Source: a virus
Taxonomy: Duplodnaviria; Caudoviricetes
IMG/VR virus record: IMGVR_UViG_3300032722_000020
Location: 1-61,263 of that record
Reading direction: 5' to 3' (one strand)
Length of the DNA: 61,263 nt
Shown here: positions 1 through 61,263 of the stretch, in pieces
How the letters are laid out: the number at the start of each line of letters is the position of its first letter
Position numbering within the stretch: position 1 is the stretch's first letter
Position numbers and translations under genes: made by a program
The notes under the pieces: generated by a model
Told to the model about the DNA's origin: nothing
What the model saw: only the letters and a program-made list of their open reading frames with translations
Database searches by the model: none

Positions 1-631
1 CGGCCACTGAAATCCGACAGATTTTCCGCAGCAAAGTGGACGATTTGAAGCGTGATTCCGTTTCCGAGGAAAACATCAAGCGCAGCATTGACGCCGCCGA
101 AATGGGGCTGGCTGGCCGTTGTGAAGACGTGTTTTCCGTCATCAAGCGGACGCTCGCCGACGCCCATTCCAAAGGCACGCAGACCCGGAGCCTCATGCCG
201 ACCGGCGCGGAATTGGAATACTCGGACGAAGTTCGCGGCCATTTCAAGTCCATGCCCGGCTGTTCACACATTGCCGACCTCGGCGGTTTCATGTCCCCCC
301 CGAAACAGGGTCGCAAGTTTGAAGGCAAGATGGTTCGCGGCGGTGCTTCCGCCCGCTGGATGAAGCGCGACGCGCTCGCTTCCGATTTCGGCACAGTTGG
401 CGCGATGATTGCGCCGGAGTTCCGCCCATACATCGAATTGCTCCGCAACTCGACGGTGCTGGACAAACTCGGCTGCACCTACATCGGCGGCTGCAATGGC
501 GAACAAGTTTTCCCGCGTCAGGACGCGGCCACGGTTGCGCAGTCGGTCGCGGAAGGTTCACAGTTAAATCCCTACGACCAGACCCTCGGCCAGATCAAGA
601 TGACGCCCAAGCGCGTGGGTTCCCGCCAGTA
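1..631. repeat. Imperfect terminal direct repeat, copy 1 (pairs with 60633-61263)
   Basis: First ~100 and last ~120 nt are identical; about 44 mostly synonymous substitutions lie between (manual comparison). Confidence 0.97.
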
Positions 632-1232
632 TTACAGCCGCTTGGCTGTGATTCAGGCTGTCCCCGGTTGGGAAACGATGGTCTGGAACGATCACGCGCA
701 GGTTCTTGCGCTGTATCAGGACGAAATGGGCATCAACGGTTCCGGCGCGGCTGACCAGCCGGTTGGCATCCTGAACCAGCCCGGAATCAATCAGTTGGTG
801 TTCGGCGGCACGCCGACCTACAACAACATCCTGAATTTCCGCACGCAAATCCGCAAGTTCAACGTTCCCGGCGAACTCGCCTTCTGCACCACCAGCGTCG
901 GTCAAGGCCGGCTGGCGTATCTGCCCGCCGCGCTCAACGGCTCGACGGTCATCACGCAGGGCGAACTGGACGCCATCTGGAAGGGTGACGAGGAAAACGG
1001 CGAAATGCTCGGCTGCAAGGCGGTGGCGAGCCAACAGATTCCGGGCGACATCCTGCTCGCGGGCGTGTTCAGCCAGTTGCTCATGGCAAGCTGGGGCGGC
1101 ATCTTCACCACGCTCGACAACTATACTCGCGCCGACCGCGACGAAGTGGCGATCACGTTCAACACTTATTTCGACATCGCCGTGCGGCACGCGCAAGCGT
1201 TCACCCGCTCGCTGGATTCGGTCAACCAATAA
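1..1232 (+). CDS. Major capsid protein, HK97 fold (C-terminal part of protease-scaffold-capsid fusion; continues from 59093 across the window join)
   Basis: HK97-like motifs (AQSVAEG, MTPKRVG, INGSGAADQPVGILNQPG, FDIAVRHAQAF). Bases 1-631 repeat 60633-61263 in the same frame as the ORF from 59093. Confidence 0.92.
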   Translation, partial: ATEIRQIFRSKVDDLKRDSVSEENIKRSIDAAEMGLAGRCEDVFSVIKRTLADAHSKGTQTRSLMPTGAELEYSDEVRGHFKSMPGCSHIADLGGFMSPPKQGRKFEGKMVRGGASARWMKRDALASDFGTVGAMIAPEFRPYIELLRNSTVLDKLGCTYIGGCNGEQVFPRQDAATVAQSVAEGSQLNPYDQTLGQIKMTPKRVGSRQYYSRLAVIQAVPGWETMVWNDHAQVLALYQDEMGINGSGAADQPVGILNQPGINQLVFGGTPTYNNILNFRTQIRKFNVPGELAFCTTSVGQGRLAYLPAALNGSTVITQGELDAIWKGDEENGEMLGCKAVASQQIPGDILLAGVFSQLLMASWGGIFTTLDNYTRADRDEVAITFNTYFDIAVRHAQAFTRSLDSVNQ

Positions 1233-1275
1233 TCTGAATCTGAACCATTAAACAAAAAATTCAACGAATAAAAAT

Positions 1276-1890
1276 ATGAAGTTCAACAAATTCATTATCG
1301 GTCTGTTTGCGGTTGGCGCGTTGCTCACCGCAAGCGCGCAGCAGTTCCCAGCGCAAACCCAACGCACCCTCGTTTTGTCCGCTCTGCAAACCATGAGCGG
1401 CGCGGCGGTCGGTGTCGTCACCAACGGGCCGCAGGACAAAATCGGCGCGATTGGTCAAGGCTACATTGACATCTTTTCGCTGACGAACGCCAGCGGAAAC
1501 ATCGAGACGGCGCAGATTTACACCTCGCCCGATCAGACGAACCTGACGGCACTGGCGAATTACGCGCTTATCACTTCGCCGACGACCATCAACGTCACCA
1601 ATTTCCTGTATGGTGGCACGAATGGCCTGACTTGCGCGAATCTATCGCTCCTGCCCGGCACTATCACTACGCCGACATCCGCGACCGCAGGCTACGCCAC
1701 GCCGTATCTGGCTGAATTGCCGTTCACTAATACCGGGGCAATCACCATCACGGCCAAGGGGACATATCGCGTGATTATCAACAACATTCAGGACGCCAAC
1801 CGTTATTTCTACATCATCTATACGCCCAGTGGCACGGCGACGAACATCACGGTCGGGGCAAATCTGACGTTCCCGATTATGCGCCAGTAA
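1276..1890 (+). CDS. Signal-peptide-bearing Thr/Asn-rich protein at the capsid-decoration gene position
   Basis: N-terminus MKFNKFIIGLFAVGALLTASA|QQ; 6 N-x-S/T sequons; directly downstream of the capsid gene. Confidence 0.7.
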   Translation: MKFNKFIIGLFAVGALLTASAQQFPAQTQRTLVLSALQTMSGAAVGVVTNGPQDKIGAIGQGYIDIFSLTNASGNIETAQIYTSPDQTNLTALANYALITSPTTINVTNFLYGGTNGLTCANLSLLPGTITTPTSATAGYATPYLAELPFTNTGAITITAKGTYRVIINNIQDANRYFYIIYTPSGTATNITVGANLTFPIMRQ

Positions 1891-1926
1891 TGGCATCTGC
1901 GATTTAACCACAAACAAAATACCACC

Positions 1927-2349
1927 ATGAAATATATTTGCACAAATCCGTTTCCGAATCCGCCCGGCAAGCCAATCGTCATCGCCGACATCAAGGATGA
2001 ATCCGGCAAGACGACCGTGAAGCAGTCGCATATCACCGTGGACGGCAAGGAAGCCAAGGAACACGTCCACAAGGGCGCAATTTTCAACATCGGCACGGCC
2101 AGCACTTTTAGCGACCTATCGCCGGCTGAAAAAACCTTGGTGGCGCAACTGGTCGTGAGCAAGAAAATCGCCGAAGCCACTCCGCAGACCGTGGAACGCA
2201 TCAACAAGGAAGTCGCCGCCGAGAGATTGGTTTTGGAGCGCGATGCCGCCCGCGATGCGAAAGCCGATCCGATGGCTCCGCTGCGTGAAATTCTGGCCGC
2301 GCTCGCCGAACAGAACGCCGCGATTTTGGCCGCTGTGTCCAAGAAGTAA
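1927..2349 (+). CDS. Hypothetical head-module protein (position of lambda FI-like packaging chaperone)
   Basis: 140-aa ORF with AT-rich initiation region, helical C-terminus, followed by a terminator. Function assigned by position only. Confidence 0.55.
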   Translation: MKYICTNPFPNPPGKPIVIADIKDESGKTTVKQSHITVDGKEAKEHVHKGAIFNIGTASTFSDLSPAEKTLVAQLVVSKKIAEATPQTVERINKEVAAERLVLERDAARDAKADPMAPLREILAALAEQNAAILAAVSKK

Positions 2350-2381
2350 TTTGGGTTGCCGTTTGTTTATTCATAGTTCCG

Positions 2382-2421
2382 CCGCCGTCGAGTTATGTTT
2401 CTCGACGGCGGTTTTATTTTT
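2382..2421 (+). terminator. Rho-independent terminator ending the head operon
   Basis: CCGCCGTCGAG-loop-CTCGACGGCGG followed by TTTTATTTTT. Confidence 0.85.
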
Positions 2422-2491
2422 GACTCCCGCTTAAAGTTGGACGCCGTTAAGAGGTTTAAAACTACCACGGCTAGATTAGTTTCTGGCTATT

Positions 2492-2818
2492 TTAATAACG
2501 CGACCGCGTTTCAACGGCGTCCATTTCCTTCGCCAGCAACGATTCGACCCAATCCGGCACATTTCCCCCCCCCGCGCACCGAAGTTGGCTAACCACGGCT
2601 TGCGTTTCAGCCCGTAGCGCGCGTTTTACAAATTCCGAGAAATCTTCCCCCCGATTCCATTCAATTCTACGCACGGCACGTTTATAAAATCCCACAAGGC
2701 TCAATGGCAGGCCATCGGCGCGTTGTGAGTTACGCGCAGCCCATTTCCATAGCTTGATTGGTTCAGGTATTGGAAGCTGGTAGTGAACCACGCCTGATTT
2801 TGAACGGTGATCTTTCAT
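2492..2818 (-). CDS. Hypothetical protein
   Basis: 108-aa ORF at the distal end of the minus-strand island. Confidence 0.45.
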   Translation of the reverse strand: MKDHRSKSGVVHYQLPIPEPIKLWKWAARNSQRADGLPLSLVGFYKRAVRRIEWNRGEDFSEFVKRALRAETQAVVSQLRCAGGGNVPDWVESLLAKEMDAVETRSRY

Positions 2819-2942
2819 AATTTCAATTCTCCGTTATCCGCCTCGTTCGGCTTCATCGCGGCGAACGTCTCCGCAAAGTTGTATTTGCGGCGGTGGCTCT
2901 TCGGAACCGGCACGTTGGACTGAATGGTGAAGGAGACTTTTT

Positions 2943-3317
2943 TCATAAACAAAACTCCGGTTGCCGCTCCGCGACCGGAGCCTTGTTACGCCGAAGAAAC
3001 TCCTTGGCGAGCGCGTAGCTTGCCAGCCGATACTGCCAGACAACACGGCTCTTGGATTCTGGCTTCTTCGATCTGCGCCAGTGCTCGGTCATCGTGAGTA
3101 GTCCGCGCAGTTTTAGTGGTAGCCACACGTTACCGATTAAATTCTTGTCCTCTGGGCGCACGAAGCTCAAGTCCACTTCGTCCGTGAAATGTGCGCCGTC
3201 GTTCTCAACAAAGAATTTCACCACGGCCACGGCGATTGCTAAAAGCTGCGGTGATTTCCAGAGCCATTGTTGCTGCGATGCGTCGGCTAAAACTTCGGTG
3301 GTGGTTCGGTCAGACAT
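2943..3317 (-). CDS. Hypothetical protein (possible winged-helix)
   Basis: 124-aa ORF with AAAAAT-ATG start context. Confidence 0.6.
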   Translation of the reverse strand: MSDRTTTEVLADASQQQWLWKSPQLLAIAVAVVKFFVENDGAHFTDEVDLSFVRPEDKNLIGNVWLPLKLRGLLTMTEHWRRSKKPESKSRVVWQYRLASYALAKEFLRRNKAPVAERQPEFCL

Positions 3318-3386
3318 ATTTTTATTTTATTTCGCAGCCATAATTACATGGCCGGTCGAGGTAACGGGCTGGTTTGGTGATTTGTT

Positions 3387-3917
3387 TCATATTAAATAAT
3401 CTTGCGTGTTGGCTTCATTACCCCACGTCATCCACCCTGAACGTGGCCGGCGCGCGAACATTTCTAGCTTTGGCGTGGCAGTTGAAACCCGCTCGATGGC
3501 GGCATAGGCTGCGTCCGGTTTCGCGGAATGTTCCCCACGCGGCGCGATGATGACGGATGGCACGTTGCGAACGGGCGGCAACATGGTTTTCCCACGCACG
3601 CCGAACAAACAAAGTTCGTGTTGTCCGCGCAAATACTGGCCTATTCCAAAGCGGTCTTTGACCCACACAAGATTTGTGACATAGCGAAAACCAAGTTTTA
3701 CCATAATGTCCAAGCCGAGCGGTAATCGGTTATTAGTCACCCAAAGCCACAAATGGCAATCGTCGGCTGGATTCCAGACCGGCGCATTTCGGATTACTTC
3801 AATCATGTCCTTGTCCTTCACGACGGAGTAATGACGCTGCGCGCCACGACATATCTTCCCCCCCCCTGTCTCTGCCCACGGCGGATCGGCGGCGATGACT
3901 TTGAACGGTTCGCTCAC
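3387..3917 (-). CDS. MT-A70 family DNA adenine methyltransferase
   Basis: VIAADPPW, HLWLWVTN, YLRGQHELCLFG, EHSAKP, LEMFAR, GWMTWGNE. GTG start overlaps the upstream stop. Confidence 0.93.
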   Translation of the reverse strand: MSEPFKVIAADPPWAETGGGKICRGAQRHYSVVKDKDMIEVIRNAPVWNPADDCHLWLWVTNNRLPLGLDIMVKLGFRYVTNLVWVKDRFGIGQYLRGQHELCLFGVRGKTMLPPVRNVPSVIIAPRGEHSAKPDAAYAAIERVSTATPKLEMFARRPRSGWMTWGNEANTQDYLI

Positions 3918-4090
3918 GGCTTTTCCCCCTCTGGCTTGAAGCCCCACCGCTTTGCGGCGGATGCCAGCCCCGCCTTGCGATATTGTTCAGGCGTGCGGCG
4001 TTTGGTCGGGCCGGTTGTTTTCCCCCCCTTGCTGCCCATGTAGGCGAACACGGCGGAGATTTGAGACTTTGTTGGCTTGTGTGTTTTCAT
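3914..4090 (-). CDS. Small basic KGG-motif protein (58 aa, absent from ORF track)
   Basis: MKTHKPTKSQISAVFAYMGSKGGKTTGPTKRRTPEQYRKAGLASAAKRW. Confidence 0.65.
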   Translation of the reverse strand: MKTHKPTKSQISAVFAYMGSKGGKTTGPTKRRTPEQYRKAGLASAAKRWGFKPEGEKP

Positions 4091-4118
4091 TGGTTTAATT
4101 TTGGTTGGTGGTTTATGG

Positions 4119-4370
4119 TTATTCGCGTAAAAGTTTTACCGTCACCGGCCCTTCGCGGAAGTTCGGGCTGGTAATTGTGCCGTCCACAAAAGCCTTTTCT
4201 TTTTCAGTTAAGTTTTTCCACTTGGCAATCAAGATGCCCTTGCCGCGAATCAGCGCGACCGGCAAATCTCCGCAAAGCGATCCGGCAGAGTAACCGCGCG
4301 ATGCGACAAAAGATTGCGCGGAATACAATGCGGCGAATGTTCCTTTTTCTGTAAATTCAATGGTTTGCAT
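4119..4370 (-). CDS. Hypothetical phage protein
   Basis: 83-aa ORF in a tightly packed minus-strand operon. Confidence 0.7.
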   Translation of the reverse strand: MQTIEFTEKGTFAALYSAQSFVASRGYSAGSLCGDLPVALIRGKGILIAKWKNLTEKEKAFVDGTITSPNFREGPVTVKLLRE

Positions 4371-4383
4371 AGTTCAATTATTT

Positions 4384-4809
4384 TCAGATTTCCCCCCCGC
4401 TTTCCATCGGCAGCGCGTCCCAATACTCGGCGAACAATTCCGGCATGACTTCTTCCAAAGCGCGGCAGGCTTGGCGGAATGTCACCGGCTCGCGCTTGCC
4501 CGCCCCGTTGCATTGTTCCTGCACCAAGAGCGCAGCCGTGTAAGCGTTCGCCCAGATTCCCCCCGTCGTCCCCCGCCTGTGTTCGGCTTGCTGCTGCCAA
4601 TAGTCTGCCCAAGTCTTTGCCAATTTCCCCAAGCGGCCAGACTCGTAACCGGCGCGGATGGCTTTGGCCGCGCTTGCTGGCGTGTGGTGGAATGATTTCA
4701 CGATTGCACCTCGCTTCCAGTTGTGGACATCGCCAAAGGCAAGGCGAATGTGGTTAAACTCCGTCTTGAAATCGGCGAATTGCTTTTGCAGTTTCTTGGA
4801 TGCTTTCAT
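4384..4809 (-). CDS. Hypothetical protein
   Basis: 141-aa ORF in the operon. Confidence 0.65.
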   Translation of the reverse strand: MKASKKLQKQFADFKTEFNHIRLAFGDVHNWKRGAIVKSFHHTPASAAKAIRAGYESGRLGKLAKTWADYWQQQAEHRRGTTGGIWANAYTAALLVQEQCNGAGKREPVTFRQACRALEEVMPELFAEYWDALPMESGGEI

Positions 4810-4812
4810 AAC

Positions 4813-5256
4813 TCACTTCCCCCCTTTCGCGGTGGCGATGATGGAGCGGACAGCGATTTGAGCCGCTTCAACATTTTTGCGCGAAGCTGTGTTGCCGCTT
4901 TCCCCAAACATTTCCAAAACGGTGACTTCGCGGTCAAGACTTTCCAAAGCCGCCAGCAATTCCAAGCCAGCATCGCGCAATTCCGCATCGTCGCACCATT
5001 CCGCCGAATTGTAGCAAACCACATTCAGCGCCATTTTGCACAGGCACAACGCTTCTTCGCGCTCCTGTCTGGCGTCATTCAGAGCCATTTTGCAAAGTTT
5101 TTTGCCGTCGTCGTCACCGCAAAGGGCAATCGCCGTTTCAAGATACTCTGCTCCGGTGGCGTAGTCCCCACCATCGAGGCAAGCAATCGCGTGTTTTAGA
5201 TTTGGCAGGAACCGTTTTGATTTGAACTTTTTGTCTTTTGTCGTTTTCATTTTCAT
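4813..5256 (-). CDS. Hypothetical protein
   Basis: 147-aa ORF with internal repeat LCKMALN x2. Confidence 0.65.
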   Translation of the reverse strand: MKMKTTKDKKFKSKRFLPNLKHAIACLDGGDYATGAEYLETAIALCGDDDGKKLCKMALNDARQEREEALCLCKMALNVVCYNSAEWCDDAELRDAGLELLAALESLDREVTVLEMFGESGNTASRKNVEAAQIAVRSIIATAKGGK

Positions 5257-5366
5257 TCTTTCGTTTTTGGCCTAACAAGGCCGGTTTGTTTTTTGCGTCT
5301 TGAATCCCTAACGCTTTTTTTGTTAATTCCCCAAATTCTAACGATTTTAGTTTGTCCTTAATGGTT

Positions 5367-6320
5367 TTACTGATTGACCAGCCATTCGCGGCACAATACC
5401 GGCTGGCGAATTTTCCCCGAATACGTTAATCCCATGCCGGCGATCCGCACCACCGACCCCACGCGGATTCTGTCAATCGCTCCGCCGCCGAATTTGCACG
5501 CACCCCGCGCCTCTCCGGTGACGGCATCGCAGATTTGCGCGCTTTGGGTTCCACCGGTGGCGGTCACACGGCAAACGTAGATTGATTCAACCTTATGGCA
5601 AAGCATAGAACCCCACGTATCACCCCAGCCGTGCGCGCAGACGCCTTCAAAGTTTCCGGACATCATGCACGCCTCAATAATTTCCGGAGCGATGACATCT
5701 GCTATGACTAAAGCACCGTCGCGAGGTTCGCGGCACAGTGTCGCGCAAAGCTCGTTCCAGCGCGTCCGGGTGGATTCGGTCAGCATATTGCGCCCGTTCA
5801 ATTCTAAGAGCGTAAAGGCGGCAAAGAACGAGCCATGCCGCTCAATCCGTTGGCGGTCGTCATTGGTCAGGAACGCGCCAGATTTAGCGCGCACCAACTC
5901 CCCAAGCAAAACGGCATTCCCCACGCGCCTTGTGGACAGTTCGCCGTCATATTTGCGTTGAATGAGGTAATCAACCGGCGACCAGCCGCGCGCCTCGGCT
6001 AGTGTAACCAGATGTTTGCGCGGATGCGGCAGCACCTCGGCGAGCTTGGCAGCATCGCCGCCGAAGGGCACGCCGCTCGTTTCTTCCGTGTAACCCTTGG
6101 CGGTTTTCTCGCGGACAAGCGCGGCGAAAATCTTTTCCGCCTCGGCAAGAGACACCGGCACGCGGGTTTTAGTCCCCTCGGCCAACTTTGCCCCACGCTT
6201 TCCGAATTGAAACTCTACGCGGTAGGCTTTCCCGCCGCCGTCCACGTCCACGACCTGCGCGAAATAAACCTTGTCGCTGTTGGTGGCAGAATCCCGGTAA
6301 AATAGTTTGATTGTTTTCAT
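5367..6320 (-). CDS. WGR-domain protein fused to a divergent ATP-dependent DNA ligase-like domain
   Basis: N-terminal NSDKVY..FQFGKRG..EKTAKGY (WGR). Ligase motif I QRKYDGE, FEGVCAH, and C-terminal GKIRQPV. Confidence 0.75.
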   Translation of the reverse strand: MKTIKLFYRDSATNSDKVYFAQVVDVDGGGKAYRVEFQFGKRGAKLAEGTKTRVPVSLAEAEKIFAALVREKTAKGYTEETSGVPFGGDAAKLAEVLPHPRKHLVTLAEARGWSPVDYLIQRKYDGELSTRRVGNAVLLGELVRAKSGAFLTNDDRQRIERHGSFFAAFTLLELNGRNMLTESTRTRWNELCATLCREPRDGALVIADVIAPEIIEACMMSGNFEGVCAHGWGDTWGSMLCHKVESIYVCRVTATGGTQSAQICDAVTGEARGACKFGGGAIDRIRVGSVVRIAGMGLTYSGKIRQPVLCREWLVNQ

Positions 6321-6329
6321 TGCTTCTTA

Positions 6330-6358
6330 AATATACCAAGCGGCTTGCGTTTCGTCAA
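6330..6358 (-). promoter_or_regulatory. Sigma70-like promoter with palindromic operator CAAGCGGCTTG
   Basis: Minus strand TTGACG-N17-TATATT; operator at 6337-6347. Confidence 0.75.
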
Positions 6359-6371
6359 AGGATATTTTTGC

Positions 6372-9300
6372 CTATTCGATAGTTTTTTCCGCCAACATAG
6401 AAAACGGACTGCCGGCGCTAATTTGTTGGTTGCCGTTGAAATACTGCGCGGCATCCTTGTCCTGTAATTCCTCGGCTGCTTGTTCGCCGCTCCGCAGCCA
6501 GCCCTTTAGCCGGCCATGCTCGACGTTTAGCGCAAGGATGAATTTTTTGTTTAGGCGCAAATGAAGATTGCCGTTTTTGAACGCCTTCACGTCAAACAAT
6601 GTTCCAAAACCAACGCGCCCGGTCGTCACGGTTTTGTCACGGAAGAAAAATTCTTCCGTCTGTCCGCTCCTCCAGTTGCCTAGATTACGGAGTGAATAAG
6701 TCATGTCTCCGCTTGGATCAAAACCGAGATTGCGGGCAATCGTCCGCAAGTCGCCGATAAATTCCGCCGCGCGCTGGTCTAGCTCTTCACGTCCCCAGCG
6801 GTTTTCAATCCCCCCCATGCGATGCGTCACGATGCGGTAATCTAGCGCGTAATGCGTGTTTTTCACTTCCGGCTTTCCGTAACGCCAGCCGCTTTCCTCC
6901 CACGTTTTTTTGTTGGACTTGTAAAGCGTCACGTTGCACTTGGCTACCATGTTTTCATAGACCTCTATCAACTGCGAATCAATGTAACTGTTTGCGTTTT
7001 TGATAACCCACAAAACGACCTCCAGAATGTTTGAAACGGTAAAATCAACCGAAACGTGCGAATGTAGCCGCCCCAAAAGTTCCTTGCGGCTGGCACTGGT
7101 CAATCGGCTGGTGATGGTTCCGAGATTGCTAAAAAGTTCCATCCAGTAATCATTCTTCAAACCGTTTAACCGTTCCTTTAGACATTTCAAGATTGTTTTT
7201 GGCTCGATGGCGAACTCTTTCAAAAGCTCGGCGTCCAGTTGCGCGCAAAGCTGATAATTCTTGTAAATCTTCGACATTTCGGCGTTGTAAAGCCCCACCA
7301 GCGTTTCGGGATAGTTGGCCCCGACCACCAGCCCGGAGAACTCCGGGCGTTTGGCTTCTCGGTATTCTTCCCGCTCGGCCTTGTCCCCCGCCGGACGTGC
7401 TTCGCTGGCTTTGAACTTGTTAATCAGGTCGGCAAATTGTTCTTCAAAGAAACGGTTAAAGGCGTCATCTTCCCCCCGCTCGTCTCCGTAAGTTTCTTTG
7501 CGGTCACTGCGGCGCATATTGACATCAATAAGATGCACCACGGAGCGGGCGCGGCGATCCTCGGCGTCGGCAAAATCAAACTTGCCCACAATGCGCGCGG
7601 ACACGTCGCGGAATTTCAAAGCGTCTTTGATGCGCTGCGAATTTTCCCACCGGCACGGCAGCACCAAATAAACATTGCGAGAAGCGGCTTGCCGGATGAT
7701 TTTTTCTGCCCAGATTTCATATTCCGAGTAAGGCGGATTGCAGAAAATCACGTCCACGGTTTTAGACAATAGGCTTTGTTCGTGAAAGTCGGTTCCGACA
7801 ATCAAAATATCCTTGTCTAGTTCGGCGCAAAGGATTGGGCTTTTCTCAATGGCGTGCAGGCTGTCAATTCCGCAACGCTCTTTGATGGCGTTCAAAACTT
7901 TTCCGTTCCCCGCGCCGATGTCTAAAACGCTGCTGTGTCCGTAAATGTTGCTATCGTTGTCATTTTTAAGGCTTATGCACCGGCAAAGTTTATCAATTAT
8001 TTCATTCGTCGTCGGGTAAAATTCCCCATCTTGGCCGGCTTGCTTCAACTCCTCGACAAGCGGCGAAATTCGCTTTTGCGGTTCGCTGTTTCGGGCCAGT
8101 GGCACGGCTGGACAGTCACAATCCACCACGCGCGCGGCCTTGTAACTGTCCAAGACGGATTTCCCCACGCCTTGCGCGTAGTATTCAGGAAGGCTTAAAG
8201 GCTCGGCGGGTTTCTTTTCTACGGTTACGCCAATCTGTTTTGCCTTGTGCCGGATAAATTCGGATTCAATCGGGCATTGATCCCCCGCGCGACATTCGGC
8301 GGAATAATCTTGCCAGAGTTTGAACACTGCCAAAACTTCAAGACAGGATTCATCGGCAATCTTTCGCATGGTGGCGCGGAAAGCGGGCGCAGTTTCGGCG
8401 AAAACTTCCGCCAATCCAGACGGATTTTTTTCTTCCGGCTTCACCGGCTCATCAGCAATGTTTGCAACTGTCGGCACGCCAGCCCCCGCAAGCTGGTTTG
8501 CAAAGGCAAGATTTTCCGGCGTGTTTTTGTGATACCAGCAGGAAGAAAAGCGCGACCAACGCCAGCCAGCCGACTTGAGTTGCGCGAGAACTTCCGCCGC
8601 CGGTTTGCTGGCGAAATGGATTTCGATGCCGTTTTTTTCCGCGTTGGTTTTCACGGTGGCACCGCTGCCGGCGGAAACGGTTTCCGCTTGCGTCGGCGCG
8701 GTCGGTTCCGGCTTGGCTTCCGGCTGATTCCCCCCGCCGTTGGATTTGAACACAATCCGGCACCAGTGCAAGCCCTGCCGAGATTGATAATTTGAAAATG
8801 CGACTTGATCCGCTGGCGTCATCTGCTCGGTTTTGTTGTAAAATCCTTGACCGTAGGTTTCAAAAAGTCGCTTGAACGTGTCGCAATCTTCGCCAGCAAA
8901 TTCTTTTTCATCCACGCGATCAAACTCCGCGCCCGCCGGCCATGTGGTCAGTTTCAAAAGCTGGTTTATGTGCTGCTGTAAATCGCGGTCATCATTTTCC
9001 CCAAGCAAGCCGAGGGTGTATTGGCCGGCGAACTCGATGCCTTGCAACTCGCACAAGCTGCGCCCGATGGCGTCGTGCAATTCATTCGGAAAGCTGCGTT
9101 GCTCCATTACATATTTTGCCCCGCCGTAAATGTCCGGCCATTGGTTGCCGCTGTCGCGGTAAATATCTTCCATCCCGTCAAAGTGTCCTTCCTGATATTT
9201 TCCGGTTATTTTCTCAACCGCTTCTTTCGTCGGCCCGGCCTGCCAATGAACATCAATAGAATTTCCCCCCGTGTAGCTGTCGGAAGTCACAGAGAATTTA

Positions 9301-9800
9301 ATGCCAGGAAAAGCCCGTTTCAATTCGGCGCGAATGTTCTTTGCGCCCAAGACATGCGACCGGCAACCGCTGGCGGTAGTTTGCAGGAAAGCAAATTCAA
9401 TCGCCCATTGCGCCCGCTGTGCGGCTTGCTGCTCGGCTTTGATAATCGCGGCGGCGGCTCGCTCGGCGTCAATCCTCGCTTTGTTTTCCCCCGCCGTGCG
9501 GATGGCGTCAATCAGTTCGTCCGCGCTTAAAATCCGGTTGCCCATCTGCCAGCCGGCGTGACCGTTGCTGTCCACTTCGCGCACTTGTGCATCGTGTCCA
9601 TCTTCCAAGCAAAGCGCGCGCATGGTTCCGGGCGTGGTGTAATTCGACGGAGGCAACGGGCCAAGAATAACAAACTCTTTCAGCGGGTTAGCGCGATCCT
9701 CATAAGTGATTATTTGCCCAACGGCTAAAGGCGTTGCTGGCGTTTCCATTTCCTCAACAAGCCGCCCTTGTTCGTTCAAGTTGTAAGTGGTGATTTTCAT
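6372..9800 (-). CDS. Polyvalent protein: LPD29-like domain + class I SAM methyltransferase + DUF4942-like C-terminus
   Basis: KNIRAELKRAFPGIKFSVTSDSYTGGNSIDVHW (LPD29-like); EFYPT, VLDIGAGNG, FCNPPY (amino-MTase); FKNGNLHL near the C-terminus. Confidence 0.82.
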   Translation of the reverse strand: MKITTYNLNEQGRLVEEMETPATPLAVGQIITYEDRANPLKEFVILGPLPPSNYTTPGTMRALCLEDGHDAQVREVDSNGHAGWQMGNRILSADELIDAIRTAGENKARIDAERAAAAIIKAEQQAAQRAQWAIEFAFLQTTASGCRSHVLGAKNIRAELKRAFPGIKFSVTSDSYTGGNSIDVHWQAGPTKEAVEKITGKYQEGHFDGMEDIYRDSGNQWPDIYGGAKYVMEQRSFPNELHDAIGRSLCELQGIEFAGQYTLGLLGENDDRDLQQHINQLLKLTTWPAGAEFDRVDEKEFAGEDCDTFKRLFETYGQGFYNKTEQMTPADQVAFSNYQSRQGLHWCRIVFKSNGGGNQPEAKPEPTAPTQAETVSAGSGATVKTNAEKNGIEIHFASKPAAEVLAQLKSAGWRWSRFSSCWYHKNTPENLAFANQLAGAGVPTVANIADEPVKPEEKNPSGLAEVFAETAPAFRATMRKIADESCLEVLAVFKLWQDYSAECRAGDQCPIESEFIRHKAKQIGVTVEKKPAEPLSLPEYYAQGVGKSVLDSYKAARVVDCDCPAVPLARNSEPQKRISPLVEELKQAGQDGEFYPTTNEIIDKLCRCISLKNDNDSNIYGHSSVLDIGAGNGKVLNAIKERCGIDSLHAIEKSPILCAELDKDILIVGTDFHEQSLLSKTVDVIFCNPPYSEYEIWAEKIIRQAASRNVYLVLPCRWENSQRIKDALKFRDVSARIVGKFDFADAEDRRARSVVHLIDVNMRRSDRKETYGDERGEDDAFNRFFEEQFADLINKFKASEARPAGDKAEREEYREAKRPEFSGLVVGANYPETLVGLYNAEMSKIYKNYQLCAQLDAELLKEFAIEPKTILKCLKERLNGLKNDYWMELFSNLGTITSRLTSASRKELLGRLHSHVSVDFTVSNILEVVLWVIKNANSYIDSQLIEVYENMVAKCNVTLYKSNKKTWEESGWRYGKPEVKNTHYALDYRIVTHRMGGIENRWGREELDQRAAEFIGDLRTIARNLGFDPSGDMTYSLRNLGNWRSGQTEEFFFRDKTVTTGRVGFGTLFDVKAFKNGNLHLRLNKKFILALNVEHGRLKGWLRSGEQAAEELQDKDAAQYFNGNQQISAGSPFSMLAEKTIE

Positions 9801-9857
9801 ATTTTTTTATCTCTACCGGAAACCGCCGGCACGGGTTAATTTTTCAGTGACAATTCA

Positions 9858-9887
9858 GTTTATATCAAACGGTTTGTTTTATGTCAA
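9858..9887 (-). promoter_or_regulatory. Sigma70-like promoter with palindromic operator CAAACGGTTTG
   Basis: Minus strand TTGACA-N17-TATAAA; operator at 9866-9876. Confidence 0.8.
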
Positions 9888-9905
9888 TTATTTTTTAATT
9901 TATTT

Positions 9906-12797
9906 TCAAATATCTGCCGCCGCGAAACTCGGCACAAATTCCCCCCGCATCAAAGCCGCCAGCCGTTCGCCCGCTTCAATGATATTTGCCAGCGCGCTAC
10001 CTTTGCGCGGTGGGATTGGAGGCAGCACCACCGGACCGGAAACTTCGCGGAAATTTCCATTAATAACTTGCCCGGATTCGTCTTTGCGGATTGCCATGAT
10101 TAGAACAGGCTCGGTTTTCGGTGCTGGCGCGGACTGCTGTTGAATTGTGACCGGCGCGGCGTCATCTTCGATTGATTCAAAGGTTAAATCCTCGCAAACC
10201 GCGCGCAATGCGTCGTAATCAGTGCCGACAATGGCAATTCCCCGCGTGAATATCGCCGCTGATTTGGTTAGGATTTCAAACTTTGTAATGATCCCCCCCG
10301 CAACCGTAACCCGAATGTCAGGCGCAAAAGCTGCATTAACCTTTTCCAAAACTTGCGCGGTGCTGATTTCAAACGGCTTTGCTGGCTCTGGCAATTCCCC
10401 CCGCACAGGAACCACGGCGGAAAGTTTAGCGGATCGGATCGCCGCACGTTGCGCCTCCCGCTTGGCGTGATTGGCTTTCAACTTTTCCGCCAACGTCAAG
10501 ACGGCGGTTTTTAGCGGTTCATCGCCGGCAACATTCCCCACGCTGGCCGGTTCCGGCATAAATGTTTCATAAACTACCCACCCACGCGCAAGTTTGCCGT
10601 TCAAATAGCCTTTTACATGGTGAAACGGCTTGCCGGCGGCAGATTCAAAAGCGTGTTTCTTTCGGTTGAAATTTCCGACAAACCGAAAATTCAAGCCGTC
10701 ATTATTCACGAAAATTTCCCCAACATCAGCAAAGCCGAATTGAAAGCGGGCAAAGCCTACTTGGCGCGGATCATCGGCGGATGTTCCCCCCGCGCTAGGC
10801 TGGCTTTCCGGCTTGGCAGTCTCGACATTGGCAACCGGAGCGGGCGCAACGGCGGCAACGCTAGGCGCGGCAATCGCCGGCTCTCCATGTTTCGCCGTTT
10901 CAATTTCACGCTGGCGAGCGCAAAGTTTATCATTTTCCAAAATCTGCAACTCCAGATTGGCAATGTAACCCGGCAAAACATCATCCAAAAGGGACAATTC
11001 CCGATCTGTCATTGGCCTGTTTTCATCGGCATATTTCACGGCCAATGATTCGAGTATGCGCTTGGCTTGGTTGCGACGGGCAATCAATGGCTTGTAAACC
11101 GGCACGGTGATAATGTCAATTTCACCACAGCTATGGACATTGGAAACCGGTTTGCAATCGCTTACAATGGCCTGCTCTGACGCAGTATCTTTGACAGGGT
11201 ATGCTTTTGCATAGGCCGCGCGAAATTCATCACATTGGGCAGGATGGACAAACGCAACGCCTTTCGGCAAATGTTGCAAGGTGTATTCCTGCAATGTCGG
11301 AATTTTGGCCGGCGCAATCGCAGTTTCATCGCTAATCGTTTCCGGCAAACTTTCCGCCGGTATTTCTGCGGAAACTTCCTGCTCTTCAACCGGAGTTTCG
11401 CTTGCCGGCTCGACATTACAGGCACCATCCAATCGCATTGGCATAGTGACTGAAATCCAAGGCTCATTTATCTTCAAAACAATTGGACCTAAAACCTGCC
11501 CGGAGTTTGGCTTTTCAAATTCTGCCGTGATTTCATCTGTGTCAACTGCTGCAATCGCTTCCCTTAAATAGCGTGGATTTATCCCAATATAAAAATCCGG
11601 CCCCTTGTAATTGATTGCAACGCTGATCCGGCAATCGCCCCGCTCTGGAGAATTGGATGAAACAACACACTCATTTTTGCGAAATTCAAGTTTTATTGCA
11701 TTGGCTTTTTCGCTCGTTTGAATTTCCGCAGTTTTAACTGCGTCAAGTAATTCGACTCGGTTAAAACTGATTTCTTCCCACGCTTCGCCGGGAATCACTT
11801 GCCGGTAATTCGGATAATTTCCTTTAATAAACTTGGAATAAATTTGCACGCTTTGAACGCCGGAATTGAATGAAAAACAACCGTTGCAACTCCCAAACTG
11901 GATTATTACTTCGCCGGAATTTTCAACCGGAAAAGGATTTTTCTTTGTCGCCTTTTTCGCCTTTGGCAGTGATGAAAGAAGCGTGTCAACGGCCTTTGCC
12001 GGCAGAATAAATTCTGAATTGCCAGCGCACCCCAGCAATGACTCTATTTTCGCAACGGTAGAGTTTTGAAAATCGCGGATTTCCCGTGCCGCGCGCCGGG
12101 CCAAAATGTTTTGATCGCAATCGTTTGTTTCAACTAGCTGCTTTGCTGAAATCCAAGCATCATTAGATTTTTCAAACTTCGCCTTTTGAATTGGCAACGA
12201 TTTTTTTAACGCTGCAATCTGTTTTTCCGACATCGGTTTTTTGCCTAATTTCGCCAGCATATCAGCTAACGCCAATCGCCGGCCATCGGTTGCGACAATG
12301 GTTAGCTTGTCGTCTTTGAACGCGAAAAGCACCCCGTTCAAAACATAGCGGCTTTCATCGGTGGATATGGCAAACGATACGCGCTTTAATGCCGTTCGTA
12401 AATCGCTAGTCCTAACGCTCGCTTGGCGCGGACGTAGCATTTCAGGCATCGGCGGAAACTCGTTTGCCGGCAAACCAGCCAGCGAGAAGTTGCTGCCGTT
12501 GCGAATTGCGACGTTGCTTTTCTCATCAGAATCAAACTCAACATCATGGTGGCAGGATTTTAGGATTGCCAGCAAGCGAGACGCCGGCATTGTGACATCG
12601 CCGGGAAGAAAAACCTTAACGCCGGGTAAAGTAATTCGGCTGGTAATATCCAAGTCCGTAGTGGTAACGGCCAAACTGTCTCCGCTCGCCTGAAATAGCG
12701 CATTGGACAGAATAGGAAGCGAATTTCTCCGTGATACGGTTTTGCAAGCCAAAGTTACGGCCTGCGTTATAGTTTCAACTGCGATTTGTGTTTTCAT
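9906..12797 (-). CDS. dnaN: DNA polymerase III beta sliding clamp with internal insertion and ~500-aa C-terminal extension
   Basis: SLPILSN, TTDLD, FAISTDESRYVLNGV, VATDGRRLA, GNYPNYRQVIP, IGINPRYL, VTMPMRL (clamp end near residue 457). Confidence 0.92.
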   Translation of the reverse strand: MKTQIAVETITQAVTLACKTVSRRNSLPILSNALFQASGDSLAVTTTDLDITSRITLPGVKVFLPGDVTMPASRLLAILKSCHHDVEFDSDEKSNVAIRNGSNFSLAGLPANEFPPMPEMLRPRQASVRTSDLRTALKRVSFAISTDESRYVLNGVLFAFKDDKLTIVATDGRRLALADMLAKLGKKPMSEKQIAALKKSLPIQKAKFEKSNDAWISAKQLVETNDCDQNILARRAAREIRDFQNSTVAKIESLLGCAGNSEFILPAKAVDTLLSSLPKAKKATKKNPFPVENSGEVIIQFGSCNGCFSFNSGVQSVQIYSKFIKGNYPNYRQVIPGEAWEEISFNRVELLDAVKTAEIQTSEKANAIKLEFRKNECVVSSNSPERGDCRISVAINYKGPDFYIGINPRYLREAIAAVDTDEITAEFEKPNSGQVLGPIVLKINEPWISVTMPMRLDGACNVEPASETPVEEQEVSAEIPAESLPETISDETAIAPAKIPTLQEYTLQHLPKGVAFVHPAQCDEFRAAYAKAYPVKDTASEQAIVSDCKPVSNVHSCGEIDIITVPVYKPLIARRNQAKRILESLAVKYADENRPMTDRELSLLDDVLPGYIANLELQILENDKLCARQREIETAKHGEPAIAAPSVAAVAPAPVANVETAKPESQPSAGGTSADDPRQVGFARFQFGFADVGEIFVNNDGLNFRFVGNFNRKKHAFESAAGKPFHHVKGYLNGKLARGWVVYETFMPEPASVGNVAGDEPLKTAVLTLAEKLKANHAKREAQRAAIRSAKLSAVVPVRGELPEPAKPFEISTAQVLEKVNAAFAPDIRVTVAGGIITKFEILTKSAAIFTRGIAIVGTDYDALRAVCEDLTFESIEDDAAPVTIQQQSAPAPKTEPVLIMAIRKDESGQVINGNFREVSGPVVLPPIPPRKGSALANIIEAGERLAALMRGEFVPSFAAADI

Positions 12798-12865
12798 TTT
12801 GTTTTTTTACCGGTTGCCGCCGGCTCGGTTGTTATGTTGTTATTGGTTTAATTGATTGATGCTTC

Positions 12866-13075
12866 TTATGCCCGACGCGCACGGAGTTTGAAGCCGCAAT
12901 TCACCCCAAGTGGGGCTTGCTCCTGCTTTTTAATAATCGAAATCGCAGATTGCGGAGTTTTCGCTTCGATCAAAGCCCCGGTTGATAGCCAGATTCCACT
13001 TTGATTTTTCCGCATGGCATTGCGCTCATCGGGGGTGATATTTTTGGTTTTGTAGTAGTCAATTGAGTATTTCAT
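12866..13075 (-). CDS. Hypothetical 69-aa protein, duplicate copy A
   Basis: Near-identical to 13444-13653. Confidence 0.75.
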   Translation of the reverse strand: MKYSIDYYKTKNITPDERNAMRKNQSGIWLSTGALIEAKTPQSAISIIKKQEQAPLGVNCGFKLRARRA

Positions 13076-13113
13076 ATTATTTTCTTTGGTTGGTTTGTTT
13101 GTTGGTTATTTGG

Positions 13114-13404
13114 TTATTTGTTTTGAACGGCGGCAAGGTTGGCGAGGGATTGATTTAACTCATGGTCAAGCGCGATATATTCCGACCGCGTGCCGCCGCT
13201 AGTAAAATGCGATTGCATTTTAATCGTCAAATCCGCCACCGCCAACAGCGCGGCGTGTTCGGTTGCTGCTGATTTAAGCAAAGCTTCAAAATCATTATCT
13301 CTGCCAATTTTTCCAGCCTGAATGCCGAATTTTTTCCATATTGTCGCACGCTCGATCATTTCAGAAATTGCGCCCGTCGCCTTTTCTTGGTTTTGTGTTT
13401 TCAT
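13114..13404 (-). CDS. Hypothetical protein
   Basis: 96-aa ORF between the duplicated genes. Confidence 0.7.
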   Translation of the reverse strand: MKTQNQEKATGAISEMIERATIWKKFGIQAGKIGRDNDFEALLKSAATEHAALLAVADLTIKMQSHFTSGGTRSEYIALDHELNQSLANLAAVQNK

Positions 13405-13443
13405 AATTTTAGAGATTGTTGGGGATTTTGGCTGATTGATGAT

Positions 13444-13653
13444 TCATGCTCTCCGCGCACGGAGTTTGAATCCGCAGTTCACCCCAAGTGGGGTTTGCTC
13501 CAGATTTTTTATAATCGAAATCGCAGATTGCGGAGTTTTCGCTTCAATCAAAGCCCCGGATGATAGCCAGATTCCACTTTGATTTTTCCGCATGGCATTG
13601 CGCTCATCGGGGGTGATATTTTTGGTTTTGTAGTAGTCAATTGAGTATTTCAT
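13444..13653 (-). CDS. Hypothetical 69-aa protein, duplicate copy B
   Basis: First gene after the island promoter; 4 aa differences from copy A. Confidence 0.75.
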   Translation of the reverse strand: MKYSIDYYKTKNITPDERNAMRKNQSGIWLSSGALIEAKTPQSAISIIKNLEQTPLGVNCGFKLRARRA

Positions 13654-13710
13654 ATTATTTTTGGTTTAGTTTTTTGTTTGTTTACAATGTTTTACTTTCA
13701 CCGTGATTTA

Positions 13711-13739
13711 AGTATTACACAAGCCGTTTGAATTGTAAA
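13711..13739 (-). promoter_or_regulatory. Sigma70-like promoter with operator CAAGCCGTTTG
   Basis: Minus strand TTTACA-N17-TAATAC; operator at 13720-13730. Confidence 0.7.
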
Positions 13740-14432
13740 GCGGAAAAGAGAAAATAAATTAAGATTTTTTTAGCCTTGGAAACATTGAACAAAATCACTA
13801 CTATATTTAGAATTGTTCTAAATCTAAACCGAATTTAATCCAAAAAAGAGGCGAAAAACATTTTGTCTTGACACCATGAAAAACGACAAGTTACCATTGC
13901 TCCCGCAAGATGCCGCCAACATTTCAACGCCACGCCCCACAATGCGCCACCACCGGAGCGACACGTTAAGCCAGCCAAGCCGCAAGCCGGCAACTGGGCG
14001 ATCCGTTACAAGCCAGTTAGCTAAAGCCAGCCCGCTAAAGTATCAAAAGCAACGCTCGGTTTAACTAAAGTTGCGATAACGCTAAATACAACTTTATTGT
14101 TAAATGTTGCTTTAACGTAAATGTTGAATGTGGTTAAAGTAAAGTCGACAGCCAATCAACATGAATTAAAGATGCACAATATATCTTTGCCATGCCAAAA
14201 TTTTATGTTTGTTTATAGCCGCGATTATCGCCAATGTTTCCAATGGAATTATTTAATGATGCACAATAAATCAACAACAAAGCCGCGAAAACATTGATGA
14301 ATATAATAACGACCGATGGGGTGGGCATAAGGATTCTTTTCAATGTAAATCGTTGATAGCTAGTGACGGAACGGCTTGGTTTCCTTGTGCGTGGTGTTTT
14401 TTGATGAAAATTTACTGACTTATTTTCAGATA

Positions 14433-14456
14433 TTGACTTTTGGGCAATGTTGAATG
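14433..14456 (+). promoter_or_regulatory. TTGACTT late-gene motif 21 nt before ATG (also at 15238, 16543, 26138, 56039, 59073)
   Basis: Conserved sequence at a fixed 19-21 nt from start codons of structural genes. Confidence 0.7.
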
Positions 14457-15236
14457 GAAGTTTCTTGCACAATGGACACGTCCGGTTTGCGGGCGGTGAT
14501 TCCTGATTTGGTGGCGTATGGGCGTCGGACTGTGGCTGAACAGTGCGTTACAAGCATGGGGATGATTTTGCAGGACACGCAAAACTTTGGGTCTAATCCG
14601 ATACCGTTTGTGGATGTGGGCAGGATGGATCAGGAATTGGATGCGATTGACCACGTTTCAAAATCGAAGGTGGACGGGCTTTCTGGTCTTCCGTGGACGG
14701 AAGCAATGATGATTGCCGTTCAGCGGACGAATCCAAACTCAAAATTCAGTGTGATGACCGGAAATAGGTGGCCGCTTATGAAGCCAGGATTTCCTCGCGG
14801 TTCAATTCAAAATTGGCGTTATTTCGCCAATGCGGCCGACCGCATGACTGCCGCGCGCCATTCATCGGGACACTTCATTCAATCTGGTTTCAAGGGGCCG
14901 ATTGAGCAATGTATTACCAGCGCCTTGTTTAAGAATCGCTACCGCGCACGGACGGCATTGGCTCCTGCCAACCCGCTGAACACGCTCGATCCGTCCGAAC
15001 TTGGGCGGCTGGACATGGCTTCGCCTGAATCAGCAAATTTTCAGGTGACGGCGGAAAACAACATCGGCGAGAACGGCGGCAATGCGGTCTTGGACGCAAA
15101 ACACGCAGAAGCGCGGGACGCCTACGCATCTGGGCCGTTGCAGGGCGCGATTGACAAGGAAACTGCCGCCTGCGATGTCGAATTAGAGCGGCGCATTGCG
15201 GAGAAGTGGCCGGTTTTCAACAAAATGCTGTCGTGA
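14454..15236 (+). CDS. Putative neck/tail-completion protein
   Basis: First gene of the tail module; HK97 gp10-like size and position only. Confidence 0.5.
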   Translation: MEVSCTMDTSGLRAVIPDLVAYGRRTVAEQCVTSMGMILQDTQNFGSNPIPFVDVGRMDQELDAIDHVSKSKVDGLSGLPWTEAMMIAVQRTNPNSKFSVMTGNRWPLMKPGFPRGSIQNWRYFANAADRMTAARHSSGHFIQSGFKGPIEQCITSALFKNRYRARTALAPANPLNTLDPSELGRLDMASPESANFQVTAENNIGENGGNAVLDAKHAEARDAYASGPLQGAIDKETAACDVELERRIAEKWPVFNKMLS

Positions 15237-15258
15237 TTTGACTTTCAGTGTTTTGTGA

Positions 15259-15804
15259 ATGTCGAATCTGCGCGATAAAAATGACCGTGCCGTGCGCGCG
15301 TTTATTTCACCAACCGTAAAAGGCATTGGTGATGGGATTCCAATTTACATTTCGCTTGACCCGGAAACGCGGGACGTGACGACCGGGCCGGGATTGGTGG
15401 ATGTTCAAACTGGAATGGGGACAGAATCACCCAAAGGCAGCGGAAATTATACGTTCCGAGTCCGAGTCCGCGCAAAAATTCCAGCGGTGACGCAGCCAGG
15501 GCAACCGGAAAACCAAAACCACTCGGCCATTGGCGCGCTGGCGGACGCGATTTTTGGTGCGCTGCACCAGTCAGACAACAATCAGGACTATGCGGCGACG
15601 GCGAGGCTGATAACGGTGGCGGGAAATGCGTTGACGACGGACGGAACCGGAAATAATGACGACATGGGCGACTATTCTGCGATTTCGATTACGCATGACA
15701 CCGAGGGAGGCGACAAGACCAACGCGCAGGGCGAAGGATTAAATTTTATCGAGGTTGCCGATTTTCAAATGAATATCGTCGGCTTCGGAGGATATTGGAA
15801 CTGA
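15259..15804 (+). CDS. Putative tail terminator-like protein
   Basis: Position, plus motif pattern GSGNYTFRVRV..ALADAIFGAL. Confidence 0.5.
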   Translation: MSNLRDKNDRAVRAFISPTVKGIGDGIPIYISLDPETRDVTTGPGLVDVQTGMGTESPKGSGNYTFRVRVRAKIPAVTQPGQPENQNHSAIGALADAIFGALHQSDNNQDYAATARLITVAGNALTTDGTGNNDDMGDYSAISITHDTEGGDKTNAQGEGLNFIEVADFQMNIVGFGGYWN

Positions 15805-15809
15805 ATTTT

Positions 15810-16121
15810 ATGGCTGAAACAGAAAAACCAGCGGCGCGCAAGCCCGGAACACCGCCGCCAGTGCCGGACACGTCCGAGAAATGGTCATTTCGTGAGATTC
15901 GTGCCACGCGAGAGAAGATCATCGCAGCCATCAACGATGCTCGGCTGACCGATCCGAAAACGCGCAAGCCGGGAACGGAACCACTGCCGGAGCCGATTAA
16001 AAATTATTTGATTTGGATTCTCGATAATCTCGAAGGTGACGTGTTTGTTTTGGACGGTCATGTTCACGCCGCCTCAAAAACCGAATGGATGGAACACTTA
16101 CATATTAAAAAATTCTGCTGA
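15810..16121 (+). CDS. Hypothetical protein
   Basis: 103-aa ORF in the tail operon. Confidence 0.6.
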   Translation: MAETEKPAARKPGTPPPVPDTSEKWSFREIRATREKIIAAINDARLTDPKTRKPGTEPLPEPIKNYLIWILDNLEGDVFVLDGHVHAASKTEWMEHLHIKKFC

Positions 16122-16122
16122 T

Positions 16123-16539
16123 ATGAAAAAAACACTTATTTTTTGTGCCTGCCTGCTGTCAATTTCGGCGCAGGCCGGGCTTACTGTCGTCAACACGCTT
16201 AACCCGACCACACTGGCCGGAACACCATCGGTGCTGGTGACTAATAATTCGTCGCCGGTCATCGTCGGGTATGCCAGTTTCCGGTTTAGCCCGAATTTTG
16301 TCATCAATCAAGGTGGGTTGAATAACACGAACAGCTTTGTGAACTACACCAAGTTGAGTTTTGACACCAACGCGGATTTCGGGGTGGTGGTTTCAACAAA
16401 CCTTTTTTCGACCACCAATGCGTCTGCGCTCACTGTTCCGGCTCCGACCAGCCAGACAATTCCTATTTACGGATGGACGCAGACCGTGGTTTCAAACAGC
16501 ACCGTGGTCTGGCAACAGGTCGTCACCCAGACTCCGTGA
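16123..16539 (+). CDS. Signal-peptide-bearing Asn/Thr-rich beta protein
   Basis: MKKTLIFCACLLSISAQA|G; 6 sequons in 138 aa. Confidence 0.75.
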   Translation: MKKTLIFCACLLSISAQAGLTVVNTLNPTTLAGTPSVLVTNNSSPVIVGYASFRFSPNFVINQGGLNNTNSFVNYTKLSFDTNADFGVVVSTNLFSTTNASALTVPAPTSQTIPIYGWTQTVVSNSTVVWQQVVTQTP

Positions 16540-16563
16540 CGGTTGACTTTGACAAATTCTTGA

Positions 16564-16941
16564 ATGAAGACATTTTTTATCGCGCTTTTTTCCTTGGTGG
16601 CCGTTTCCGTGGTTACTGCGGCTCCGGTTCTGGTCGGCGGCTCGCCGTTGGTGGTCAATAACACGTCATCGAACTGCGCGGCGGCAACCAGTTTTGCCTC
16701 GCCGCCGGCAATCCAGAATTTTAGCGTCCAGCACGGCGCATTAAACAGCACGAACGACATCACGCTTTCCGTTTCCAACACGCTCGACGGTGTGAACTAC
16801 GTTTATGCCTACACCTGGCATCCGGCCAACACGAACGCCACCACGGAATATATCAATCCGTTTCAGTTCACCAACAATCTGACGCGGGCGACCGTCACCA
16901 CCACAAATTCGCAATCAGTTATCATCAATTTTGGAAACTAA
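16564..16941 (+). CDS. Signal-peptide-bearing Asn/Thr-rich beta protein, probable paralog of the preceding gene
   Basis: MKTFFIALFSLVAVSVVTA|A; 6 sequons; NFSVQHGALNSTN resembles NFVINQGGLNNTN. Confidence 0.75.
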   Translation: MKTFFIALFSLVAVSVVTAAPVLVGGSPLVVNNTSSNCAAATSFASPPAIQNFSVQHGALNSTNDITLSVSNTLDGVNYVYAYTWHPANTNATTEYINPFQFTNNLTRATVTTTNSQSVIINFGN

Positions 16942-16945
16942 TTTT

Positions 16946-17218
16946 ATGTCTGATTCAAATACACCCCTGACGCCCGCACAGGAACGCAAAGCGGCCAATG
17001 ACGTGAAACTCGCGGAACTGGAAGAACTGCTTTCCGCACTGTCGCCGGAAGATCGCCGGTTGCACTTCTTTGAAAACAAGGACGCCGCATCGCTGGAATT
17101 GGTGAATCTGCTTTCGCAGAAAGTGGACGGCATCAAAAATTCCGCAGACCGAAAGGCATTTTTCTTGGCGCATCCCGAACTGGAAGTGCGCTACTCGGCC
17201 AAAAACTTCATCAAATAA
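16946..17218 (+). CDS. Hypothetical protein
   Basis: 90-aa ORF with internal repeat (DRRLHFF / DRKAFF). Confidence 0.6.
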   Translation: MSDSNTPLTPAQERKAANDVKLAELEELLSALSPEDRRLHFFENKDAASLELVNLLSQKVDGIKNSADRKAFFLAHPELEVRYSAKNFIK

Positions 17219-17224
17219 AAAATT

Positions 17225-17713
17225 ATGATACCTGAAATTCTTGTCGGCCAAGCCGTGTTGCACGGCATTCAGAATGACGGCACGCAGATTGGCGTGAGTC
17301 CCTACGCCACGTTCGTTTTGAACAAAATTGGCGGAGCGCACCAATTTGAAATGAAGTCGCTAAAGGACGAAACCGACTTTACCGCCGCGATGATTGCCGT
17401 GGACGAAGGCAACGAGATTGACATTGACCTGACGATTTCAGCCGGCACATCCGGCACGCGCGCGGCAGCGGCGGCTCTGGCCGTCTATCCTTCGCCGCTC
17501 CAATCCATCACGCTTTCTCACCTGAAAACGCAGGGGACGTTCGCCAGTTCCGGCAATACGAGCGTGAAGCTGTTTGATGGGCTGTTTTCCTACATCGGCG
17601 GCGCGAAGATTGACATGAGCCAGTCCGATTTTGTGAAGCTGACCGGCATGAAACTCAAGAAATGGGCGAACGCCGAGCAAAACACCAGTCTCAATACGGT
17701 GGTTTCTGGCTAA
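17225..17713 (+). CDS. Putative tail tube (major tail) protein
   Basis: 162 aa, beta-rich, followed by a terminator, then chaperone-like and tape-measure genes. Confidence 0.6.
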   Translation: MIPEILVGQAVLHGIQNDGTQIGVSPYATFVLNKIGGAHQFEMKSLKDETDFTAAMIAVDEGNEIDIDLTISAGTSGTRAAAAALAVYPSPLQSITLSHLKTQGTFASSGNTSVKLFDGLFSYIGGAKIDMSQSDFVKLTGMKLKKWANAEQNTSLNTVVSG

Positions 17714-17733
17714 TCGGACGCAAAACGACATTC

Positions 17734-17766
17734 AAGGCGCGGCGAGAAATCGTTCGCGCCTTTTTA
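17734..17766 (+). terminator. Rho-independent terminator after the tail tube gene
   Basis: AAGGCGCGGCGA-GAAA-TCGTTCGCGCCTTTTT. Confidence 0.75.
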
Positions 17767-17772
17767 ATTAAA

Positions 17773-18489
17773 ATGCACGAACAAATTTTAGCGCAGGCGG
17801 TGATGCCAACCCCATACCGGATCATGGGGCTGGACATGATGCCGTATTCGCTTGGCAACGAGCTACAACTGTTCCGCGAAGGCTCGCCGTTTCTTTTGCT
17901 CGACCGGAAGAAGTTCAATGCGCTCGGATTTGAAAAACAATGCCTCGCCGTGATTCGCGGGGTGAATGTGTGCTGCCGACAATCGCCGCGCTGGTTCAAA
18001 TTCTGGGGCTGGCTATATCGCCCGCGCACGGCGGAGGAATTGGCCTTGATTGTGGCGGATTTTCGGAATTATTTGAACGATGGACGGCTGCAATTCCGTG
18101 CCGACTTGCCGCAGTCGGACGAGGGTGGAGGACGCTATCTGGGCGAGCCGGAAATCTTGCGGCTCTATCGGTTTGTCTGCGCGCACATCCCGGTTGAAGA
18201 ACGGCAGATTTGGGGTAAGACGGCGTGGGATTTCCCGTATTCCTTTGCCAAGATGCTTTCGCAGGGACACGCGGAGAGCAATGGCTGTCTCGAAATCTAC
18301 AACATCCAGAAAAAGGCGCACGACGACTATCACACGCAATGTCAGGAAGGCCGCGATGCGTGGACGGCGGCAGGCTTGGACATCGCCAAGCGGATCGCCG
18401 CGCTGAAAAACTATCCCATCATCCGCGAACTTGCGGGCTTGGAAGAAGAAGTTGCCAACTTTGAAAAGGAAATCGTATGCCCGGCTTAA
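17773..18489 (+). CDS. Putative tail assembly chaperone
   Basis: Position between tube and tape measure; AWDFP motif near the C-terminus. Confidence 0.5.
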   Translation: MHEQILAQAVMPTPYRIMGLDMMPYSLGNELQLFREGSPFLLLDRKKFNALGFEKQCLAVIRGVNVCCRQSPRWFKFWGWLYRPRTAEELALIVADFRNYLNDGRLQFRADLPQSDEGGGRYLGEPEILRLYRFVCAHIPVEERQIWGKTAWDFPYSFAKMLSQGHAESNGCLEIYNIQKKAHDDYHTQCQEGRDAWTAAGLDIAKRIAALKNYPIIRELAGLEEEVANFEKEIVCPA

Positions 18490-20765
18490 TTGTCACCCTT
18501 GGCGGCAGCAGCACGCCCTATGAGCAAATGCTGGCGCGCAGCGTCACGCAAGCGAAGGCGGCTGGCGTCGCAATTCAGCGGGAATATGAGCGGACACAGG
18601 CGATTATCGGACGGCGCATTTCTCCAATTCAGAGCATGGAAGCGATGAATCCGGCTTCCACGCTCATCAACAAGCAGGCAATCACTTCCGCCGAGCAGGA
18701 TTATGTGGCGTTCTGGGAAACGACGCTCGCCGCGAAGGCGGCGGCGGACGCGGAGCAGGTAGCCATGAATCAGGCGAAGTTGGAAACCATCGTGGCGCAA
18801 GAGAAGGCGGCGGGCGTGGAATACGAAAGCGACCGAGCCGCGCAACTGGCCGCCGAGGACATTCTTTATCACGAAGAAGTCGCCGCGAAGGCGGCGGCGG
18901 ACACTCAAAAATCACTCTACAACGCGATTGCGCTGGCTAAGATTGAAAAACAGGAAGCTGATGCCCTTGCTGCAAAAAAACTGATGGACGAGGAAATGGT
19001 GGCATCCAACCGGGCTGCAAATCTCGCCATGCTCGCCGATTCCGCCAAGGGCAACTTCGGACAAGGCATTCACGGCACTGGCGCGGGCGGCGGCATTTCA
19101 GGCATCATGCGGGAAACGCTGGTCATTTTTCGTGAAATCGGTCGCGGTAACATGACGCGCGTGCCCGGCTCGCTGCTTTTGTTGCTTCAATACACCGGGA
19201 TGTTGAACCTGATGATGAAGGGCGAGAAAACGGAAGCGTTACTCGCGGCGGCAGCGCAGGAAAAACTCGCCAAAAGCACGGCACGGGCGGCGCTGGCGGC
19301 GGAAGCCAAGGTTCGCGCCGCCAAGATTGCCGCCGGGATGGATGTCCGCAGCCCAGAGCTTCAAACTGCGGAAGCAGAGGCGGCAGACGCCACCGCCGCC
19401 GCACAGGCGCGGCGGGCAGAGGCTACCACCGTGGCTGCAAACTCTGATGCGCTTTCAAAAGAAGCCGCCATCGCAAACGTTACGGCACTTGAAGCCGAGC
19501 GTGACGCCGCCATCAAAGATGGTGTTGCACAAACCTTACGGGCGCGCGAAACCGCCGCCGCCGCCGCCACAATTCAAGCGTCTGCCGCAACCACAATCTC
19601 CGCGATTGGATTGATGCTCTTGCCCATCGCTTTGTTGGTTGCTGGAATTGTGGCGTGGTATATCGCCATCGATCATTTGATTTCGATTCTGCACGCAAAA
19701 AGAGAGGAATTGGAATATGCGATGGAGGCGCAGGACAGATACTCAATGTCTTTGGCTGAACAAATTTCAGCCGAGGAGCGTTTGGCAGAGGCGATTGACA
19801 AGACAACCGACGCCCTGCGGAAAATGAACGAGGCTAAAAACCAGTCGGTTGAAATTACGCAGGATGCCATTGAAGCGGCCAATGCCGAGGCCGACGCGCG
19901 AGCAAAACTTTACGAAGCCGCCACGAAGGGGAAACTTCTGGACATCGAAATTGCGGAAAAGACCGGAAGAATAACGCACGCGGAAGCGGTAAAACAAAAA
20001 GCGGCGGTGGAATCGCAGGCGGTGGCTGACAAGGCGGCGGCGCAGCAAAAAAAGCTGGATAATGAAGCCTCCATAGCCAATGCCGCTGCAAAAAAAGCCG
20101 CTGCCGACAAAACCGCCGCGCAAGCCGCGTTTCAGGCACAGAGTGACGCCAATAATAAAAGCCCGGAAGCTCTTGACCGCAAAAAAAAGCTGGAAGAAGC
20201 GGAGAAAATCAAAAAAACGGCGGCGGAAGATGCTGCCGACGCCAGAAAGGAAATTGCCAAGGCGGTTGGCAGCGGCGCGAAAAAGAAAGACATTGACGCG
20301 CTTAAAAATGAAGAGCGCGCGGCGGAAGATGCCGAAAAGAATGCGGAAAAACTGATTGTAAAATTAAAGGCCGCGATGAAGCCTGGCGAGATCGCCCAAG
20401 AAAACGCGCAGCGTGTGGCGGAAGAAGCTACAAGTGCCGCCACCGCCCTTGCCGAAAAAGCCAAAAAAGCGACAACTGCCGCCACTACCAATGCCGCCAA
20501 TTCGCCCGCCGAAGTTGCGGCAGAGCAGGCAAACATTGCCAAGCAAGCGGCATTAGACGAAGCCGAAGAACCGGAAAAAAAGGCGGGCGGATTCAGATCT
20601 GCGAACAATGTCACCGAGCGCGAGCGCATCGGCCTTGGCGCGGCGTCGAGCGTTCAGGTGTCCATCTTGGACTTCACCAAGAAAATTGAGGAACACACGC
20701 GCGATTCCAAGGCGGTGTTGAACTTCATCCACACCCACATGAAAGAAAACGAAGGGAGCTTTTAA
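18477..20765 (+). CDS. Tape measure protein
   Basis: 762 aa, Ala/Glu/Lys-rich helical, central hydrophobic segment, canonical position. Confidence 0.8.
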   Translation: MPGLIVTLGGSSTPYEQMLARSVTQAKAAGVAIQREYERTQAIIGRRISPIQSMEAMNPASTLINKQAITSAEQDYVAFWETTLAAKAAADAEQVAMNQAKLETIVAQEKAAGVEYESDRAAQLAAEDILYHEEVAAKAAADTQKSLYNAIALAKIEKQEADALAAKKLMDEEMVASNRAANLAMLADSAKGNFGQGIHGTGAGGGISGIMRETLVIFREIGRGNMTRVPGSLLLLLQYTGMLNLMMKGEKTEALLAAAAQEKLAKSTARAALAAEAKVRAAKIAAGMDVRSPELQTAEAEAADATAAAQARRAEATTVAANSDALSKEAAIANVTALEAERDAAIKDGVAQTLRARETAAAAATIQASAATTISAIGLMLLPIALLVAGIVAWYIAIDHLISILHAKREELEYAMEAQDRYSMSLAEQISAEERLAEAIDKTTDALRKMNEAKNQSVEITQDAIEAANAEADARAKLYEAATKGKLLDIEIAEKTGRITHAEAVKQKAAVESQAVADKAAAQQKKLDNEASIANAAAKKAAADKTAAQAAFQAQSDANNKSPEALDRKKKLEEAEKIKKTAAEDAADARKEIAKAVGSGAKKKDIDALKNEERAAEDAEKNAEKLIVKLKAAMKPGEIAQENAQRVAEEATSAATALAEKAKKATTAATTNAANSPAEVAAEQANIAKQAALDEAEEPEKKAGGFRSANNVTERERIGLGAASSVQVSILDFTKKIEEHTRDSKAVLNFIHTHMKENEGSF

Positions 20766-20767
20766 TT

Positions 20768-21727
20768 ATGGGCAATCCTATTATTGTCGGAAATCCTTCA
20801 CCGCTCATGCAAAAATGGTCGGTGAAGTGGTCGCCCACGACCGGCGGCGATTTCAGCGAGAACCTTGTCGGAACGGACATCAATCAGATGCTAAATCTGG
20901 CCGGAGCAAACGCCGCCGCAGGGTTGAATGTGGATGTTTCGTTTTCCAAAAACGTCGCGGAACTCACCATCAATTCCACCGACCCGACACAGTCCGGGTT
21001 TGCGCCCGTTTTCAGCAGTATCACGGACAAATGGGAAGTCGGCGTTGACCAAGAAAAGCCTGACTTGTTTGAAAACTCGAATTTCCTTTCTTTGTTCAAG
21101 ACCGTAAATGCGTCCTACGGCACGAATGTTGACCAGCAGTTTTTTCAGTTGTTTAAGAAAATTTCCAGTGATTCAGGCTCGGCCAACTCTTATTGGGGAG
21201 ATTTCTGCGATGCGCTTCCGCAAACCGATTTGATTTCAAACACGGGCACGGTCATTCCGCCATTTGATCCCGGCACTTACGATTCAGCTATGGACGAGGC
21301 GTTTTTCAACCTAGACAACCCGCTATGGTCAGGATTGACGGCATCGGCGGCGTTAAAATTCTTCTTTGATGAATACGCACGCGGGCGCACGAACTACGCG
21401 CACGGGAAATACGTCTTGAAACACACCACCATCGCGCCGCAGACCTATCAGGCGAACGTGACCGATTTCAACGTGGAGAAAATCTATTCCATACCGCAAC
21501 TGTTGAGCGAGGCGCAAAGCTCTACGCTTTGGATTCTGCCGCTGCCCGGCTATCTGGCCTACAAGATTCTGGCCTACCCTGTGCCGGTGAATATGTCGCC
21601 AAACTACCAATGGGGGGCGTTGAAAATGCGGGCAAACGCTGTCATGTGTGCAAAAGGGAGAATTGAGATTTCACAGGAATACCTGATTGACGCGATTGCC
21701 GTCCCGACATACGGAACCTGGCTGTGA
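20768..21727 (+). CDS. Putative distal tail/hub protein
   Basis: Immediately after the tape measure gene. Confidence 0.5.
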   Translation: MGNPIIVGNPSPLMQKWSVKWSPTTGGDFSENLVGTDINQMLNLAGANAAAGLNVDVSFSKNVAELTINSTDPTQSGFAPVFSSITDKWEVGVDQEKPDLFENSNFLSLFKTVNASYGTNVDQQFFQLFKKISSDSGSANSYWGDFCDALPQTDLISNTGTVIPPFDPGTYDSAMDEAFFNLDNPLWSGLTASAALKFFFDEYARGRTNYAHGKYVLKHTTIAPQTYQANVTDFNVEKIYSIPQLLSEAQSSTLWILPLPGYLAYKILAYPVPVNMSPNYQWGALKMRANAVMCAKGRIEISQEYLIDAIAVPTYGTWL

Positions 21728-22236
21728 AAACTTTTATCCCCAAAAAACCGGTTGGCGATTCCGCGCTGTGGACGTGGCGACGTTGGATTTGGGATTTACT
21801 GGCCGGCGGCAATTTTCCTATCAAGGGCGACGGAAATGTAATCGTCCAATGGCAGCAGGGCGTTTATCGCATTAGTTCAAAACCGATGCCAAACGGCACC
21901 TACACATTCCCTTGGCAATCGCCGAAAGAACTTGATCCCACCGTGGCAGTCAGCAAAGACACCTTTGTTTATATCTCGCCGTTGAATCCGCTGGTGACGA
22001 CTGGCTTGACGGATATTGACTTGGGCGTGCCGGTGAAGGCGTTGCCGGGCATCTGGCAGGCCGCGCAGGATGTTCCAGCGCAGACTTCCGACACGCCGCC
22101 GCAATACAACGTGCCGCAAATTCCTTATCCGGGCGGTGGCAGCGCACCGGTCGGAACGCCGTTGAAAGGCGACCTCGACGGCACGGGAGTTTATTGGATT
22201 CTTTGGTCGCAAGCCCCGATCTGCCCCAACGTCTAA
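21724..22236 (+). CDS. Putative tail tip protein
   Basis: Translationally coupled (GTGA overlap); Pro-rich. Confidence 0.5.
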   Translation: MKTFIPKKPVGDSALWTWRRWIWDLLAGGNFPIKGDGNVIVQWQQGVYRISSKPMPNGTYTFPWQSPKELDPTVAVSKDTFVYISPLNPLVTTGLTDIDLGVPVKALPGIWQAAQDVPAQTSDTPPQYNVPQIPYPGGGSAPVGTPLKGDLDGTGVYWILWSQAPICPNV

Positions 22237-22242
22237 ACTTTT

Positions 22243-22554
22243 ATGTCACAACTCACCTACTACAAATGCGAAGGCTGCGGAGAGATTATCTCTGCCGCAG
22301 ATAACACATGGACTCGCCACCTCGGCTCTTTTTCCGGTATGCCTTCTTTGGCAGCCCCATCGCCGTTTCCGCAAGCGGCAGTTAATGGCGTGCGTCCGGT
22401 CACGATTGACCTGTGCGCCAATTGCGCGGGCAAGACCACGGTGGCGCAACTGGTCGCGATTACGACGGCTTTGACACCCAAATCTGCTACCGTTTCCGCC
22501 AAGCCAGCTAACGCGCCAATAGCTGCACCAACCGTTGCCACCGCCGTCAAGTAA
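22243..22554 (+). CDS. Small Zn-binding protein
   Basis: CEGC ... DLCANC. Confidence 0.6.
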   Translation: MSQLTYYKCEGCGEIISAADNTWTRHLGSFSGMPSLAAPSPFPQAAVNGVRPVTIDLCANCAGKTTVAQLVAITTALTPKSATVSAKPANAPIAAPTVATAVK

Positions 22555-22560
22555 TCGCCT

Positions 22561-25500
22561 ATGAGCGTCGGGGGCGATACCAGACCGTTCCGCGAGAAAT
22601 ATCCGGGCTACGCCACGGTGTTTCCCGGCACGCTTGCGTCCCACTACAAACAAGTTCTTGGCACGGTAAAGAAAAACACCACGCAGCCGAATCAGACCGA
22701 CGCCACGCGGAGTCATTACGGCGAGATTGGTTATTGGGGAATGTTGGCTGGCGAAAGCGGCACAGGCTGTCCCGCCTCGGTTAATTTCTTCACTGATTCC
22801 AACAATTTTCTCGACCCGAATACCGGAAAATCCACGACGCCAGCCGCGCTCCGGTATGTCTATAATTGCGGCAACTGCTACAACGGCATTACCGACCCGA
22901 TACGGTTGCAAGACAACGCCAATACTTTTTCGGCGTGCGATGCGCTGCTGGCGGTGACGGTGACGAATGGCGGCACAGGTTACACTGATGGCGACGTGCT
23001 GACGATTACCGGCGCATATCCAGAGACGATTAACGGGGTGGCGCAAGTGGCGACGTTCCGGCTCAAGGTGACGGCGGGCGTGATTCAAAGTGCCACGGTG
23101 CTTACGGCGGGCTGTTATTCTGGAATTGGTGCAAATGCGCTGACGGCGCAGACCACGGCGACGGGCGGCACCGGCACTGGCGCGACGTTCACTTTCACGC
23201 GCAAGGATGCTCAATACGACTTTGGCCGGTGCAACATTGTTGGTTGGGCGGCAGCGGCAGCGGCGCGGCAATGGCACGGCACTTACGGTTTTCTTGATGC
23301 GTGCTACACCTGCCCAACGGACAACACGCAGGGAAATCCGCCGCAGACGAAGTATCTAAAGATAACTTTCGATGATTGCGAAAATCTTGACCTTACGGGA
23401 TTTGATGTAACAACCGTTCCATTGAGTTTGCCGTCTGACGACACCGGAAATGGTGGAACAGAAAATGGAGGCATAGTATTTGTCAATTCATCGCAATCTT
23501 TTTCTGGTAGTAATTCCGTTAATGAAAATAGTGGGGTTATAAGTTATGGGGTTGAAACTTATTCGCTTTCAGACAGAACGGACATTATTTGTAAGAATGG
23601 GATTCAGCTTTGGTATGATAGCCCACCAAATGTTGACGGCACATTTAAGCTGGATGGTAGTGGAAATACAGTGGCTGGCGATGGTTCCGATTCTCCGAAT
23701 TATCCTAATCCTTTTTGCAATACATATGTAAACTCTTCCAGTTGGGAGGTATATGCTGATGGAGTTTTGATTGATTCTGGAACAACAACTCCGTCTCTGG
23801 ATGCTGCTGATTATGACAACTATCAAAAAGAACATCCCGACTCAAACATCCTAGTTTCAATTCAAATAAGCAATTACACGCTAAACAACACTTATTTTGA
23901 ATGGAGTGAACTGAATTGCTATTATATGGCTTATGCTCCAGCAGATGATTTAAAGCCGTCTAGGTGGTCTGAATGCGACAACAGAATTTCCAAGGGCACC
24001 ATCACCCTTTCCGAACCGAATACGCCAACCGATGTCATTGCGGATTCAAACGAAAATCTCCTTTCTCCGTGGGTGTTGGTTGACCCTGTGCTGATGCCGC
24101 TGACGACGCAGCCTTTCGACGGCACGGTGGTCAAAGTTTCGCGGAATGAAGTTGGCACGAATGTCTCGCCAGCGAATTATGTGCCGCTGTGGATTGCGGG
24201 CGTTCCTCTCGTTGGTGGATTGCCACAAGTCTATGTTGACCCCAACCTCGCCGCGCTGACCGCTGGCGGCTTGACCGCAGGGCAAATTCTAGGCTTGCCG
24301 CTGGATAAAACCATTGGCGGCGATTACCCGCTGGATTATTTCATGCCGGATTACATTCGCTATATCTGCGAAGATTGTTCCGGTGGTGGAACTTCATCTT
24401 GGGACGAATACACTATTGGCGATTGGCGTAGTAACCACGCAAATTTGCCACCTCGCGCAACGCAGTGGACAAACACGCAAGAAGCGTTATTCATCAATAC
24501 TGGCCGAAAGCAATTTATCGGGGGTTGGGTTGGAACGGAAACCGGCGACGACAACATTTGCACGACCAACGCATCGGATAAAATCTGGTCAACCAAATGG
24601 ATTGAAACGAGCGTGCGCTTGCCGAGCGTGAATCATGCACGGCCATTTGGTCTTGACCGTTACACGCTCGATGCCACCAAACGGGCGTGTGTGGATTCCT
24701 TTGACGGCACTACCTTGACGACGCTGGGCAGTGAACCAACCTTTACCGCTGGCGATTTTCTGGCTTGCGTCGGCACGGACGCAGACGGGCTTTATACCTT
24801 CGACAGCATGAGTGGCACGGATTATTTGCTCACCTTTGTCAGCGCATTGCCCGACAACTTCCCGCCGTTGCCAACTGGCGACGTGAACGGGATTGTTGCC
24901 AAGATAAATTGGGATCATGTCCCTCCGATGGCCGGACGGTTACACATCATTTCCATTGCCGATAACGGTGACGGCACGGTGACGGTGACGAGTGACCCCA
25001 TGCCGGTGTTGAATAAGGCCGATACGTTGAATCCGCTTTACAACGTGGATTTGAGCGACAAGACGATGACTCCGCTCGCCAAAAATCTGGTTCCGGCGGC
25101 GGAAATTCCTGATAGCAACGGCAACCTGCCCGGTTCGACATCTAGCACGCCCGGCCAGAAACCGCTGGGTGCGCCGGTGGATTACATACCCACGCCGTTG
25201 ACCACCAGCGAGTTTATTTGCACCGCCGATTACGCCACGGTCAAAGATGCCGTGTGGCTGACGCTTTACGGCGCGATCCCAACCGCCGATACCAGCCCCG
25301 CGCCACCGGCAGAAGTCGCGCCGTGGTATTGGAATGATGACAAAGGCAAGGGCAACTATTGGATTGGTCAATGGTTTTACGAGAATCAGGTTTATTCTGA
25401 TGCCGTTGCGGTGGAATATCAGAAGGGCTTTGTCTATTGCTCGCCTTACGCCATTGTGATTTCGCCCAACGCCACTGACACGCCAACCGGCGTCAATTAC

Positions 25501-25899
25501 GCGGGCGTGCGCTATGATTTCTCGACGCCGTTTATCGCCGATGAGTTTTGCGCGTCGGCGCGCTGGATGGACGTTTGCCAGATGATGACTTACCCATATT
25601 GGAAAACTCCGCTTTGCTGTCCGTCGGTGAGTTCGCATCCGGCCAATTCCTATCCTTACGTTGAAGCGAGATTAATCATGCCGGGAGCGCACGCCCAGCC
25701 CGACAACGGCGCGGGCATGACGCAAACCGAGTCAGCCCCTTCCGGCGGCAACCACATCAATTACACGGTGGATTTGTCGGCGGCAACCGGACTGGGCAGC
25801 ACGCCACCGATTGCCAACACCATATTCAGCCAACCGGCTTGCGTGCTTGCGCCAACGGGTGTTTATATCGCGCAACCGGATACCTACTGCTCGCCGTGA
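22561..25899 (+). CDS. Large Cys/Thr/Gly-rich tail or receptor-binding protein
   Basis: 1112 aa; VTNGGTGYTDGDVLTI / GGTGTGATF motifs typical of virion fibres; many CxxC. Confidence 0.7.
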   Translation: MSVGGDTRPFREKYPGYATVFPGTLASHYKQVLGTVKKNTTQPNQTDATRSHYGEIGYWGMLAGESGTGCPASVNFFTDSNNFLDPNTGKSTTPAALRYVYNCGNCYNGITDPIRLQDNANTFSACDALLAVTVTNGGTGYTDGDVLTITGAYPETINGVAQVATFRLKVTAGVIQSATVLTAGCYSGIGANALTAQTTATGGTGTGATFTFTRKDAQYDFGRCNIVGWAAAAAARQWHGTYGFLDACYTCPTDNTQGNPPQTKYLKITFDDCENLDLTGFDVTTVPLSLPSDDTGNGGTENGGIVFVNSSQSFSGSNSVNENSGVISYGVETYSLSDRTDIICKNGIQLWYDSPPNVDGTFKLDGSGNTVAGDGSDSPNYPNPFCNTYVNSSSWEVYADGVLIDSGTTTPSLDAADYDNYQKEHPDSNILVSIQISNYTLNNTYFEWSELNCYYMAYAPADDLKPSRWSECDNRISKGTITLSEPNTPTDVIADSNENLLSPWVLVDPVLMPLTTQPFDGTVVKVSRNEVGTNVSPANYVPLWIAGVPLVGGLPQVYVDPNLAALTAGGLTAGQILGLPLDKTIGGDYPLDYFMPDYIRYICEDCSGGGTSSWDEYTIGDWRSNHANLPPRATQWTNTQEALFINTGRKQFIGGWVGTETGDDNICTTNASDKIWSTKWIETSVRLPSVNHARPFGLDRYTLDATKRACVDSFDGTTLTTLGSEPTFTAGDFLACVGTDADGLYTFDSMSGTDYLLTFVSALPDNFPPLPTGDVNGIVAKINWDHVPPMAGRLHIISIADNGDGTVTVTSDPMPVLNKADTLNPLYNVDLSDKTMTPLAKNLVPAAEIPDSNGNLPGSTSSTPGQKPLGAPVDYIPTPLTTSEFICTADYATVKDAVWLTLYGAIPTADTSPAPPAEVAPWYWNDDKGKGNYWIGQWFYENQVYSDAVAVEYQKGFVYCSPYAIVISPNATDTPTGVNYAGVRYDFSTPFIADEFCASARWMDVCQMMTYPYWKTPLCCPSVSSHPANSYPYVEARLIMPGAHAQPDNGAGMTQTESAPSGGNHINYTVDLSAATGLGSTPPIANTIFSQPACVLAPTGVYIAQPDTYCSP

Positions 25900-26135
25900 T
25901 TTACCGTGGCAACCAAGCTGAAAAAGTGACGGCAGCAACCACGCCGATGACTCCAATTTCGGCGGAAACCATCGCGCGGCGAACGGCGAAGTGTGAACCG
26001 TGTCCATTCAATAACGACTGGCGGAACTGCGAACACAAAGGTTGCAAAACCTGTCCCGGACAGCAATTCAGGGTGGGCGGATTACGCGCCAAGATTGAGC
26101 GTCCGTTTGAAACTTGTCCTGATGGGTTGTGGTAA
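25896..26135 (+). CDS. Small Cys-rich protein
   Basis: CEPC..C...C..C..CPDGLW pattern; GTG start overlapping the upstream stop. Confidence 0.6.
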   Translation: MIYRGNQAEKVTAATTPMTPISAETIARRTAKCEPCPFNNDWRNCEHKGCKTCPGQQFRVGGLRAKIERPFETCPDGLW

Positions 26136-26156
26136 AATTGACTTGCAGTGTCTAGT

Positions 26157-29100
26157 GTGAGACTACGCTATTTCTTTGCCCTCGTCGTCCTAGCCTTCAC
26201 CGCACAGGCAGGGACGGTCACGCCGACTTGGAATTTTCAAGATTATACCGGCGGCGCATACGGTTACAATTCCATCACTATTCAGCCGATGCTGCCCGTT
26301 TCGACCGACGGCGCGCAATACTACTTTGTTGGTGATCCGATTACGAAAAACACATCCGGCGGCAGCTTTACCACGAATCTTTTGAACGGGTATGCCTACA
26401 AAGTGACGTTTGCGGGTAGGTTCTCAAATTACTCGTTGACGAATTACTTTGGCACGAACGTAACCGGATCGGTAAATGCCGCCACCTACACCGCCGTTTC
26501 GACGAATATCACTACTGGATTGTATGCTTACAGCATGGCGGCCGCCGATGCTCGGTTTGCCTATGTCCTTATTGAAGGCACAAACAATTCGCTGGCGAAC
26601 GGCGTGCTGACGGTCAAAACGAATTATTCCAGCGGTGGAGGATCGGGTGATGCGCTGGTTGCTGGCTACGGCTTAAGCCTGACGAACATCGGCGGCACGA
26701 ACAACTTGAGCGTCCAGACAAACTTCTTTGACCTGTATGGCGACTGGTTCAAGGCTGTCACCTACCTAGCCACCACCGGCACAGTGTATCACGCGCAAAA
26801 TTCCGACAACGCGACGATGGCGACCTACGCGACCGGCAGCGGCAGCGCGGCGAGCTACACTGGATCGGTCAACTACAATCAGGTGACGAATCCGCCCGCC
26901 ATACCTTCAACCAACGGCTTTGTAACGGCGACAGTGACGAATGGCTTGGCGAGTATTGGTTACGTCAATAGTGTCAGTAACGTTCTAGCCGCTTCGATTC
27001 CATCAACGAATGGATTTGTGACCGCAGCCATCACCAACGGATTAGCTACCACCGGCTATGTCGCTCAAGCGACGAGCGGGATGGTGACGAACTTACCACC
27101 GTCAAACGGCAGCAATGACCAAGCCTTGTTGAGTGCTGCGGTTTCAGTTCCCAATCGCGTGATTATTCTGTCGCCGCAAACGACCTACTACGCCTCAAAC
27201 TTGTTTATCACCAACCACATTTTCCTCGACCTAAACGGCTCGACCATCGCCATGATGAGCGGCGCGACCAACGCGCTCATTGATACCGGCGACAACAATA
27301 GTGACCAATCCGTTGTCAATGGCACGCTCGACGGCGGGAATACGGGAGATTTCGTTTATGGTTCAACCATTCCGATGCCGATAAATCATCCAGTGTTTCC
27401 GGGCTATGGCAGTTCCATGAGCAATCGTTTTGGCCTGACGTGGAACGCCTCGGCGGGCGGTCAAATCTCGCACCTGTTTATCAAGGGATTCAACGGCATC
27501 GGTCTGGCGGTTCGTTGCTGGCGCGGCACCGAGTCCATGAAATACACCAATTCGACGATTGATAACGTCACCGTGTTCAACAACTTCGCGGGCGTCGTGG
27601 ATAGCGGATACGGCTTCCAATACTACTACAACCAGTTCACTCACGATCCCAATTCTTACGCCTACGACTCCGGCGAATACATCAATTTTCAAGGCTTAAC
27701 TGCCAAGCAAAACGGCATCGGCTTGGCGATTGGCGCGGGCAACGACCGCATCACCGGCGCAATGGTGACAGACAACTACATCGGCATGATTGCTGACGGC
27801 GGGCCAAATGCGGCGCATGGAATATTTTCGGACGTGACGATGAACCACAATGTTTATCCCTTCGCGTTTGCCGGTGCAGGCGAGATTCGTTTCACCGATT
27901 CTTATTTGCAAGTCAACACCTACGCCGGACAGGTTACTTCGGCTTCGGCTTTGGATTTCATTTCATCGGCGATACTTACGGGAATTGTTGTCACGAACAA
28001 AACAGGCGAACCCAATCCTCCGAACCTTGGTATCTATTCCTGTTCCATTGGCGATACCATTACCAACTTGGTGTCAGTGCCCGCGCCGAACGGGACGTGC
28101 TACTTTTACGGGAACCACTACTCGGCATCGGGAGCCATATCGGATGGCACTGATACCAACGGTTGCGGCAAGATTACTTCTGCGGGCGTCACTTATGCGG
28201 GTGGTGGCACCAGCCTGAATACCAACACAGTGGCAGGAATTGTGAGCAATACGGTGACGACGAGCTATGTCGCTGGACTCGGTTATCCAAATCCCACAAA
28301 CTTCAATCATGTGGTTGTTTCAAACAACGCATATTCCGGTGGGGTTACAATGGGAAGTATTTTTGTTAGTAGTTCGCTTTCGAGCAATTACGCGGTTATC
28401 GGAATGGCGTCCGATGGAATGACTCCGATATTTAAGGGCTACAACTTTTCCAGCAACCAAATTTCTCAATGTTACGTTTCCGGTGTTCCACTTGTCTTAA
28501 ATCCAGATAGTTCGCCTGTTGGTGTTGGAAAACTAAATCCGACCAACACGCTGGACGTCGGTGGCACCATCGGCGACCAATACGGACAGTTGCCGCCGTC
28601 AAATTTAATCCAAACCAACTCCAACCAATTCACTTCATGGACGATTGGAAACAACTTGGACGGCGGGATGTTCACGAATCTCACGGCTGGCAACATCGTC
28701 GGGACGGTAGCGAACGCAAATTATGCCAACCAAGCCGGAAACGCTTACTCCGCTGGCATCGCTAACCGAGCGGCTTTTGCTGTAATCGCCACCAACGCGC
28801 CGGATGGCAACGCGATTGCCAGCTTGAACGCCGCGACGAACATTGCCAATGCTGCGGTTGCGCCCTACACCAACCAAGTCACGACAGCGGCAATCACTAA
28901 CGCCAACGGTTTGACCACCAACAGCACGCTCAACGCCGCGCTGATTTCTGGTATTCTACCAATGGGGACTTTGACCACTGACACCGTGACCACCAACGGC
29001 GTGCTTTACTACAAGAACGCGACCACACGCGGCATCACCAACGCCCCGACGCTGAACCTTGCCAACTCGACGAACTACACCGGCGCAATCGCTTTGAGCC

Positions 29101-29705
29101 AGTTGCCTAGTCAGGTCTTGACCAACGGCGCGGCCTATCAGCCGACCAACGCGAACCTGACCACGCTGGCGACCTTGAACGGCAACTCGCTAACGAACAT
29201 TAATCCGGCCAACATCGCTTCCGGCAACCTGCCCAGCACCGTTACCAACACCGCGCCGATTGCCGCGACGAATGTCACTGGAACCATTTCTGCGACGAAT
29301 GTTCAAAACACTTATCAAGTAGTCAGTATCTATAATTATTCTGGCCTCAATGCGGGTCAAAACTTCTTTGCCACAGGGCCAGCCACGGCAGCCTCGTATC
29401 TCTATTGCCAGATGCCCGCCGGATTCACCGGAATCATCACCAATCTAACCATCGGCGAGCTTTATCCGCCGCTTGGTGTTGGGACTAATTTAGTTTGCTA
29501 CTTCTACACCAACGGCGTCAGTTGCTCAAACTCCTACTCTTTTACCTACGTTGGGGGAACGACCTATCCAAACGTCCAGATGTCCACCAACGGTTCGTTG
29601 ACCATCGCCAGCCCGACCGATTTGGTTTCGCTTGTGATATTTTCGTCTAATAGCACTCCGGCAATTCGCACGACAATCACTTGGAGGCAGCAAATCAAAC
29701 CATGA
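26157..29705 (+). CDS. Signal-peptide-bearing tailspike/adhesin-like protein with parallel beta-helix region
   Basis: RLRYFFALVVLAFTAQA|G; NDQALLSAA..LDLNGSTI..NGTLDGGN (pectate-lyase-like entry); STNGFVTA repeats; about 30 sequons. Confidence 0.75.
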   Translation: MRLRYFFALVVLAFTAQAGTVTPTWNFQDYTGGAYGYNSITIQPMLPVSTDGAQYYFVGDPITKNTSGGSFTTNLLNGYAYKVTFAGRFSNYSLTNYFGTNVTGSVNAATYTAVSTNITTGLYAYSMAAADARFAYVLIEGTNNSLANGVLTVKTNYSSGGGSGDALVAGYGLSLTNIGGTNNLSVQTNFFDLYGDWFKAVTYLATTGTVYHAQNSDNATMATYATGSGSAASYTGSVNYNQVTNPPAIPSTNGFVTATVTNGLASIGYVNSVSNVLAASIPSTNGFVTAAITNGLATTGYVAQATSGMVTNLPPSNGSNDQALLSAAVSVPNRVIILSPQTTYYASNLFITNHIFLDLNGSTIAMMSGATNALIDTGDNNSDQSVVNGTLDGGNTGDFVYGSTIPMPINHPVFPGYGSSMSNRFGLTWNASAGGQISHLFIKGFNGIGLAVRCWRGTESMKYTNSTIDNVTVFNNFAGVVDSGYGFQYYYNQFTHDPNSYAYDSGEYINFQGLTAKQNGIGLAIGAGNDRITGAMVTDNYIGMIADGGPNAAHGIFSDVTMNHNVYPFAFAGAGEIRFTDSYLQVNTYAGQVTSASALDFISSAILTGIVVTNKTGEPNPPNLGIYSCSIGDTITNLVSVPAPNGTCYFYGNHYSASGAISDGTDTNGCGKITSAGVTYAGGGTSLNTNTVAGIVSNTVTTSYVAGLGYPNPTNFNHVVVSNNAYSGGVTMGSIFVSSSLSSNYAVIGMASDGMTPIFKGYNFSSNQISQCYVSGVPLVLNPDSSPVGVGKLNPTNTLDVGGTIGDQYGQLPPSNLIQTNSNQFTSWTIGNNLDGGMFTNLTAGNIVGTVANANYANQAGNAYSAGIANRAAFAVIATNAPDGNAIASLNAATNIANAAVAPYTNQVTTAAITNANGLTTNSTLNAALISGILPMGTLTTDTVTTNGVLYYKNATTRGITNAPTLNLANSTNYTGAIALSQLPSQVLTNGAAYQPTNANLTTLATLNGNSLTNINPANIASGNLPSTVTNTAPIAATNVTGTISATNVQNTYQVVSIYNYSGLNAGQNFFATGPATAASYLYCQMPAGFTGIITNLTIGELYPPLGVGTNLVCYFYTNGVSCSNSYSFTYVGGTTYPNVQMSTNGSLTIASPTDLVSLVIFSSNSTPAIRTTITWRQQIKP

Positions 29706-29854
29706 TTCACCCGACACCCATCAACGTCTGGTATTGGCCGACGCCGCCGAACGCGCTGTATCTGACGCCGCAGAGCGTGCCGGATGCGGTGAACGTCGGC
29801 GCGTGGTTGGGTGTGTTGGCGATGTTTTTAATTATGGTAAAAGGGAAATTATGA
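29702..29854 (+). CDS. 50-aa membrane peptide ending in a VPD-type sorting-signal-like segment
   Basis: MIHPTPINVWYWPTPPNALYLTPQSVPDAVNVGAWLGVLAMFLIMVKGKL; ATGA overlaps with both neighbours. Confidence 0.6.
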   Translation: MIHPTPINVWYWPTPPNALYLTPQSVPDAVNVGAWLGVLAMFLIMVKGKL

Positions 29855-30168
29855 ATGAGAACTGGAACAAAGGATTGACGGAAAGATTCACGCAACTTGA
29901 AAAGCAAGTTGGTGAGATTCATTCAACGCTCAAGGACATAGACGTTGCCATCAAGGGCGATGCTGATAGAGGCGTAATCGGAATTGCCGGAACGGTTCGG
30001 AACCTGAAATCCGATGTCAGCGCACTCAAAGTCTGGCGCAACTACATTGTCGGCGCAAGCACGGTGGCGTGGCTGGTGTTCTCTGCCTTCTGCTGGGTGG
30101 CCTACGATTGGCTGCGAGAAAACATTTCAACAATCACGGAAATGGTGAAACACGCGAACAAGCAATAA
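29851..30168 (+). CDS. Coiled-coil + single TM protein (holin/XhlA-like)
   Basis: ERFTQLEKQV coiled coil followed by a hydrophobic helix; lysis-region position. Confidence 0.55.
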   Translation: MNENWNKGLTERFTQLEKQVGEIHSTLKDIDVAIKGDADRGVIGIAGTVRNLKSDVSALKVWRNYIVGASTVAWLVFSAFCWVAYDWLRENISTITEMVKHANKQ

Positions 30169-30172
30169 ATTT

Positions 30173-30355
30173 ATGCTAGACAAACTGATCGCTTTCGCCT
30201 CGGCGCACAAAGAGGCTATCATCGTGGCCGCAGGATGGGCAACGCACGTCTTTTGGCCGAACCTGAAACAAGCATATCCGTATCTGCGCGACAACGGCGG
30301 TGTGGTTGGTCTTGTCAAGAATGTTTTCGTCGGCAAGATTCAACCGAAACCATGA
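30173..30355 (+). CDS. Small membrane-associated protein (possible holin)
   Basis: 60 aa, amphipathic. Confidence 0.45.
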   Translation: MLDKLIAFASAHKEAIIVAAGWATHVFWPNLKQAYPYLRDNGGVVGLVKNVFVGKIQPKP

Positions 30356-30472
30356 TCCAATTTCCATCCAGCCCGTTAGACCATCGCCAAAAAGCAAACC
30401 GACTCGTGCCGTGTGGCAATGCGCCGGACTTGGTAGGTGGAGGCAAGCTGGATGGGGAGCCTTAAATCTAAC

Positions 30473-31099
30473 ATGAAAAAATATATCGCCGCAATCATCG
30501 GGCTGGCCTGCTGGGTCAGCGTTCACGCGCAAACGAATCAGGTGCCGAATCTGATTCCAACATCCGATCCACTGGCCGGCATCGGTCAGATCGCGCAATC
30601 CATCTACAACGGGGCGCAGTCGGCGGGTCTGCTCAATTCGAGCAACTACGCGCCGCTGGTCTATGCGACCTACGCGCCCAAAGCCAAAGACCAGTGGGGC
30701 GGCGGCGCGGCTGTGGCGTTCAACTTCCCCGGCTTGTCGGGAACGAACGGCAACGTCGGGACACTGTTCGGCGCGGACTGGCTCGGTAGCTGGTCGCTGG
30801 TGAACGCCAGCGTCACGCTCAAGGCGAAAATCCGGCCATTGAACATCGGCGTCCTGTCTTGGCTACCTGATTCTGTGCGGCTGGTGCAAGTCGAGCCGAT
30901 TGCTATTGGCGGCGTCTGGACGAGTCTCGGCGGCAGCAGCGCGGGCGGCACGCTCTGGGACATCGGCGGCGTCGTAAACTTTGGTCACTGGCTCGGCGGT
31001 CAATTCACCGCCGGCGTGACTTGGGGAGAATGGGTGGGGAACACCAAAGAACCCGGCCACCGCTACCATCCGTTCGTCGGGTGGCGCTGGGGCTTTTAA
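30473..31099 (+). CDS. Putative outer-membrane beta-barrel protein
   Basis: Signal peptide MKKYIAAIIGLACWVSVHA|Q; Gly/aromatic alternating strands; C-terminal VGWRWGF. Confidence 0.7.
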   Translation: MKKYIAAIIGLACWVSVHAQTNQVPNLIPTSDPLAGIGQIAQSIYNGAQSAGLLNSSNYAPLVYATYAPKAKDQWGGGAAVAFNFPGLSGTNGNVGTLFGADWLGSWSLVNASVTLKAKIRPLNIGVLSWLPDSVRLVQVEPIAIGGVWTSLGGSSAGGTLWDIGGVVNFGHWLGGQFTAGVTWGEWVGNTKEPGHRYHPFVGWRWGF

Positions 31100-31386
31100 C
31101 TAAAAACGGCGCGGCGGTGAGACTTGAAATCTCGCTGTAAAACGGCAACCGCCCGCCAATCTCTTTATGACTCCTCTACCTACCCGAATGCGGACGTTAT
31201 ACGTCCGAGCATCCCGGCATTCTTACCGGCTAGGCGTCTGGCGGGGGAGTCTTTCTTTGCCATGAAACGCATCGCCGCATTATTAACCGTCGCGTGGATT
31301 CTCGCGCTGTGCCTAGTCGGCTGTTTCGCGGCGTTGACGCGCATCCGTTGGCTGGACGACATTTGCGAACGCGCCTTGACTGACTT

Positions 31387-31917
31387 ATGAAACCGCACTT
31401 CCTGACATCGCTTGACGTTACGCCGCTCGACGACGGCATCCACTGGCGTCTGAACAAGATGCTCAAGTTCGTGGACAAGAAAGGCGAGTTGCACGTCGTC
31501 CATCGCGGCTTCCTGACAGACTTCGCCTCTGTTCCACCCCTAGCGTTTATCGCCGGACTGGTGCTTGCCATCGCGTCTCCGGTGGCGATAGGCGCTGCGT
31601 GGCTGCACTGCGTCTCGGTGCTGGGCTGGGCGTCTGCCGTAATCGCGTTCGCGGTCTGGGTGTGCGTCGTGGCCGACAAGTTCAACTGCGACGACACGGG
31701 CGCAAGCAAGCTGGACGCGCCAGCGGTGATCCACGACAACGGCTACGGACGCCCGCATCTTGGCGGCTTGTGGACGAAGATACGGATGAAGCAGTATTGG
31801 GACGGCGTGCTGTATCAGGCGATGCTTGCGAACGGCGTGGACAAGTTCACCGCGAACACCGTCTGGTTCATGCTGCTGCTGTTCGGATGGTTTGCCTACT
31901 TCCGAAAAGCAAAATGA
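31387..31917 (+). CDS. DUF1353-family protein with TM insertion
   Basis: GFLTDFASVP and AVIHDNGY motifs. Confidence 0.85.
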   Translation: MKPHFLTSLDVTPLDDGIHWRLNKMLKFVDKKGELHVVHRGFLTDFASVPPLAFIAGLVLAIASPVAIGAAWLHCVSVLGWASAVIAFAVWVCVVADKFNCDDTGASKLDAPAVIHDNGYGRPHLGGLWTKIRMKQYWDGVLYQAMLANGVDKFTANTVWFMLLLFGWFAYFRKAK

Positions 31918-32188
31918 TTTATGAAATTAACGAAAGACGAACTGATTAAACGCGGGAGTGTGCCTTTGACGTAGGCAAATTGAATTGCCTTAAAACAGGG
32001 AAAGACGGACGATGTTTTTATGAGCGACAAACCCGACGCAGAACAATACGCCAGAATCATCCTTTGGCATTTATGCACACTTCAAGCTCAAATCAATTTG
32101 ATGCAGTCCGATCTTATTTGCCGGGCTGGGCGGGATGATGGGGCAACAGACATGGAAATTTTGGACGAGACATCCAAGCGAGGAAAGA

Positions 32189-32518
32189 TTAAACTCGTTT
32201 TTTTTCGACTTCACATAATCCGCCCGCAGTCAATTTGCCCGTGATCTCGGCAAATAGCTGCATTGCCTTGCGCCGACAGTTGGCGCAATAAAGCGCATAT
32301 TTTCGCTTTGAAAAGTCGTAGTCAGATTTCCCCCCACATTCTCGGCAATGTCCGCGCTTGTATTTCATCCGCCGACGGTGAAACTTTTGAAGCGATTTCC
32401 GGTAACGCATCAGGCGCAAGCGCGCCTTTTCTTCGCGCAGAATGTCCCGCTTGGAAATCGGTTTAGCTTCGGACTTGTCTTTAACCAGCCATGCGAACGG
32501 TTTGCCGCTGGCTTGCAA
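32189..32518 (-). CDS. Basic Zn-ribbon passenger protein
   Basis: CREC..CANC; downstream of the transposase. Confidence 0.4.
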   Translation of the reverse strand: MQASGKPFAWLVKDKSEAKPISKRDILREEKARLRLMRYRKSLQKFHRRRMKYKRGHCRECGGKSDYDFSKRKYALYCANCRRKAMQLFAEITGKLTAGGLCEVEKKRV

Positions 32519-32524
32519 ATCCTT

Positions 32525-33475
32525 TCAATTCGCGGGCTGGCGATACATGAGCCGCTTTCCGGCAATCATCGGCATAAACGCAACCATGCGCTCGCCGTCT
32601 GTGCTTTTGCGGGTATTCCAGCGAAATTAAAACTCGCTGGCGTATTTTGAAAGATGCTCCGCAGAAATGCAATGCCACGCGCCGAAAACACCCCTTTTGA
32701 GCAAGGAAAAGAAACTCTCGCAGGTATTCACATGACTAACCGTGCCGTCTGGATTATGCCGCGCGTATTCGTATTTAGAGTGATTCACGCGCTGGTGACG
32801 GTCTTGCCCCTTCAAAGCCATTTTGTAGGACGGATGTTCGTCTGTGTTCACTATCGCCGTCTTGCGGGCGGCTGCCGCCATAAACTCGCCGACGTTTTTT
32901 GCCGTCACGCTTGGAATAACCCGCGTGCGCGCTTCGCCATTGCGCTCGACAATCAGCGCAACAATGGTCTTACGCTCCGGCTTTTCAAAGTTGGGCATGA
33001 ATGTTTCATCGGCTTCGCAAGTGTTGTCCAGCAGCTTTGCCGTTTTCAAATCCGCTCCCATTGCGTGCCGTATGCGATGCGCTAGAAACCAAGCCGTGCG
33101 GTAGGTGGTTTTTAGCATCCGCCGCAATTGCATCGCGCTAATGGATTTTTTAGACGAACACAGAATGAAAATTGCCATCAAGATTTTAGAAAGCGGGACG
33201 TGAGAATCTTCAAACACTGTGCCAACGGTTGCGGTGAACGGCTTGCGGCACGCGCCGCAAAAATAAACACCTTTGCGAAGTGGTGAACGGCTACCCGCTT
33301 TGGATTTCAGCTTGGAAATGGTTTTGGCTTTGCCGTCATTCTGGCAATGTGGGCAAACCGGCTTGCCATCCGGCCAGCGCAGTTGCTCAAAAAGTTTCCG
33401 CGCCCGGTTTTCGTTGGAATACTTCTTTGCCAGTGAAACCAGATTCAGTTCTTCGTCGTTAAGCTTCGCTTTCAT
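32525..33475 (-). pseudogene. IS1595 (ISXO2-like DDE) transposase with premature TAA
   Basis: CPHC/CGAC Zn ribbon, EADET, NTDEH, NTCESFFSLLKRG. In-frame TAA at 32627-32629 is followed by the conserved FRWNTR...GKRLMY tail. Confidence 0.9.
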
Positions 33476-33534
33476 CTTGACTAAAGGTTAAACCAAATGT
33501 ATATTCATGTCAAACTAAAAGTTAAACGAAATGT

Positions 33535-33705
33535 ATGAAACCTAAAATGGGTCGTCCCAAACTGCCAAAAGGCGAAGTCAAAGACGTTTTGCTTGGTGCG
33601 AAGTTCGCGCCGGATGAAGCAAAACAAGTCCATGCCGCCGTGAAGCGTGAAAACATGGGCAAGTCCGAATGGATCAGAAAAACCCTGCTTTCCGCCGCCA
33701 ATTAA
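33535..33705 (+). CDS. Ribbon-helix-helix regulator inside the IS (56 aa)
   Basis: MGRPKLP...KSEWIRKTL; divergent from the transposase. Confidence 0.7.
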   Translation: MKPKMGRPKLPKGEVKDVLLGAKFAPDEAKQVHAAVKRENMGKSEWIRKTLLSAAN

Positions 33706-34239
33706 GAGCCGCGCCGTAGCAATCCGGCGCGGATCACCGTTGGCTGGTCGCGTGGACTAGCTCCGCATGATTCGGTTGAACTTCCGAATCATCCCGCATT
33801 GATATGGTGGCGGGACTTTTGGAATACGAACCGAATTTATCCGGTTTTGGATATGGTTATTGCGTCTTTTCATAAATCACCTTTTGTGGGGATTTGATTA
33901 TTGACGCCGCCGGAAGTTGACTTTATGGTTTCAGTGTCTAGTTGAAACGCTCGTCGGGCATCCGGCAGCATCGGTTTTGAAAGACGACTTTTGCGAGTCG
34001 CCTTTTCCGTTTTTAGACTTCGAGTTTTTCTTACATTGGCTTGCCTTAAAAAGAAAACCGCTTCGTTCCGAGTCGAAAAGCTCACGGCGCGGAGCATTTC
34101 GGAACAAAGCGGTTTCTAAATTTTCAATTCACCGTCAAATCAGTTTCGACACTGACAATGCGAAGATAGCTTGTGCGTAGAAACTGTCGAAGATTTCAGG
34201 TGGAGTGAATTAAGGCAACCCAACTCCACAAAAGTGGAG

Positions 34240-35148
34240 TCAGACTTGTGTTTTTAACTCCACTTCCGGCGCGATAATTTTGAACGCTTCCAAAATTCTT
34301 TGCTTAATATATCGGCGCAAAATTCCGCGAAGTTTTTTCCCTTCTTTCGTCGCGCTTTTTTGAGCGATGGGAATAAACCCAGCAAAACATTTTCGGTTTT
34401 CAAAATCTTCTTTCCAGCGTGAGCGAAAAAGCGGCCATGACGCATCAAACCATTGCTTGTGCGTCTGCTTGTTAAATGGCGGTAGATTTTTTGCCATCTC
34501 TTGTGATTCTCCACTCAATCTAAATTCTTCTTCCCATTCCGGTTTTGTCGGGATCGGTTTAGGTTTTGGGGGCTGATAGTTTGCTGGCCGTCCAAGCCGC
34601 TTGTTTAGCTCGCGCATTTCTTTTTGAAACTTCTTAAATTGTGCGCGACCGTTCTTAACATTTTCGGGTTGCCATTGTTCGCGCCAAAAATTCATTGTGC
34701 CTTTAAGCCAAAGCGCCACTTCTATTTCTGGCGCGTCGTAAGACCAGTTTCCTTTCAAATCCACACTTTTGACATCTGCTCCCAAGTGAAGTTTTTCCAT
34801 TAACTTTTCATTGCGGTTTTTAATCGCTTTTTGCGGTGAAATTAAAGCAGGCCAGTAAATTCCTTTTCGAGCAATGGACTCAAACATCTCTGGTTTTTCA
34901 TGGCAGAAATCATCAAACCAATGAACTATGGCGGATAAATAATTGAGAATAAGTTCAGCGGCTTCTTTGTTGCCTTTGTCGGCAGGCTTTGAAAGTTCAC
35001 CAAATGCGAGATGCGCAATCCTGCCAAGCGAACCCAATCTATCATCAATCAAATCGGTTGGTTCGTTTTTAATCTTTTCCGTCAAACCCATGAGAAAGGC
35101 GCAAACATCATGCTCGTAGATTTTCGGCCTGATTTCTTCCGCTGGCAT
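34240..35148 (-). CDS. Hypothetical passenger protein
   Basis: 302-aa lower-GC ORF inside the IS inverted repeats. Confidence 0.65.
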   Translation of the reverse strand: MPAEEIRPKIYEHDVCAFLMGLTEKIKNEPTDLIDDRLGSLGRIAHLAFGELSKPADKGNKEAAELILNYLSAIVHWFDDFCHEKPEMFESIARKGIYWPALISPQKAIKNRNEKLMEKLHLGADVKSVDLKGNWSYDAPEIEVALWLKGTMNFWREQWQPENVKNGRAQFKKFQKEMRELNKRLGRPANYQPPKPKPIPTKPEWEEEFRLSGESQEMAKNLPPFNKQTHKQWFDASWPLFRSRWKEDFENRKCFAGFIPIAQKSATKEGKKLRGILRRYIKQRILEAFKIIAPEVELKTQV

Positions 35149-35391
35149 AGGTTTTGACTTTGCGCTTTTGATGCCGGTAGAAAAGTGGCAAACTGCCATC
35201 AAGTAAAGCGATTTTATGCCCAAAGCCATTGATTTAAGATTGAAAGGCGTCAGCTTTGAAGAAGCCGTGCGGCGCATAGCTGCCGCGCCGCCCATGCCAA
35301 AGAAATCCAAGCGTAAAAAGGAAGTTAAAAAACCGCGTCTGAATTAGCCCACTTCTAACCGCATAAACATTCAGTTTTTCGCATTATCTGC

Positions 35392-35553
35392 CTACGTCAA
35401 AGACCTACTGCCGATATAGGCCAGCGACATTTCATTAACCACATCAGACAGCGACTTTTCTTGCTGCTGGGCTATTTTTACAAGTCCCGCGCGAGTCTTT
35501 TTATCAATCCACGCGGACACATACTTTTTATTTCTACTGCGAACATTTGGCAT
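35392..35553 (-). CDS. RHH repressor candidate (53 aa), 3' end inside the IS inverted repeat
   Basis: KKYVSAWIDKKTRAGLVKIAQQQEKSLSDVVNEM. Confidence 0.75.
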   Translation of the reverse strand: MPNVRSRNKKYVSAWIDKKTRAGLVKIAQQQEKSLSDVVNEMSLAYIGSRSLT

Positions 35554-35559
35554 AATATC

Positions 35560-35673
35560 AAGATAAACACACCGTGTTTAATTTGTCAAATAGCTTTATT
35601 TTATGCGGGTTTTACCCAATTGTAAAAAAAGTAAAAAAAACTATTGACGGTGTGTGACACCTTCTGATATTGT
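35560..35673. promoter_or_regulatory. Divergent promoters with inverted operators (genetic switch)
   Basis: Leftward TTGACA..TATCTT and rightward TTGACG..TATTGT; ACACACCGT (35567-35575) and ACGGTGTGT (35647-35655). Confidence 0.75.
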
Positions 35674-35683
35674 CTGTTTCGAC

Positions 35684-35851
35684 ATGAGCGAACGAAACGG
35701 AAAAAGCTACATCGGAGCTTACATCGAACCCGATACCAAAAAGAAACTTCTGGCACTCGCCAAAGAGCAAGACCGTCCCCTGTCATACATTATCCAAAAG
35801 GTTTTAGACATGGGTGTATCACACCGCAAACAACCATCAAAAGCGAATTGA
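35684..35851 (+). CDS. RHH regulator (Cro-equivalent position)
   Basis: KSYIGAYIEPDTKKKLLALAKEQDRPLSYIIQKVL. Confidence 0.75.
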   Translation: MSERNGKSYIGAYIEPDTKKKLLALAKEQDRPLSYIIQKVLDMGVSHRKQPSKAN

Positions 35852-35852
35852 T

Positions 35853-36056
35853 ATGGCAACACCCGCCACCGAACCCGCTTCCTGCGAAACAATAGACGCG
35901 CATCAAGCCGCCGCCATAGCGGGATGCTGTTACCGATTTGTTTTGAAAATGATGCGGCCAACCGTCCACGAATCGCGCCGGCTTAAATCGTTCTCCGTTG
36001 GTCGCAAACGCCGCACCACGCGCGCTTGGTTGCAAGATTGGATGAATCGCAATTAG
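35853..36056 (+). CDS. Excisionase-like HTH protein
   Basis: IDAHQAAAIAGC...LKSFSVGRKRRTTRAWLQDW. Confidence 0.7.
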   Translation: MATPATEPASCETIDAHQAAAIAGCCYRFVLKMMRPTVHESRRLKSFSVGRKRRTTRAWLQDWMNRN

Positions 36057-36062
36057 ACGATT

Positions 36063-36728
36063 ATGAGCAAACTGAAATCAATCTTATCCGAAACGGAACG
36101 CGACGAGCGAAACCAGCTTGAAGCGGTAATCACCAGCGGAATTAAAACCTTTGTCGAGGTTGGAACGGCGCTTCTGACGATTGCAGAAAAGCGGATTTAC
36201 CGCGAGACGCACGGCAGCTTTGAACCGTATTGCCAAGAGAAATGGGGAATGTCGGCGCGTCAGGCTTACCGGCTTTGCGAAGCGGCGACGGTGGTTAAGT
36301 CGCTTCCGAAAAATTGCGACCAATTGGTCACAAACGAAGCCCAAGCCAGAGAACTTGCCCGCGTTCCTGCCGAGAAGCGTGAGGCTGTATTGGTCAAAGC
36401 CGGAACTAAGCCAACAGCGAAAGCGATCCGACAAGCTGCCGCGCCGGAATCGGAAGCGGAAGCAACTCCAATCGAAGAAGAAAAACCGCGCGTTCAGTCT
36501 GGTGTGATTGATGAAAAATTTTGCGAAGCTCTTGGCCTTCCGAAACGGAGTGAGATTCAATCTGAATTACAGTTTTGCATTAACCGGCTTAAACAATTCG
36601 AGCAGCACCTTTTAGACGCCGATTTGTCAGGAGCCGATTTGATTATTATTTCTAAAGAGATTTCCGAACTTTCTAAAAGAATATCCAAAGTCGGGAAGGC
36701 TCGAAAAATTTCCGAATCTTCAAAGTAA
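36063..36728 (+). CDS. Putative DNA-binding phage protein (DUF3102-like)
   Basis: FVEVGTALLTI..YRETHGSFEPYC.EKW..NEAQAREL. Confidence 0.65.
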   Translation: MSKLKSILSETERDERNQLEAVITSGIKTFVEVGTALLTIAEKRIYRETHGSFEPYCQEKWGMSARQAYRLCEAATVVKSLPKNCDQLVTNEAQARELARVPAEKREAVLVKAGTKPTAKAIRQAAAPESEAEATPIEEEKPRVQSGVIDEKFCEALGLPKRSEIQSELQFCINRLKQFEQHLLDADLSGADLIIISKEISELSKRISKVGKARKISESSK

Positions 36729-36734
36729 CGTATT

Positions 36735-37112
36735 ATGAGCCTCGACGTATATCTGAGCGGAGAAACAAAAGACGTTCCATGCTGCTGCGACCGATGCGAA
36801 CACCGACACGTCCGCAAAGAAACTGAATACTTCTACGAATCCAACATCACGCACAACCTCGGCGCGATGGCGGAAGAAGCTGGAATCTACAATCACCTGT
36901 GGCGACCCGAAGAAGTCGGAATCACCAAGGCCGCTCAACTGATCGAACCGCTACACGCTGGCTTGGCACTGATGAAGTCTGATCCGACGCGATTCCAGAA
37001 ACATAACGCCCAAAACGGATGGGGACTCTACGAGCATTTCGTGCCTTGGGTCGAAAAGTATCTCGCTGCCTGCGAGGAAAACCCGACAGCAAACGTGAGC
37101 GTGTCCCGATAA
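36735..37112 (+). CDS. Phage hypothetical protein, possible relic cassette
   Basis: MSLDVYL..NITHNL..NGWGLYE; followed by attI-like GCTAAC-CGTTGAATATCC. Confidence 0.75.
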   Translation: MSLDVYLSGETKDVPCCCDRCEHRHVRKETEYFYESNITHNLGAMAEEAGIYNHLWRPEEVGITKAAQLIEPLHAGLALMKSDPTRFQKHNAQNGWGLYEHFVPWVEKYLAACEENPTANVSVSR

Positions 37113-37582
37113 TTGCTAACCGTTGAATATCCGCGACCACTTATGAAACCAAAACGCAAATACCGACGCGGCTCAAAGCATCTGGCGATTCACCGCCGGA
37201 AGAACATCGCGCCGCATCTGCAAAAATACGCTGATTGGGCGATGGGCTGGTCTTACGACACCGGCCACATGACACCGCGCTTTGTCAGCACGCATTGATT
37301 TATGGCAACCGTCCGGCTTCAACCTCGAAACGACCATTCGGAAACTAACGGCGTGGCGCGTTCGGAAGGGCGTGCCGCTGTGGTCGGGCAGTTGCCACCA
37401 ATGGGCAGGCCGAGCCTTACCGGGTTATCAATTAAGCAGCTTGGCGAAAAGGAATACAGGAGGCGGTATCGCCTTTTACGGCATGGAAAGCCACTGCTGC
37501 GTCCACGATGGACAGGCTTATCAAACAAATTGCTAGGCCATACCGAATATAGTCGGCAATACAGAAAACTTAAATCCAATTT

Positions 37583-37942
37583 ATGACTGGAACCATGAAA
37601 TGTGAATGCTCGCACTGCGGCACGCTGCTTGGAATCAAGCCGTGTGTCCCGGAAATGGACGGGAAAACCACCAGCGGCATCTGTAATCCATGTTTTGCTA
37701 GGGAAATGTGTGTGGCGCTTGGTCTGGATTTGTTTGACCGCATTCAACGGGCTAATCGCGCGGAATTGACGCTGCTGGTGCTAACTGAGTTGCAGGGCGT
37801 AGAGAGCGAGTCTTTGAGGTTGTCTCTGCGCCAGTTGGCAGCGGAACTTCAGGAACGGCTGCGCGTGGCGTCACTTGCACCGGAAAATTATACTGGCGTG
37901 ACCTTTCGCGTGGCGCTGGCGGAAACGGAGTTGTCCCGATGA
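37583..37942 (+). CDS. Zn-finger hypothetical protein
   Basis: CSHC...SGICNPC. Confidence 0.6.
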   Translation: MTGTMKCECSHCGTLLGIKPCVPEMDGKTTSGICNPCFAREMCVALGLDLFDRIQRANRAELTLLVLTELQGVESESLRLSLRQLAAELQERLRVASLAPENYTGVTFRVALAETELSR

Positions 37943-38102
37943 AATTTGAACCAATAGACCGTTTTTGGATTCAGCCGACGCGCGAGGAAATGGCGGCGGA
38001 TAACGCGCGGTTGAAATCGTGGCTGTTGGCTGCGGTGGTGGTGGCGTCAATCGGTTGGGGGGTAGCTGCATTTGCAATTATTTTAATCGGGAGGGTGGTT
38101 CA

Positions 38103-38360
38103 ATGAACCTTCACGCCAATTCCATTGCCGCCTTTTCCGAGACTGCGAACGAGCGCACCAGCTTGGAAACGCGCATTCTTGAACTAATGTCCGATGGTAA
38201 TCCGCGCACTGACCGTCAGATAGCGCATGAGTTGGGACACCCGGAACCGCTACGGCCAAGAGTCACGACGCTGGTTGAAGAAGTCAAGCTACACGAAGTC
38301 GGTTCAACGAAATGCGAATAGACACACAAGCGCGTCAGATTAACCCGGCGTTTTATTTAA
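38103..38360 (+). pseudogene. Winged-helix protein with internal TAG at 38319-38321
   Basis: TDRQIAHELG..RPRVTTL..EVGSTKCE*THKRV; the frame continues to the TAA inside the first attC box. Confidence 0.55.
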
Positions 38361-38471
38361 CGTCCCTGCTGAGCCAAGCCGGAACGGGAACGCCCGAAAA
38401 ACAAAATGAAGCGACTACCGGCTTTGGCTCCGGCAGGTGGTTAGACCCAGCGAATAACGACAAACAACAAT

Positions 38472-38864
38472 ATGACACCGACACAAACAGTGGCTACGAA
38501 TGAGCGACAATCTGCTATCCTGCCAAACGGTAATAAAATAATAGACTCCGCAATCGCCAGACAGCTTGCCTTGGATTTAGAGGAATGTGGGAAAGCCCTA
38601 AACGCAATGTCGCTTCGGTGTGAAAGGCTTCTGGACGAACGCGCAGAAGCCTATGAGACAATAAACACCCTGCACAATCTTTGCCTGTCTGCTGAAAAGC
38701 GCGCTCTTAAAAAACGTGATGAAGAAATCGCGCAGATAAAAAACGAGCTGCAATACCTCGTCGAAGTCTGCGAAACCAACTTAGAAACAAAAGACTGGCC
38801 GCGATTCAAATATGCCAAACGCATCGCCGCTGGGTCTAACGACAAGCTGACACACGCCGAATGA
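38472..38864 (+). CDS. Cassette hypothetical coiled-coil protein
   Basis: 130 aa; reads through the AAC box into the next attC. Confidence 0.7.
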   Translation: MTPTQTVATNERQSAILPNGNKIIDSAIARQLALDLEECGKALNAMSLRCERLLDERAEAYETINTLHNLCLSAEKRALKKRDEEIAQIKNELQYLVEVCETNLETKDWPRFKYAKRIAAGSNDKLTHAE

Positions 38865-39742
38865 AAAACCATAAAACAACCAGCGACCGAAGCGAACAAC
38901 CGAGCGCGCCCAACGGCGTTGTGTCCAGCGATTTGTTAGACCCCATTTCAATAATCTCGCTAGGTGCGGGTGTCCAAAGCTCGACAATGGCACTGATGGC
39001 AGCGAGGGGCGAAATCGCGCCTATGCCCAAATATGCCATCTTTTCTGATGTCGGCGCAGAACCAAAGAATGTGTATGACTACCTCGACTATCTGGAAAAG
39101 CTGCTGCCGTTTCCTGTGCTGCGCGTGATGCACAAAGACGGGCTGACGAAAGCCATTGAAAAATCTCTAAAGTCTGGGTCTATCTCTGGAAGTCCGCCGT
39201 GGTTCAGTGCTGGCAAGGATGGAAAAGCCGTGCTGCTATCGCGTGCCTGCACGCATGACTTCAAAATACACCCGATACAACAAGCTATCCGGCGACTGAC
39301 GGGTGCTAAGCGTGGAAGCAAGAAAACTCACGCCGTGCTGTGGATAGGCATATCAACTGACGAAGCGCAGCGAATCAAAGACAGCCGCTATCCGCACTAC
39401 ATCCACCGCCATCCTCTAATCGAAAAGGGCATGAGCAGAAACAACTGTCTGGCATGGATGGAACGGAATGGCTACCAGCAACCGCCTAAATCTTCGTGCG
39501 TGTATTGCCCGTTTCACTCTAACCCGCACTGGCGGCAAATCAAAGACACAGACCCGGCTGGATGGGCGGAAGCTGTGCGCGTGGACAATCTCATCCGAGA
39601 CGGTGTGCGGCGGAATGGAAAGCCGCCAATGTATGCTCACCGCTCACTAAAACCACTAAACGAAATAGACCTGACAACTGACCTCGACCGTGGCCAAGAA
39701 CTACTCTGGGGAAACGAGTGTGAGGGGATGTGTGGGGTCTAA
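38861..39742 (+). CDS. PAPS reductase / PP-loop family protein (cassette)
   Basis: SLGAGVQSS, DVGAE, CTHDFKI, IGISTDE, PPKSSCVYCPF, ECEGMCGV. Confidence 0.85.
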   Translation: MKNHKTTSDRSEQPSAPNGVVSSDLLDPISIISLGAGVQSSTMALMAARGEIAPMPKYAIFSDVGAEPKNVYDYLDYLEKLLPFPVLRVMHKDGLTKAIEKSLKSGSISGSPPWFSAGKDGKAVLLSRACTHDFKIHPIQQAIRRLTGAKRGSKKTHAVLWIGISTDEAQRIKDSRYPHYIHRHPLIEKGMSRNNCLAWMERNGYQQPPKSSCVYCPFHSNPHWRQIKDTDPAGWAEAVRVDNLIRDGVRRNGKPPMYAHRSLKPLNEIDLTTDLDRGQELLWGNECEGMCGV

Positions 39743-39774
39743 CGTGGGCGCTGAGCCGCCCCGGAAAGAAAACC

Positions 39775-40362
39775 ATGAATGAACCAAAGACCGAAGCGAT
39801 AAACGACACGCGCCAACCGGGGTTGGCTCCAGCAACTTGTTATGCTTCCCTGCCGCCAATCCTGGACGCTTGTTGTGGAGGCCGGCAATTCTGGTTCGAC
39901 AAGGAAAACCCGAACGTGCTTTTTGCTGACTGCCGCGTGATGCCTGACAAGGTGGTCGGGAGCGGCAAGGATGCCCGCACGCGCCGCTGCCTGCCGGATC
40001 GTGTCCACGACTTCCGCGCAATGGAATATCCCGACGAGACTTTTCAAATGGTCGTGTTCGACCCGCCGCATCTATTCCTCGGCGAGAATAGCTTCATGGC
40101 TCAAAGCTACGGGCGGCTGGACCGCGAAACGTGGCGCGATGATTTGAGCCGTGGCTTCGCCGAGTGCTTCCGAGTCTTGAAGCCCGGCGGCGTGCTTATC
40201 TTCAAGTGGAATGAATGCGACGTGCCACTTGCGGAAATTCTAAAACTCACGCCGCACAAACCGCTGTTCGGTCATCCGAGCGGCAAAGCACAGAAAACGC
40301 ACTGGTGCGCGTTCTGGAAGCATAACGCTCCGGCTCACCGGCCGGCGCGAGAACAAGAATAA
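39775..40362 (+). CDS. SAM-dependent (DNA adenine) methyltransferase (cassette)
   Basis: ILDACCGGRQFW, VVFDPPHL, ECFRVLKPGGVLIFKW. Confidence 0.88.
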   Translation: MNEPKTEAINDTRQPGLAPATCYASLPPILDACCGGRQFWFDKENPNVLFADCRVMPDKVVGSGKDARTRRCLPDRVHDFRAMEYPDETFQMVVFDPPHLFLGENSFMAQSYGRLDRETWRDDLSRGFAECFRVLKPGGVLIFKWNECDVPLAEILKLTPHKPLFGHPSGKAQKTHWCAFWKHNAPAHRPAREQE

Positions 40363-40366
40363 CGCT

Positions 40367-40645
40367 ATGACTACTCAATCAACGTCCGAACAGCCAGCGC
40401 CCGCGCCGGTTCGCGTGCAGCCGGTGGTTAGAGCGCGATACCGTGTCTCTGACTGGATAAACACCAACACCATGCAGCCGGTCTTCGGCATCCAACACAA
40501 CAAGGAGCGGGGCAAGTGGGTGAACTGTGCGGTGGACGGCACGGCGCTGCTCTACACTAAACGCGAAACCGCCGAGAGACACTGCCGCTGGCTGAATGAC
40601 CCGAAAGGCACTGCGCCGGAATGGTCACAAGACTCAGCGCTCTAA
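40367..40645 (+). CDS. Cassette hypothetical protein
   Basis: Starts inside attC; its stop codon is the TAA of the terminal TCTAAC. Confidence 0.7.
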   Translation: MTTQSTSEQPAPAPVRVQPVVRARYRVSDWINTNTMQPVFGIQHNKERGKWVNCAVDGTALLYTKRETAERHCRWLNDPKGTAPEWSQDSAL

Positions 40646-40679
40646 CAGTTAATTCAATCAACAGAGTTGCTATTATCAC
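40640..40679 (-). other. Putative attI
   Basis: Minus strand ...TTGAATTAACTG|TTAGAGC directly 5' of intI, with no attC hairpin following. Confidence 0.65.
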
Positions 40680-41663
40680 ATGGGGCTTATCCAAAAACTG
40701 AACGATGCGATGATTGAGCAAAGCCTTGCGCGCTCAACTATGCAAGGCTACCGCTTTTGGAATCGCAAGTTCTATGGCTATGTGAAGAAACCGGCGAGCC
40801 AATGGCAAGGTGGCGATGTAAAGGCATTTTTACTGTGGTTGTATGCTGAAAATTATTCACCGGTTTCGCGCAAGCAGGCTTTGAATGCGCTGGCTTTTAC
40901 ATTCAAGCACGTTCTCATGGCAGACATGGGTAATTTGGAACTGCCGCCCATGCCGAAGGTGACTCAGACCAACCGGATTTTGCCATCGCCGGATGATTTG
41001 CAGCGCATTTTTGCCCTAATGAACGGTATGCCTAAAACAATGGCGCAACTGATGGCCGGATCTGGCCTGCGCGTGGCAGAGTGTTGCAAGCTGCGGGTGC
41101 AAGACGTGGACATTGAAGCCCGCACGATTCGCGTTTGGTTTGGAAAAAATGACAAGTGCCGGCGAACGATCATTCCTGATTCTCTGGTGCCGAAATTGCA
41201 GCGGCACCTGGCATTGCGAAAGGCACTGCATGACCGCGATCTAGCCGATGGACGCGGCTTGGTGGTTTTGCCGGGACGGCTGGCTAACAAATACCAGCAG
41301 GCTAACCAGGAATTTCGGCAGCAATGGTTTTTTCCGTCCACGAAGTTTCGCGGGCAGTATCGTTGGCACGCGGTTCCTGAATGTTTAGGAAAACCAATGC
41401 GCCGGGCTGTAAAGGCGGCGGGAATATTGAAGCACCTTACCCCGCATTGCCTGCGCCATTTCTTCATCACTTACAGTCAGCGCGTCGGAAATGACCTGAA
41501 AACAGTGATGGAATGGGCCGGTCATCAGAACCCAGAAACAACGATGATTTACACACACCCGGACGCGGCGAACGGGGTTAGTCCGTTGGATTATATGGTT
41601 GCCAGAACAATCATTACAACCCACCCGATGACACCAAGGCGGATTGAATTTCACCACGCATAA
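40680..41663 (+). CDS. intI: Integron integrase-type tyrosine recombinase
   Basis: Catalytic R-K-H-R-H-Y intact (GLRV, GKND, HCLRH, AGH, MIYTH). IntI-specific insertion HDRDLADGRGLVVLPGRLANKY..QWFFPS; N-terminal QALNAL. Confidence 0.92.
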   Translation: MGLIQKLNDAMIEQSLARSTMQGYRFWNRKFYGYVKKPASQWQGGDVKAFLLWLYAENYSPVSRKQALNALAFTFKHVLMADMGNLELPPMPKVTQTNRILPSPDDLQRIFALMNGMPKTMAQLMAGSGLRVAECCKLRVQDVDIEARTIRVWFGKNDKCRRTIIPDSLVPKLQRHLALRKALHDRDLADGRGLVVLPGRLANKYQQANQEFRQQWFFPSTKFRGQYRWHAVPECLGKPMRRAVKAAGILKHLTPHCLRHFFITYSQRVGNDLKTVMEWAGHQNPETTMIYTHPDAANGVSPLDYMVARTIITTHPMTPRRIEFHHA

Positions 41664-41697
41664 ATGTCCACAATCCAGACAGATTTATTTGCTACGC

Positions 41698-42066
41698 ATG
41701 AATCTTCCGATTCCATCACCAACCCTAGCTCGACTTAACCCGCACTTATTTAGCAGTGGTCAGTCCGTTGCTAGTTGCAGCGAACCAGTTACCCGCGAAA
41801 GTGACTTGCATGAATCCATCTTTGCCGAATGTCGGAAACGCGGTTGGATAGTGTTGCACGGTTCTATGTCAGAACGGACGCATCGCACGGCTGGCGAACC
41901 GGATTTTGTGATTCTGGCTAATGCGGGACGGTTGATGTTAGTGGAATGTAAGTCGCGCGGCGGTAAGTTATCGCCAACGCAAAGCGCGATGAAGGCGCAC
42001 GCGGAGAAGTTAGGCCATACGGTTCACGTTGTCAGGAGCATGGATGAATTTTTTAAGATTTTATGA
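41698..42066 (+). CDS. VRR-NUC domain nuclease
   Basis: GEPDF..VECK..GKLSPTQ..VVRS. Confidence 0.88.
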   Translation: MNLPIPSPTLARLNPHLFSSGQSVASCSEPVTRESDLHESIFAECRKRGWIVLHGSMSERTHRTAGEPDFVILANAGRLMLVECKSRGGKLSPTQSAMKAHAEKLGHTVHVVRSMDEFFKIL

Positions 42067-42138
42067 GTGAAAACAAAATGACGATGTTCATTTTTGAAAT
42101 TTACAGTAACTAAACCAACCGAAACCAAAAACAAAAAT

Positions 42139-42948
42139 ATGACAACTGCCATTGCAACTACATCAAAACCAAAAACCGAAACCAAGCCAAACGCGCTCGT
42201 AAGCCTCGCCGCTCGCCTGCAAGTTGATCCCGCCCGCCTGCAAACCATCTTGAAATCTACTGTGTTTGCCAAGGCTAATGATGATGAGTTCGCCGCGCTC
42301 GTTATTGTCTGCCAAGAGTATCGGCTCAATCCACTGCTCAAAGAGATTTACGCATTTCCCGCAAAGGGCGGCGGCATCTGCCCGATTGTCAGCGTTGACG
42401 GTTGGAACAAAATGCTCATCACGCACCCGGAATTTGATGGCATTGAATATGTTCGTGGGGATGATTCCGAAGGCAATCTTCAATCCTGCACCGCGACGGT
42501 CTTTATGAAGAACCGTTCGCATCCGATGGTCATTACCGAATACCTGTCCGAGTGCAAGCGGAATACCGAGCCGTGGAATCAAATGCCGTGGCGGATGCTT
42601 CGTAACCGCACCACCTGTCAGGCCGCGCGCATGGCCTTTGGTTTCTCTGGGGTCTATAATGAAGATGAAGCCAAGACCATCACCGTCGAGTCAACGGTGA
42701 TTCCCAACGAACCGCCGCCGAAGATTATTGCTGCGCCGGCTACGACCACGGCACAAGCCGAACTGGAAGCACTTATCACCGGAGAAGGTTACACCTTTGA
42801 CCATCTGCAAAAGTTCGGGATTGAAACTGGAAACATTGCGAATGCTGATAGCATCGGCGGATTCGATGAAATCAGCACGGACGACGCCAAGCGGTTGCTC
42901 AAAGCTAAGACTGGTTTGTTGAACGGTTTGAAGGCGATTAAGGGATAA
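42139..42948 (+). CDS. bet: Red-beta/RecT-family single-strand annealing protein
   Basis: YRLNPLLKEIYAFP..PIVSVDGW..PW...MLR..QAARMAFGFSGVYNEDE. Confidence 0.92.
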   Translation: MTTAIATTSKPKTETKPNALVSLAARLQVDPARLQTILKSTVFAKANDDEFAALVIVCQEYRLNPLLKEIYAFPAKGGGICPIVSVDGWNKMLITHPEFDGIEYVRGDDSEGNLQSCTATVFMKNRSHPMVITEYLSECKRNTEPWNQMPWRMLRNRTTCQAARMAFGFSGVYNEDEAKTITVESTVIPNEPPPKIIAAPATTTAQAELEALITGEGYTFDHLQKFGIETGNIANADSIGGFDEISTDDAKRLLKAKTGLLNGLKAIKG

Positions 42949-43026
42949 AATCTTACCACAAAAACCGTGAACGCCTGCGGAGAAAGTAATAGGCGTGACA
43001 GCCGGAGAGACGGCAACCAATTTTTT

Positions 43027-43953
43027 ATGAGCGAATCACTAATCATCATGCCGTTGGAAAAGCTGCCGGTGGCGCAAATCGCACCCATCGCAATCCATTT
43101 GCGCGACGAGGCTCTGGCTTCATCCGCACTGATTGGTAAGGTGGAAAACGCCGAGCAGAACAATAAATGTTCCGCCGCCCGCAAGCAAATCAAAGGGCTG
43201 CTATCGCTGTTTGAATCCCAGCGCAAAAAGTTAAAAGAACCAATCTTGGAAGCGGGACGCTACTTGGATCGAATCGTTGCGACTGAATCCGAGGACTTGA
43301 AACGTGAAGATGGCCGGCTGGAAAACTTGGAAAAAGATTTTATCCGTGCCGAACTGCGTCGGAAATCCGAGGAAGAAGAATTGCAGCGCAAGGAACTCGC
43401 CCGTATCGAAGCCGAGAAGCAAGCCGAACTGCTCCGTATCGCCCGCGAGCAGGCGGCGCGCGAGGAAGAAGCGCGACGGGTTGCCGCCGAAGCTGAACGC
43501 ATTGCCAGCGAGGAGCGCGAGGCCGCTGAAAAGCTGGCACGGGAGGCAACCAACAAGAAACAGCGTGAAGCCGCCGAAGCTGCCCGCATCGAGGCCGAGA
43601 AGCGCGCCGAAGCCGCCCGTATTGAGGCCGAACGGATTGCAGAGCTTGCTGCCGAAACCGCCCGCCAGCAAGCACAGTTGGCCGTAGAACGCGCCGAAAC
43701 CGCAACCTATGTCGAATCGCGCCCGGTCGAGATAACACGCGCGAAAGGGCAGTCCGTTCGCAAGGAGTGGGTGATTGAACAAATTAACGACTTTCAACTG
43801 ATGAAGGCGCGGCCCGACCTAGTTCGGAAGGTGGAATGGGATATGGTTGGTTTGAAACAGGCATTAGCCGCTGGTGAGAAGTTGCCCGGTGTCCGCGCCC
43901 GTGAAGATATATCCATTGGAACTCGCGCGGGAAAGGCGCTGATTGAAGTCTAA
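43027..43953 (+). CDS. Coiled-coil recombination-module protein
   Basis: RKKLKEPILE, long E/A/R coiled coil, C-terminal LPGVR. Confidence 0.65.
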   Translation: MSESLIIMPLEKLPVAQIAPIAIHLRDEALASSALIGKVENAEQNNKCSAARKQIKGLLSLFESQRKKLKEPILEAGRYLDRIVATESEDLKREDGRLENLEKDFIRAELRRKSEEEELQRKELARIEAEKQAELLRIAREQAAREEEARRVAAEAERIASEEREAAEKLAREATNKKQREAAEAARIEAEKRAEAARIEAERIAELAAETARQQAQLAVERAETATYVESRPVEITRAKGQSVRKEWVIEQINDFQLMKARPDLVRKVEWDMVGLKQALAAGEKLPGVRAREDISIGTRAGKALIEV

Positions 43954-43957
43954 TCCC

Positions 43958-44188
43958 ATGACCATCAAGACCCACATCGAATTAGAAGTGGAAGTAGCGT
44001 TCGACTATGTAAAAGAAGAACGCGAAACCCGTAACTGCCCCGGATCGCCGGAGAGTATTGAAATTACTTCCGTCACCATTTTACAAAACGGGGCGGAATT
44101 GACGTTGACACCACAACAGTCATATCAGGTCGAAACCGATTTCTGGGATGCGTTGGAAAAGATGAGGAAAGAACCAGTTGAACCATGA
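43958..44188 (+). CDS. Hypothetical acidic protein
   Basis: 76-aa ORF containing CPGSPESIEITSV. Confidence 0.65.
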   Translation: MTIKTHIELEVEVAFDYVKEERETRNCPGSPESIEITSVTILQNGAELTLTPQQSYQVETDFWDALEKMRKEPVEP

Positions 44189-44228
44189 ATTTTAACCGAC
44201 AAAACATAATGCACAAGGAGGCTTCAAT

Positions 44229-44894
44229 ATGAAGCCAGACGCCTTTATGCCGCTTTACGGCGACGACTTCATCAGCGCGGTAAAGATGCTGCCAAAGGAT
44301 GTCAAATGGATTTACCTTGAATGCTGCTGGCATTACTGGTCGCACACGCATTGCGAAGGATTGCCCGATGACGATTCCCTGTTACAGGAACTGTCACAGG
44401 TTCAGTTACCAGATGTGTGGCGCAGGGTGAAACAGCTTGTGTTCGACAACGACAAGTTCTTTGTTTTGGACGGCGGCAAGTGGCATCAAAAGCGTTGCCG
44501 CGAGCTATATCTAACAGCTAAAGAGGCTTACGCCAAAAAGGTTCGCCAAACATCCGCTGCTAGGGCTGCTGTTACAAAGACTGTTACAGGCTCTGTTACA
44601 GTCCGCAAACTAAAACCAGAACCAGAGTTAATAGAAGATAAGACTAATGGGCTTCGCCCAATAGCTTTCAATGGAAGGCTTTCACCGATACAGGCCGCAA
44701 CCGCCACCAGATTCGCTTCTGTGCTTGGATGTCAATGGGATCAAGGAAATGGAAGAAAATGGATGAAGCGGTGCAGAGACGAAAGAATTAGGGCAGAGCG
44801 AGTCATTAGCGAAGTGGAAAATGCAATTAAGGAAAACCGGGTTAAAACCACGCCCGCGCAATACGCGGAGCAGATTTGGAAGGAGTTTGTATGA
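44229..44894 (+). CDS. Replication initiator-like protein (YdaU/DUF1376)
   Basis: FMPLYGDDF..Y....HYW..GLPDDD..WHQKR. Confidence 0.8.
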   Translation: MKPDAFMPLYGDDFISAVKMLPKDVKWIYLECCWHYWSHTHCEGLPDDDSLLQELSQVQLPDVWRRVKQLVFDNDKFFVLDGGKWHQKRCRELYLTAKEAYAKKVRQTSAARAAVTKTVTGSVTVRKLKPEPELIEDKTNGLRPIAFNGRLSPIQAATATRFASVLGCQWDQGNGRKWMKRCRDERIRAERVISEVENAIKENRVKTTPAQYAEQIWKEFV

Positions 44895-45079
44895 GAAAAA
44901 TGACGCAAGATCAAATGGAACTTTTCAAAAAAGTATGTTTGCAGAAAAACCATGAGCAGTTTTAGGCGGCTTGTGAATCAGTAAAAGAAAACGGTGAATA
45001 TCCTATTGATTGGTTTTCAATCGTCCGACAGTCAGGCATGGCTGACTTCTACTACAAAAACAAATTTTCAGAGCTATAA
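44891..45079 (+). pseudogene. Small ORF interrupted by TAG at 44963-44965
   Basis: ATGA-coupled start; frame stays open after the TAG until the TAA before the next gene. Confidence 0.45.
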
Positions 45080-45091
45080 AACAACAACCTT

Positions 45092-45319
45092 ATGATCATC
45101 ACCAACAAACCAAACCTTCATTGCCCGAACTGCTCCAACAAGTTGCGATGGTGGCACGCTACCAAGATGCAGGACGACGAGAGCATTGTTGTTGTGCATC
45201 GTGATTGCAGACTGACAGCCGCACGGTGCAAGTATGTTCGCAACGTGGTGCTTGCGATAGTGCTAGGGCTGGCTAGTGCTGGCGCGGCGGTGATGTTCGG
45301 ACATTTGGCGAGTAAATAA
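45092..45319 (+). CDS. Small Zn-finger membrane protein
   Basis: CPNC..HRDC plus C-terminal TM segment. Confidence 0.6.
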   Translation: MIITNKPNLHCPNCSNKLRWWHATKMQDDESIVVVHRDCRLTAARCKYVRNVVLAIVLGLASAGAAVMFGHLASK

Positions 45320-45330
45320 AAAATAAAAAT

Positions 45331-45507
45331 ATGACTGAACCAATCAAACTCCGGCGTCCGGCGAAATATCTGCACACCGGCAAACATGACTATGATGACG
45401 GCTTCCGAGTCGGAAGCAACTGCGCCAAACGCCGCACTATCCGTGCCTTCAAGCGCGGGCAACGTCGTGAAAGTCTCAAATACATGACTCAAGACGAAGT
45501 GGCCTAA
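45331..45507 (+). CDS. Small basic protein ending in an attC box
   Basis: 58 aa; stop codon within AGTGGCCTAAA. Confidence 0.55.
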   Translation: MTEPIKLRRPAKYLHTGKHDYDDGFRVGSNCAKRRTIRAFKRGQRRESLKYMTQDEVA

Positions 45508-45540
45508 AGCTCCGCATTAGCGACCGCCGACCAAAACGCT

Positions 45541-45774
45541 ATGATTGCAACTGAGACGCCCAACGGCGGTTCACTCGATGCGGTTGTTAGGCATACACCG
45601 TGGACACAAGATGAAGATGATATGCTGCGCTACTGGTATGGGTGCGCGAATGGCGCAATGACCCCATACCGGCACATGGCTGAATATCTGAACAAACACT
45701 TTCACGGCGGCAAACCAATCCGAAAAGTCGGTGCAATAGCTCGCCGCGACGGAAAAATAAACTACGGCAAATGA
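45541..45774 (+). CDS. Myb/SANT-like HTH small protein (cassette)
   Basis: PWTQDEDDMLR..MAEYLN..R; starts inside attC. Confidence 0.65.
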   Translation: MIATETPNGGSLDAVVRHTPWTQDEDDMLRYWYGCANGAMTPYRHMAEYLNKHFHGGKPIRKVGAIARRDGKINYGK

Positions 45775-46049
45775 AATACATAATCGAAACTGGAAATGAC
45801 GGAGGCGCGGCCTCGGTAGTGGGATGGACTCACGACTTCGGAAGTGCCTGCAATGAAGTGGCGCGGATAGTCGGGATTGACTGCTATGTGAAAATCCAGC
45901 CAATCAATCGCGGCAAAAACGGCGCGATATGGAACTTCGTCCATGACGGAAAAACAAAGTGGCTGCGCGTGCTTAAAATGCCCGCTGCCGAAACCTACGG
46001 CGCGATGGATGTATGTTCGCCCGTTCGAGACGCATCGCTGTATGCCTAA
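45771..46049 (+). CDS. Cassette hypothetical protein
   Basis: Second gene of the same cassette; stop codon within GCCTAAC. Confidence 0.65.
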   Translation: MKYIIETGNDGGAASVVGWTHDFGSACNEVARIVGIDCYVKIQPINRGKNGAIWNFVHDGKTKWLRVLKMPAAETYGAMDVCSPVRDASLYA

Positions 46050-46176
46050 CGTAGAAAGCTGAGCCACCCGCGACCTATGACATCCGCCAACCAGAAACCT
46101 TCTCGGTCAACTGACAGCGCCAACGCGGGTTGGCTCCGGCGACTTTTTAGGCCACTGGTATAACTGAAACAAAAAT

Positions 46177-46539
46177 ATGGGATACATATCTGAAACAATC
46201 GGCAATCTGGAACACGAGCAACGGACGGCAAACAAGCTGGCCGACGCGATAGCCCTGCTGCGCGAACTCGAATGGTCGGGATGCGTGAACACCGAAATAC
46301 TCGCGGTGAACACCTGCCCGTGCTGCTACAACTGGAAACCAACAAGCGGTGACGATGATTTCTGGAAAGGCCGCGAACTGCGGAAAGGACACACGCCGGA
46401 CTGCAAGCTTGCCGATTTGCTGAAAGCATCTAACGCGGACATCAGGCGCGGCGACGTGAACCGCGACAGCGGAACAGCAAGCGCCAACGGCGGTTGGCTC
46501 CGGCGACTGGTTAGGCATAGCGATATAAAATCTAAATAA
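46177..46539 (+). CDS. Cassette hypothetical protein (Cys/His motif)
   Basis: LEWSG..CPCC..GHTPDC; reads through the next attC. Confidence 0.65.
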   Translation: MGYISETIGNLEHEQRTANKLADAIALLRELEWSGCVNTEILAVNTCPCCYNWKPTSGDDDFWKGRELRKGHTPDCKLADLLKASNADIRRGDVNRDSGTASANGGWLRRLVRHSDIKSK

Positions 46540-46540
46540 A

Positions 46541-46777
46541 ATGAAAACCGAAACCAAACGAACCGACAAGGAACGCGAGCAACAAGCTGCGACTCCCGAC
46601 AAACCGCGCTCGGCATATCTTGCGCGTAAATTCTTTCCGCACCTCGGCGAATATCACGGACAAGCCTTGGTCGAACAACTAATCCGCGCCGCCGCTATGC
46701 CTAACGAAAAAGCTGACCTACCGCCGACCGGGGCGCGTCAGCCGCGTAGCGGAACTGAAGGCGGTAACGGAGGTTAG
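46541..46777 (+). CDS. Cassette hypothetical protein
   Basis: 78 aa; ends inside attC. Confidence 0.55.
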   Translation: MKTETKRTDKEREQQAATPDKPRSAYLARKFFPHLGEYHGQALVEQLIRAAAMPNEKADLPPTGARQPRSGTEGGNGG

Positions 46778-46820
46778 GTCCGGCGCTTTTTTAGCTGAAC
46801 GTCAAAAAAAACAGAAAATT

Positions 46821-47219
46821 ATGGGAACAAACTACTATCTGAAAACGAATATCTGCCAGCACTGCAATCGCGCTGGAGAAGAAAAACACATCGGCAAATC
46901 TTCCGGCGGCTGGCACTTCGCGCTGCACGTCGAGCCGGAAAATGGCATCGCAACTCTGGATGACTGGAAAGTGCTGTTCGCGCAACCAGACTCCAAAATC
47001 TTCGATGAATACGGCAAAGAAATCGCTGTGGATGAAATGCTGAAAATCATCACCGAACGGTCATGGTGGCAGCGAAAGAACGACTGGAAGAAAGAACAAT
47101 ACGAACAAAACCACGCCCAACCCGGCATCAATGGACTCATCCGCAACAAAATAGAACCCGACCACTGTGTCTCGCACGGCGAAGGAACGTGGGACTGCAT
47201 CGTGGGCGAGTTCAGATAA
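46821..47219 (+). CDS. Phage-type hypothetical protein (cassette)
   Basis: MGTNYY..CQHC..HIGKSSGGW..IFDEYG. Confidence 0.8.
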   Translation: MGTNYYLKTNICQHCNRAGEEKHIGKSSGGWHFALHVEPENGIATLDDWKVLFAQPDSKIFDEYGKEIAVDEMLKIITERSWWQRKNDWKKEQYEQNHAQPGINGLIRNKIEPDHCVSHGEGTWDCIVGEFR

Positions 47220-47254
47220 AGCTCCTGCTGACCTACCGCGCACGTTAGATGCGA

Positions 47255-47503
47255 ATGTCCAAACTCAAAAAATATATGGCAAAAAATAAAACAAGCAACA
47301 GACACGAAAATCAGCAACATCCCAAATGGGAATATATGATTAACGACTTGGCGTTCCTGAACACTGAAAAGGAAACCATCCTGAACCTTCTTGGCCAAGA
47401 TGGATGGGAAGCCGTCGGATTTACCGGCAATGGCTCGGTGCTTCTAAAAAGGAAAGCATCTAAACGTAGAAAGCTGATCCACCGCCGACTAAAATCTAAC
47501 TAA
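47255..47503 (+). CDS. DUF4177-like protein (cassette)
   Basis: KWEY...LNLLGQDGWEAVG...LLKR. Confidence 0.7.
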   Translation: MSKLKKYMAKNKTSNRHENQQHPKWEYMINDLAFLNTEKETILNLLGQDGWEAVGFTGNGSVLLKRKASKRRKLIHRRLKSN

Positions 47504-47512
47504 AATAAAACT

Positions 47513-48070
47513 ATGATTCACTGCCCACGTTGCAACTGTCCTTTTGAAGCGTCAGTAACAGAATTTTCTTGCTGCCCAAATTGTTCACTTGAAGTTGAAC
47601 CAATCGAACCAAAACCTATGACCACCACCCAACAAAGCTCACCAACCAAAGAACAAATCGCCAAGCAATGCACTTGTGGTTTGAAGCCACATCCGCAAGA
47701 TGGATGTCCTGCTATTTCTCCACAAATCCCGACGCCGAGGACGGATGAAATCCATCGAATTAACACCAAGATGAACGTCCATGATGAATATGGCAATCTG
47801 TTAGACCACGCCCGCACTCTCGAACGCGAACTCATCACCACCAAACAACTCGCCGAACGCTACGAGCAAGAGCGTAACGAGTATCAAGAACAACTCCTAG
47901 CTGTCCGGCGTGAGTTAGAGGAAGCGAGGAAGGGCAAGGAACGATACGAGTATGTTCGGCGTCTGAATCCAACAAGTTTCGCTTCACTGTTCACTCAAAA
48001 CATCCGAACCGGCAAACACTTTGACGACATCGTTGACGATGCTATTAACCAAGCGAAAGGCAAACAATGA
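47513..48070 (+). CDS. Hypothetical phage protein
   Basis: CPRC/CPNC; TPRTD..ARTLEREL motif. Confidence 0.65.
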   Translation: MIHCPRCNCPFEASVTEFSCCPNCSLEVEPIEPKPMTTTQQSSPTKEQIAKQCTCGLKPHPQDGCPAISPQIPTPRTDEIHRINTKMNVHDEYGNLLDHARTLERELITTKQLAERYEQERNEYQEQLLAVRRELEEARKGKERYEYVRRLNPTSFASLFTQNIRTGKHFDDIVDDAINQAKGKQ

Positions 48071-48291
48071 AAACGGCAGAACAGTGGGCTAACCGAATAC
48101 AAAACAGCAAAGAGCCGTGGGCAAAACTTGTGGGTGAAATCCAATCCGACGCCGCGAAAGCTGCGCTGACGCTGGCGGCTGAAATCGTGCGAGACACGCC
48201 TACTCTTGAACTGGACAGAGACGTTGTGACAAGCACGCTGTCTCTTGAAATATTGAAGAAGCGCGACAACCTCAAACTGGAACAACTATGA
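48067..48291 (+). CDS. Hypothetical protein
   Basis: ATGA-coupled ORF. Confidence 0.6.
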   Translation: MKTAEQWANRIQNSKEPWAKLVGEIQSDAAKAALTLAAEIVRDTPTLELDRDVVTSTLSLEILKKRDNLKLEQL

Positions 48292-48406
48292 AAATCTGGT
48301 GGAAAGGCGAACCATTGATTGTCGGCAGTCTGCGCTGGCTTGTCATTGACAACGACCTTTTGCAAACGATACGAGAAGCATTAAACAAACTGAAAGCATT
48401 AAGAAA

Positions 48407-48610
48407 ATGAACAAACCTATGGCAAAAACAAAATGCAAATCGTGCGGCGTAAAATGGACAGACCACAAGGGCATCCAGCCTACCTGCGCCGCGCTTCAAG
48501 TCGCCATCAAAGCCCTTGAACAAATCTCGGTCATGCCAAGGAATCGGCGGGCGCGGCATCTGGCAATCGGCGCACGCTCGTTTATCGAAACGCAATTATT
48601 TCAGCAATGA
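48407..48610 (+). CDS. Hypothetical protein
   Basis: CKSC..HKGIQPTC. Confidence 0.6.
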   Translation: MNKPMAKTKCKSCGVKWTDHKGIQPTCAALQVAIKALEQISVMPRNRRARHLAIGARSFIETQLFQQ

Positions 48611-49290
48611 AACGCATACTGCTAACCATCGCTCTAGCAAGCCAAGCGCACGCCGGAATCGAGTTGTGCGGATTAGAATTTTCTCCCGTTCCTATGCCGG
48701 ACGACAGCCGTATATGTTCCCAATGGGTTCACAAGAGCGGCGAAGCGCAAGCGGGCATCGAAGCCAATCAAGGAGGCTACATTCGGCCAATGGTCGTGAC
48801 GCCTCCGAAAATAGGCACGCTTGCGGCGGGAGAAAAACATTTAACGGAACGCGAGCGGGTAGTAGCCCGTAGTGGTCGCGCCACTTATCAAACGATGCAA
48901 AGGGCTGTCGAAGCTGATGCGTTGAATGATTCGCAGGTAAAATCCTGCCGTTCCGACCATTTCGTTGACGCCAACAAAATGCTTTGGGCGTTGGCGCAGA
49001 TCGAGTCAGGCGGCAACGACTACGCTCACGGACGGCACGGCGAGGTTTCGCGCTACCAGTGCATGAAGCGAGTCTGGCGCAATGCGACGGCGCAACCGTA
49101 TTCCGCTGCCACCAACGCGCAGATAGCCGCCACCGTAACGCTCGCGGTGATTCGCGCCCGCACCGGCCAAGACCCCGCTACGCTCACGCCTGCGGCTTTT
49201 GCGCTCGCGTGGCATTGCCCAAACGCCAAGCACCTAAACGCCGAGCAGCGCGACTACGTTGACCGCTTCACGAATCTGGTGAGGAAATGA
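48607..49290 (+). CDS. Signal-peptide lytic transglycosylase/lysozyme-like protein
   Basis: MKRILLTIALASQAHA|G; ALAQIESGGN..GRHGEVSRYQ..W. Confidence 0.72.
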   Translation: MKRILLTIALASQAHAGIELCGLEFSPVPMPDDSRICSQWVHKSGEAQAGIEANQGGYIRPMVVTPPKIGTLAAGEKHLTERERVVARSGRATYQTMQRAVEADALNDSQVKSCRSDHFVDANKMLWALAQIESGGNDYAHGRHGEVSRYQCMKRVWRNATAQPYSAATNAQIAATVTLAVIRARTGQDPATLTPAAFALAWHCPNAKHLNAEQRDYVDRFTNLVRK

Positions 49291-49429
49291 TTTATGAACA
49301 AACTCCGATACAAATACTTCTACTGGAAACGCAAGCTGGCAATCTTTCTTGGGCTTTGCCCGACGTGTTGGCAGCGCGTGAACTACACCATCACCGGCAG
49401 GCCAATCTGCCCAAACTGCGCGAGATAAT

Positions 49430-49819
49430 ATGAACACTGAATTGAGAGAGTTGGATGCTTGGATTGCAGAAAATGTCATGGGATTGAAACCGTGGAAGGA
49501 AACGCAGGAAAGAATAACCTGCATTCTTGAGCCAAACGAGTTTGTTCTTTCAATTCCATCTAACATTGTTCGCGCCCGAATTTGCAGCAATCCAACTAAA
49601 AACTTTCAGCCAACGATAGACGCCGCCGACTCTCTGGAAGTCTTGAAGAAGTGCGTAGAAATGCGAGGAGAAGTGAAAATCTTCAAGGCTGGCGACGGCG
49701 AATGGGTGTGTCGCAAGCCGATTGGAAGCGGTTACAATAGCACGCTACACATTGCCACCGCCACTACCCTCGAACTCGCCATCTGCCGCTTCGCCAGCAA
49801 GCTGTTTGAAAAACAATAA
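49430..49819 (+). CDS. Phage ABA-sandwich/YopX-neighbour-like hypothetical protein
   Basis: RELDAWIAENVMG..FQPTIDAAD..LAICRFA. Confidence 0.65.
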   Translation: MNTELRELDAWIAENVMGLKPWKETQERITCILEPNEFVLSIPSNIVRARICSNPTKNFQPTIDAADSLEVLKKCVEMRGEVKIFKAGDGEWVCRKPIGSGYNSTLHIATATTLELAICRFASKLFEKQ

Positions 49820-49832
49820 ACCAACTGCACCT

Positions 49833-50057
49833 ATGCTATCCAAAATTATTCCATCCGTTCGCGCCAAGTTTCTAACCATATACAAACAGACCAAAGACGA
49901 CCTCGAAAAACTCTCCGCAAATGAATTAAGCTATCTCGCGCACATGGCCGAAGAAAACAAAACCAGCCAGCAATACAGCACCCGCGCCGCCGCCGAGATA
50001 GTTGCCGCTGCCTGTCAGATTATCCAAGAAAAAAAAGACAAATTAAACTTGCCCTAG
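49833..50057 (+). CDS. Hypothetical protein
   Basis: ORF beginning MLSKII within the operon. Confidence 0.5.
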   Translation: MLSKIIPSVRAKFLTIYKQTKDDLEKLSANELSYLAHMAEENKTSQQYSTRAAAEIVAAACQIIQEKKDKLNLP

Positions 50058-50096
50058 AACTTACATCGCAGACTTTTTATCTCGTAAATCCTGACC

Positions 50097-50615
50097 ATGA
50101 ATACTTCTACCGACACGCGATTAAATCCGAACGAGATACCCGCGCCCTTGCATAATGGCAATCACATGGTCGAATCTCATGCCACTGACGAGGCGGAATT
50201 TATAATTCGGATCGCCGCCCGCTATCCACTAACTGAATCGCAAGCGTTGGAAATCGCCAGTGAAGCGCAGGAACATTACGGCGGTGCCGACGTGCCGCGC
50301 GCGGAGTTTTGGCGCGTTCATGGCATGATTGAGCGGGGTTTTCTTGTGCTGCGCGCCTATTCTAAAAAAGGCGGCAACCGCGACATGGCGGAACGGTGCT
50401 TGTGGTTGCTGCTCGGTTTTCCGGTCTTGGCCGGAGCGGATTCGATGGTGGACATTATTAAATACACCGGCTTTAGCAAGCAGACCGTTGACAAATGCCT
50501 TAAACACTTTCAAAAGGAAATGCCGGAACTACCGATACTGGAAGGGCAGCGCGACATTGAATCACGCAAAAATATGACACTGGCTAGAATTAAACAAATC
50601 AAAAAACATGAATGA
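50097..50615 (+). CDS. HTH-containing protein, candidate late regulator
   Basis: SMVDIIKYTGFSKQTVDKCL; sits at the early/late boundary. Confidence 0.55.
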   Translation: MNTSTDTRLNPNEIPAPLHNGNHMVESHATDEAEFIIRIAARYPLTESQALEIASEAQEHYGGADVPRAEFWRVHGMIERGFLVLRAYSKKGGNRDMAERCLWLLLGFPVLAGADSMVDIIKYTGFSKQTVDKCLKHFQKEMPELPILEGQRDIESRKNMTLARIKQIKKHE

Positions 50616-51183
50616 TACCACCATCGAAACCTACACTGATCGCGCTCACGCGATGAAGCAAGAGGCCGCGCAAGCTGCCTTAAAAGAACTCACCAAAAAG
50701 TTTGCACTGTTCAAGGAAGCGGTTGCTAACGGTCGTGAATCCACCGTTGAAGCGGTCAACCTGGCCCGCGACATGGGCGATACCATCTGGGAAATTACCG
50801 GACACGAAAAGCTGTTGCCGGCGGAATTTAACCAGCTTGCTCTGGCTCTGCCTGATGCGGGACTGGCTTTTGCAAAGGAGTGTTTATCGGTTCGCCGACA
50901 ACTGGACAAGCCGGTGACGGATTACAACGCCGCCCGGCCATTGTGGGACAAACTGCTTATTCAGCTTGACCTAATCCCTAAACCGGCGCGCGGCGAGCAG
51001 AAACTTCACAGCAAGGAACACGTCGAAATGTTTCTGGCAAGCGTGATTCGGATTAATAACGAATCGGCGCGACTAATCAAGACTGATCCGATTGAACAAT
51101 GGCCGTCGTTTTATCGCCAGAAATTTATTAACGATGCGAAGCCGATTCACGACCTTTACGAACAAGCCATTGCGTTGAAATAA
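50608..51183 (+). CDS. Hypothetical protein
   Basis: 191-aa helical ORF. Confidence 0.65.
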   Translation: MNDTTIETYTDRAHAMKQEAAQAALKELTKKFALFKEAVANGRESTVEAVNLARDMGDTIWEITGHEKLLPAEFNQLALALPDAGLAFAKECLSVRRQLDKPVTDYNAARPLWDKLLIQLDLIPKPARGEQKLHSKEHVEMFLASVIRINNESARLIKTDPIEQWPSFYRQKFINDAKPIHDLYEQAIALK

Positions 51184-51371
51184 ATCCATGAAAAATCACA
51201 CACGCTTTTCTAAAGCATCCGGCAGCGAGTTAGCCAAACTTTGCAAACTCGCCCAACGCGGCTGGAAACCCGGTGCCGGTAAAGTTGGCGATTGGCTGCG
51301 GTCAATCCGCCGCGAAAAACGCCGGTCAGGTTCTTCGCAAACCGAGTCGGCGATGGAATAGGCGGCTACGC

Positions 51372-52310
51372 ATGAGTAAGCGTAAGAAAAAGCAAATTGC
51401 AAAGCCAGCCGCGCCAGTTTTACCAGAACCAACTCCTGATGAAATTGAAAAGCAGCGGATTGAAAGCCGTTTCATCGAAATCGGACGGCTTAACAGCGAT
51501 AAAGAAAAACGGCTACGCGATTTGTATTTCATCTGGCGCAATCCATTAAGTGACGAAGGTAAGAAACAAACGCTTCGCAAAGATGAGATTCAGGAATTAC
51601 TAGACGCAAAAATAATCGCTTTACCAAAAGATGACCCGGCGGGAAGCACCGGCCCCGCTTTGTCGGATGTTGATGTGTGCGATTCGGGGGGCGAACTGGC
51701 ACGCCGGATGATGCTGCATTTTCAAAATCCCGACAAGACAAGCAAGCTGCGGAATGAAATCGTTAAACAAACGATTAGTGATTGGAAGGCCCATAGGCGT
51801 TTGGCTTCAACCATTCCACCATTCCCGACCATTAAGGGTGGTCGCACACGCTATTCGCTCCGGGCGGCAATCGAATGGTTTAATAATAACCTGTGGCACG
51901 CCTGGCGGCGCGATCCAGCCCAGACCAACGGGGCGGAAGCGAGTCCGCTTGTGCTGATTGAGGAATTGCGGTTAGTGGCGGAACGGGCCGAACTGGAAAA
52001 AACCTTGTTTGATATTGAGGTGGCGAAGGGCGGTTATTTGGCTACGGAAAAATGCGCGGCGATTTTGGCTGGAACCATGCGGCAATCACACGATTTTTTG
52101 AAGGGACTGATGGAAAATGATTCGCCGGAATTGTTTGAATTATTCTGGCAGGGAATCGGTTTGACGCCGGAACAAATCACCGCGTCCAAAGAATTTCAGG
52201 CGAAGGAATACCGGCGGATAATCGACGAGGTGGAAACGGAAGCGTCGCGGCGAGCGAATGAAAACGCGGCGCGAATCCAAACGCAAGTGAAGCATGATCT
52301 CGGACAATAA
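51372..52310 (+). CDS. Putative terminase small subunit (Nu1-like)
   Basis: KQTISDWK..P.P..RYSLRAAIEWF winged helix, then coiled coil ending EVAKGGY. Confidence 0.6.
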   Translation: MSKRKKKQIAKPAAPVLPEPTPDEIEKQRIESRFIEIGRLNSDKEKRLRDLYFIWRNPLSDEGKKQTLRKDEIQELLDAKIIALPKDDPAGSTGPALSDVDVCDSGGELARRMMLHFQNPDKTSKLRNEIVKQTISDWKAHRRLASTIPPFPTIKGGRTRYSLRAAIEWFNNNLWHAWRRDPAQTNGAEASPLVLIEELRLVAERAELEKTLFDIEVAKGGYLATEKCAAILAGTMRQSHDFLKGLMENDSPELFELFWQGIGLTPEQITASKEFQAKEYRRIIDEVETEASRRANENAARIQTQVKHDLGQ

Positions 52311-52328
52311 AATTAACGAAAAAATACT

Positions 52329-52637
52329 ATGAAAAAGGAAAACCTTGTCAGACTACTAACAGCGATAATCTCCGGTGCTTTATTAGTCGCGTGGATTATT
52401 CGACATAAATCACCGCACGCAAATTTTGTCATTCCACCAGAGTATTTAGTGGTGACTATGGATACCAACGCCATCGCAAATCCACCGACGATTACTTTTA
52501 AGATCAGCTTTGACGGGACGAATTGGGAAAAAGTCGAATCCATAAAACTCAGTCCTGAAAGCGTGCAATACATTGCAACGCCGCCAATCATAAAAAGCGT
52601 AAAACTTCAAGTTATAGAAAGTATAAACACACATTGA
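52329..52637 (+). CDS. Small membrane-anchored protein (lower GC)
   Basis: N-terminal TM; ISFDGTNW motif. Confidence 0.55.
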   Translation: MKKENLVRLLTAIISGALLVAWIIRHKSPHANFVIPPEYLVVTMDTNAIANPPTITFKISFDGTNWEKVESIKLSPESVQYIATPPIIKSVKLQVIESINTH

Positions 52638-52682
52638 TTCCTAACGCCTCAAGTGTTAGGTGCGAAATAACGACAATCTAAT

Positions 52683-53045
52683 ATGAAAGAAATAATAGAA
52701 ATCTTGAACGAACTCGCGGGAGAAATCCACGAGCTAAACCATAAGTGGTGGCACGATAAAAACGGCCAACCGCTGCAACGCAACAAGGGCGAACTGCTCT
52801 GCCTCATGCACTCGGAAATCTCCGAGGCGATGGAAGGCGAGCGGAAAGACCTGATGGATGACAAGCTGCCGCATCGCAAAATGGCAGAGGTGGAACTGGC
52901 CGACGCGCTCATCCGAATCTTAGACTACGCCGCAGGATTCAACTACGACATCGGCGGAGCAGTCTTTGAAAAACTGCAATACAACGCCACGCGGCAAGAC
53001 CACACGCACGAAGCGCGCGAACAAGCCAACGGCAAGAAATGGTAA
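52683..53045 (+). CDS. MazG-like NTP pyrophosphohydrolase
   Basis: LCLMHSEISEAMEGERK..EVELADALIRILD..EKLQYN..R. Confidence 0.88.
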   Translation: MKEIIEILNELAGEIHELNHKWWHDKNGQPLQRNKGELLCLMHSEISEAMEGERKDLMDDKLPHRKMAEVELADALIRILDYAAGFNYDIGGAVFEKLQYNATRQDHTHEAREQANGKKW

Positions 53046-53269
53046 CTAACGAAAAAAGATGAGCCACCGGCAACCCACGACTATGCAAACCAATAACTCT
53101 TGCGAATTACTGAAAGCCCAGACAAATCGCTGATCTAAAAGCTGAAAATGCCGAACTGCGCCGACACCTAGCCGACGCGGTAAAATCGGTGCTAGAAATC
53201 CGCGACTTGCTCGACCCTGACGGAAATCTGTGCGTCAAAGACGCCGCCGTAAAACTGAAAGCTAAAATC

Positions 53270-53614
53270 ATGGAAACAACACTAGAAAAACCAAGTGCCG
53301 CCGCAAATGCCAGCGACAAGGCGGATTCGCCTGCGATGCCTTGTTCGGAGAAAAAACCAGTGATAATCCGTGGCCGTGCAATATGCCACGGGGCTGACCT
53401 TCGGTGGTCTAGCCTGCCAATCATAAACCTTCCGCCCAACACAATCAAAGTTCGTCGGCGCATCAGAAATGATCGCTTCGCATCGGTGTTCGTAAAAACA
53501 AAAACCGAAGTCCAACACTGGAGGCTCTGTCCAGTAGGAGATAAATTCAATGGTGTAACCGAACTCTATCTCGACCTACTGCAAGGGGTGAACGCCTTTT
53601 CTCCGAACAGTTGA
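53270..53614 (+). CDS. Cassette hypothetical protein
   Basis: Start lies in an attC remnant. Confidence 0.5.
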   Translation: METTLEKPSAAANASDKADSPAMPCSEKKPVIIRGRAICHGADLRWSSLPIINLPPNTIKVRRRIRNDRFASVFVKTKTEVQHWRLCPVGDKFNGVTELYLDLLQGVNAFSPNS

Positions 53615-53641
53615 ATATACCAGGCCACTTTGTATAACCTA

Positions 53642-55822
53642 GTGACTCCCGAAACTAAATCCATCGCCGAGCAAAATGCGATTGCCAAAGTCACCTCCGC
53701 CGCGTGGCGCGGCGTCGGCAAATCGTTTCGCGGTGAGATTTATGACTACGCCCGCACGTTCACGTTGGGCAGCGGTTATCTGGGCGACTGGCAGCTAACC
53801 AACCTGTGCCGCCTCTGCCGCGCCAAAGGTAACATCCGAACGTGCCGCCATTTTGAGATAGATACCGCGCGCCATTTAATCGGCCCGTTCAAAGCCATCC
53901 TCGATCCCAATGTGCGGATTGTGATGTTGCTTAAAGCTGCACAAACCGCCGGCTCGCTCGTTTGGGATTTGACAGTCCATTATCTGCTCGTCCATTCGCC
54001 TTATATGCGGGTTAAGGCGCTGATGGATTGTGAAGAAAAGGCGCGAATTTATTGCACGCAGCGATTGATGGAAACTTTGCGAAAGAATCCCGACATCTCT
54101 CCCCTGCTGCCGACCGGAGCGGACAGGTTCGGCGTGACCGATACGGAGATGCGTTTGCTTAACGGTAAAACTTTATTCGTCGGCGGACTTAACGAAACAA
54201 ATGCGTCATCGCTACCGGCGGACGTGATGATTCTGGACGAGGGTTGGTTGCACCAATCGGATGGGCTAATGGGAAAAGCTGTCAACCGCGTCAAACAAAG
54301 CCAGAAACGAGGAAAACTTATTATCGTGGGACAGGCTGGAAAAGTGAAGGAGGATCAGGATTTAATTTGGGAGGGGCTTCATGTTCGTGTTCCTTTGACG
54401 TTTTCATGTCCTGCCTGCGGTGGCCGACAGGAATTTAACATCACCAAGCAACGGCCAAATGATTTTGCGCCGCTTCCAATCAAGGGGATCGGCGAATGGA
54501 CGATTCCTGCCGATCCTCCAAAGCCAGAAACTTTTTGGGGGATGAAGGTGCCGGAACGTTTTTCAGAACTCGACACGCCGGAAAAAATCAAGTCTGCCGC
54601 CGCCAAGACAACGATTGAATGCTACCATTGCGGATCAGAACTTCCCGACACCCGCAAAATCCGCGAAGCCATCAATGCTACATTTGATCAGGAATATCGC
54701 CAGCAGTTGCCGAATGGGATTTTTTACACGCCGAAAAATTTTAGCGTTGGATTCTGGCAGCCCGACCCGGCCTCGATGTTCGTTCCGTGGCGAGAAACCA
54801 TGCAGGCATACATCGTGGCGGTCAAAGCACATAAAGAATCTGGGAACATCCAAAAACTGATTGATTTTTACTTGTCGAACTGGGCAACACCTTGGGATGG
54901 AAAATCGCTGTCGGTTTCCAACCGGACGATAACCGCCGGAACTTACGACCCGTTGAAGTATCTGGAAATTTTTGGCAAGGATGAATCCGGCGCGAGCCTG
55001 TTTCATTCCGTGAACATGGCAGTGGACTGCCAAGAGGACGCCGACCACAAGGCCGCAACCGAGAAATCCATCACTGGCTGGTTTTGGTATATCGTGCGTG
55101 CGTATGACCGATTTGGAAACAGTCGTCAACTGGCGCGCGGTTATTGCAAATCATGGGCGGCATGGCGCTCGGTTCAGGCATTTTGGGGAGTTCCGAATGA
55201 CCGGGTAATGATTGACGTAGTGCAATGGAGCGAACAGGTGATGAATAAGGCGGTGGAGTTCCGGCAGATGGTGAAGCGTTCGCGGCCACATCCGATTTTC
55301 AAGACGATGGAAGATTCGGTGACTTGGAAACTTCTGGCCGCAAGTCCCGGCAAGCAGAATTTCAAGGGACATCGGGACGGCCAAATCAGGCCGTGGTCGC
55401 CAGAGGCGGCAGTGTATGGTAGTATGATTGACGAGTCCGGCAAAGTGCGGCGCATCCCGCTGGCGCGCATTTTATTCAACAAGACGCCCATCATGTTGCA
55501 GATAGATTCGCTTTACAGCGGAGCGCCAGGGATGCCGAAGTTTGAATTTTTATCGCGTGACCAGCTTAAAATTCCGGCGGCTGATGGAAAAACGCTTGTG
55601 CCGGACACGCTGACGCTTTCAATGGAAGTGGACGGGCGCAACGGCAGGCAGACGATGTTGGCTTACGAAAACCAGATGAGCGCGCAGATTTACAACAAAG
55701 AGACGAACAAGTATGACGAGTTGCGACCGGACGATCACTGGTTTTGGTGCGAGCAGGCGTTACTTGTGCGTGCGGGGATGGACGGTTTGTTGGGGCAATC
55801 AGCGGTGTTTTCGGCGGAATGA
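53642..55822 (+). CDS. Terminase large subunit (GpA family)
   Basis: KAAQTAGS (deviant Walker A), MILDE (Walker B), CPAC/CYHC, AVDCQ nuclease motif, DHWFWCE. Confidence 0.9.
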   Translation: MTPETKSIAEQNAIAKVTSAAWRGVGKSFRGEIYDYARTFTLGSGYLGDWQLTNLCRLCRAKGNIRTCRHFEIDTARHLIGPFKAILDPNVRIVMLLKAAQTAGSLVWDLTVHYLLVHSPYMRVKALMDCEEKARIYCTQRLMETLRKNPDISPLLPTGADRFGVTDTEMRLLNGKTLFVGGLNETNASSLPADVMILDEGWLHQSDGLMGKAVNRVKQSQKRGKLIIVGQAGKVKEDQDLIWEGLHVRVPLTFSCPACGGRQEFNITKQRPNDFAPLPIKGIGEWTIPADPPKPETFWGMKVPERFSELDTPEKIKSAAAKTTIECYHCGSELPDTRKIREAINATFDQEYRQQLPNGIFYTPKNFSVGFWQPDPASMFVPWRETMQAYIVAVKAHKESGNIQKLIDFYLSNWATPWDGKSLSVSNRTITAGTYDPLKYLEIFGKDESGASLFHSVNMAVDCQEDADHKAATEKSITGWFWYIVRAYDRFGNSRQLARGYCKSWAAWRSVQAFWGVPNDRVMIDVVQWSEQVMNKAVEFRQMVKRSRPHPIFKTMEDSVTWKLLAASPGKQNFKGHRDGQIRPWSPEAAVYGSMIDESGKVRRIPLARILFNKTPIMLQIDSLYSGAPGMPKFEFLSRDQLKIPAADGKTLVPDTLTLSMEVDGRNGRQTMLAYENQMSAQIYNKETNKYDELRPDDHWFWCEQALLVRAGMDGLLGQSAVFSAE

Positions 55823-55827
55823 ATTTA

Positions 55828-56042
55828 TGATAACACCAGAACAAAAACAGAAATACTTGGAAAGAACCAAGGCTCAATACAAAGACGGCCAATGGATGAT
55901 CTGGGCGGACTTTCTTGGCGGAAATGCCGGAACGGGACTGACGGTTGAGGACGCCGCCAGAAATTACGCCAAAGGCGTTGCTGAAATGTTTGCCAGTTCG
56001 GAAATAGACTGGCCTGCGTTTTTAAGTCAGCCGCCGCTTTGA
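55828..56042 (+). CDS. Small hypothetical protein
   Basis: MITPEQK..GTGLTVEDAARN (HicB-like fold possible). Confidence 0.45.
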
Positions 56043-56058
56043 CTTTGCGCGGTTGTAG

Positions 56059-56685
56059 ATGGCCGTCGAACCAAAACAGTGGCGCGAGCCGGAAGTCTTT
56101 GCTTCCGGCGATTCGCTGATTTTCACCAAGTATCTGTCGAATTATCTGCCGGCGGATGGCTGGGCGTTGCACTACGTTGTCACTCAATCGCTTCCAAATG
56201 GTGCGGAAAAAGTTGCTGAATTTTATTCCACGCAGTCTGCTTTCGACCCGTCCTGCCATTCCGTCAACGTGCCGAACTTCGGGGCGGGGTTTGACCCGAC
56301 GGGCGAATACGTCCTGACCGGACAGGTGGTGAACGCGGTTGGCAATGCCGGATTGAACATCGCTGCCGGCGAAAAGCACACATTCTACGTTGCCGAGATT
56401 TCGATTGACCCCGACTTGGCGGACGGCGCAGGGAGTGCGCCGGTAACGACTTTCGCGCAGCAGATGGTTGACGCTCTCAAGGCGAAGCTGATGCGACTTG
56501 AATCTTACGACCTGACGGAAACCGACGTGCAGCGGACTCGGTTTATTGTCGAGGACAAAAACAAGACGTGGGAACGCTACTGGCGGCTGGTGGAGTTCCG
56601 CAACTACGAAATTAAGGTTGACCGGCAGCGAAACACCGGAGTCAGCCAAAACCAGATTTTGCCGCAACACACGGGCGGATGGTGA
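56059..56685 (+). CDS. Head-tail joining/adaptor protein
   Basis: EPEVFASGDSL..YLPADGWALHY..FAQQMVDALKA; precedes the portal gene. Confidence 0.65.
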   Translation: MAVEPKQWREPEVFASGDSLIFTKYLSNYLPADGWALHYVVTQSLPNGAEKVAEFYSTQSAFDPSCHSVNVPNFGAGFDPTGEYVLTGQVVNAVGNAGLNIAAGEKHTFYVAEISIDPDLADGAGSAPVTTFAQQMVDALKAKLMRLESYDLTETDVQRTRFIVEDKNKTWERYWRLVEFRNYEIKVDRQRNTGVSQNQILPQHTGGW

Positions 56686-56694
56686 TTTGATTTT

Positions 56695-58629
56695 ATGAAA
56701 GTTTTATCCCCATCCACATGGTTTCAGAAAAGCGTTGCGGTTGCTCCGCCACCGCAGTCTGAGTCCCCGTTTCGCCAAGACCTGTCGCCGGACGAAATCG
56801 CGCGGGCAAACGCGCAGATTCGCACGTTTGGAAAGATGAAGGAGCAGGTTGCCGGTCTGATGGAATCCGCCAGCCGTTTGCAGCGCAGTTATGACGCTGG
56901 GGTGACGACGGCTTTCAATGCGGATTTCAAAGGGACTTACGGAACGGCTAACACGGAAATTTTCATGGACTTTTACAAGGTGTGGGCGCGAGCGCGCACC
57001 TTGGCGAAGGACACGCCGCAGGGCAAGGCGATTTTACGGACGCACCGCAACAATATCGTCGGGCATGACCCGTTCAAGCTCACAATGAAGGTTGGTTCAA
57101 CGATTGAGAAGCCACATCCCAAATCCGGCCAAATGGTAAAAGTTTTTGAGGCCGAAAATGATGTCAACCAGATAATCGAATCAGAGTGGAAACAGCAGGG
57201 TTTGCCGGAAAACTTTACCGTGCGCGGGACGGTTTCCTCATTGGAGGCGTTCAACCAGATGGTGAACGAGGCTAAGACCATCGGCAGCGTTTTAATCCGT
57301 CTGTGGGATGATTTTCCGAACAACGAAAGCCGGTTTGCGATTGACCTTTTGGAGTCCGACCGCTTGCAGCCGAATTACATGGCCACTTCGCAGACGGGCG
57401 ACAAGTTTGGCGCTGGCAACCCGATTCGCGGCAGCATCGAGTATCATCCGAAATGGAATTATCCGCTGGCCTACTGGATTTTGACGCGGCATCCTGGCGA
57501 GGGGTATGTCCAAAACAACTATGTCGGCGACGGCGACAAGAAATGGGTGCGCGAGCAGGTTCCGGCGAAGGACATCATCCATTTCAACAACCTGCGGGAT
57601 CGCGCGGAGCAGGAATTTGGCTTCACGGAAATGGACGCCTGCATCCAAGCAATTTGGCGGCTGTTCCAATACCAGAAGGCTTTAACCTATGCCGCTATTT
57701 CAAGCTGCATGAAAGTTTTCTGGATCAAGAAAAACTATCCTACCGGGATGAGCTTCACGCCGGACGAGTTCGGGGCGATGGTGGAAAAGTTTGCGGACGG
57801 AACAGGTTTGCCAAATGCGCTGGCTGGCGGCGACAGCGTGACGCGGCAACAAGGCATCCAGCAACGACGCAGCACCGAGACTCCGGGCGCAACTCTGGAA
57901 CTGGATTACGGTTTGGAACTGATGCAGACCGACCCGCGCTTTCCCATCGAGGCCGCGCATGAATTTCGGATGGATAACGACAAGGAGATTGCGGCGGCGG
58001 CGGCGGTGTCGTATTCCGATTTGACCGGGGATTTTCAGTCGCTCGGCTACATCGCAGCGCAGATGTCGCAACGTCCGTCCCGCGATGAGGCGATGGTGTT
58101 TCAGGAACACATGATAATGGTGGTGGTATCGCGCATCTTCAAACGCTGGCTTCGCGCTGCGTGCATGAATGGCGTGCTGGACGGGCTGGCGTCGAGACAG
58201 AAAGAGATTTTGCGGGCAGCACATTTCCACGGCAAGCGGTTCCCGTTCACGGACGAACTACGCGAAGTGCAGGCGCTCGTTTTGAAGCTGGACGCCAAGC
58301 TGATTTCTCCGCAACGCGCGCAGGACATGATGGCCGACGGCGACGATATTGAAAACGTGATTGCCGAATGGTCGCAATGGAATGAGCGGTGCGAGGCTTA
58401 CGGCATCACGCTGATGGACGCGCCGACAAGCGTTACGGAAAAAGAAACGCTGGCGGAAACACCGGATGCCCCAACCACGGATGATGGTGGAGAACCTCCG
58501 GCTGCCACACAGAAGCCGTCCAAGAAAAAAGGCAGCGTGACAGCCAAGCAGCAGACGGCGCGCAGCAGCCATCAGCGCAACGGCCACGGCGCGGCACTGG
58601 TGCGGCAACTGCTGGCGGAAAGAATTTAA
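56695..58629 (+). CDS. Portal protein, lambda family
   Basis: RSYDAG, ARARTL, NNIVG, LESDRL, PLAYWI, VPAKDIIH, VSYSDLTGDF. Confidence 0.93.
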   Translation: MKVLSPSTWFQKSVAVAPPPQSESPFRQDLSPDEIARANAQIRTFGKMKEQVAGLMESASRLQRSYDAGVTTAFNADFKGTYGTANTEIFMDFYKVWARARTLAKDTPQGKAILRTHRNNIVGHDPFKLTMKVGSTIEKPHPKSGQMVKVFEAENDVNQIIESEWKQQGLPENFTVRGTVSSLEAFNQMVNEAKTIGSVLIRLWDDFPNNESRFAIDLLESDRLQPNYMATSQTGDKFGAGNPIRGSIEYHPKWNYPLAYWILTRHPGEGYVQNNYVGDGDKKWVREQVPAKDIIHFNNLRDRAEQEFGFTEMDACIQAIWRLFQYQKALTYAAISSCMKVFWIKKNYPTGMSFTPDEFGAMVEKFADGTGLPNALAGGDSVTRQQGIQQRRSTETPGATLELDYGLELMQTDPRFPIEAAHEFRMDNDKEIAAAAAVSYSDLTGDFQSLGYIAAQMSQRPSRDEAMVFQEHMIMVVVSRIFKRWLRAACMNGVLDGLASRQKEILRAAHFHGKRFPFTDELREVQALVLKLDAKLISPQRAQDMMADGDDIENVIAEWSQWNERCEAYGITLMDAPTSVTEKETLAETPDAPTTDDGGEPPAATQKPSKKKGSVTAKQQTARSSHQRNGHGAALVRQLLAERI

Positions 58630-58631
58630 CC

Positions 58632-58997
58632 GTGAATCCGTTTTCACAGCATACGGCGTTGCAATGTGAATATGAGAATTTCACCGGCGGCGGGACATCG
58701 TTGGCGACGCTGACTTTCACAACCACGGTCCCGCAGATGACAGTTCCGGCCACACACACCGAAGTTGCCGGCGAAGTTGTTTTGGTGATGGGTGGCTTGT
58801 CCCCCAAAACAATGGTCAACTGTTGCGAAGTCCGCATTTCAACCTTGGGGAATTATGTTCCCCAAAAAGGCCATAAATGCACACTGCTGTTAAATCCGAC
58901 GGCAGTTCCAACCCGATTGCAAATATGGTCGGTCAACACGCTGCCCGGCGGCGAGATTTACCGATTTATCCTGGCGGACGAAAATTATAGCGCGTGA
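58632..58997 (+). CDS. Putative head-closure (FII-like) protein
   Basis: 121 aa beta-rich protein in the head module. Confidence 0.45.
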   Translation: MNPFSQHTALQCEYENFTGGGTSLATLTFTTTVPQMTVPATHTEVAGEVVLVMGGLSPKTMVNCCEVRISTLGNYVPQKGHKCTLLLNPTAVPTRLQIWSVNTLPGGEIYRFILADENYSA

Positions 58998-59092
58998 TTT
59001 TGGCGGGGCGGGTGCGGCAATGTTGCAATCTACTAGCATTGCGGCGTGAAGCATCCGCCTTGCCGCCTTGGTTTGACTTGCGGGCGTTTCAA

Positions 59093-61263
59093 ATGAGTGC
59101 CACCGCCGCTGATACCACCGAAGCCAAAGAAAAAACGCCCGCCGTTGAACCAACGGCAGCGTCTCACCAACCCGCAGAAGTCAAACCGCCGGTGGAAATG
59201 GAGCGGAGCGGCGACAACCTGCTTTACCGCTACACCGACGTTGCCAGTGGTGACGTTATCGGCGAGGACACCTTTCAAATCGCAGCCGCTTCCGAGTTTC
59301 CAGGGCAGCAGATTTGCGATGAAATCCACGCGCGTCTTGGTATTGCAAAAGAAGGCGAACTTTACACCGAAATCTTGAGCCACAACGAAGGCGATGCCGA
59401 CCTTTCTTTTTTCAACACTGGCCGCGCCGCGTTTTTGGACGAACACAAGACCAACCGGCATCTTGGCAACATCAAAAAAGCCACTCTTTCCAAAGACAAA
59501 GTGACGCGCGTTTTGGTGCAATGCGATGAGGTTTCAAAACTTTCCAAGACCCGCAAAAAACAACTCGGCAAAAAAAGCCGGATGAATGTTTCTTGCGGTT
59601 ACATCCACACCAAGTATCTCGGCGCACAGAAGTTGGACGACGGAACGATTGGACACCGCTTCGCATGGCAAGGCCGCGAAGTTTCCAGCGTGGGCGATCC
59701 GCTCGACCCGACGGTTGGATTGCAGCGCGCGGCGGCGGTGGACAAGACGTGCTGCTTTGGTTGCGGCAAGCAGATGAAAAGCGTGGACATGATTAAATCC
59801 GACGACGCGCTTTATTGCAGCCAGGATTGCATTGACGCCGAAACCCCGGCGGAAGAAGAAGCCGAGCGCAAGGGCGGAGAGAAAATGTTTCGTTCCAAAA
59901 AGGACGCCAAGGAAATCCGAATCTCGCACGCGGATCTGAAACGCAAGGTAGTCACTGCGCTGGAAACCGACAAGCGGTTCAAACACAAGCGGGACAACGG
60001 CGACATGGTTTCTGATTTTTACCACCACGACAACCATCAGGTGAGTTCGGACGGGACAGATTTTCAAGCCATCGTTTCATCCCCGGCGTGGCGCGATGGC
60101 AGAAAACTTTACGCGGTGGATTTTAGTTACGACGGCGAGAATGTGACGCTCGGCGAAGCCACCCATGTTGAGCCAAAAACCACGCTTGAAGCCGTCGAGC
60201 GCGGCGTCCCATGCGACCTGAAACAATTCCGCGCAGTTGACTCCACAAATTTATCGAAAGCGGAAATTAACGCACCAAACATCATATCCAGAAAATTTAT
60301 GGCCGACAAAACACCAGAACAAATCGCTGCCGAAACCATCGCGCAGAAACCCGAACTCGTCGTTGACAGTCTGGCGACGCCCCACGTCCAGCGCAAGCTG
60401 ACTGAACTTGGCTACCGTTCCAAAGTGGAGTTGGAAGCCGCCGCGAACACGAGCAAGGCCAATCTCGCCGCACGCAACAACGAAATCACCGCGCTCGAAA
60501 CCGAGTTCTCCCGCGATTTTGGTTCGCGCATCGCCTACCGCAAACTATCCGACGGAAAGAAAGAGCCGGTTTATCTGCGCGATGCCATCCACATCGCCGC
60601 GATGGAAGCCTGCGCGCACGACGAATCCAAGCCGGCCACTGAAATCCGACAGATTTTCCGCAGCAAAGTGGACGATTTGAAGCGTGATTCCGTTTCCGAG
60701 GAAAACATCAAGCGCAGCATTGACGCCGCCGAAGTTGGTTTGGCTGGCCGTTGCGATGACGTTTTCTCCGTCATCAAACGCACACTCGCTGACGCGCATT
60801 CCAAAGGTGTTCAAACCCGGAGTCTAATGCCGACCGGCGCGGAACTGGAATACTCAGATGAAGTTCGCGGCCATTTCAAATCCATGCCCGGTTGCTCGCA
60901 CATCGCCGATCTCGGCGGTTTCATGTCGCCCCCGAAACAGGGTCGCAAGTTTGAAGGCAAGATGGTTCGAGGCGGCGCTTCCGCCCGCCGGATGCAGCGT
61001 GACGCGCTCGCTTCCGATTTCGGCACGGTTGGCGCGATGATTGCGCCGGAGTTCCGACCCTACATCGAACTGCTCCGAAATTCGACGGTGCTGGATAAGC
61101 TCGGCTGCACCTACATCGGCGGCTGCAATGGCGAACAGGTTTTCCCGCGTCAGGACGCGGCCACGGTTGCGCAGTCGGTCGCGGAAGGTTCACAGTTAAA
61201 TCCCTACGACCAGACCCTCGGCCAGATCAAGATGACGCCCAAGCGCGTGGGTTCCCGCCAGTA
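59093..61263 (+). CDS. Prohead protease-scaffold-major capsid fusion, N-terminal part (open to window end; about 923 aa when joined)
   Basis: Manual translation: EILSH..ADLS..FLDEH..HLG..NVSCGY..W.GREVSSVGDPLDPTVG (HK97-type protease); same frame as the capsid sequence at 60668. Confidence 0.88.
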   Translation, partial: MSATAADTTEAKEKTPAVEPTAASHQPAEVKPPVEMERSGDNLLYRYTDVASGDVIGEDTFQIAAASEFPGQQICDEIHARLGIAKEGELYTEILSHNEGDADLSFFNTGRAAFLDEHKTNRHLGNIKKATLSKDKVTRVLVQCDEVSKLSKTRKKQLGKKSRMNVSCGYIHTKYLGAQKLDDGTIGHRFAWQGREVSSVGDPLDPTVGLQRAAAVDKTCCFGCGKQMKSVDMIKSDDALYCSQDCIDAETPAEEEAERKGGEKMFRSKKDAKEIRISHADLKRKVVTALETDKRFKHKRDNGDMVSDFYHHDNHQVSSDGTDFQAIVSSPAWRDGRKLYAVDFSYDGENVTLGEATHVEPKTTLEAVERGVPCDLKQFRAVDSTNLSKAEINAPNIISRKFMADKTPEQIAAETIAQKPELVVDSLATPHVQRKLTELGYRSKVELEAAANTSKANLAARNNEITALETEFSRDFGSRIAYRKLSDGKKEPVYLRDAIHIAAMEACAHDESKPATEIRQIFRSKVDDLKRDSVSEENIKRSIDAAEVGLAGRCDDVFSVIKRTLADAHSKGVQTRSLMPTGAELEYSDEVRGHFKSMPGCSHIADLGGFMSPPKQGRKFEGKMVRGGASARRMQRDALASDFGTVGAMIAPEFRPYIELLRNSTVLDKLGCTYIGGCNGEQVFPRQDAATVAQSVAEGSQLNPYDQTLGQIKMTPKRVGSRQ
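60633..61263. repeat. Imperfect terminal direct repeat, copy 2
   Basis: Matches positions 1-631. Confidence 0.97.

Follow-up and report, generated by a model that had tools for sequence, protein, structure and literature searches.

A phage integron with cassettes coded on the attC bottom strand and putative translation starts in the attC loops

Introduction

Integron cassettes are assumed to be promoterless, with the gene first and the attC site after it, and to be transcribed from a promoter of the platform; both the position in the array and the attC hairpins limit translation. The sites themselves can contribute to expression. According to PMC8876359, translation within the site, of ORF-11, ORF-17 and ORF-18 in attI1 and of short attC ORFs, opens the stem-loop and aids the downstream cassette, and the leader fusions of ORF-18 and OXA-1 to aac(6')-Ib indicate that site-encoded N-termini are tolerable. 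There the site is part of the platform or of the upstream cassette, and its effect varies with position; in the phage array described here the attC forms the 5' end of the cassette itself. Nivina et al. 2020 (PMC7439510) reported synthetic attC sites, designed as linkers or lacZ segments, that serve as hairpin and coding sequence at once; the phage sites differ from them in being natural, in lying at protein N-termini and in including the putative start codon.

Qi et al. 2023 (PMC9892861) surveyed 10,705 phages and found integrons or CALINs in 21; each complete integron among them was a host fragment or a mosaic of class 1. The same study notes DNA methyltransferases as cargo and reports that IntI1 recombined phage attCs. 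Our locus resembles these cases in carrying IntI, attI, attC and cassettes in a phage, with a methyltransferase as cargo; the abstract and sections 2.1 and 3.4 of that report mention neither bottom-strand cassettes nor ORFs starting inside attC. In inverted-integrase (reverse) integrons, for example in Treponema denticola, intI and attC lie on the same strand (PMC4909258, PMC13323075), and the phage locus shares with this type the common direction of intI and cassette ORFs. [quoted passage not shown] As to intI, attI and attC, the phage integron is of the regular type and only the ORFs within the cassettes are turned.

For comparison with presumed hosts, we used the sedentary chromosomal integrons of Verrucomicrobiota metagenome-assembled genomes (MAGs; loci L050, L071, L091, L096 and L191-L194). 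They carry the same attC family, with a 98-99-nt type that is almost letter-identical, the same position and orientation of the array relative to intI (4/4 loci) and a lone attI-type box YCTAAC|AG (GCCTAAC|AG before intI); their IntI proteins are 35-41% identical to ours. The host cassettes use the top strand, their ATG follows GTTAGGC by 8-15 nt and the attC comes behind the ORF (70 of 95), whereas in the phage the bottom strand is coding; from attI to intI the hosts have 150-250 nt, the phage 33 nt.

Results

Phage context and identity of the elements

The window, which is the whole stretch of 61,263 nt analysed here, is an IMG/VR phage record (positions 1-61,263 of IMGVR_UViG_3300032722_000020) with a completeness of 83%. 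Phage structural and replication genes (portal, TerL-like, RecT, VRR-NUC, DUF1376) flank the array on both sides, and three complete records with terminal repeats also hold related arrays. An integron integrase, an attI-like core box and eight attC hairpins, all read on the plus strand, were found in the window (Table 1).

Table 1. Integron features in the window, with positions counted from its first nucleotide
Feature	Position	Strand	Details
attC E1	38355..38446	+	ATTTAAC...GTTAGAC; distal end of array 1
Loop uORF in E1	38406-38444	+	12 aa; terminates within R' box
Cassette ORF, 130 aa	38472..38864	+	own ATG, 25 nt past R' of E1; codon LLR +12.8
attC E2	38834..38941	+	GTCTAAC...GTTAGAC; RNA fold z = -5.7
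PAPS-reductase-like cassette ORF, 293 aa	38861..39742	+	ATG in E2 loop; leader 27 aa
attC E3	39737..39845	+	GTCTAAC...GTTATGC
SAM-dependent methyltransferase cassette ORF, 195 aa	39775..40362	+	ATG in E3 loop
attC E4	40320..40433	+	GCATAAC...GTTAGAG; R'' complementary to E3 R'
ORF92, cassette ORF, 92 aa	40367..40645	+	ATG in E4 loop; stop TAA in attI-side box
attI-like region	40640..40679	+	lone box CTCTAAC (40640-40646), then AGTTAATT
Integron integrase IntI, 327 aa	40680..41663	+	NCBIfam TIGR02249, 223.7 bits, below the curated cut-off of 265
attC E5	45502..45592	+	GCCTAAA...GTTAGGC; opens second cluster
ORF77, cassette ORF, 77 aa	45541..45774	+	ATG in E5 loop
attC E6	46044..46152	+	GCCTAAC...TTTAGGC
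Loop uORF in E6	46077-46163	+	28 aa; ends 14 nt ahead of main ATG 46177
Cassette ORF, 120 aa	46177..46539	+	own ATG 24 nt past E6 R'; spans all of E7
attC E7	46428..46516	+	R'' box, loop, 3' arm of common 99-nt type; 5' L arm lost
Cassette ORF, 78 aa	46541..46777	+	extends 24 codons into E8
attC E8	46699..46796	+	GCCTAAC...TTTAGCT
attC remnant	47459..47500	+	5' arm alone
attC remnant	53044..53081	+	5' arm alone; degenerate 3'-arm-like stretch near 53320-53349

Judged by sequence and predicted fold, the elements are attC sites, as the preliminary description of this DNA had proposed. Membership was measured by the boxes RYYYAAC...GTTRRRY, L boxes, an unpaired spacer, a variable loop and a length of ~57-140 nt. 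The family of 55 elements, collected from the window and 12 related IMG/VR records, shows inverted core boxes RYYYAAC/GTTRRRY, L boxes and a variable terminal loop, lengths of 89-132 nt, an unpaired spacer of ~7 x 5 nt and a 6-bp stem GAGCCA/TGGCTC with flanking extra bases. An attC-type fold was obtained for six of the eight window elements (for E3 as RNA only); E7 and E8 are without it. The fold of E2 comprises the R box, a 5x5 spacer and a stem carrying two 3'-arm bulges. The inner stem exists in 21 sequence variants with all six pairs formed in 27 of 35 elements, and its arms covary (mean pairing 5.66 vs 3.44 with shuffled partners; 0 of 2000 shuffles as high); the bulged base is a T in all 35. 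Further, each R' box tends to complement the R'' box of the next element, perfectly so in 27 of 39 neighbour pairs vs 11 of 39 pairs within one element. Among the informative R'/R'' pairs the next element is favoured in 19 of 23, and the mean of 6.49 matches between neighbours, compared with 5.78 under random pairing, was reached in none of 2000 shuffles. A search of Rfam gave no family matching the elements.

The integrase match extends over positions 1-313 of the 315 of TIGR02249, by far its best family (XerC reaches 87 bits). A full-length match to VchIntIA (2A3V; E 2.4e-45) includes the IntI-specific extra segment between patches II and III, LPGRLANKYQQANQEFRQQWFFPS, which aligns to VchIntIA and IntI1, and Xer structures match the protein only as far as residue ~184. 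Identity to IntI1 is 37%. The motifs GSGLRVAEC, HCLRHFF, GHQN and MIYTH have their counterparts at the aligned positions of 2A3V and IntI1, and we take them to be the catalytic Arg, His-x-x-Arg, His and Tyr. The attI-like box lies 33 nt ahead of the intI ATG and is complementary to the R' box of E4; a lone YCTAAC|AGT(T/A)AA box ~33 nt before intI is present in all three IntI-bearing phage records.

Not all elements are complete. E7 shows no hairpin fold (z = 0.09) and is probably a fossil that fused two cassettes; since it is degenerate, part of the array has to be regarded as fossil. The preliminary description had placed a further attC start at 53270. This did not hold: there is no complete attC at this site, where only the 5' arm and a degenerate stretch ending in GTTCGGA (~53343-53349) are seen, and a profile scan there found no 3' arm.

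Coding polarity and cassette boundaries

The phage genes are coded on the bottom strand of the attC sites, so that each attC stands ahead of its own ORF, with the crossover at TAA|C. This polarity is supported by four lines: the extrahelical bases, the host integrons, the transfer of a methyltransferase unit and a duplication in record G010. The bottom strand is marked by extrahelical bases that lie on one arm, with a 6-bp stem between them and a T as the last one (Nivina 2016, PMC5027507). The 3' arm of the phage elements carries T, TGGCTC and CG on the plus strand, with the extra bases opposite the AAC triplet on the coding strand, and class 1 attCs show the mirror layout on their own coding strand in three of three cases. 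Two indirect marks from the same source do not favour the plus strand: G:T pairs are fewer on the plus strand (-0.73 per site) and the folding energy is not lower there (+0.28 kcal/mol, n.s.). The purine richness of the elements equals that of the flanking coding DNA.

A canonical cassette has its ORF on the attC top strand and the attC 3' of it, an arrangement that the window does not show; its plus-strand ORFs are backed by homology and codon usage, and codon usage supports every tested plus-strand ORF of the arrays. In the bacterial MAG arrays with the same attC family, the longest open frame of 70 of the 95 cassettes lies on the opposite strand, while this crude test gave 20 vs 13 in favour of the plus strand for the phage arrays. 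A methyltransferase cassette whose protein is 74% identical to that of the window is present in L199, L200, L201 and L202. It is 100% identical from directly after TAAC through attC and ORF to ATATAAC, and occurs in three contexts with unrelated flanks on either side. In G010 a 33-nt cassette end is present twice, joined once to attC and once to attI, and the identity stops directly after TAAC.

The start module thus travels with its cassette, because the attC precedes its own ORF. Since attC, loop ATG and leader share one cassette with the following ORF, shuffling should leave starts and leaders unchanged and no match of frames is needed. The neighbouring cassette governs only C-terminal tails and stop/start coupling. 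Such tails occur in five of nine cassette ORFs, which run past the TAA|C crossover into the attC of the next cassette. The AAC box of the next element is read through by the ORF at 38472, which extends 8 codons past TAA|C into E2, by the methyltransferase ORF, with 12 aa encoded by E4, and by the ORFs at 46177, 46541 and 47249. The preliminary description had noticed the read-through of the next AAC box for 38472, 39775 and 46541 and also the ATGA overlap (38861-38864) between the TGA of the ORF at 38472 and the following ATG; both are present. Its proposal that cassette order sets protein tails and coupling is right in principle; the bottom-strand coding of the array went unnoticed there. The product of the ORF at 38472 gave no match in a Pfam search of its 130 aa, and the TAA of the PAPS-reductase-like ORF sits within the R'' box of E3.

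Putative starts in the attC loops

Four of the eight window cassettes have an ORF that begins at a loop ATG, as had been described from the ORF list: the ATG lies 27 nt into E2 for the PAPS-reductase-like ORF, 38 nt into E3 for the methyltransferase ORF, 47 nt into E4 for ORF92 and 39 nt into E5 for ORF77, and each frame stays open across the 3' arm and R' box. The GTT box is read in three different frames, as TTG|TTA|GAC, xGT|TAT|GCx, GTT|AGA and GTT|AGG, respectively. The loop peptide at 46077 is likewise real. Loop ATGs occur in 36 of the 55 phage-family elements, compared with 20.3 +/- 3.3 in 1000 loop shuffles (maximum 31) and with 21 of 137 bacterial-MAG attCs of the same family (Fisher p = 2.7e-11), where an ATG in the phage sense is seldom found. 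Of the 55, 22 have the loop ATG as first codon of their longest downstream ORF, so that here, different from the ORF-11, ORF-17 and ORF-18 cases, the enzyme itself would be read from the loop; the attC-encoded leaders comprise 17-27 aa. In the remaining cassettes the loop either has no ATG or carries a uORF of 11-31 aa that ends near a separate ATG, located 20-28 nt past R'.

Homologue alignment places the conserved cores of the PAPS-reductase-like protein, the methyltransferase and ORF77 1-9 codons past the GTT box, and none of the three has an in-frame ATG, GTG or TTG between this box and the core, which agrees with the expectation that the domains lack a start codon of their own. PHROG 424 matches residues 30-293 of the PAPS-reductase-like protein; in all 15 phage homologues listed the alignment starts at residue 35, and the N-termini of three annotated ones lie 9-13 aa ahead of it. 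For the methyltransferase (~24 leader aa from the attC, 27 aa ahead of the core), 13 of 20 aligned homologues begin 2-6 aa before ILDACCGG. The core of ORF77, PWTQDEDD, begins 1-2 codons past R' and is conserved from PWTQ on, with leaders that differ in frame. As the cores follow the GTT box without an intervening start codon, the attC would act as start module and coding sequence, and on homology the four ORFs need a start inside it. We therefore infer that the loop ATGs are used. The loop ATG is not the sole possible start within the attC, since an in-frame TTG exists in the conserved 3' arm (in two reading frames, a and b) and a GTG just ahead of GTT in E4. Where the frame of the ORF would otherwise hit TAG, R' is found in the variants TAT, TGG and TCG, matched by a compensating change in the next R''; in E3 the variant TAT eliminates a TAG in the frame of the methyltransferase ORF. 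This argument is partly circular, because an ORF can be called through R' only if the stop is absent.

Discussion

With anatomy, polarity, cassette boundaries and limits of homology established, we consider it probable that this is a phage integron with bottom-strand-coded cassettes, in which each attC lies 5' of its own gene and translation starts at loop ATGs. Besides IntI and the attI-like core 33 nt upstream of it, it comprises an array of four cassettes immediately upstream and, 4 kb downstream, a second attC cluster; its attC family matches that of Verrucomicrobiota chromosomal integrons. In the mRNA sense, the mobile unit would be 5'-C, attC hairpin, ORF and RYYYAA-3', with TAA|C as the crossover point. 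As the hairpin directly fronts its gene, the unpaired, A-rich variable loop could carry the start codon; a ribosome would initiate there and translate the 3' arm and the R' box, giving the enzyme core its leader of 17-27 aa. The array presumably recombines to the present day.

The rule among all integrons described would demand the canonical polarity, in which the attC belongs to the upstream ORF, crossover is at G|TT and the preceding cassette supplies start and leader, with matching frames. Records G002 and G008 fit this, as they share an identical upstream ORF followed by near-identical attC loops (2 mismatches in ~85 nt) and their BLAST match ends 2 nt short of the R' end; neither G:T pairs nor folding energy favour the plus strand. 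In P0127, the 22-aa leader of ORF92 stands on a different protein, which under bottom-strand coding means that attC types must be common to several cassettes. We nevertheless regard canonical polarity as very unlikely. The extrahelical bases would sit on the wrong arm, host arrays of this attC family are coded on the opposite strand, and in 3/3 phage records and 4/4 host loci the array is found at the attI/5' side of intI. Across L199-L202 the ORF keeps its upstream attC but not its downstream one, the duplicated end in G010 breaks at TAAC|, and even between G002 and G008 identity falls exactly past TAAC, with five of six spacer letters different. Moreover, the loops are dissimilar in seven of nine element pairs with similar upstream ORF ends.

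With the polarity retained, the true starts could lie downstream of the loops, at TTG or GTG in the 3' arm at R' or at a near-cognate codon after R', the loop ORFs being only leader ORFs that open the hairpin or being untranslated. A TTG at 38933-38935 would give a PAPS-reductase-like protein that begins 10 residues before the core, as in the annotated homologues (9-13), and TTG 39823 in E3 and GTG 40424-40426 in E4 are in frame as well. The relative P0015/L198 is called from a 3'-arm TTG, the relatives L199-L203 have an ATG overlapping R', a loop uORF ends nearby in 14 of the 31 cassettes that have a separate start, and the downstream cassette is known to benefit from short attC-internal ORFs (PMC8876359). 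However, ORF77 offers no ATG, GTG or TTG between the loop ATG in E5 and its core, loop ATGs are enriched about tenfold over host attCs, and the frame from the loop ATG stays open in 22 cassettes. Starts in the arm would also be buried in a stable RNA stem (-30 to -40 kcal/mol), whereas the ATGs of the loop fall into the terminal, variable part. Overall we judge such downstream starts to be unlikely. Still less do we expect the array to be a relic, taken up a single time, either out of a host integron or through illegitimate recombination, and now immobile, with ORFs that drifted into hairpins which matter, if at all, merely as RNA structures. E7 without its 5' arm, the two or three remnants, the lack of IntI in three complete array-bearing phage genomes (G001-G003) and metagenome contigs that gave no firm joined or excised form would suit such a history, which we consider hardly probable. 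Against it, IntI is intact with its catalytic residues aligned, the R'/R'' chain is maintained with rare co-varying variants, related phages hold identical cassettes in different contexts, and a cassette end is duplicated at attI in G010. One low-depth contig joining 40321 to 40642, and thereby excising exactly E4 and ORF92, points weakly in the same direction.

Returning to bottom-strand coding with loop starts, a broader reading is conceivable, to which as a whole we give somewhat less than an even chance. Phages of Verrucomicrobiota may keep a cassette pool of their own, in which the attC is a portable 5' initiation module whose loop bears the start codon and which needs no Shine-Dalgarno sequence. 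Phage or host IntI would insert a promoterless gene into a phage operon for immediate expression; the sites would be common with the host chromosomal integron and the pools separated by coding polarity, so that phages could swap DNA-modification and other candidate counter-defence genes.

The phage system would solve the expression problem of cassettes in reverse, by a hairpin ahead of the gene with the start codon in its loop, and the expression signals would therefore move along with the cassette. Its sites would be natural attC sites doubling as coding sequence, where previously only designed sites showed this, and they provide testable substrates for strand choice by IntI. One attC family is common to this phage lineage and its presumed hosts, with opposite coding polarity, and offers a concrete route of gene flow between phage genomes and chromosomal integrons. 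For the phages, it may be a means of shuffling DNA-modification genes such as the methyltransferase and the PAPS-reductase-like gene.

Anatomy and family of the attC elements

The repeat elements of the window are attC sites adjoining an integron integrase. They were defined by arm profiles obtained from the repeats and by direct reading, and they share one layout: a YYTAAC box (R''), an unpaired spacer, a bulged stem, a variable A-rich loop, a return stem and a GTTRRRY box (R'). The full attC fold was obtained as single-stranded DNA for five of the eight elements and as RNA only for E3; for E7 and E8 it was not obtained. When folded as RNA, the elements form stable hairpins (-30 to -40 kcal/mol) whose variable terminal part contains the ATG. 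Searches of the whole window revealed no Rfam family at gathering score and no tRNA.

attC elements and remnants in the window
Feature	Position	Strand	Basis	Remark
E1	38355-38446	+	arm profiles and reading	
E2	38834-38941	+	arm profiles and reading	
E3	39737-39845	+	arm profiles and reading	
E4	40320-40433	+	arm profiles and reading	
E5	45502-45592	+	arm profiles and reading	
E6	46044-46152	+	arm profiles and reading	
E7	46428-46516	+	arm profiles and reading	5' stem arm lost
E8	46699-46796	+	arm profiles and reading	
Remnant	47459			5' arm only
Remnant	53044			5' arm only

The 3' arm motif was detected in 16 stretches of 13 IMG/VR records, and the window together with the IMG/VR records matched in this way formed a family set of 55 elements. 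Stem pairing was analyzed in 35 elements with both anchors, GAGCCA and TGGCTC. Their inner stem occurs in 21 different sequences and forms six of six pairs in 27 elements, with a mean pairing of 5.66 compared to 3.44 with shuffled partners (0 of 2000 shuffles reached the observed value), and all 35 have T as the bulged base. R' is perfectly complementary to the R'' of the next element in 27 of 39 neighbour pairs, as opposed to 11 of 39 own-box pairs, and 19 of the 23 informative neighbour pairs favour the next element. Rare variants of the two boxes co-vary (GTTATGC with GCATAAC, GTTAAGC with GCTTAAC, GTTGGGC with GCCCAAC). This complementarity between R' and the next R'' is a hallmark of cassette arrays.

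In bacterial genomes the motif was found in at least 120 stretches, mostly in Verrucomicrobiota MAGs, where arrays reach 14 copies per 8 kb. The family also occurs, as arrays or as single copies, on contigs of co-assembly bins labelled 'uncultured Bifidobacteriaceae' (loci L051, L061, L087, L098, L104, L108, L110, L119 and L127); these labels are at odds with the Verrucomicrobiota of most holders and possibly reflect mis-binning. Summed metagenome contig depth at 46427-46727 was 560-2280 in three of four runs (67 in X3), with flanking bins in single or double figures. The 99-nt attC type, to which E7 is similar, is very abundant in these lake metagenomes, where it presumably sits in host chromosomal integrons.

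The integrase and its attI-like box

The 327-aa protein encoded at 40680-41663 matches the integron integrase model TIGR02249 of NCBIfam over its full length with 223.7 bits, a score that does not reach the curated cut-off of 265; XerC scores only 87 bits. Among solved structures, VchIntIA (2A3V, E 2.4e-45) is the best match; its alignment spans the IntI-specific segment at which Xer structures stop, and the identity to IntI1 is 37%. As a single query this IntI recovered no relatives in viral contigs; relatives were reached later through attC-bearing records. Apart from the window, IntI is carried by the related phage records G007 (50% identity) and G010 (42% identity). In all three, the intI ATG is preceded at about 33 nt by a lone YCTAAC|AGT(T/A)AA box, and in the window (CTCTAAC, 40640-40646) and G007 the last attC has an R' complementary to this attI-like box. 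IntI was not found in G001-G006 and G008, of which G004-G006 and G008 are incomplete records, and the likewise incomplete G009 gave a marginal match only (E 8.8e-4). G001, G002 and G003 are complete records with terminal repeats that carry 1 to 9 attCs of this family and no IntI homologue, so that a host or co-infecting integrase would have to serve them. Among ten intI matches of five host MAGs, four (G012:C5, G015:C13, G014:C60 and G012:C10) contain one in-frame TAG or TGA, and several host integron integrases may therefore be pseudogenes.

Recombination was looked for in contigs from four metagenome DNA runs, which are fragmentary. Contig X5 (depth 3.2; shorter side 30 letters) joins 40321 to 40642 and thereby removes exactly E4 and ORF92 (40367-40645), between two AAC boxes, which is a weak hint of cassette loss. 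Joints from 46066/46068 to 46451 and nearby were rejected as deletions, as they stem from other abundant 99-nt attCs. A search for sequencing runs that contain the region listed no RNA run.

Genome context

The 61,263 bases of this IMG/VR virus record are of the linear class with a CheckV completeness of 83%, and they encode portal, terminase-like, RecT, VRR-NUC and DUF1376 proteins. From about 36 kb onward, nearly all genes are on the + strand. The ends of the window (1-631 and 60633-61263) are identical at 587 of 631 positions without gaps and lie inside a large ORF (3-1232 and 58994-61261); they could represent a diverged terminal repeat, two co-assembled strains or a tandem copy. A direct repeat of 216 nt (12868-13083 and 13446-13661; 95% identical, 578 nt apart) occupies AT-richer sequence that separates the minus-strand gene block from the plus-strand one. 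Two very large minus-strand ORFs, 6372-9800 (1142 aa) and 9906-12797 (963 aa), show mixed PHROG matches (methyltransferase/primase-like, and processivity-factor/RusA-like/polymerase) and look like unusual fusions. For the extra proteins, comprising eight small cassette proteins and two upstream ORFs, Pfam returned nothing in nine cases and a sub-threshold match in the tenth.

Polarity of the cassettes

The phage cassettes are coded on the attC bottom strand. The first extrahelical base of an attC is usually G and the last is a conserved T, with a 6-bp stem between them (Nivina et al. 2016, PMC5027507). On the phage + strand, the AAC triplet is found on the 5' arm and the extra bases (CG opposite T, TGGCTC, T) on the 3' arm, so this strand corresponds to the attC bottom strand. 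As a control, the class 1 attCs of aadA2, gcuF and dfrA12 (n=3) show the mirror layout on their coding strand. In the host arrays, examined at ten loci, the longest open frame runs opposite to the phage sense in 70 of 95 cassettes, with an ATG 8-15 nt after GTTAGGC on that opposite strand; host cassettes are hence canonical, which fixes the 'top' strand. In all four host loci bearing intI, the array is on the 5' side of that gene and oriented relative to it as in the phage, and host loci with intI show a lone GCCTAAC|AG box 150-250 nt before it.

Independent genomic evidence agrees with this geometry; the host arrays above and the attI-like boxes before intI in the three phage records belong to it. 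A methyltransferase cassette in four IMG/VR records (L199-L202), whose protein is 74% identical to that of the window, is 100% identical from just after TAAC, across attC and ORF, up to ATATAAC. Its upstream flank differs in L202 and its downstream flank among L199/L200, L201 and L202. With both breakpoints in AAC boxes, the mobile unit consists of an attC followed by an ORF. In G010, one 33-nt cassette end is present twice, before an attC and before the attI-like sequence, and identity stops right after TAAC.

Some observations suit this bottom-strand reading less well. G:T pairs and folding energy, tried as strand markers, do not favour the + strand, and DNA comparison of cassette flanks within this attC family gave one near-identical pair only, G002/G008, which is ambiguous: an identical ORF is followed by nearly identical attC loops, which taken alone would suit canonical polarity, with each attC belonging to the upstream ORF, but identity breaks sharply after TAAC and five of six spacer letters differ. 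The purine richness of the + strand elements equals that of the flanking genes and carries no strand information, and a crude open-frame test of the phage arrays favoured the + strand by only 20 to 13. In the arrays of the window, homology and a codon-usage score back every tested + ORF and no tested minus ORF. The 67-aa gene at 48407-48610 has a copy in G004 (92% identical DNA, reverse strand, about 42633-42820) between attCs, where homology ends short of both attCs and gives no polarity information; in the window it has no attC on either side, so that this gene is a cassette in G004 and an ordinary phage gene here.

Proposed translation starts within attC

The preliminary description had proposed that ORFs begin inside attC sites, and this observation is confirmed for ORFs 38861, 39775, 40367 and 45541: their ATG lies 27-47 nt into E2-E5, and they read through the 3' arm and the GTT box in three frames (xxG|TTA, xGT|TAT, GTT|AGR). 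Also present are the 28-aa peptide at 46077 and, at 38861-38864, the ATGA overlap. The ATG at 53270 does not lie within a complete element, the nearby sequence being a 5'-arm remnant, and it was dropped as an attC start.

Judged from homologue alignments, the conserved cores of the PAPS-reductase-like protein (ORF 38861), the methyltransferase (ORF 39775) and ORF77 (45541-45774) appear to begin close after R'. The PAPS-reductase-like protein matches PHROG 424 from residue 30, and the alignment of all 15 listed phage homologues starts at residue 35; three annotated ones start 9-13 residues before that position, inside the R' box, and a start at the first ATG after R' would lose the SLGAGVQSS motif. 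The methyltransferase search yielded 7978 relatives. Of the 20 that were aligned, 13 start 2-6 residues ahead of ILDACCGG and have F(M/W)K as their C-terminus; the protein of the window is longer by 27 N-terminal and 12 C-terminal residues, the latter encoded by E4. Methyltransferase cassettes of other phages carry R' 2-4 codons before the core and a complementary R'' at the stop (GTTCGGC/GCCGAAC, GTTAGGT/ACCTAAC, GTTAGAA/TTCTAAC, GTTATAT/ATATAAC). ORF77 has two relatives with cores 84-95% identical and leaders in another frame of the attC arm, and none of the three offers a start between leader and core. Relatives of ORF92 retain the leader. The 114-aa metagenome protein P0127 carries the same 22 attC-encoded leader residues as ORF92 ahead of an unrelated body, which shows that one attC type precedes different genes.

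Where the ORF frame would hit the TAG of GTTAG, R' reads TAT, TGG or TCG, with a compensating change in the partner box; as an argument for reading through R' this is partly circular. A loop ATG is present in 36 of the 55 family elements, more than in any of 1000 shuffles (mean 20.3, maximum 31). Compared with the host attCs of this family, of which 21 of 137 have one, loop ATGs are about ten times commoner (Fisher p = 2.7e-11); the host sample is mostly of one 98-nt type. A downstream ORF was scored for 53 elements. In 22 of them the longest such ORF begins at the loop ATG; in the remaining 31 the main ATG comes after R', usually at +20 to +28 nt, and 14 of the 31 carry a loop uORF of 11-31 aa ending -2 to +27 of the R' end. 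A-rich leaders lacking a clear Shine-Dalgarno sequence also precede other genes of this phage. Since in-frame TTG or GTG alternatives are present in the 3' arms of E2, E3 and E4, the loop ATG is a candidate start only, and other positions within attC are possible.

Cassette order and protein ends

Of the cassette ORFs, nine adjoin a box downstream. Four of them (38861, 40367, 45331 and 45771) stop at the TAA of this box, and five run into the attC of the next cassette. The overrun is 8 codons for 38472, 12 for 39775 and 24 for 46541; ORF 46177 crosses all of the degenerate E7, and 47249 crosses a remnant.

Several known systems can be compared with this arrangement. Qi et al. 2023 (PMC9892861) reported integrons or attC clusters for 21 of 10,705 phages and noted methyltransferases among the cargo. 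Translation of a downstream gene can be helped by short ORFs that lie in attI1 or inside an attC (PMC8876359), and designed attCs have been embedded in coding sequence (PMC7439510). In reverse integrons intI and attC are on the same strand (PMC4909258, PMC13323075), whereas this same-strand arrangement is absent in the window. Our literature searches listed no account of bottom-strand-coded arrays or of attC-loop starts.

It had been suggested that cassette shuffling could retune both expression and protein tails. This interpretation is partly right and needs a correction of polarity. C-terminal tails depend on cassette order, and so does ATGA coupling, of which the overlap at 38861 is an instance. 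With the crossover at TAA|C, in place of the canonical G|TT, the start codon and the leader belong to the cassette they serve and are not order-dependent. The finding bears on the biology of integrons as well as of phages.

Follow-up and report, generated by a model that had tools for sequence, protein, structure and literature searches.

A lake-phage integron and a neighbouring cluster of attC sites that are most likely disabled relics

Introduction

Published phage integrons are few and are mostly described as host-derived fragments (PMC9892861). Qi, Rajabal, Ghaly, Tetu and Gillings (2023) surveyed 10,705 NCBI phage genomes and report three complete integrons, described as pieces of host or plasmid integrons (PMC9892861). 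The locus presented here resembles their cases in having intI, attI and attC-bounded cassettes in a phage, in having a further cluster of attC sites that would lack an integrase of its own, and in carrying DNA methyltransferase cassettes, including the Methyltransf_11 type (PMC9892861). Unlike those integrons, it lies among early genes, recurs in related contigs, has cassettes with inverted ORFs whose starts lie inside attC, and is accompanied by a degenerate second cluster; the words "degenerate", "IMG" and "Verrucomicrobia" are absent from the main text of that paper (PMC9892861).

The sedentary chromosomal integrons of Verrucomicrobiota (L059, L111, L117 and L071) carry the same 99-nt attC family as the phage, with AAC and GTT boxes and a bulged T on the GTT arm in both. 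In these chromosomal arrays, 23 of 24 spacers have their longest ORF on the attC top strand, opposite to the phage cassette ORFs, which lie on the bottom strand. Their triplets are essentially invariant (AAC in all 57 sites aligned for it and GTT in 53 of 54, 110/111 in total), whereas four of the distal phage sites carry an altered triplet. A cassette becomes immobile once the attC site at its boundary is truncated or mutated, and cassettes of class 1 integrons have been fixed by loss of or damage to attC, for example as fused cassettes or at the qacEdelta1 end. Those cases concern plasmid and transposon integrons under antibiotic selection, whereas the phage cluster lies in an early region and comprises seven relics of several kinds.

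Frumerie et al. (2010) mutated attCaadA7 and attI1 at the same G1/C3′ pair that is changed in the phage sites, and G1 to T was among the changes tested (PMC2811028). Their mutants were changed on both strands with pairing kept, whereas the phage sites are changed on one side, leaving a mismatch; the integrase and the sites used there also differ from those of the phage (PMC2811028).

The phage integron beside intI

We analysed the whole of one IMG/VR record (IMGVR_UViG_3300032722_000020, 61,263 nt; hereafter the window). It belongs to an uncultured lake-water phage that has its own complete integron, with intI, an attI junction and four cassettes (A–D), inside the early gene block. The slash marks the junction point in the sequences below.

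40680–41663, + strand: intI, an integron-type tyrosine recombinase of 327 aa (P0001); TIGR02249, Pfam and structure match
40640–40679, no strand assigned: attI-like junction CTCTAA/C AGTTAATTCAATCAAC, at the right end of the 320-nt cassette D
38355–38446, + strand: attC A (ATTTAAC and GTTAGAC), intact; fold, right-arm profile E = 4e-9
38834–38941, + strand: attC B (GTCTAAC and GTTAGAC), intact; fold
39737–39845, + strand: attC C (GTCTAAC and GTTATGC), boxes intact; host-only model E = 2.8e-7, columns 2–98
40320–40433, + strand: attC D (GCATAAC and GTTAGAG); fold
40326–40645, + strand: cassette D, 320 nt, with an ORF at 40367–40645; lacking in the X4 and X7 contigs

The integron integrase model TIGR02249 matches the intI product with 223.7 bits over model positions 1–313 of 315 (curated cut-off 265), against 80–87 bits for the XerC/D models and 80–119 bits for the next unrelated Xer models, and Pfam assigns Phage_integrase and Phage_int_SAM_4. 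VchIntIA (2a3v) is the best solved structure (E = 2.4e-45), and residues 11–303 align to it with the IntI-specific segment LPGRLANKYQQANQEFRQQWFFPS included, which places intI among the IntI-clade tyrosine recombinases with this extra segment. There are 362 homologues, several of which are called integron integrase by their source, and those with 80–91% identity all come from contigs shorter than 3 kb; relatives among viral contigs were found by an alignment-based search and none by a single-protein search. Another candidate integrase, the ORF at 34240–35310, was ruled out, having no family in Pfam, NCBIfam or PHROGs.

The junction point between 40645 and 40646 lies 35 nt upstream of the intI ATG, and the sequence is 78% conserved in a related phage locus (L003), which reads GCCTAA/CAGGTAATTCAACCAAC at its attI junction. 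Cassettes A–D span 38361–40645, leftward from this attI, with boundaries at AA/C (G/TT). Reading the boxes of A–D confirms that all four sites next to intI keep AAC and GTT, and in B and C together the triplet positions are changed in 0/9 cases versus 30/121 at other conserved positions. Either strand of attC A gives an attC hairpin (z = −3.5 and −3.1). In the fold of attC B, the R box has 7 bp, the spacer is 4 × 4 and the 3′ arm bulges by a single base at two places; that of attC D has a closed R box with bulges on the 3′ arm, the true left box being GCATAAC at 40320–40326. A PAPS-reductase-like ORF (38861–39742) has its ATG inside attC B and is matched by phrog_424 from residue 30, just past attC, while a DNA methyltransferase ORF (39775–40362) has an in-frame ATG inside attC C and is matched by phrog_954 from residue 42.

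Natural populations differ in whether they contain cassette D. In the contigs of X4 and X7, it is missing exactly between the AA/C points at 40325/6 and 40645/6, and the flanking match across the joint extends over 74 nt in X4 and 30 nt in X7. Two observations suggest recent activity of the array beside intI, namely the polymorphism of cassette D and the conservation of the attI junction in L003; the natural presence and absence of this cassette would point to recombination by the phage IntI. Contigs of part of the population contain an internally deleted intI.

A second cluster of the same attC family

Seven further sites (S1–S7) lie past the 3′ end of intI.

45502–45592, + strand: S1, R′ GCCTAAA (C3′ to A), R″ GTTAGGC; fold, orthologues
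46044–46152, + strand: S2, R′ GCCTAAC, R″ TTTAGGC (G1 to T); host-only model E = 2e-16, columns 1–99
46428–46516, + strand: S3, half site with both boxes kept and the family left arm lost; model columns 34–99 only
46699–46796, + strand: S4, R′ GCCTAAC, R″ TTTAGCT (G1 to T and two more changes); host-only model E = 6e-14
47214–47250, + strand: S5, left arm AGATAAA (C3′ to A) joined directly to GTTAGAT; left-arm profile E = 6e-4
47456–47491, + strand: S6, left arm only, with one extra A (ATCTAAAC); host half-model E = 8e-7
53044–53081, + strand: S7, left-arm-only relic with AAC intact; host half-model E = 3.3e-5

The distal and proximal sites are genuine attC sites of a family that is abundant in the chromosomal integrons of Verrucomicrobiota. 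A right-arm profile made from the window gave eight window matches, all on the + strand (E = 1.4e-13 to 3.2e-7). The host-only profile, built from 27 Verrucomicrobial chromosomal sites, matched S2 (2e-16), S3 (5e-18), S4 (6e-14) and C (3e-7) on the + strand and, more weakly, B (5e-4), S6 (1e-3) and S1 (0.015). Imperfect hairpins of the attC type, whose boxes read RYYYAAC and GTTRRRY and which combine an unpaired spacer with extrahelical bases on one arm, were obtained for A, B, D, S1 and S2; for C, S3 and S4, the minimum-energy fold was not the canonical one, and an Rfam gathering scan of the whole window returned 0 matches. The right arm often encodes NGG.L..LVRH-like peptides, yet the frames differ; since the GTT box lies in three frames (B, C and S1/S3/D), the conserved unit is the DNA element and not a peptide motif. 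Among viral relatives, 10 of 11 sites retain both triplets (boxes read by eye).

In the + strand folds of A, B, D and S2, the GTT arm carries the extra bases; in the − strand folds of A, B, S1 and S2, the AAC arm does. On the attC bottom strand, extrahelical bases lie opposite AAC (Nivina 2016, PMC5027507). The + strand of the window is the attC bottom strand, that is, the recombining strand, and the strand assumption of the sequence-only reading has to be corrected in this sense. With this strand assignment, the array points leftward, and its cassette ORFs have the reverse orientation to those of bacterial integrons. A phage cassette thus consists of an attC site followed by an ORF, the start of which is often inside its own attC. 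All phage cassette ORFs are on the bottom strand and co-directional with intI, as they are in L012, L009 and other viral loci, and none follows the arrangement of ORFs on the attC top strand pointing outward from attI. A coding score is reached by 12 of 13 + strand ORFs of the window and by none of 11 − strand ORFs. The polarity of A–D is divergent from intI; that of S1–S7, past the 3′ end of the gene, is not.

Lesions of the distal sites

The sequence-only reading described the distal sites as the far part of an array altered at its normally invariant triplets. The altered motifs are all present where it placed them (CCTAAA at 45503–45508, TTTAGG at 46146–46151, TTTAGC at 46790–46795, GATAAA at 47215–47220 and CTAAAC at 47460–47465), and two sites are indeed deleted or halved, S5 with its left arm fused to GTTAGAT and S6 as a left arm only. 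The sites form a separate cluster, set off by about 3.8 kb from the 3′ end of intI, rather than the remote part of the attI array: S1–S6 lie within 2 kb, all on the + strand, starting 3,838 nt past the intI stop codon. Such a cluster would count as a CALIN (attC sites lacking an integrase) or be joined to intI according to the distance threshold of the finder. S3, which had been taken as intact, has lost its left arm and matches the model only from column 34; since S3 is damaged in this way, all six distal sites are affected. Each of S1–S6 carries a box lesion or lacks an arm, and none is predicted to be recombination-competent.

S1 still folds (z = −2.1 and −1.7). Its orthologue at L021:8570–8653 has 93% identity and reads GAGAAC, and the L016 orthologue reads GACTAAC. 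Since both have C at this position, the A in S1 is derived, as are two stem-breaking changes. A 7-nt deletion as the origin of AAA was ruled out, as both orthologues show AAC followed directly by GCTCCGCAT. In S2, 8 of 78 other conserved columns are changed, but four of these form the compensated stem pair CCCGCG/CGCGGG, and the arms are otherwise nearly pristine. S4 also has a compensated stem (GACCTA/TAGGTC), and its R box is unpaired in the fold. The right part of S3 (46451–46516) is nearly identical to the host consensus, and in contigs of other organisms a canonical left arm precedes 46451; folding gave no hairpin for S3 (z = +0.6 and −0.18), and the ORF at 46177–46539 runs through it. 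The middle and right arm of S5 are deleted. S6 shows 89% identity to the left arm of S2, and the ORF at 47249–47503 runs through it. S7, which the sequence-only reading does not list, matches the full model with E = 5e-3 over columns 3–38, and a weak right-arm-like match at 53302–53345 (E = 0.05–0.75) was not accepted as its missing arm.

Taken by type, C3′ is changed to A in S1 and S5, G1 to T in S2 and S4, and an arm is lost in four of the seven relics (S3, S5, S6 and S7), with at least one disabling lesion in each. Each of the four point changes replaces G:C by T:A and extends an A run or a T run, which fits ordinary AT-biased or slippage-type mutation. As for T runs serving as intrinsic terminators, none was predicted on the + strand at S2 or S4; over all predictions, 21 terminators were found versus 17.7 expected.

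Contigs from the population bear on error in a single assembly as a source of these variants. S1 is matched with 0 differences by contigs of other lake studies (X3 45169–45581 and X7 45472–45844), as are both S2 boxes by X4 (46039–46506) and S6 by X3 (47454–47850). The variants of S1, S2 and S6 are therefore not errors of one assembly; S4 and S5 are covered by X1 alone among the pieces listed, and X1 is possibly the source run of the window itself. These data are assembled contigs and not raw reads, so that rare excision products would be hidden in them. The distal joints 45592 to 46044 and 46062 to 47463 were rejected as excision products, the flanking match being merely 20–25 nt, repeat to repeat. 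Joints such as 46068 to 46451 carry extra letters and high depth and are thus attributed to other family members rather than excision; the summed contig depth is 410–1905 over 46308–46674 versus about 1–17 in most other bins.

Cause of the loss of activity

In assays with IntI1, G1/C3′ is the single pair that needs to match the partner site for docking of the exchanged strand, and recombination falls 10^3 to 10^4-fold when one partner is altered at this pair, an effect size that belongs to IntI1 with attCaadA7, another integrase than the phage IntI (PMC2811028). In the phage sites, the C3′ to A change adjoins the cleavage point and the G1 to T change lies in the opposite box, and both may spoil strand docking. 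By analogy with IntI1, we infer that recombination of the altered sites with normal ones would reach at most about a thousandth of the usual level.

The distal sites are most likely disabled relics. We consider that relaxed constraint and survivorship account for S1–S7, with a probability of roughly 0.6, and that triplet-directed selection is unnecessary to explain them. Since pairs of still-active sites would be excised, only disabled sites would remain. The surviving parts of the relics differ from the host consensus at 3.5–18% of conserved columns, and the deletion of an arm in four of the seven at so small a divergence points to a stronger filter than neutral decay would be. Selection and plain survivorship are both plausible as this filter.

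The sequence-only reading had favoured selection to fix useful cassettes, which would thereby become phage early genes. Worked out for these sites, positive selection against excision would have picked a G1/C3′ change, the most effective single point change, repeatedly; we regard this as unlikely. All four substitutions do fall on the 11 G1/C3′ positions among 33 triplet positions (hypergeometric 0.008, calculated post hoc and ignoring AT bias), the pair at which a change in one partner costs 10^3 to 10^4-fold in the IntI1 assays (PMC2811028). All seven relics are disabled despite low overall divergence, the S2 arms show almost no other uncompensated change, and with intI intact and the neighbouring array looking recently active, an excision pressure is plausible. 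However, the density of triplet changes equals the background, with 2/21 triplet versus 28/262 other conserved positions changed in the distal sites alignable to the host model. The claimed excess of triplet damage is thus not seen, and a match to background decay rates is the very outcome that the sequence-only reading had set against its own proposal. Its idea of triplet hits as a lock keeps the four point changes at G1/C3′ in its favour, but four of the seven relics would be disabled by arm loss. Deletions disabled most of the relics, S1 and S4 carry further damage, and the point changes are of the commonest mutational type, within A or T runs. The usefulness of the distal ORFs is also questionable, as 7 of 8 are without a PHROG or Pfam family, and where intI is internally deleted the excision pressure would be gone. 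The lesions should nevertheless cripple recombination, and to this extent the proposal of cassette fixation stands, while selection aimed at the triplets is not shown.

It is rather improbable that the relics arrived truncated, as pieces of attC arrays of the host or of other phages introduced through recombination, whether illegitimate or homologous, or inserted off-target by an integrase, so that the half sites would be ends of captured fragments and not products of decay in place. Such an origin would agree with S3, a right part only, and S6, a left part only, which bracket 46451–47491 like the ends of one captured piece. S2, S3, S4, S6 and S7 are also nearer to the host consensus than the proximal sites (3.5–18% versus 23–28% mismatch), the attC family is very abundant in the same lakes, as the depth over 46308–46674 indicates, and off-target cassette insertion has been published (10.1101/2022.09.11.507474). 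On the other hand, the ORFs between the relics are opposite in strand to host cassette ORFs and have phage-like codons, and truncated arrival leaves the point changes in the full-length S1, S2 and S4 unexplained.

That S1/S5 (A at C3′, G at G1) and S2/S4 (C at C3′, T at G1) form a private set, mismatched with every normal attC and attI and recombining only mutually, which would shield the phage cassettes from capture by, or loss to, the huge normal-site array of the host and let the phage's own integrase reshuffle the distal cassettes among themselves, is very hard to credit: only G1/C3′ complementarity between partners is required (PMC2811028), the two classes of change are exactly reciprocal (A with T, C with G) and S1 and S2 still fold as hairpins, but S5 has no hairpin, the S4 R box is unpaired, S1 has extra stem breaks, a mismatch in the folded cleavage site lowered IntI1 recombination from 2.2e-3 to 6e-6 and TTT sites were still 20-fold down when matched (PMC2811028), and neither of the joints that it predicts, 45507 to 46050 and 45507 to 46705, is among the joints listed (15 of 16).

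Genes between the relics

If the distal sites are disabled as relaxed constraint and survivorship would have it, the genes they enclose act as a fixed part of the phage, and the small genes there are probably fixed phage genes now. The direction proposed earlier, from cassette to phage early gene, does not follow. Homologues of the 132-aa distal ORF occur in four other viral contigs without attC, and these contigs leave the direction "cassette becomes phage gene" not shown; the search for attC in these four loci gave no match (best E = 0.32), and neither did that in one viral locus with the 120-aa ORF.

Host and recurrence in related viruses

Because of the attC family carried, the phage host is probably a Verrucomicrobiota bacterium, and the lake-phage integron would thus use the attC family of its likely hosts. 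The distal cluster seems to be a natural record of cassettes losing mobility, including changes at the pair identified as essential in the laboratory, and it offers native sites for testing how a cassette turns into a fixed gene and how phage and host exchange cassettes. The phage integron recurs in the related viral contigs L003, L009, L012 and L016, and L012 shares the layout of attC C, with the start of the DNA methyltransferase ORF inside the site.

Integrase and recombining strand

The sole tyrosine recombinase detected in the window, intI at 40680-41663 (+), matches the NCBIfam integron integrase model TIGR02249 over its full length with 223.7 bits, against a curated cut-off of 265; the XerC and XerD models give it 80-87. 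Among solved structures it is closest to 2a3v, the integron integrase of Vibrio cholerae (E 2.4e-45), and the alignment spans the segment specific to integron integrases. The ORF at 34240-35310, considered as the integrase, was rejected, being without a family match in Pfam, NCBIfam and PHROGs.

According to Nivina et al. 2016 (PMC5027507), extrahelical bases lie opposite AAC on the attC bottom strand. Folds of the + strand place single-base bulges in the GTT arm of sites A, B, D and S2, and those of the - strand in the AAC arm of A, B, S1 and S2. As an independent check, the longest ORF lies on the opposite strand in 23 of 24 spacers of chromosomal arrays in like orientation, and its start lies close to the next AAC box, within a few bases, as is usual for cassettes. 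From bulge placement and chromosomal ORF strand, the + strand of the window is the attC bottom strand; cleavage is thus at AA|C in the left box, and the array polarity is leftward. The four attC sites left of intI (A-D, 38355-40433) retain AAC and GTT, as the sequence-only reading had stated. An attI-like junction, CTCTAA|C, lies at 40640-40646, 35 nt before the intI start, and is with its flank 78% conserved in the related phage locus L003, whose terminase and portal are 38% and 45% identical to those of the window. Given the leftward polarity, A-D and this junction form a canonical divergent integron.

Contigs from two runs of other studies, X4 (74 nt flanking match) and X7 (30 nt), join 40321 to 40642. 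Because TAAC is shared, the join represents the exact loss of 320 nt, from AA|C at 40325|40326 to AA|C at 40645|40646, which is cassette D. These boundaries define GCATAAC (40320-40326) as the left box of D, with which D folds as an attC. They fall at left boxes, as the bottom-strand assignment predicts, and not where the earlier strand orientation would put them.

In contigs of runs X1 and X4, 727 nt within intI (40796-41522) are absent and the frame is shifted, with CCGG microhomology at both edges of the gap; the X4 contig lacks cassette D too. Judged from these contigs, a dead integrase seems to be carried by part of the natural population. In another viral contig, L020 (9900-10400), the integrase match is limited to residues 172-304, and directly beside the truncation is an attC-like site that lacks a GTT box.

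Inverted cassettes

Among the ORFs of the two clusters and their surroundings, a codon-usage score trained on the phage's long genes rated 12 of 13 on the + strand as coding and all 11 on the - strand as non-coding. Since the + strand is coding, the cassette order on the bottom strand is attC, then ORF. Several ORFs start within their own attC, and their PHROG matches start just beyond it.

ORFs starting within their own attC (start position)
38861, PAPS-reductase-like ORF
39775, DNA methyltransferase
40367, cassette D ORF
45541, distal cluster ORF

Viral locus L012 (integrase 50% identical) carries the methyltransferase cassette of the window too, there adjoining intI and likewise with its ATG inside the attC. 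By a crude ORF count, most related viral loci have the genes upstream of intI pointing the same way as intI itself. The nearest published work is Qi et al. 2023 (PMC9892861); in the papers on integrons, attC and CALINs that we consulted, the main text of that one among them, neither ORF-inverted phage cassettes nor natural variants of the first GTT base or last AAC base (G1/C3') are described. Among the matches listed for this literature, no paper mentioning IMG VR was found.

Damaged sites beyond intI

The distal sites S1-S6 start 3,838 nt downstream of the intI stop codon, across intI from attI, and are not the outer end of the attI array. The five altered motifs reported there (CCTAAA 45503-45508, TTTAGG 46146, TTTAGC 46790, GATAAA 47215-47220 and CTAAAC 47460) are all present, and S5 and S6 are truncated as well, in agreement with the claim of two shortened sites. 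A further relic, S7, directly follows the stop codon that ends ORF 52683-53045 and precedes the terminase genes, so that attC remnants reach well past the cluster as first described.

Distal attC relics (all +; R', left box; R'', right box)
S1, R' GCCTAAA; AAC in orthologues L021 (93% identical over 85 nt) and L016, hence A derived; two stem-breaking changes likewise derived
S2, R'' TTTAGGC; apart from this, changes in 8 of 78 conserved columns, four of which form a compensated stem
S3, model columns 34-99 only; normal left arm at that point in other organisms' contigs
S4, R'' TTTAGCT; 14 of 79 other conserved columns also changed
S5, left arm with AAA directly joined to GTTAGAT
S6, left arm alone, one extra A
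S7, 53044-53081, left arm alone, AAC intact

All seven relics are damaged, by arm loss in four and a G1/C3' change in four (both in S5). ORFs 46177-46539 and 47249-47503 run through damaged attCs (46434-46539 and 47456-47503), which encode their last 15-35 residues; the L181 homologue of the former matches only residues 17-84. Among assembled contigs, which would hide rare events, the distal cluster showed no clean AA|C-bounded joint.

Frumerie et al. (PMC2811028) report that for IntI1 the first nucleotide pair, G1/C3', alone must match between partners. A change in one partner cuts recombination 10^3 to 10^4-fold, a mismatch within a folded site lowers it from 2.2e-3 to 6e-6, and TTT sites recombine 20-fold less even when the partner matches (PMC2811028). 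Going by these IntI1 data, S1, S2 and S4 should be almost inactive when paired with normal sites; for half sites, folding is impossible.

Origin of the triplet changes

The triplets hardly vary among functional relatives: AAC is retained by all 57 aligned chromosomal sites and GTT by 53 of 54, and of 11 sites from viral relatives 10 retain both triplets. In proximal sites B and C, 0 of 9 triplet positions are changed versus 30 of 121 other conserved columns. In distal sites alignable to the host model, the corresponding values are 2/21 and 28/262; the triplet constraint has thus been lost, and triplet hits are not in excess, an outcome that the sequence-only reading had itself named as refuting. 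All four substitutions fall at G1/C3', which comprises 11 of the 33 triplet positions (probability 0.008, post hoc). No other pair of the triplet is G:C. The four substitutions are each G:C to T:A and each extends a run of A or T (TTGTT to TTTTT; TAAC to TAAA), which is precisely what ordinary mutation, AT-biased or of the slippage type, would favour.

We consider relaxed constraint with survivorship the simplest account of the distal cluster: an active integrase would excise working site pairs, and non-recombining sites would persist outside the attI array. That selection instead disabled the sites to keep putatively useful cassette genes is favoured by the damage to every relic at just 3.5-18% divergence, and seems rather unlikely given the missing triplet excess. 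Four other viral contigs carry homologues of the 132-aa distal ORF but no attC sites, so that cassettes may have become phage genes or phage genes cassettes. It is still less probable that the half sites are captured attC fragments, and a reciprocal private code among the altered distal sites is scarcely credible.

Host and genome context

A right-arm profile built from the window finds eight copies in it, all (+) (E 1.4e-13 to 3.2e-7). The 16-base right-arm motif forms multi-copy arrays in genome assemblies whose titles name Verrucomicrobiae or Verrucomicrobia subdivision 3, with 14 exact matches in locus L059 and 3-4 in each of L111, L071 and L117. From 27 Verrucomicrobial chromosomal sites a tightly conserved 99-nt consensus was obtained, and a profile of these sites only matches S2, S3, S4, C, B, S6, S1 and the relic at 53046-53081, all (+). 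From this common attC family we infer that the host is probably a member of the Verrucomicrobiota. In four runs from lakes or fresh water, contig depths in the bin with the S3 right arm (46308-46674) add up to 410-1905, most other bins being at about 1-17; the family is thus very abundant in the phage's waters and belongs to the most highly repeated sequences of those metagenomes.

Six chromosomal sites of the family (L085, L109, L136, L164 and L172 loci) end at model column 92, directly before GTT. Those of L085, L109 and L136 continue with identical foreign letters (CCATGAGAAGG...), also found in a loose end of run X1 at window position 46145; a mobile element with a fixed target point in this attC family may be responsible.

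The IMG/VR virus record is linear, with 61,263 bases and an estimated completeness of 83%, and between roughly 36 and 61 kb nearly all genes lie on the + strand.

Phage genes
3-1232, capsid
41644-42066, VRR-NUC nuclease
42094-42948, RecT
53630-55822, large terminase
56695-58629, lambda-type portal

An IS1595-family transposase (DDE_Tnp_IS1595 and zinc ribbon; 32627-33475, -) adjoins an AT-richer stretch at 33-36 kb. A 963-aa ORF (9906-12797, -) bears all three DNA polymerase III beta-clamp domains at its start and adjoins a 1142-aa polyvalent protein (6372-9800, -) with LPD29, methyltransferase-like and DUF4942 parts.
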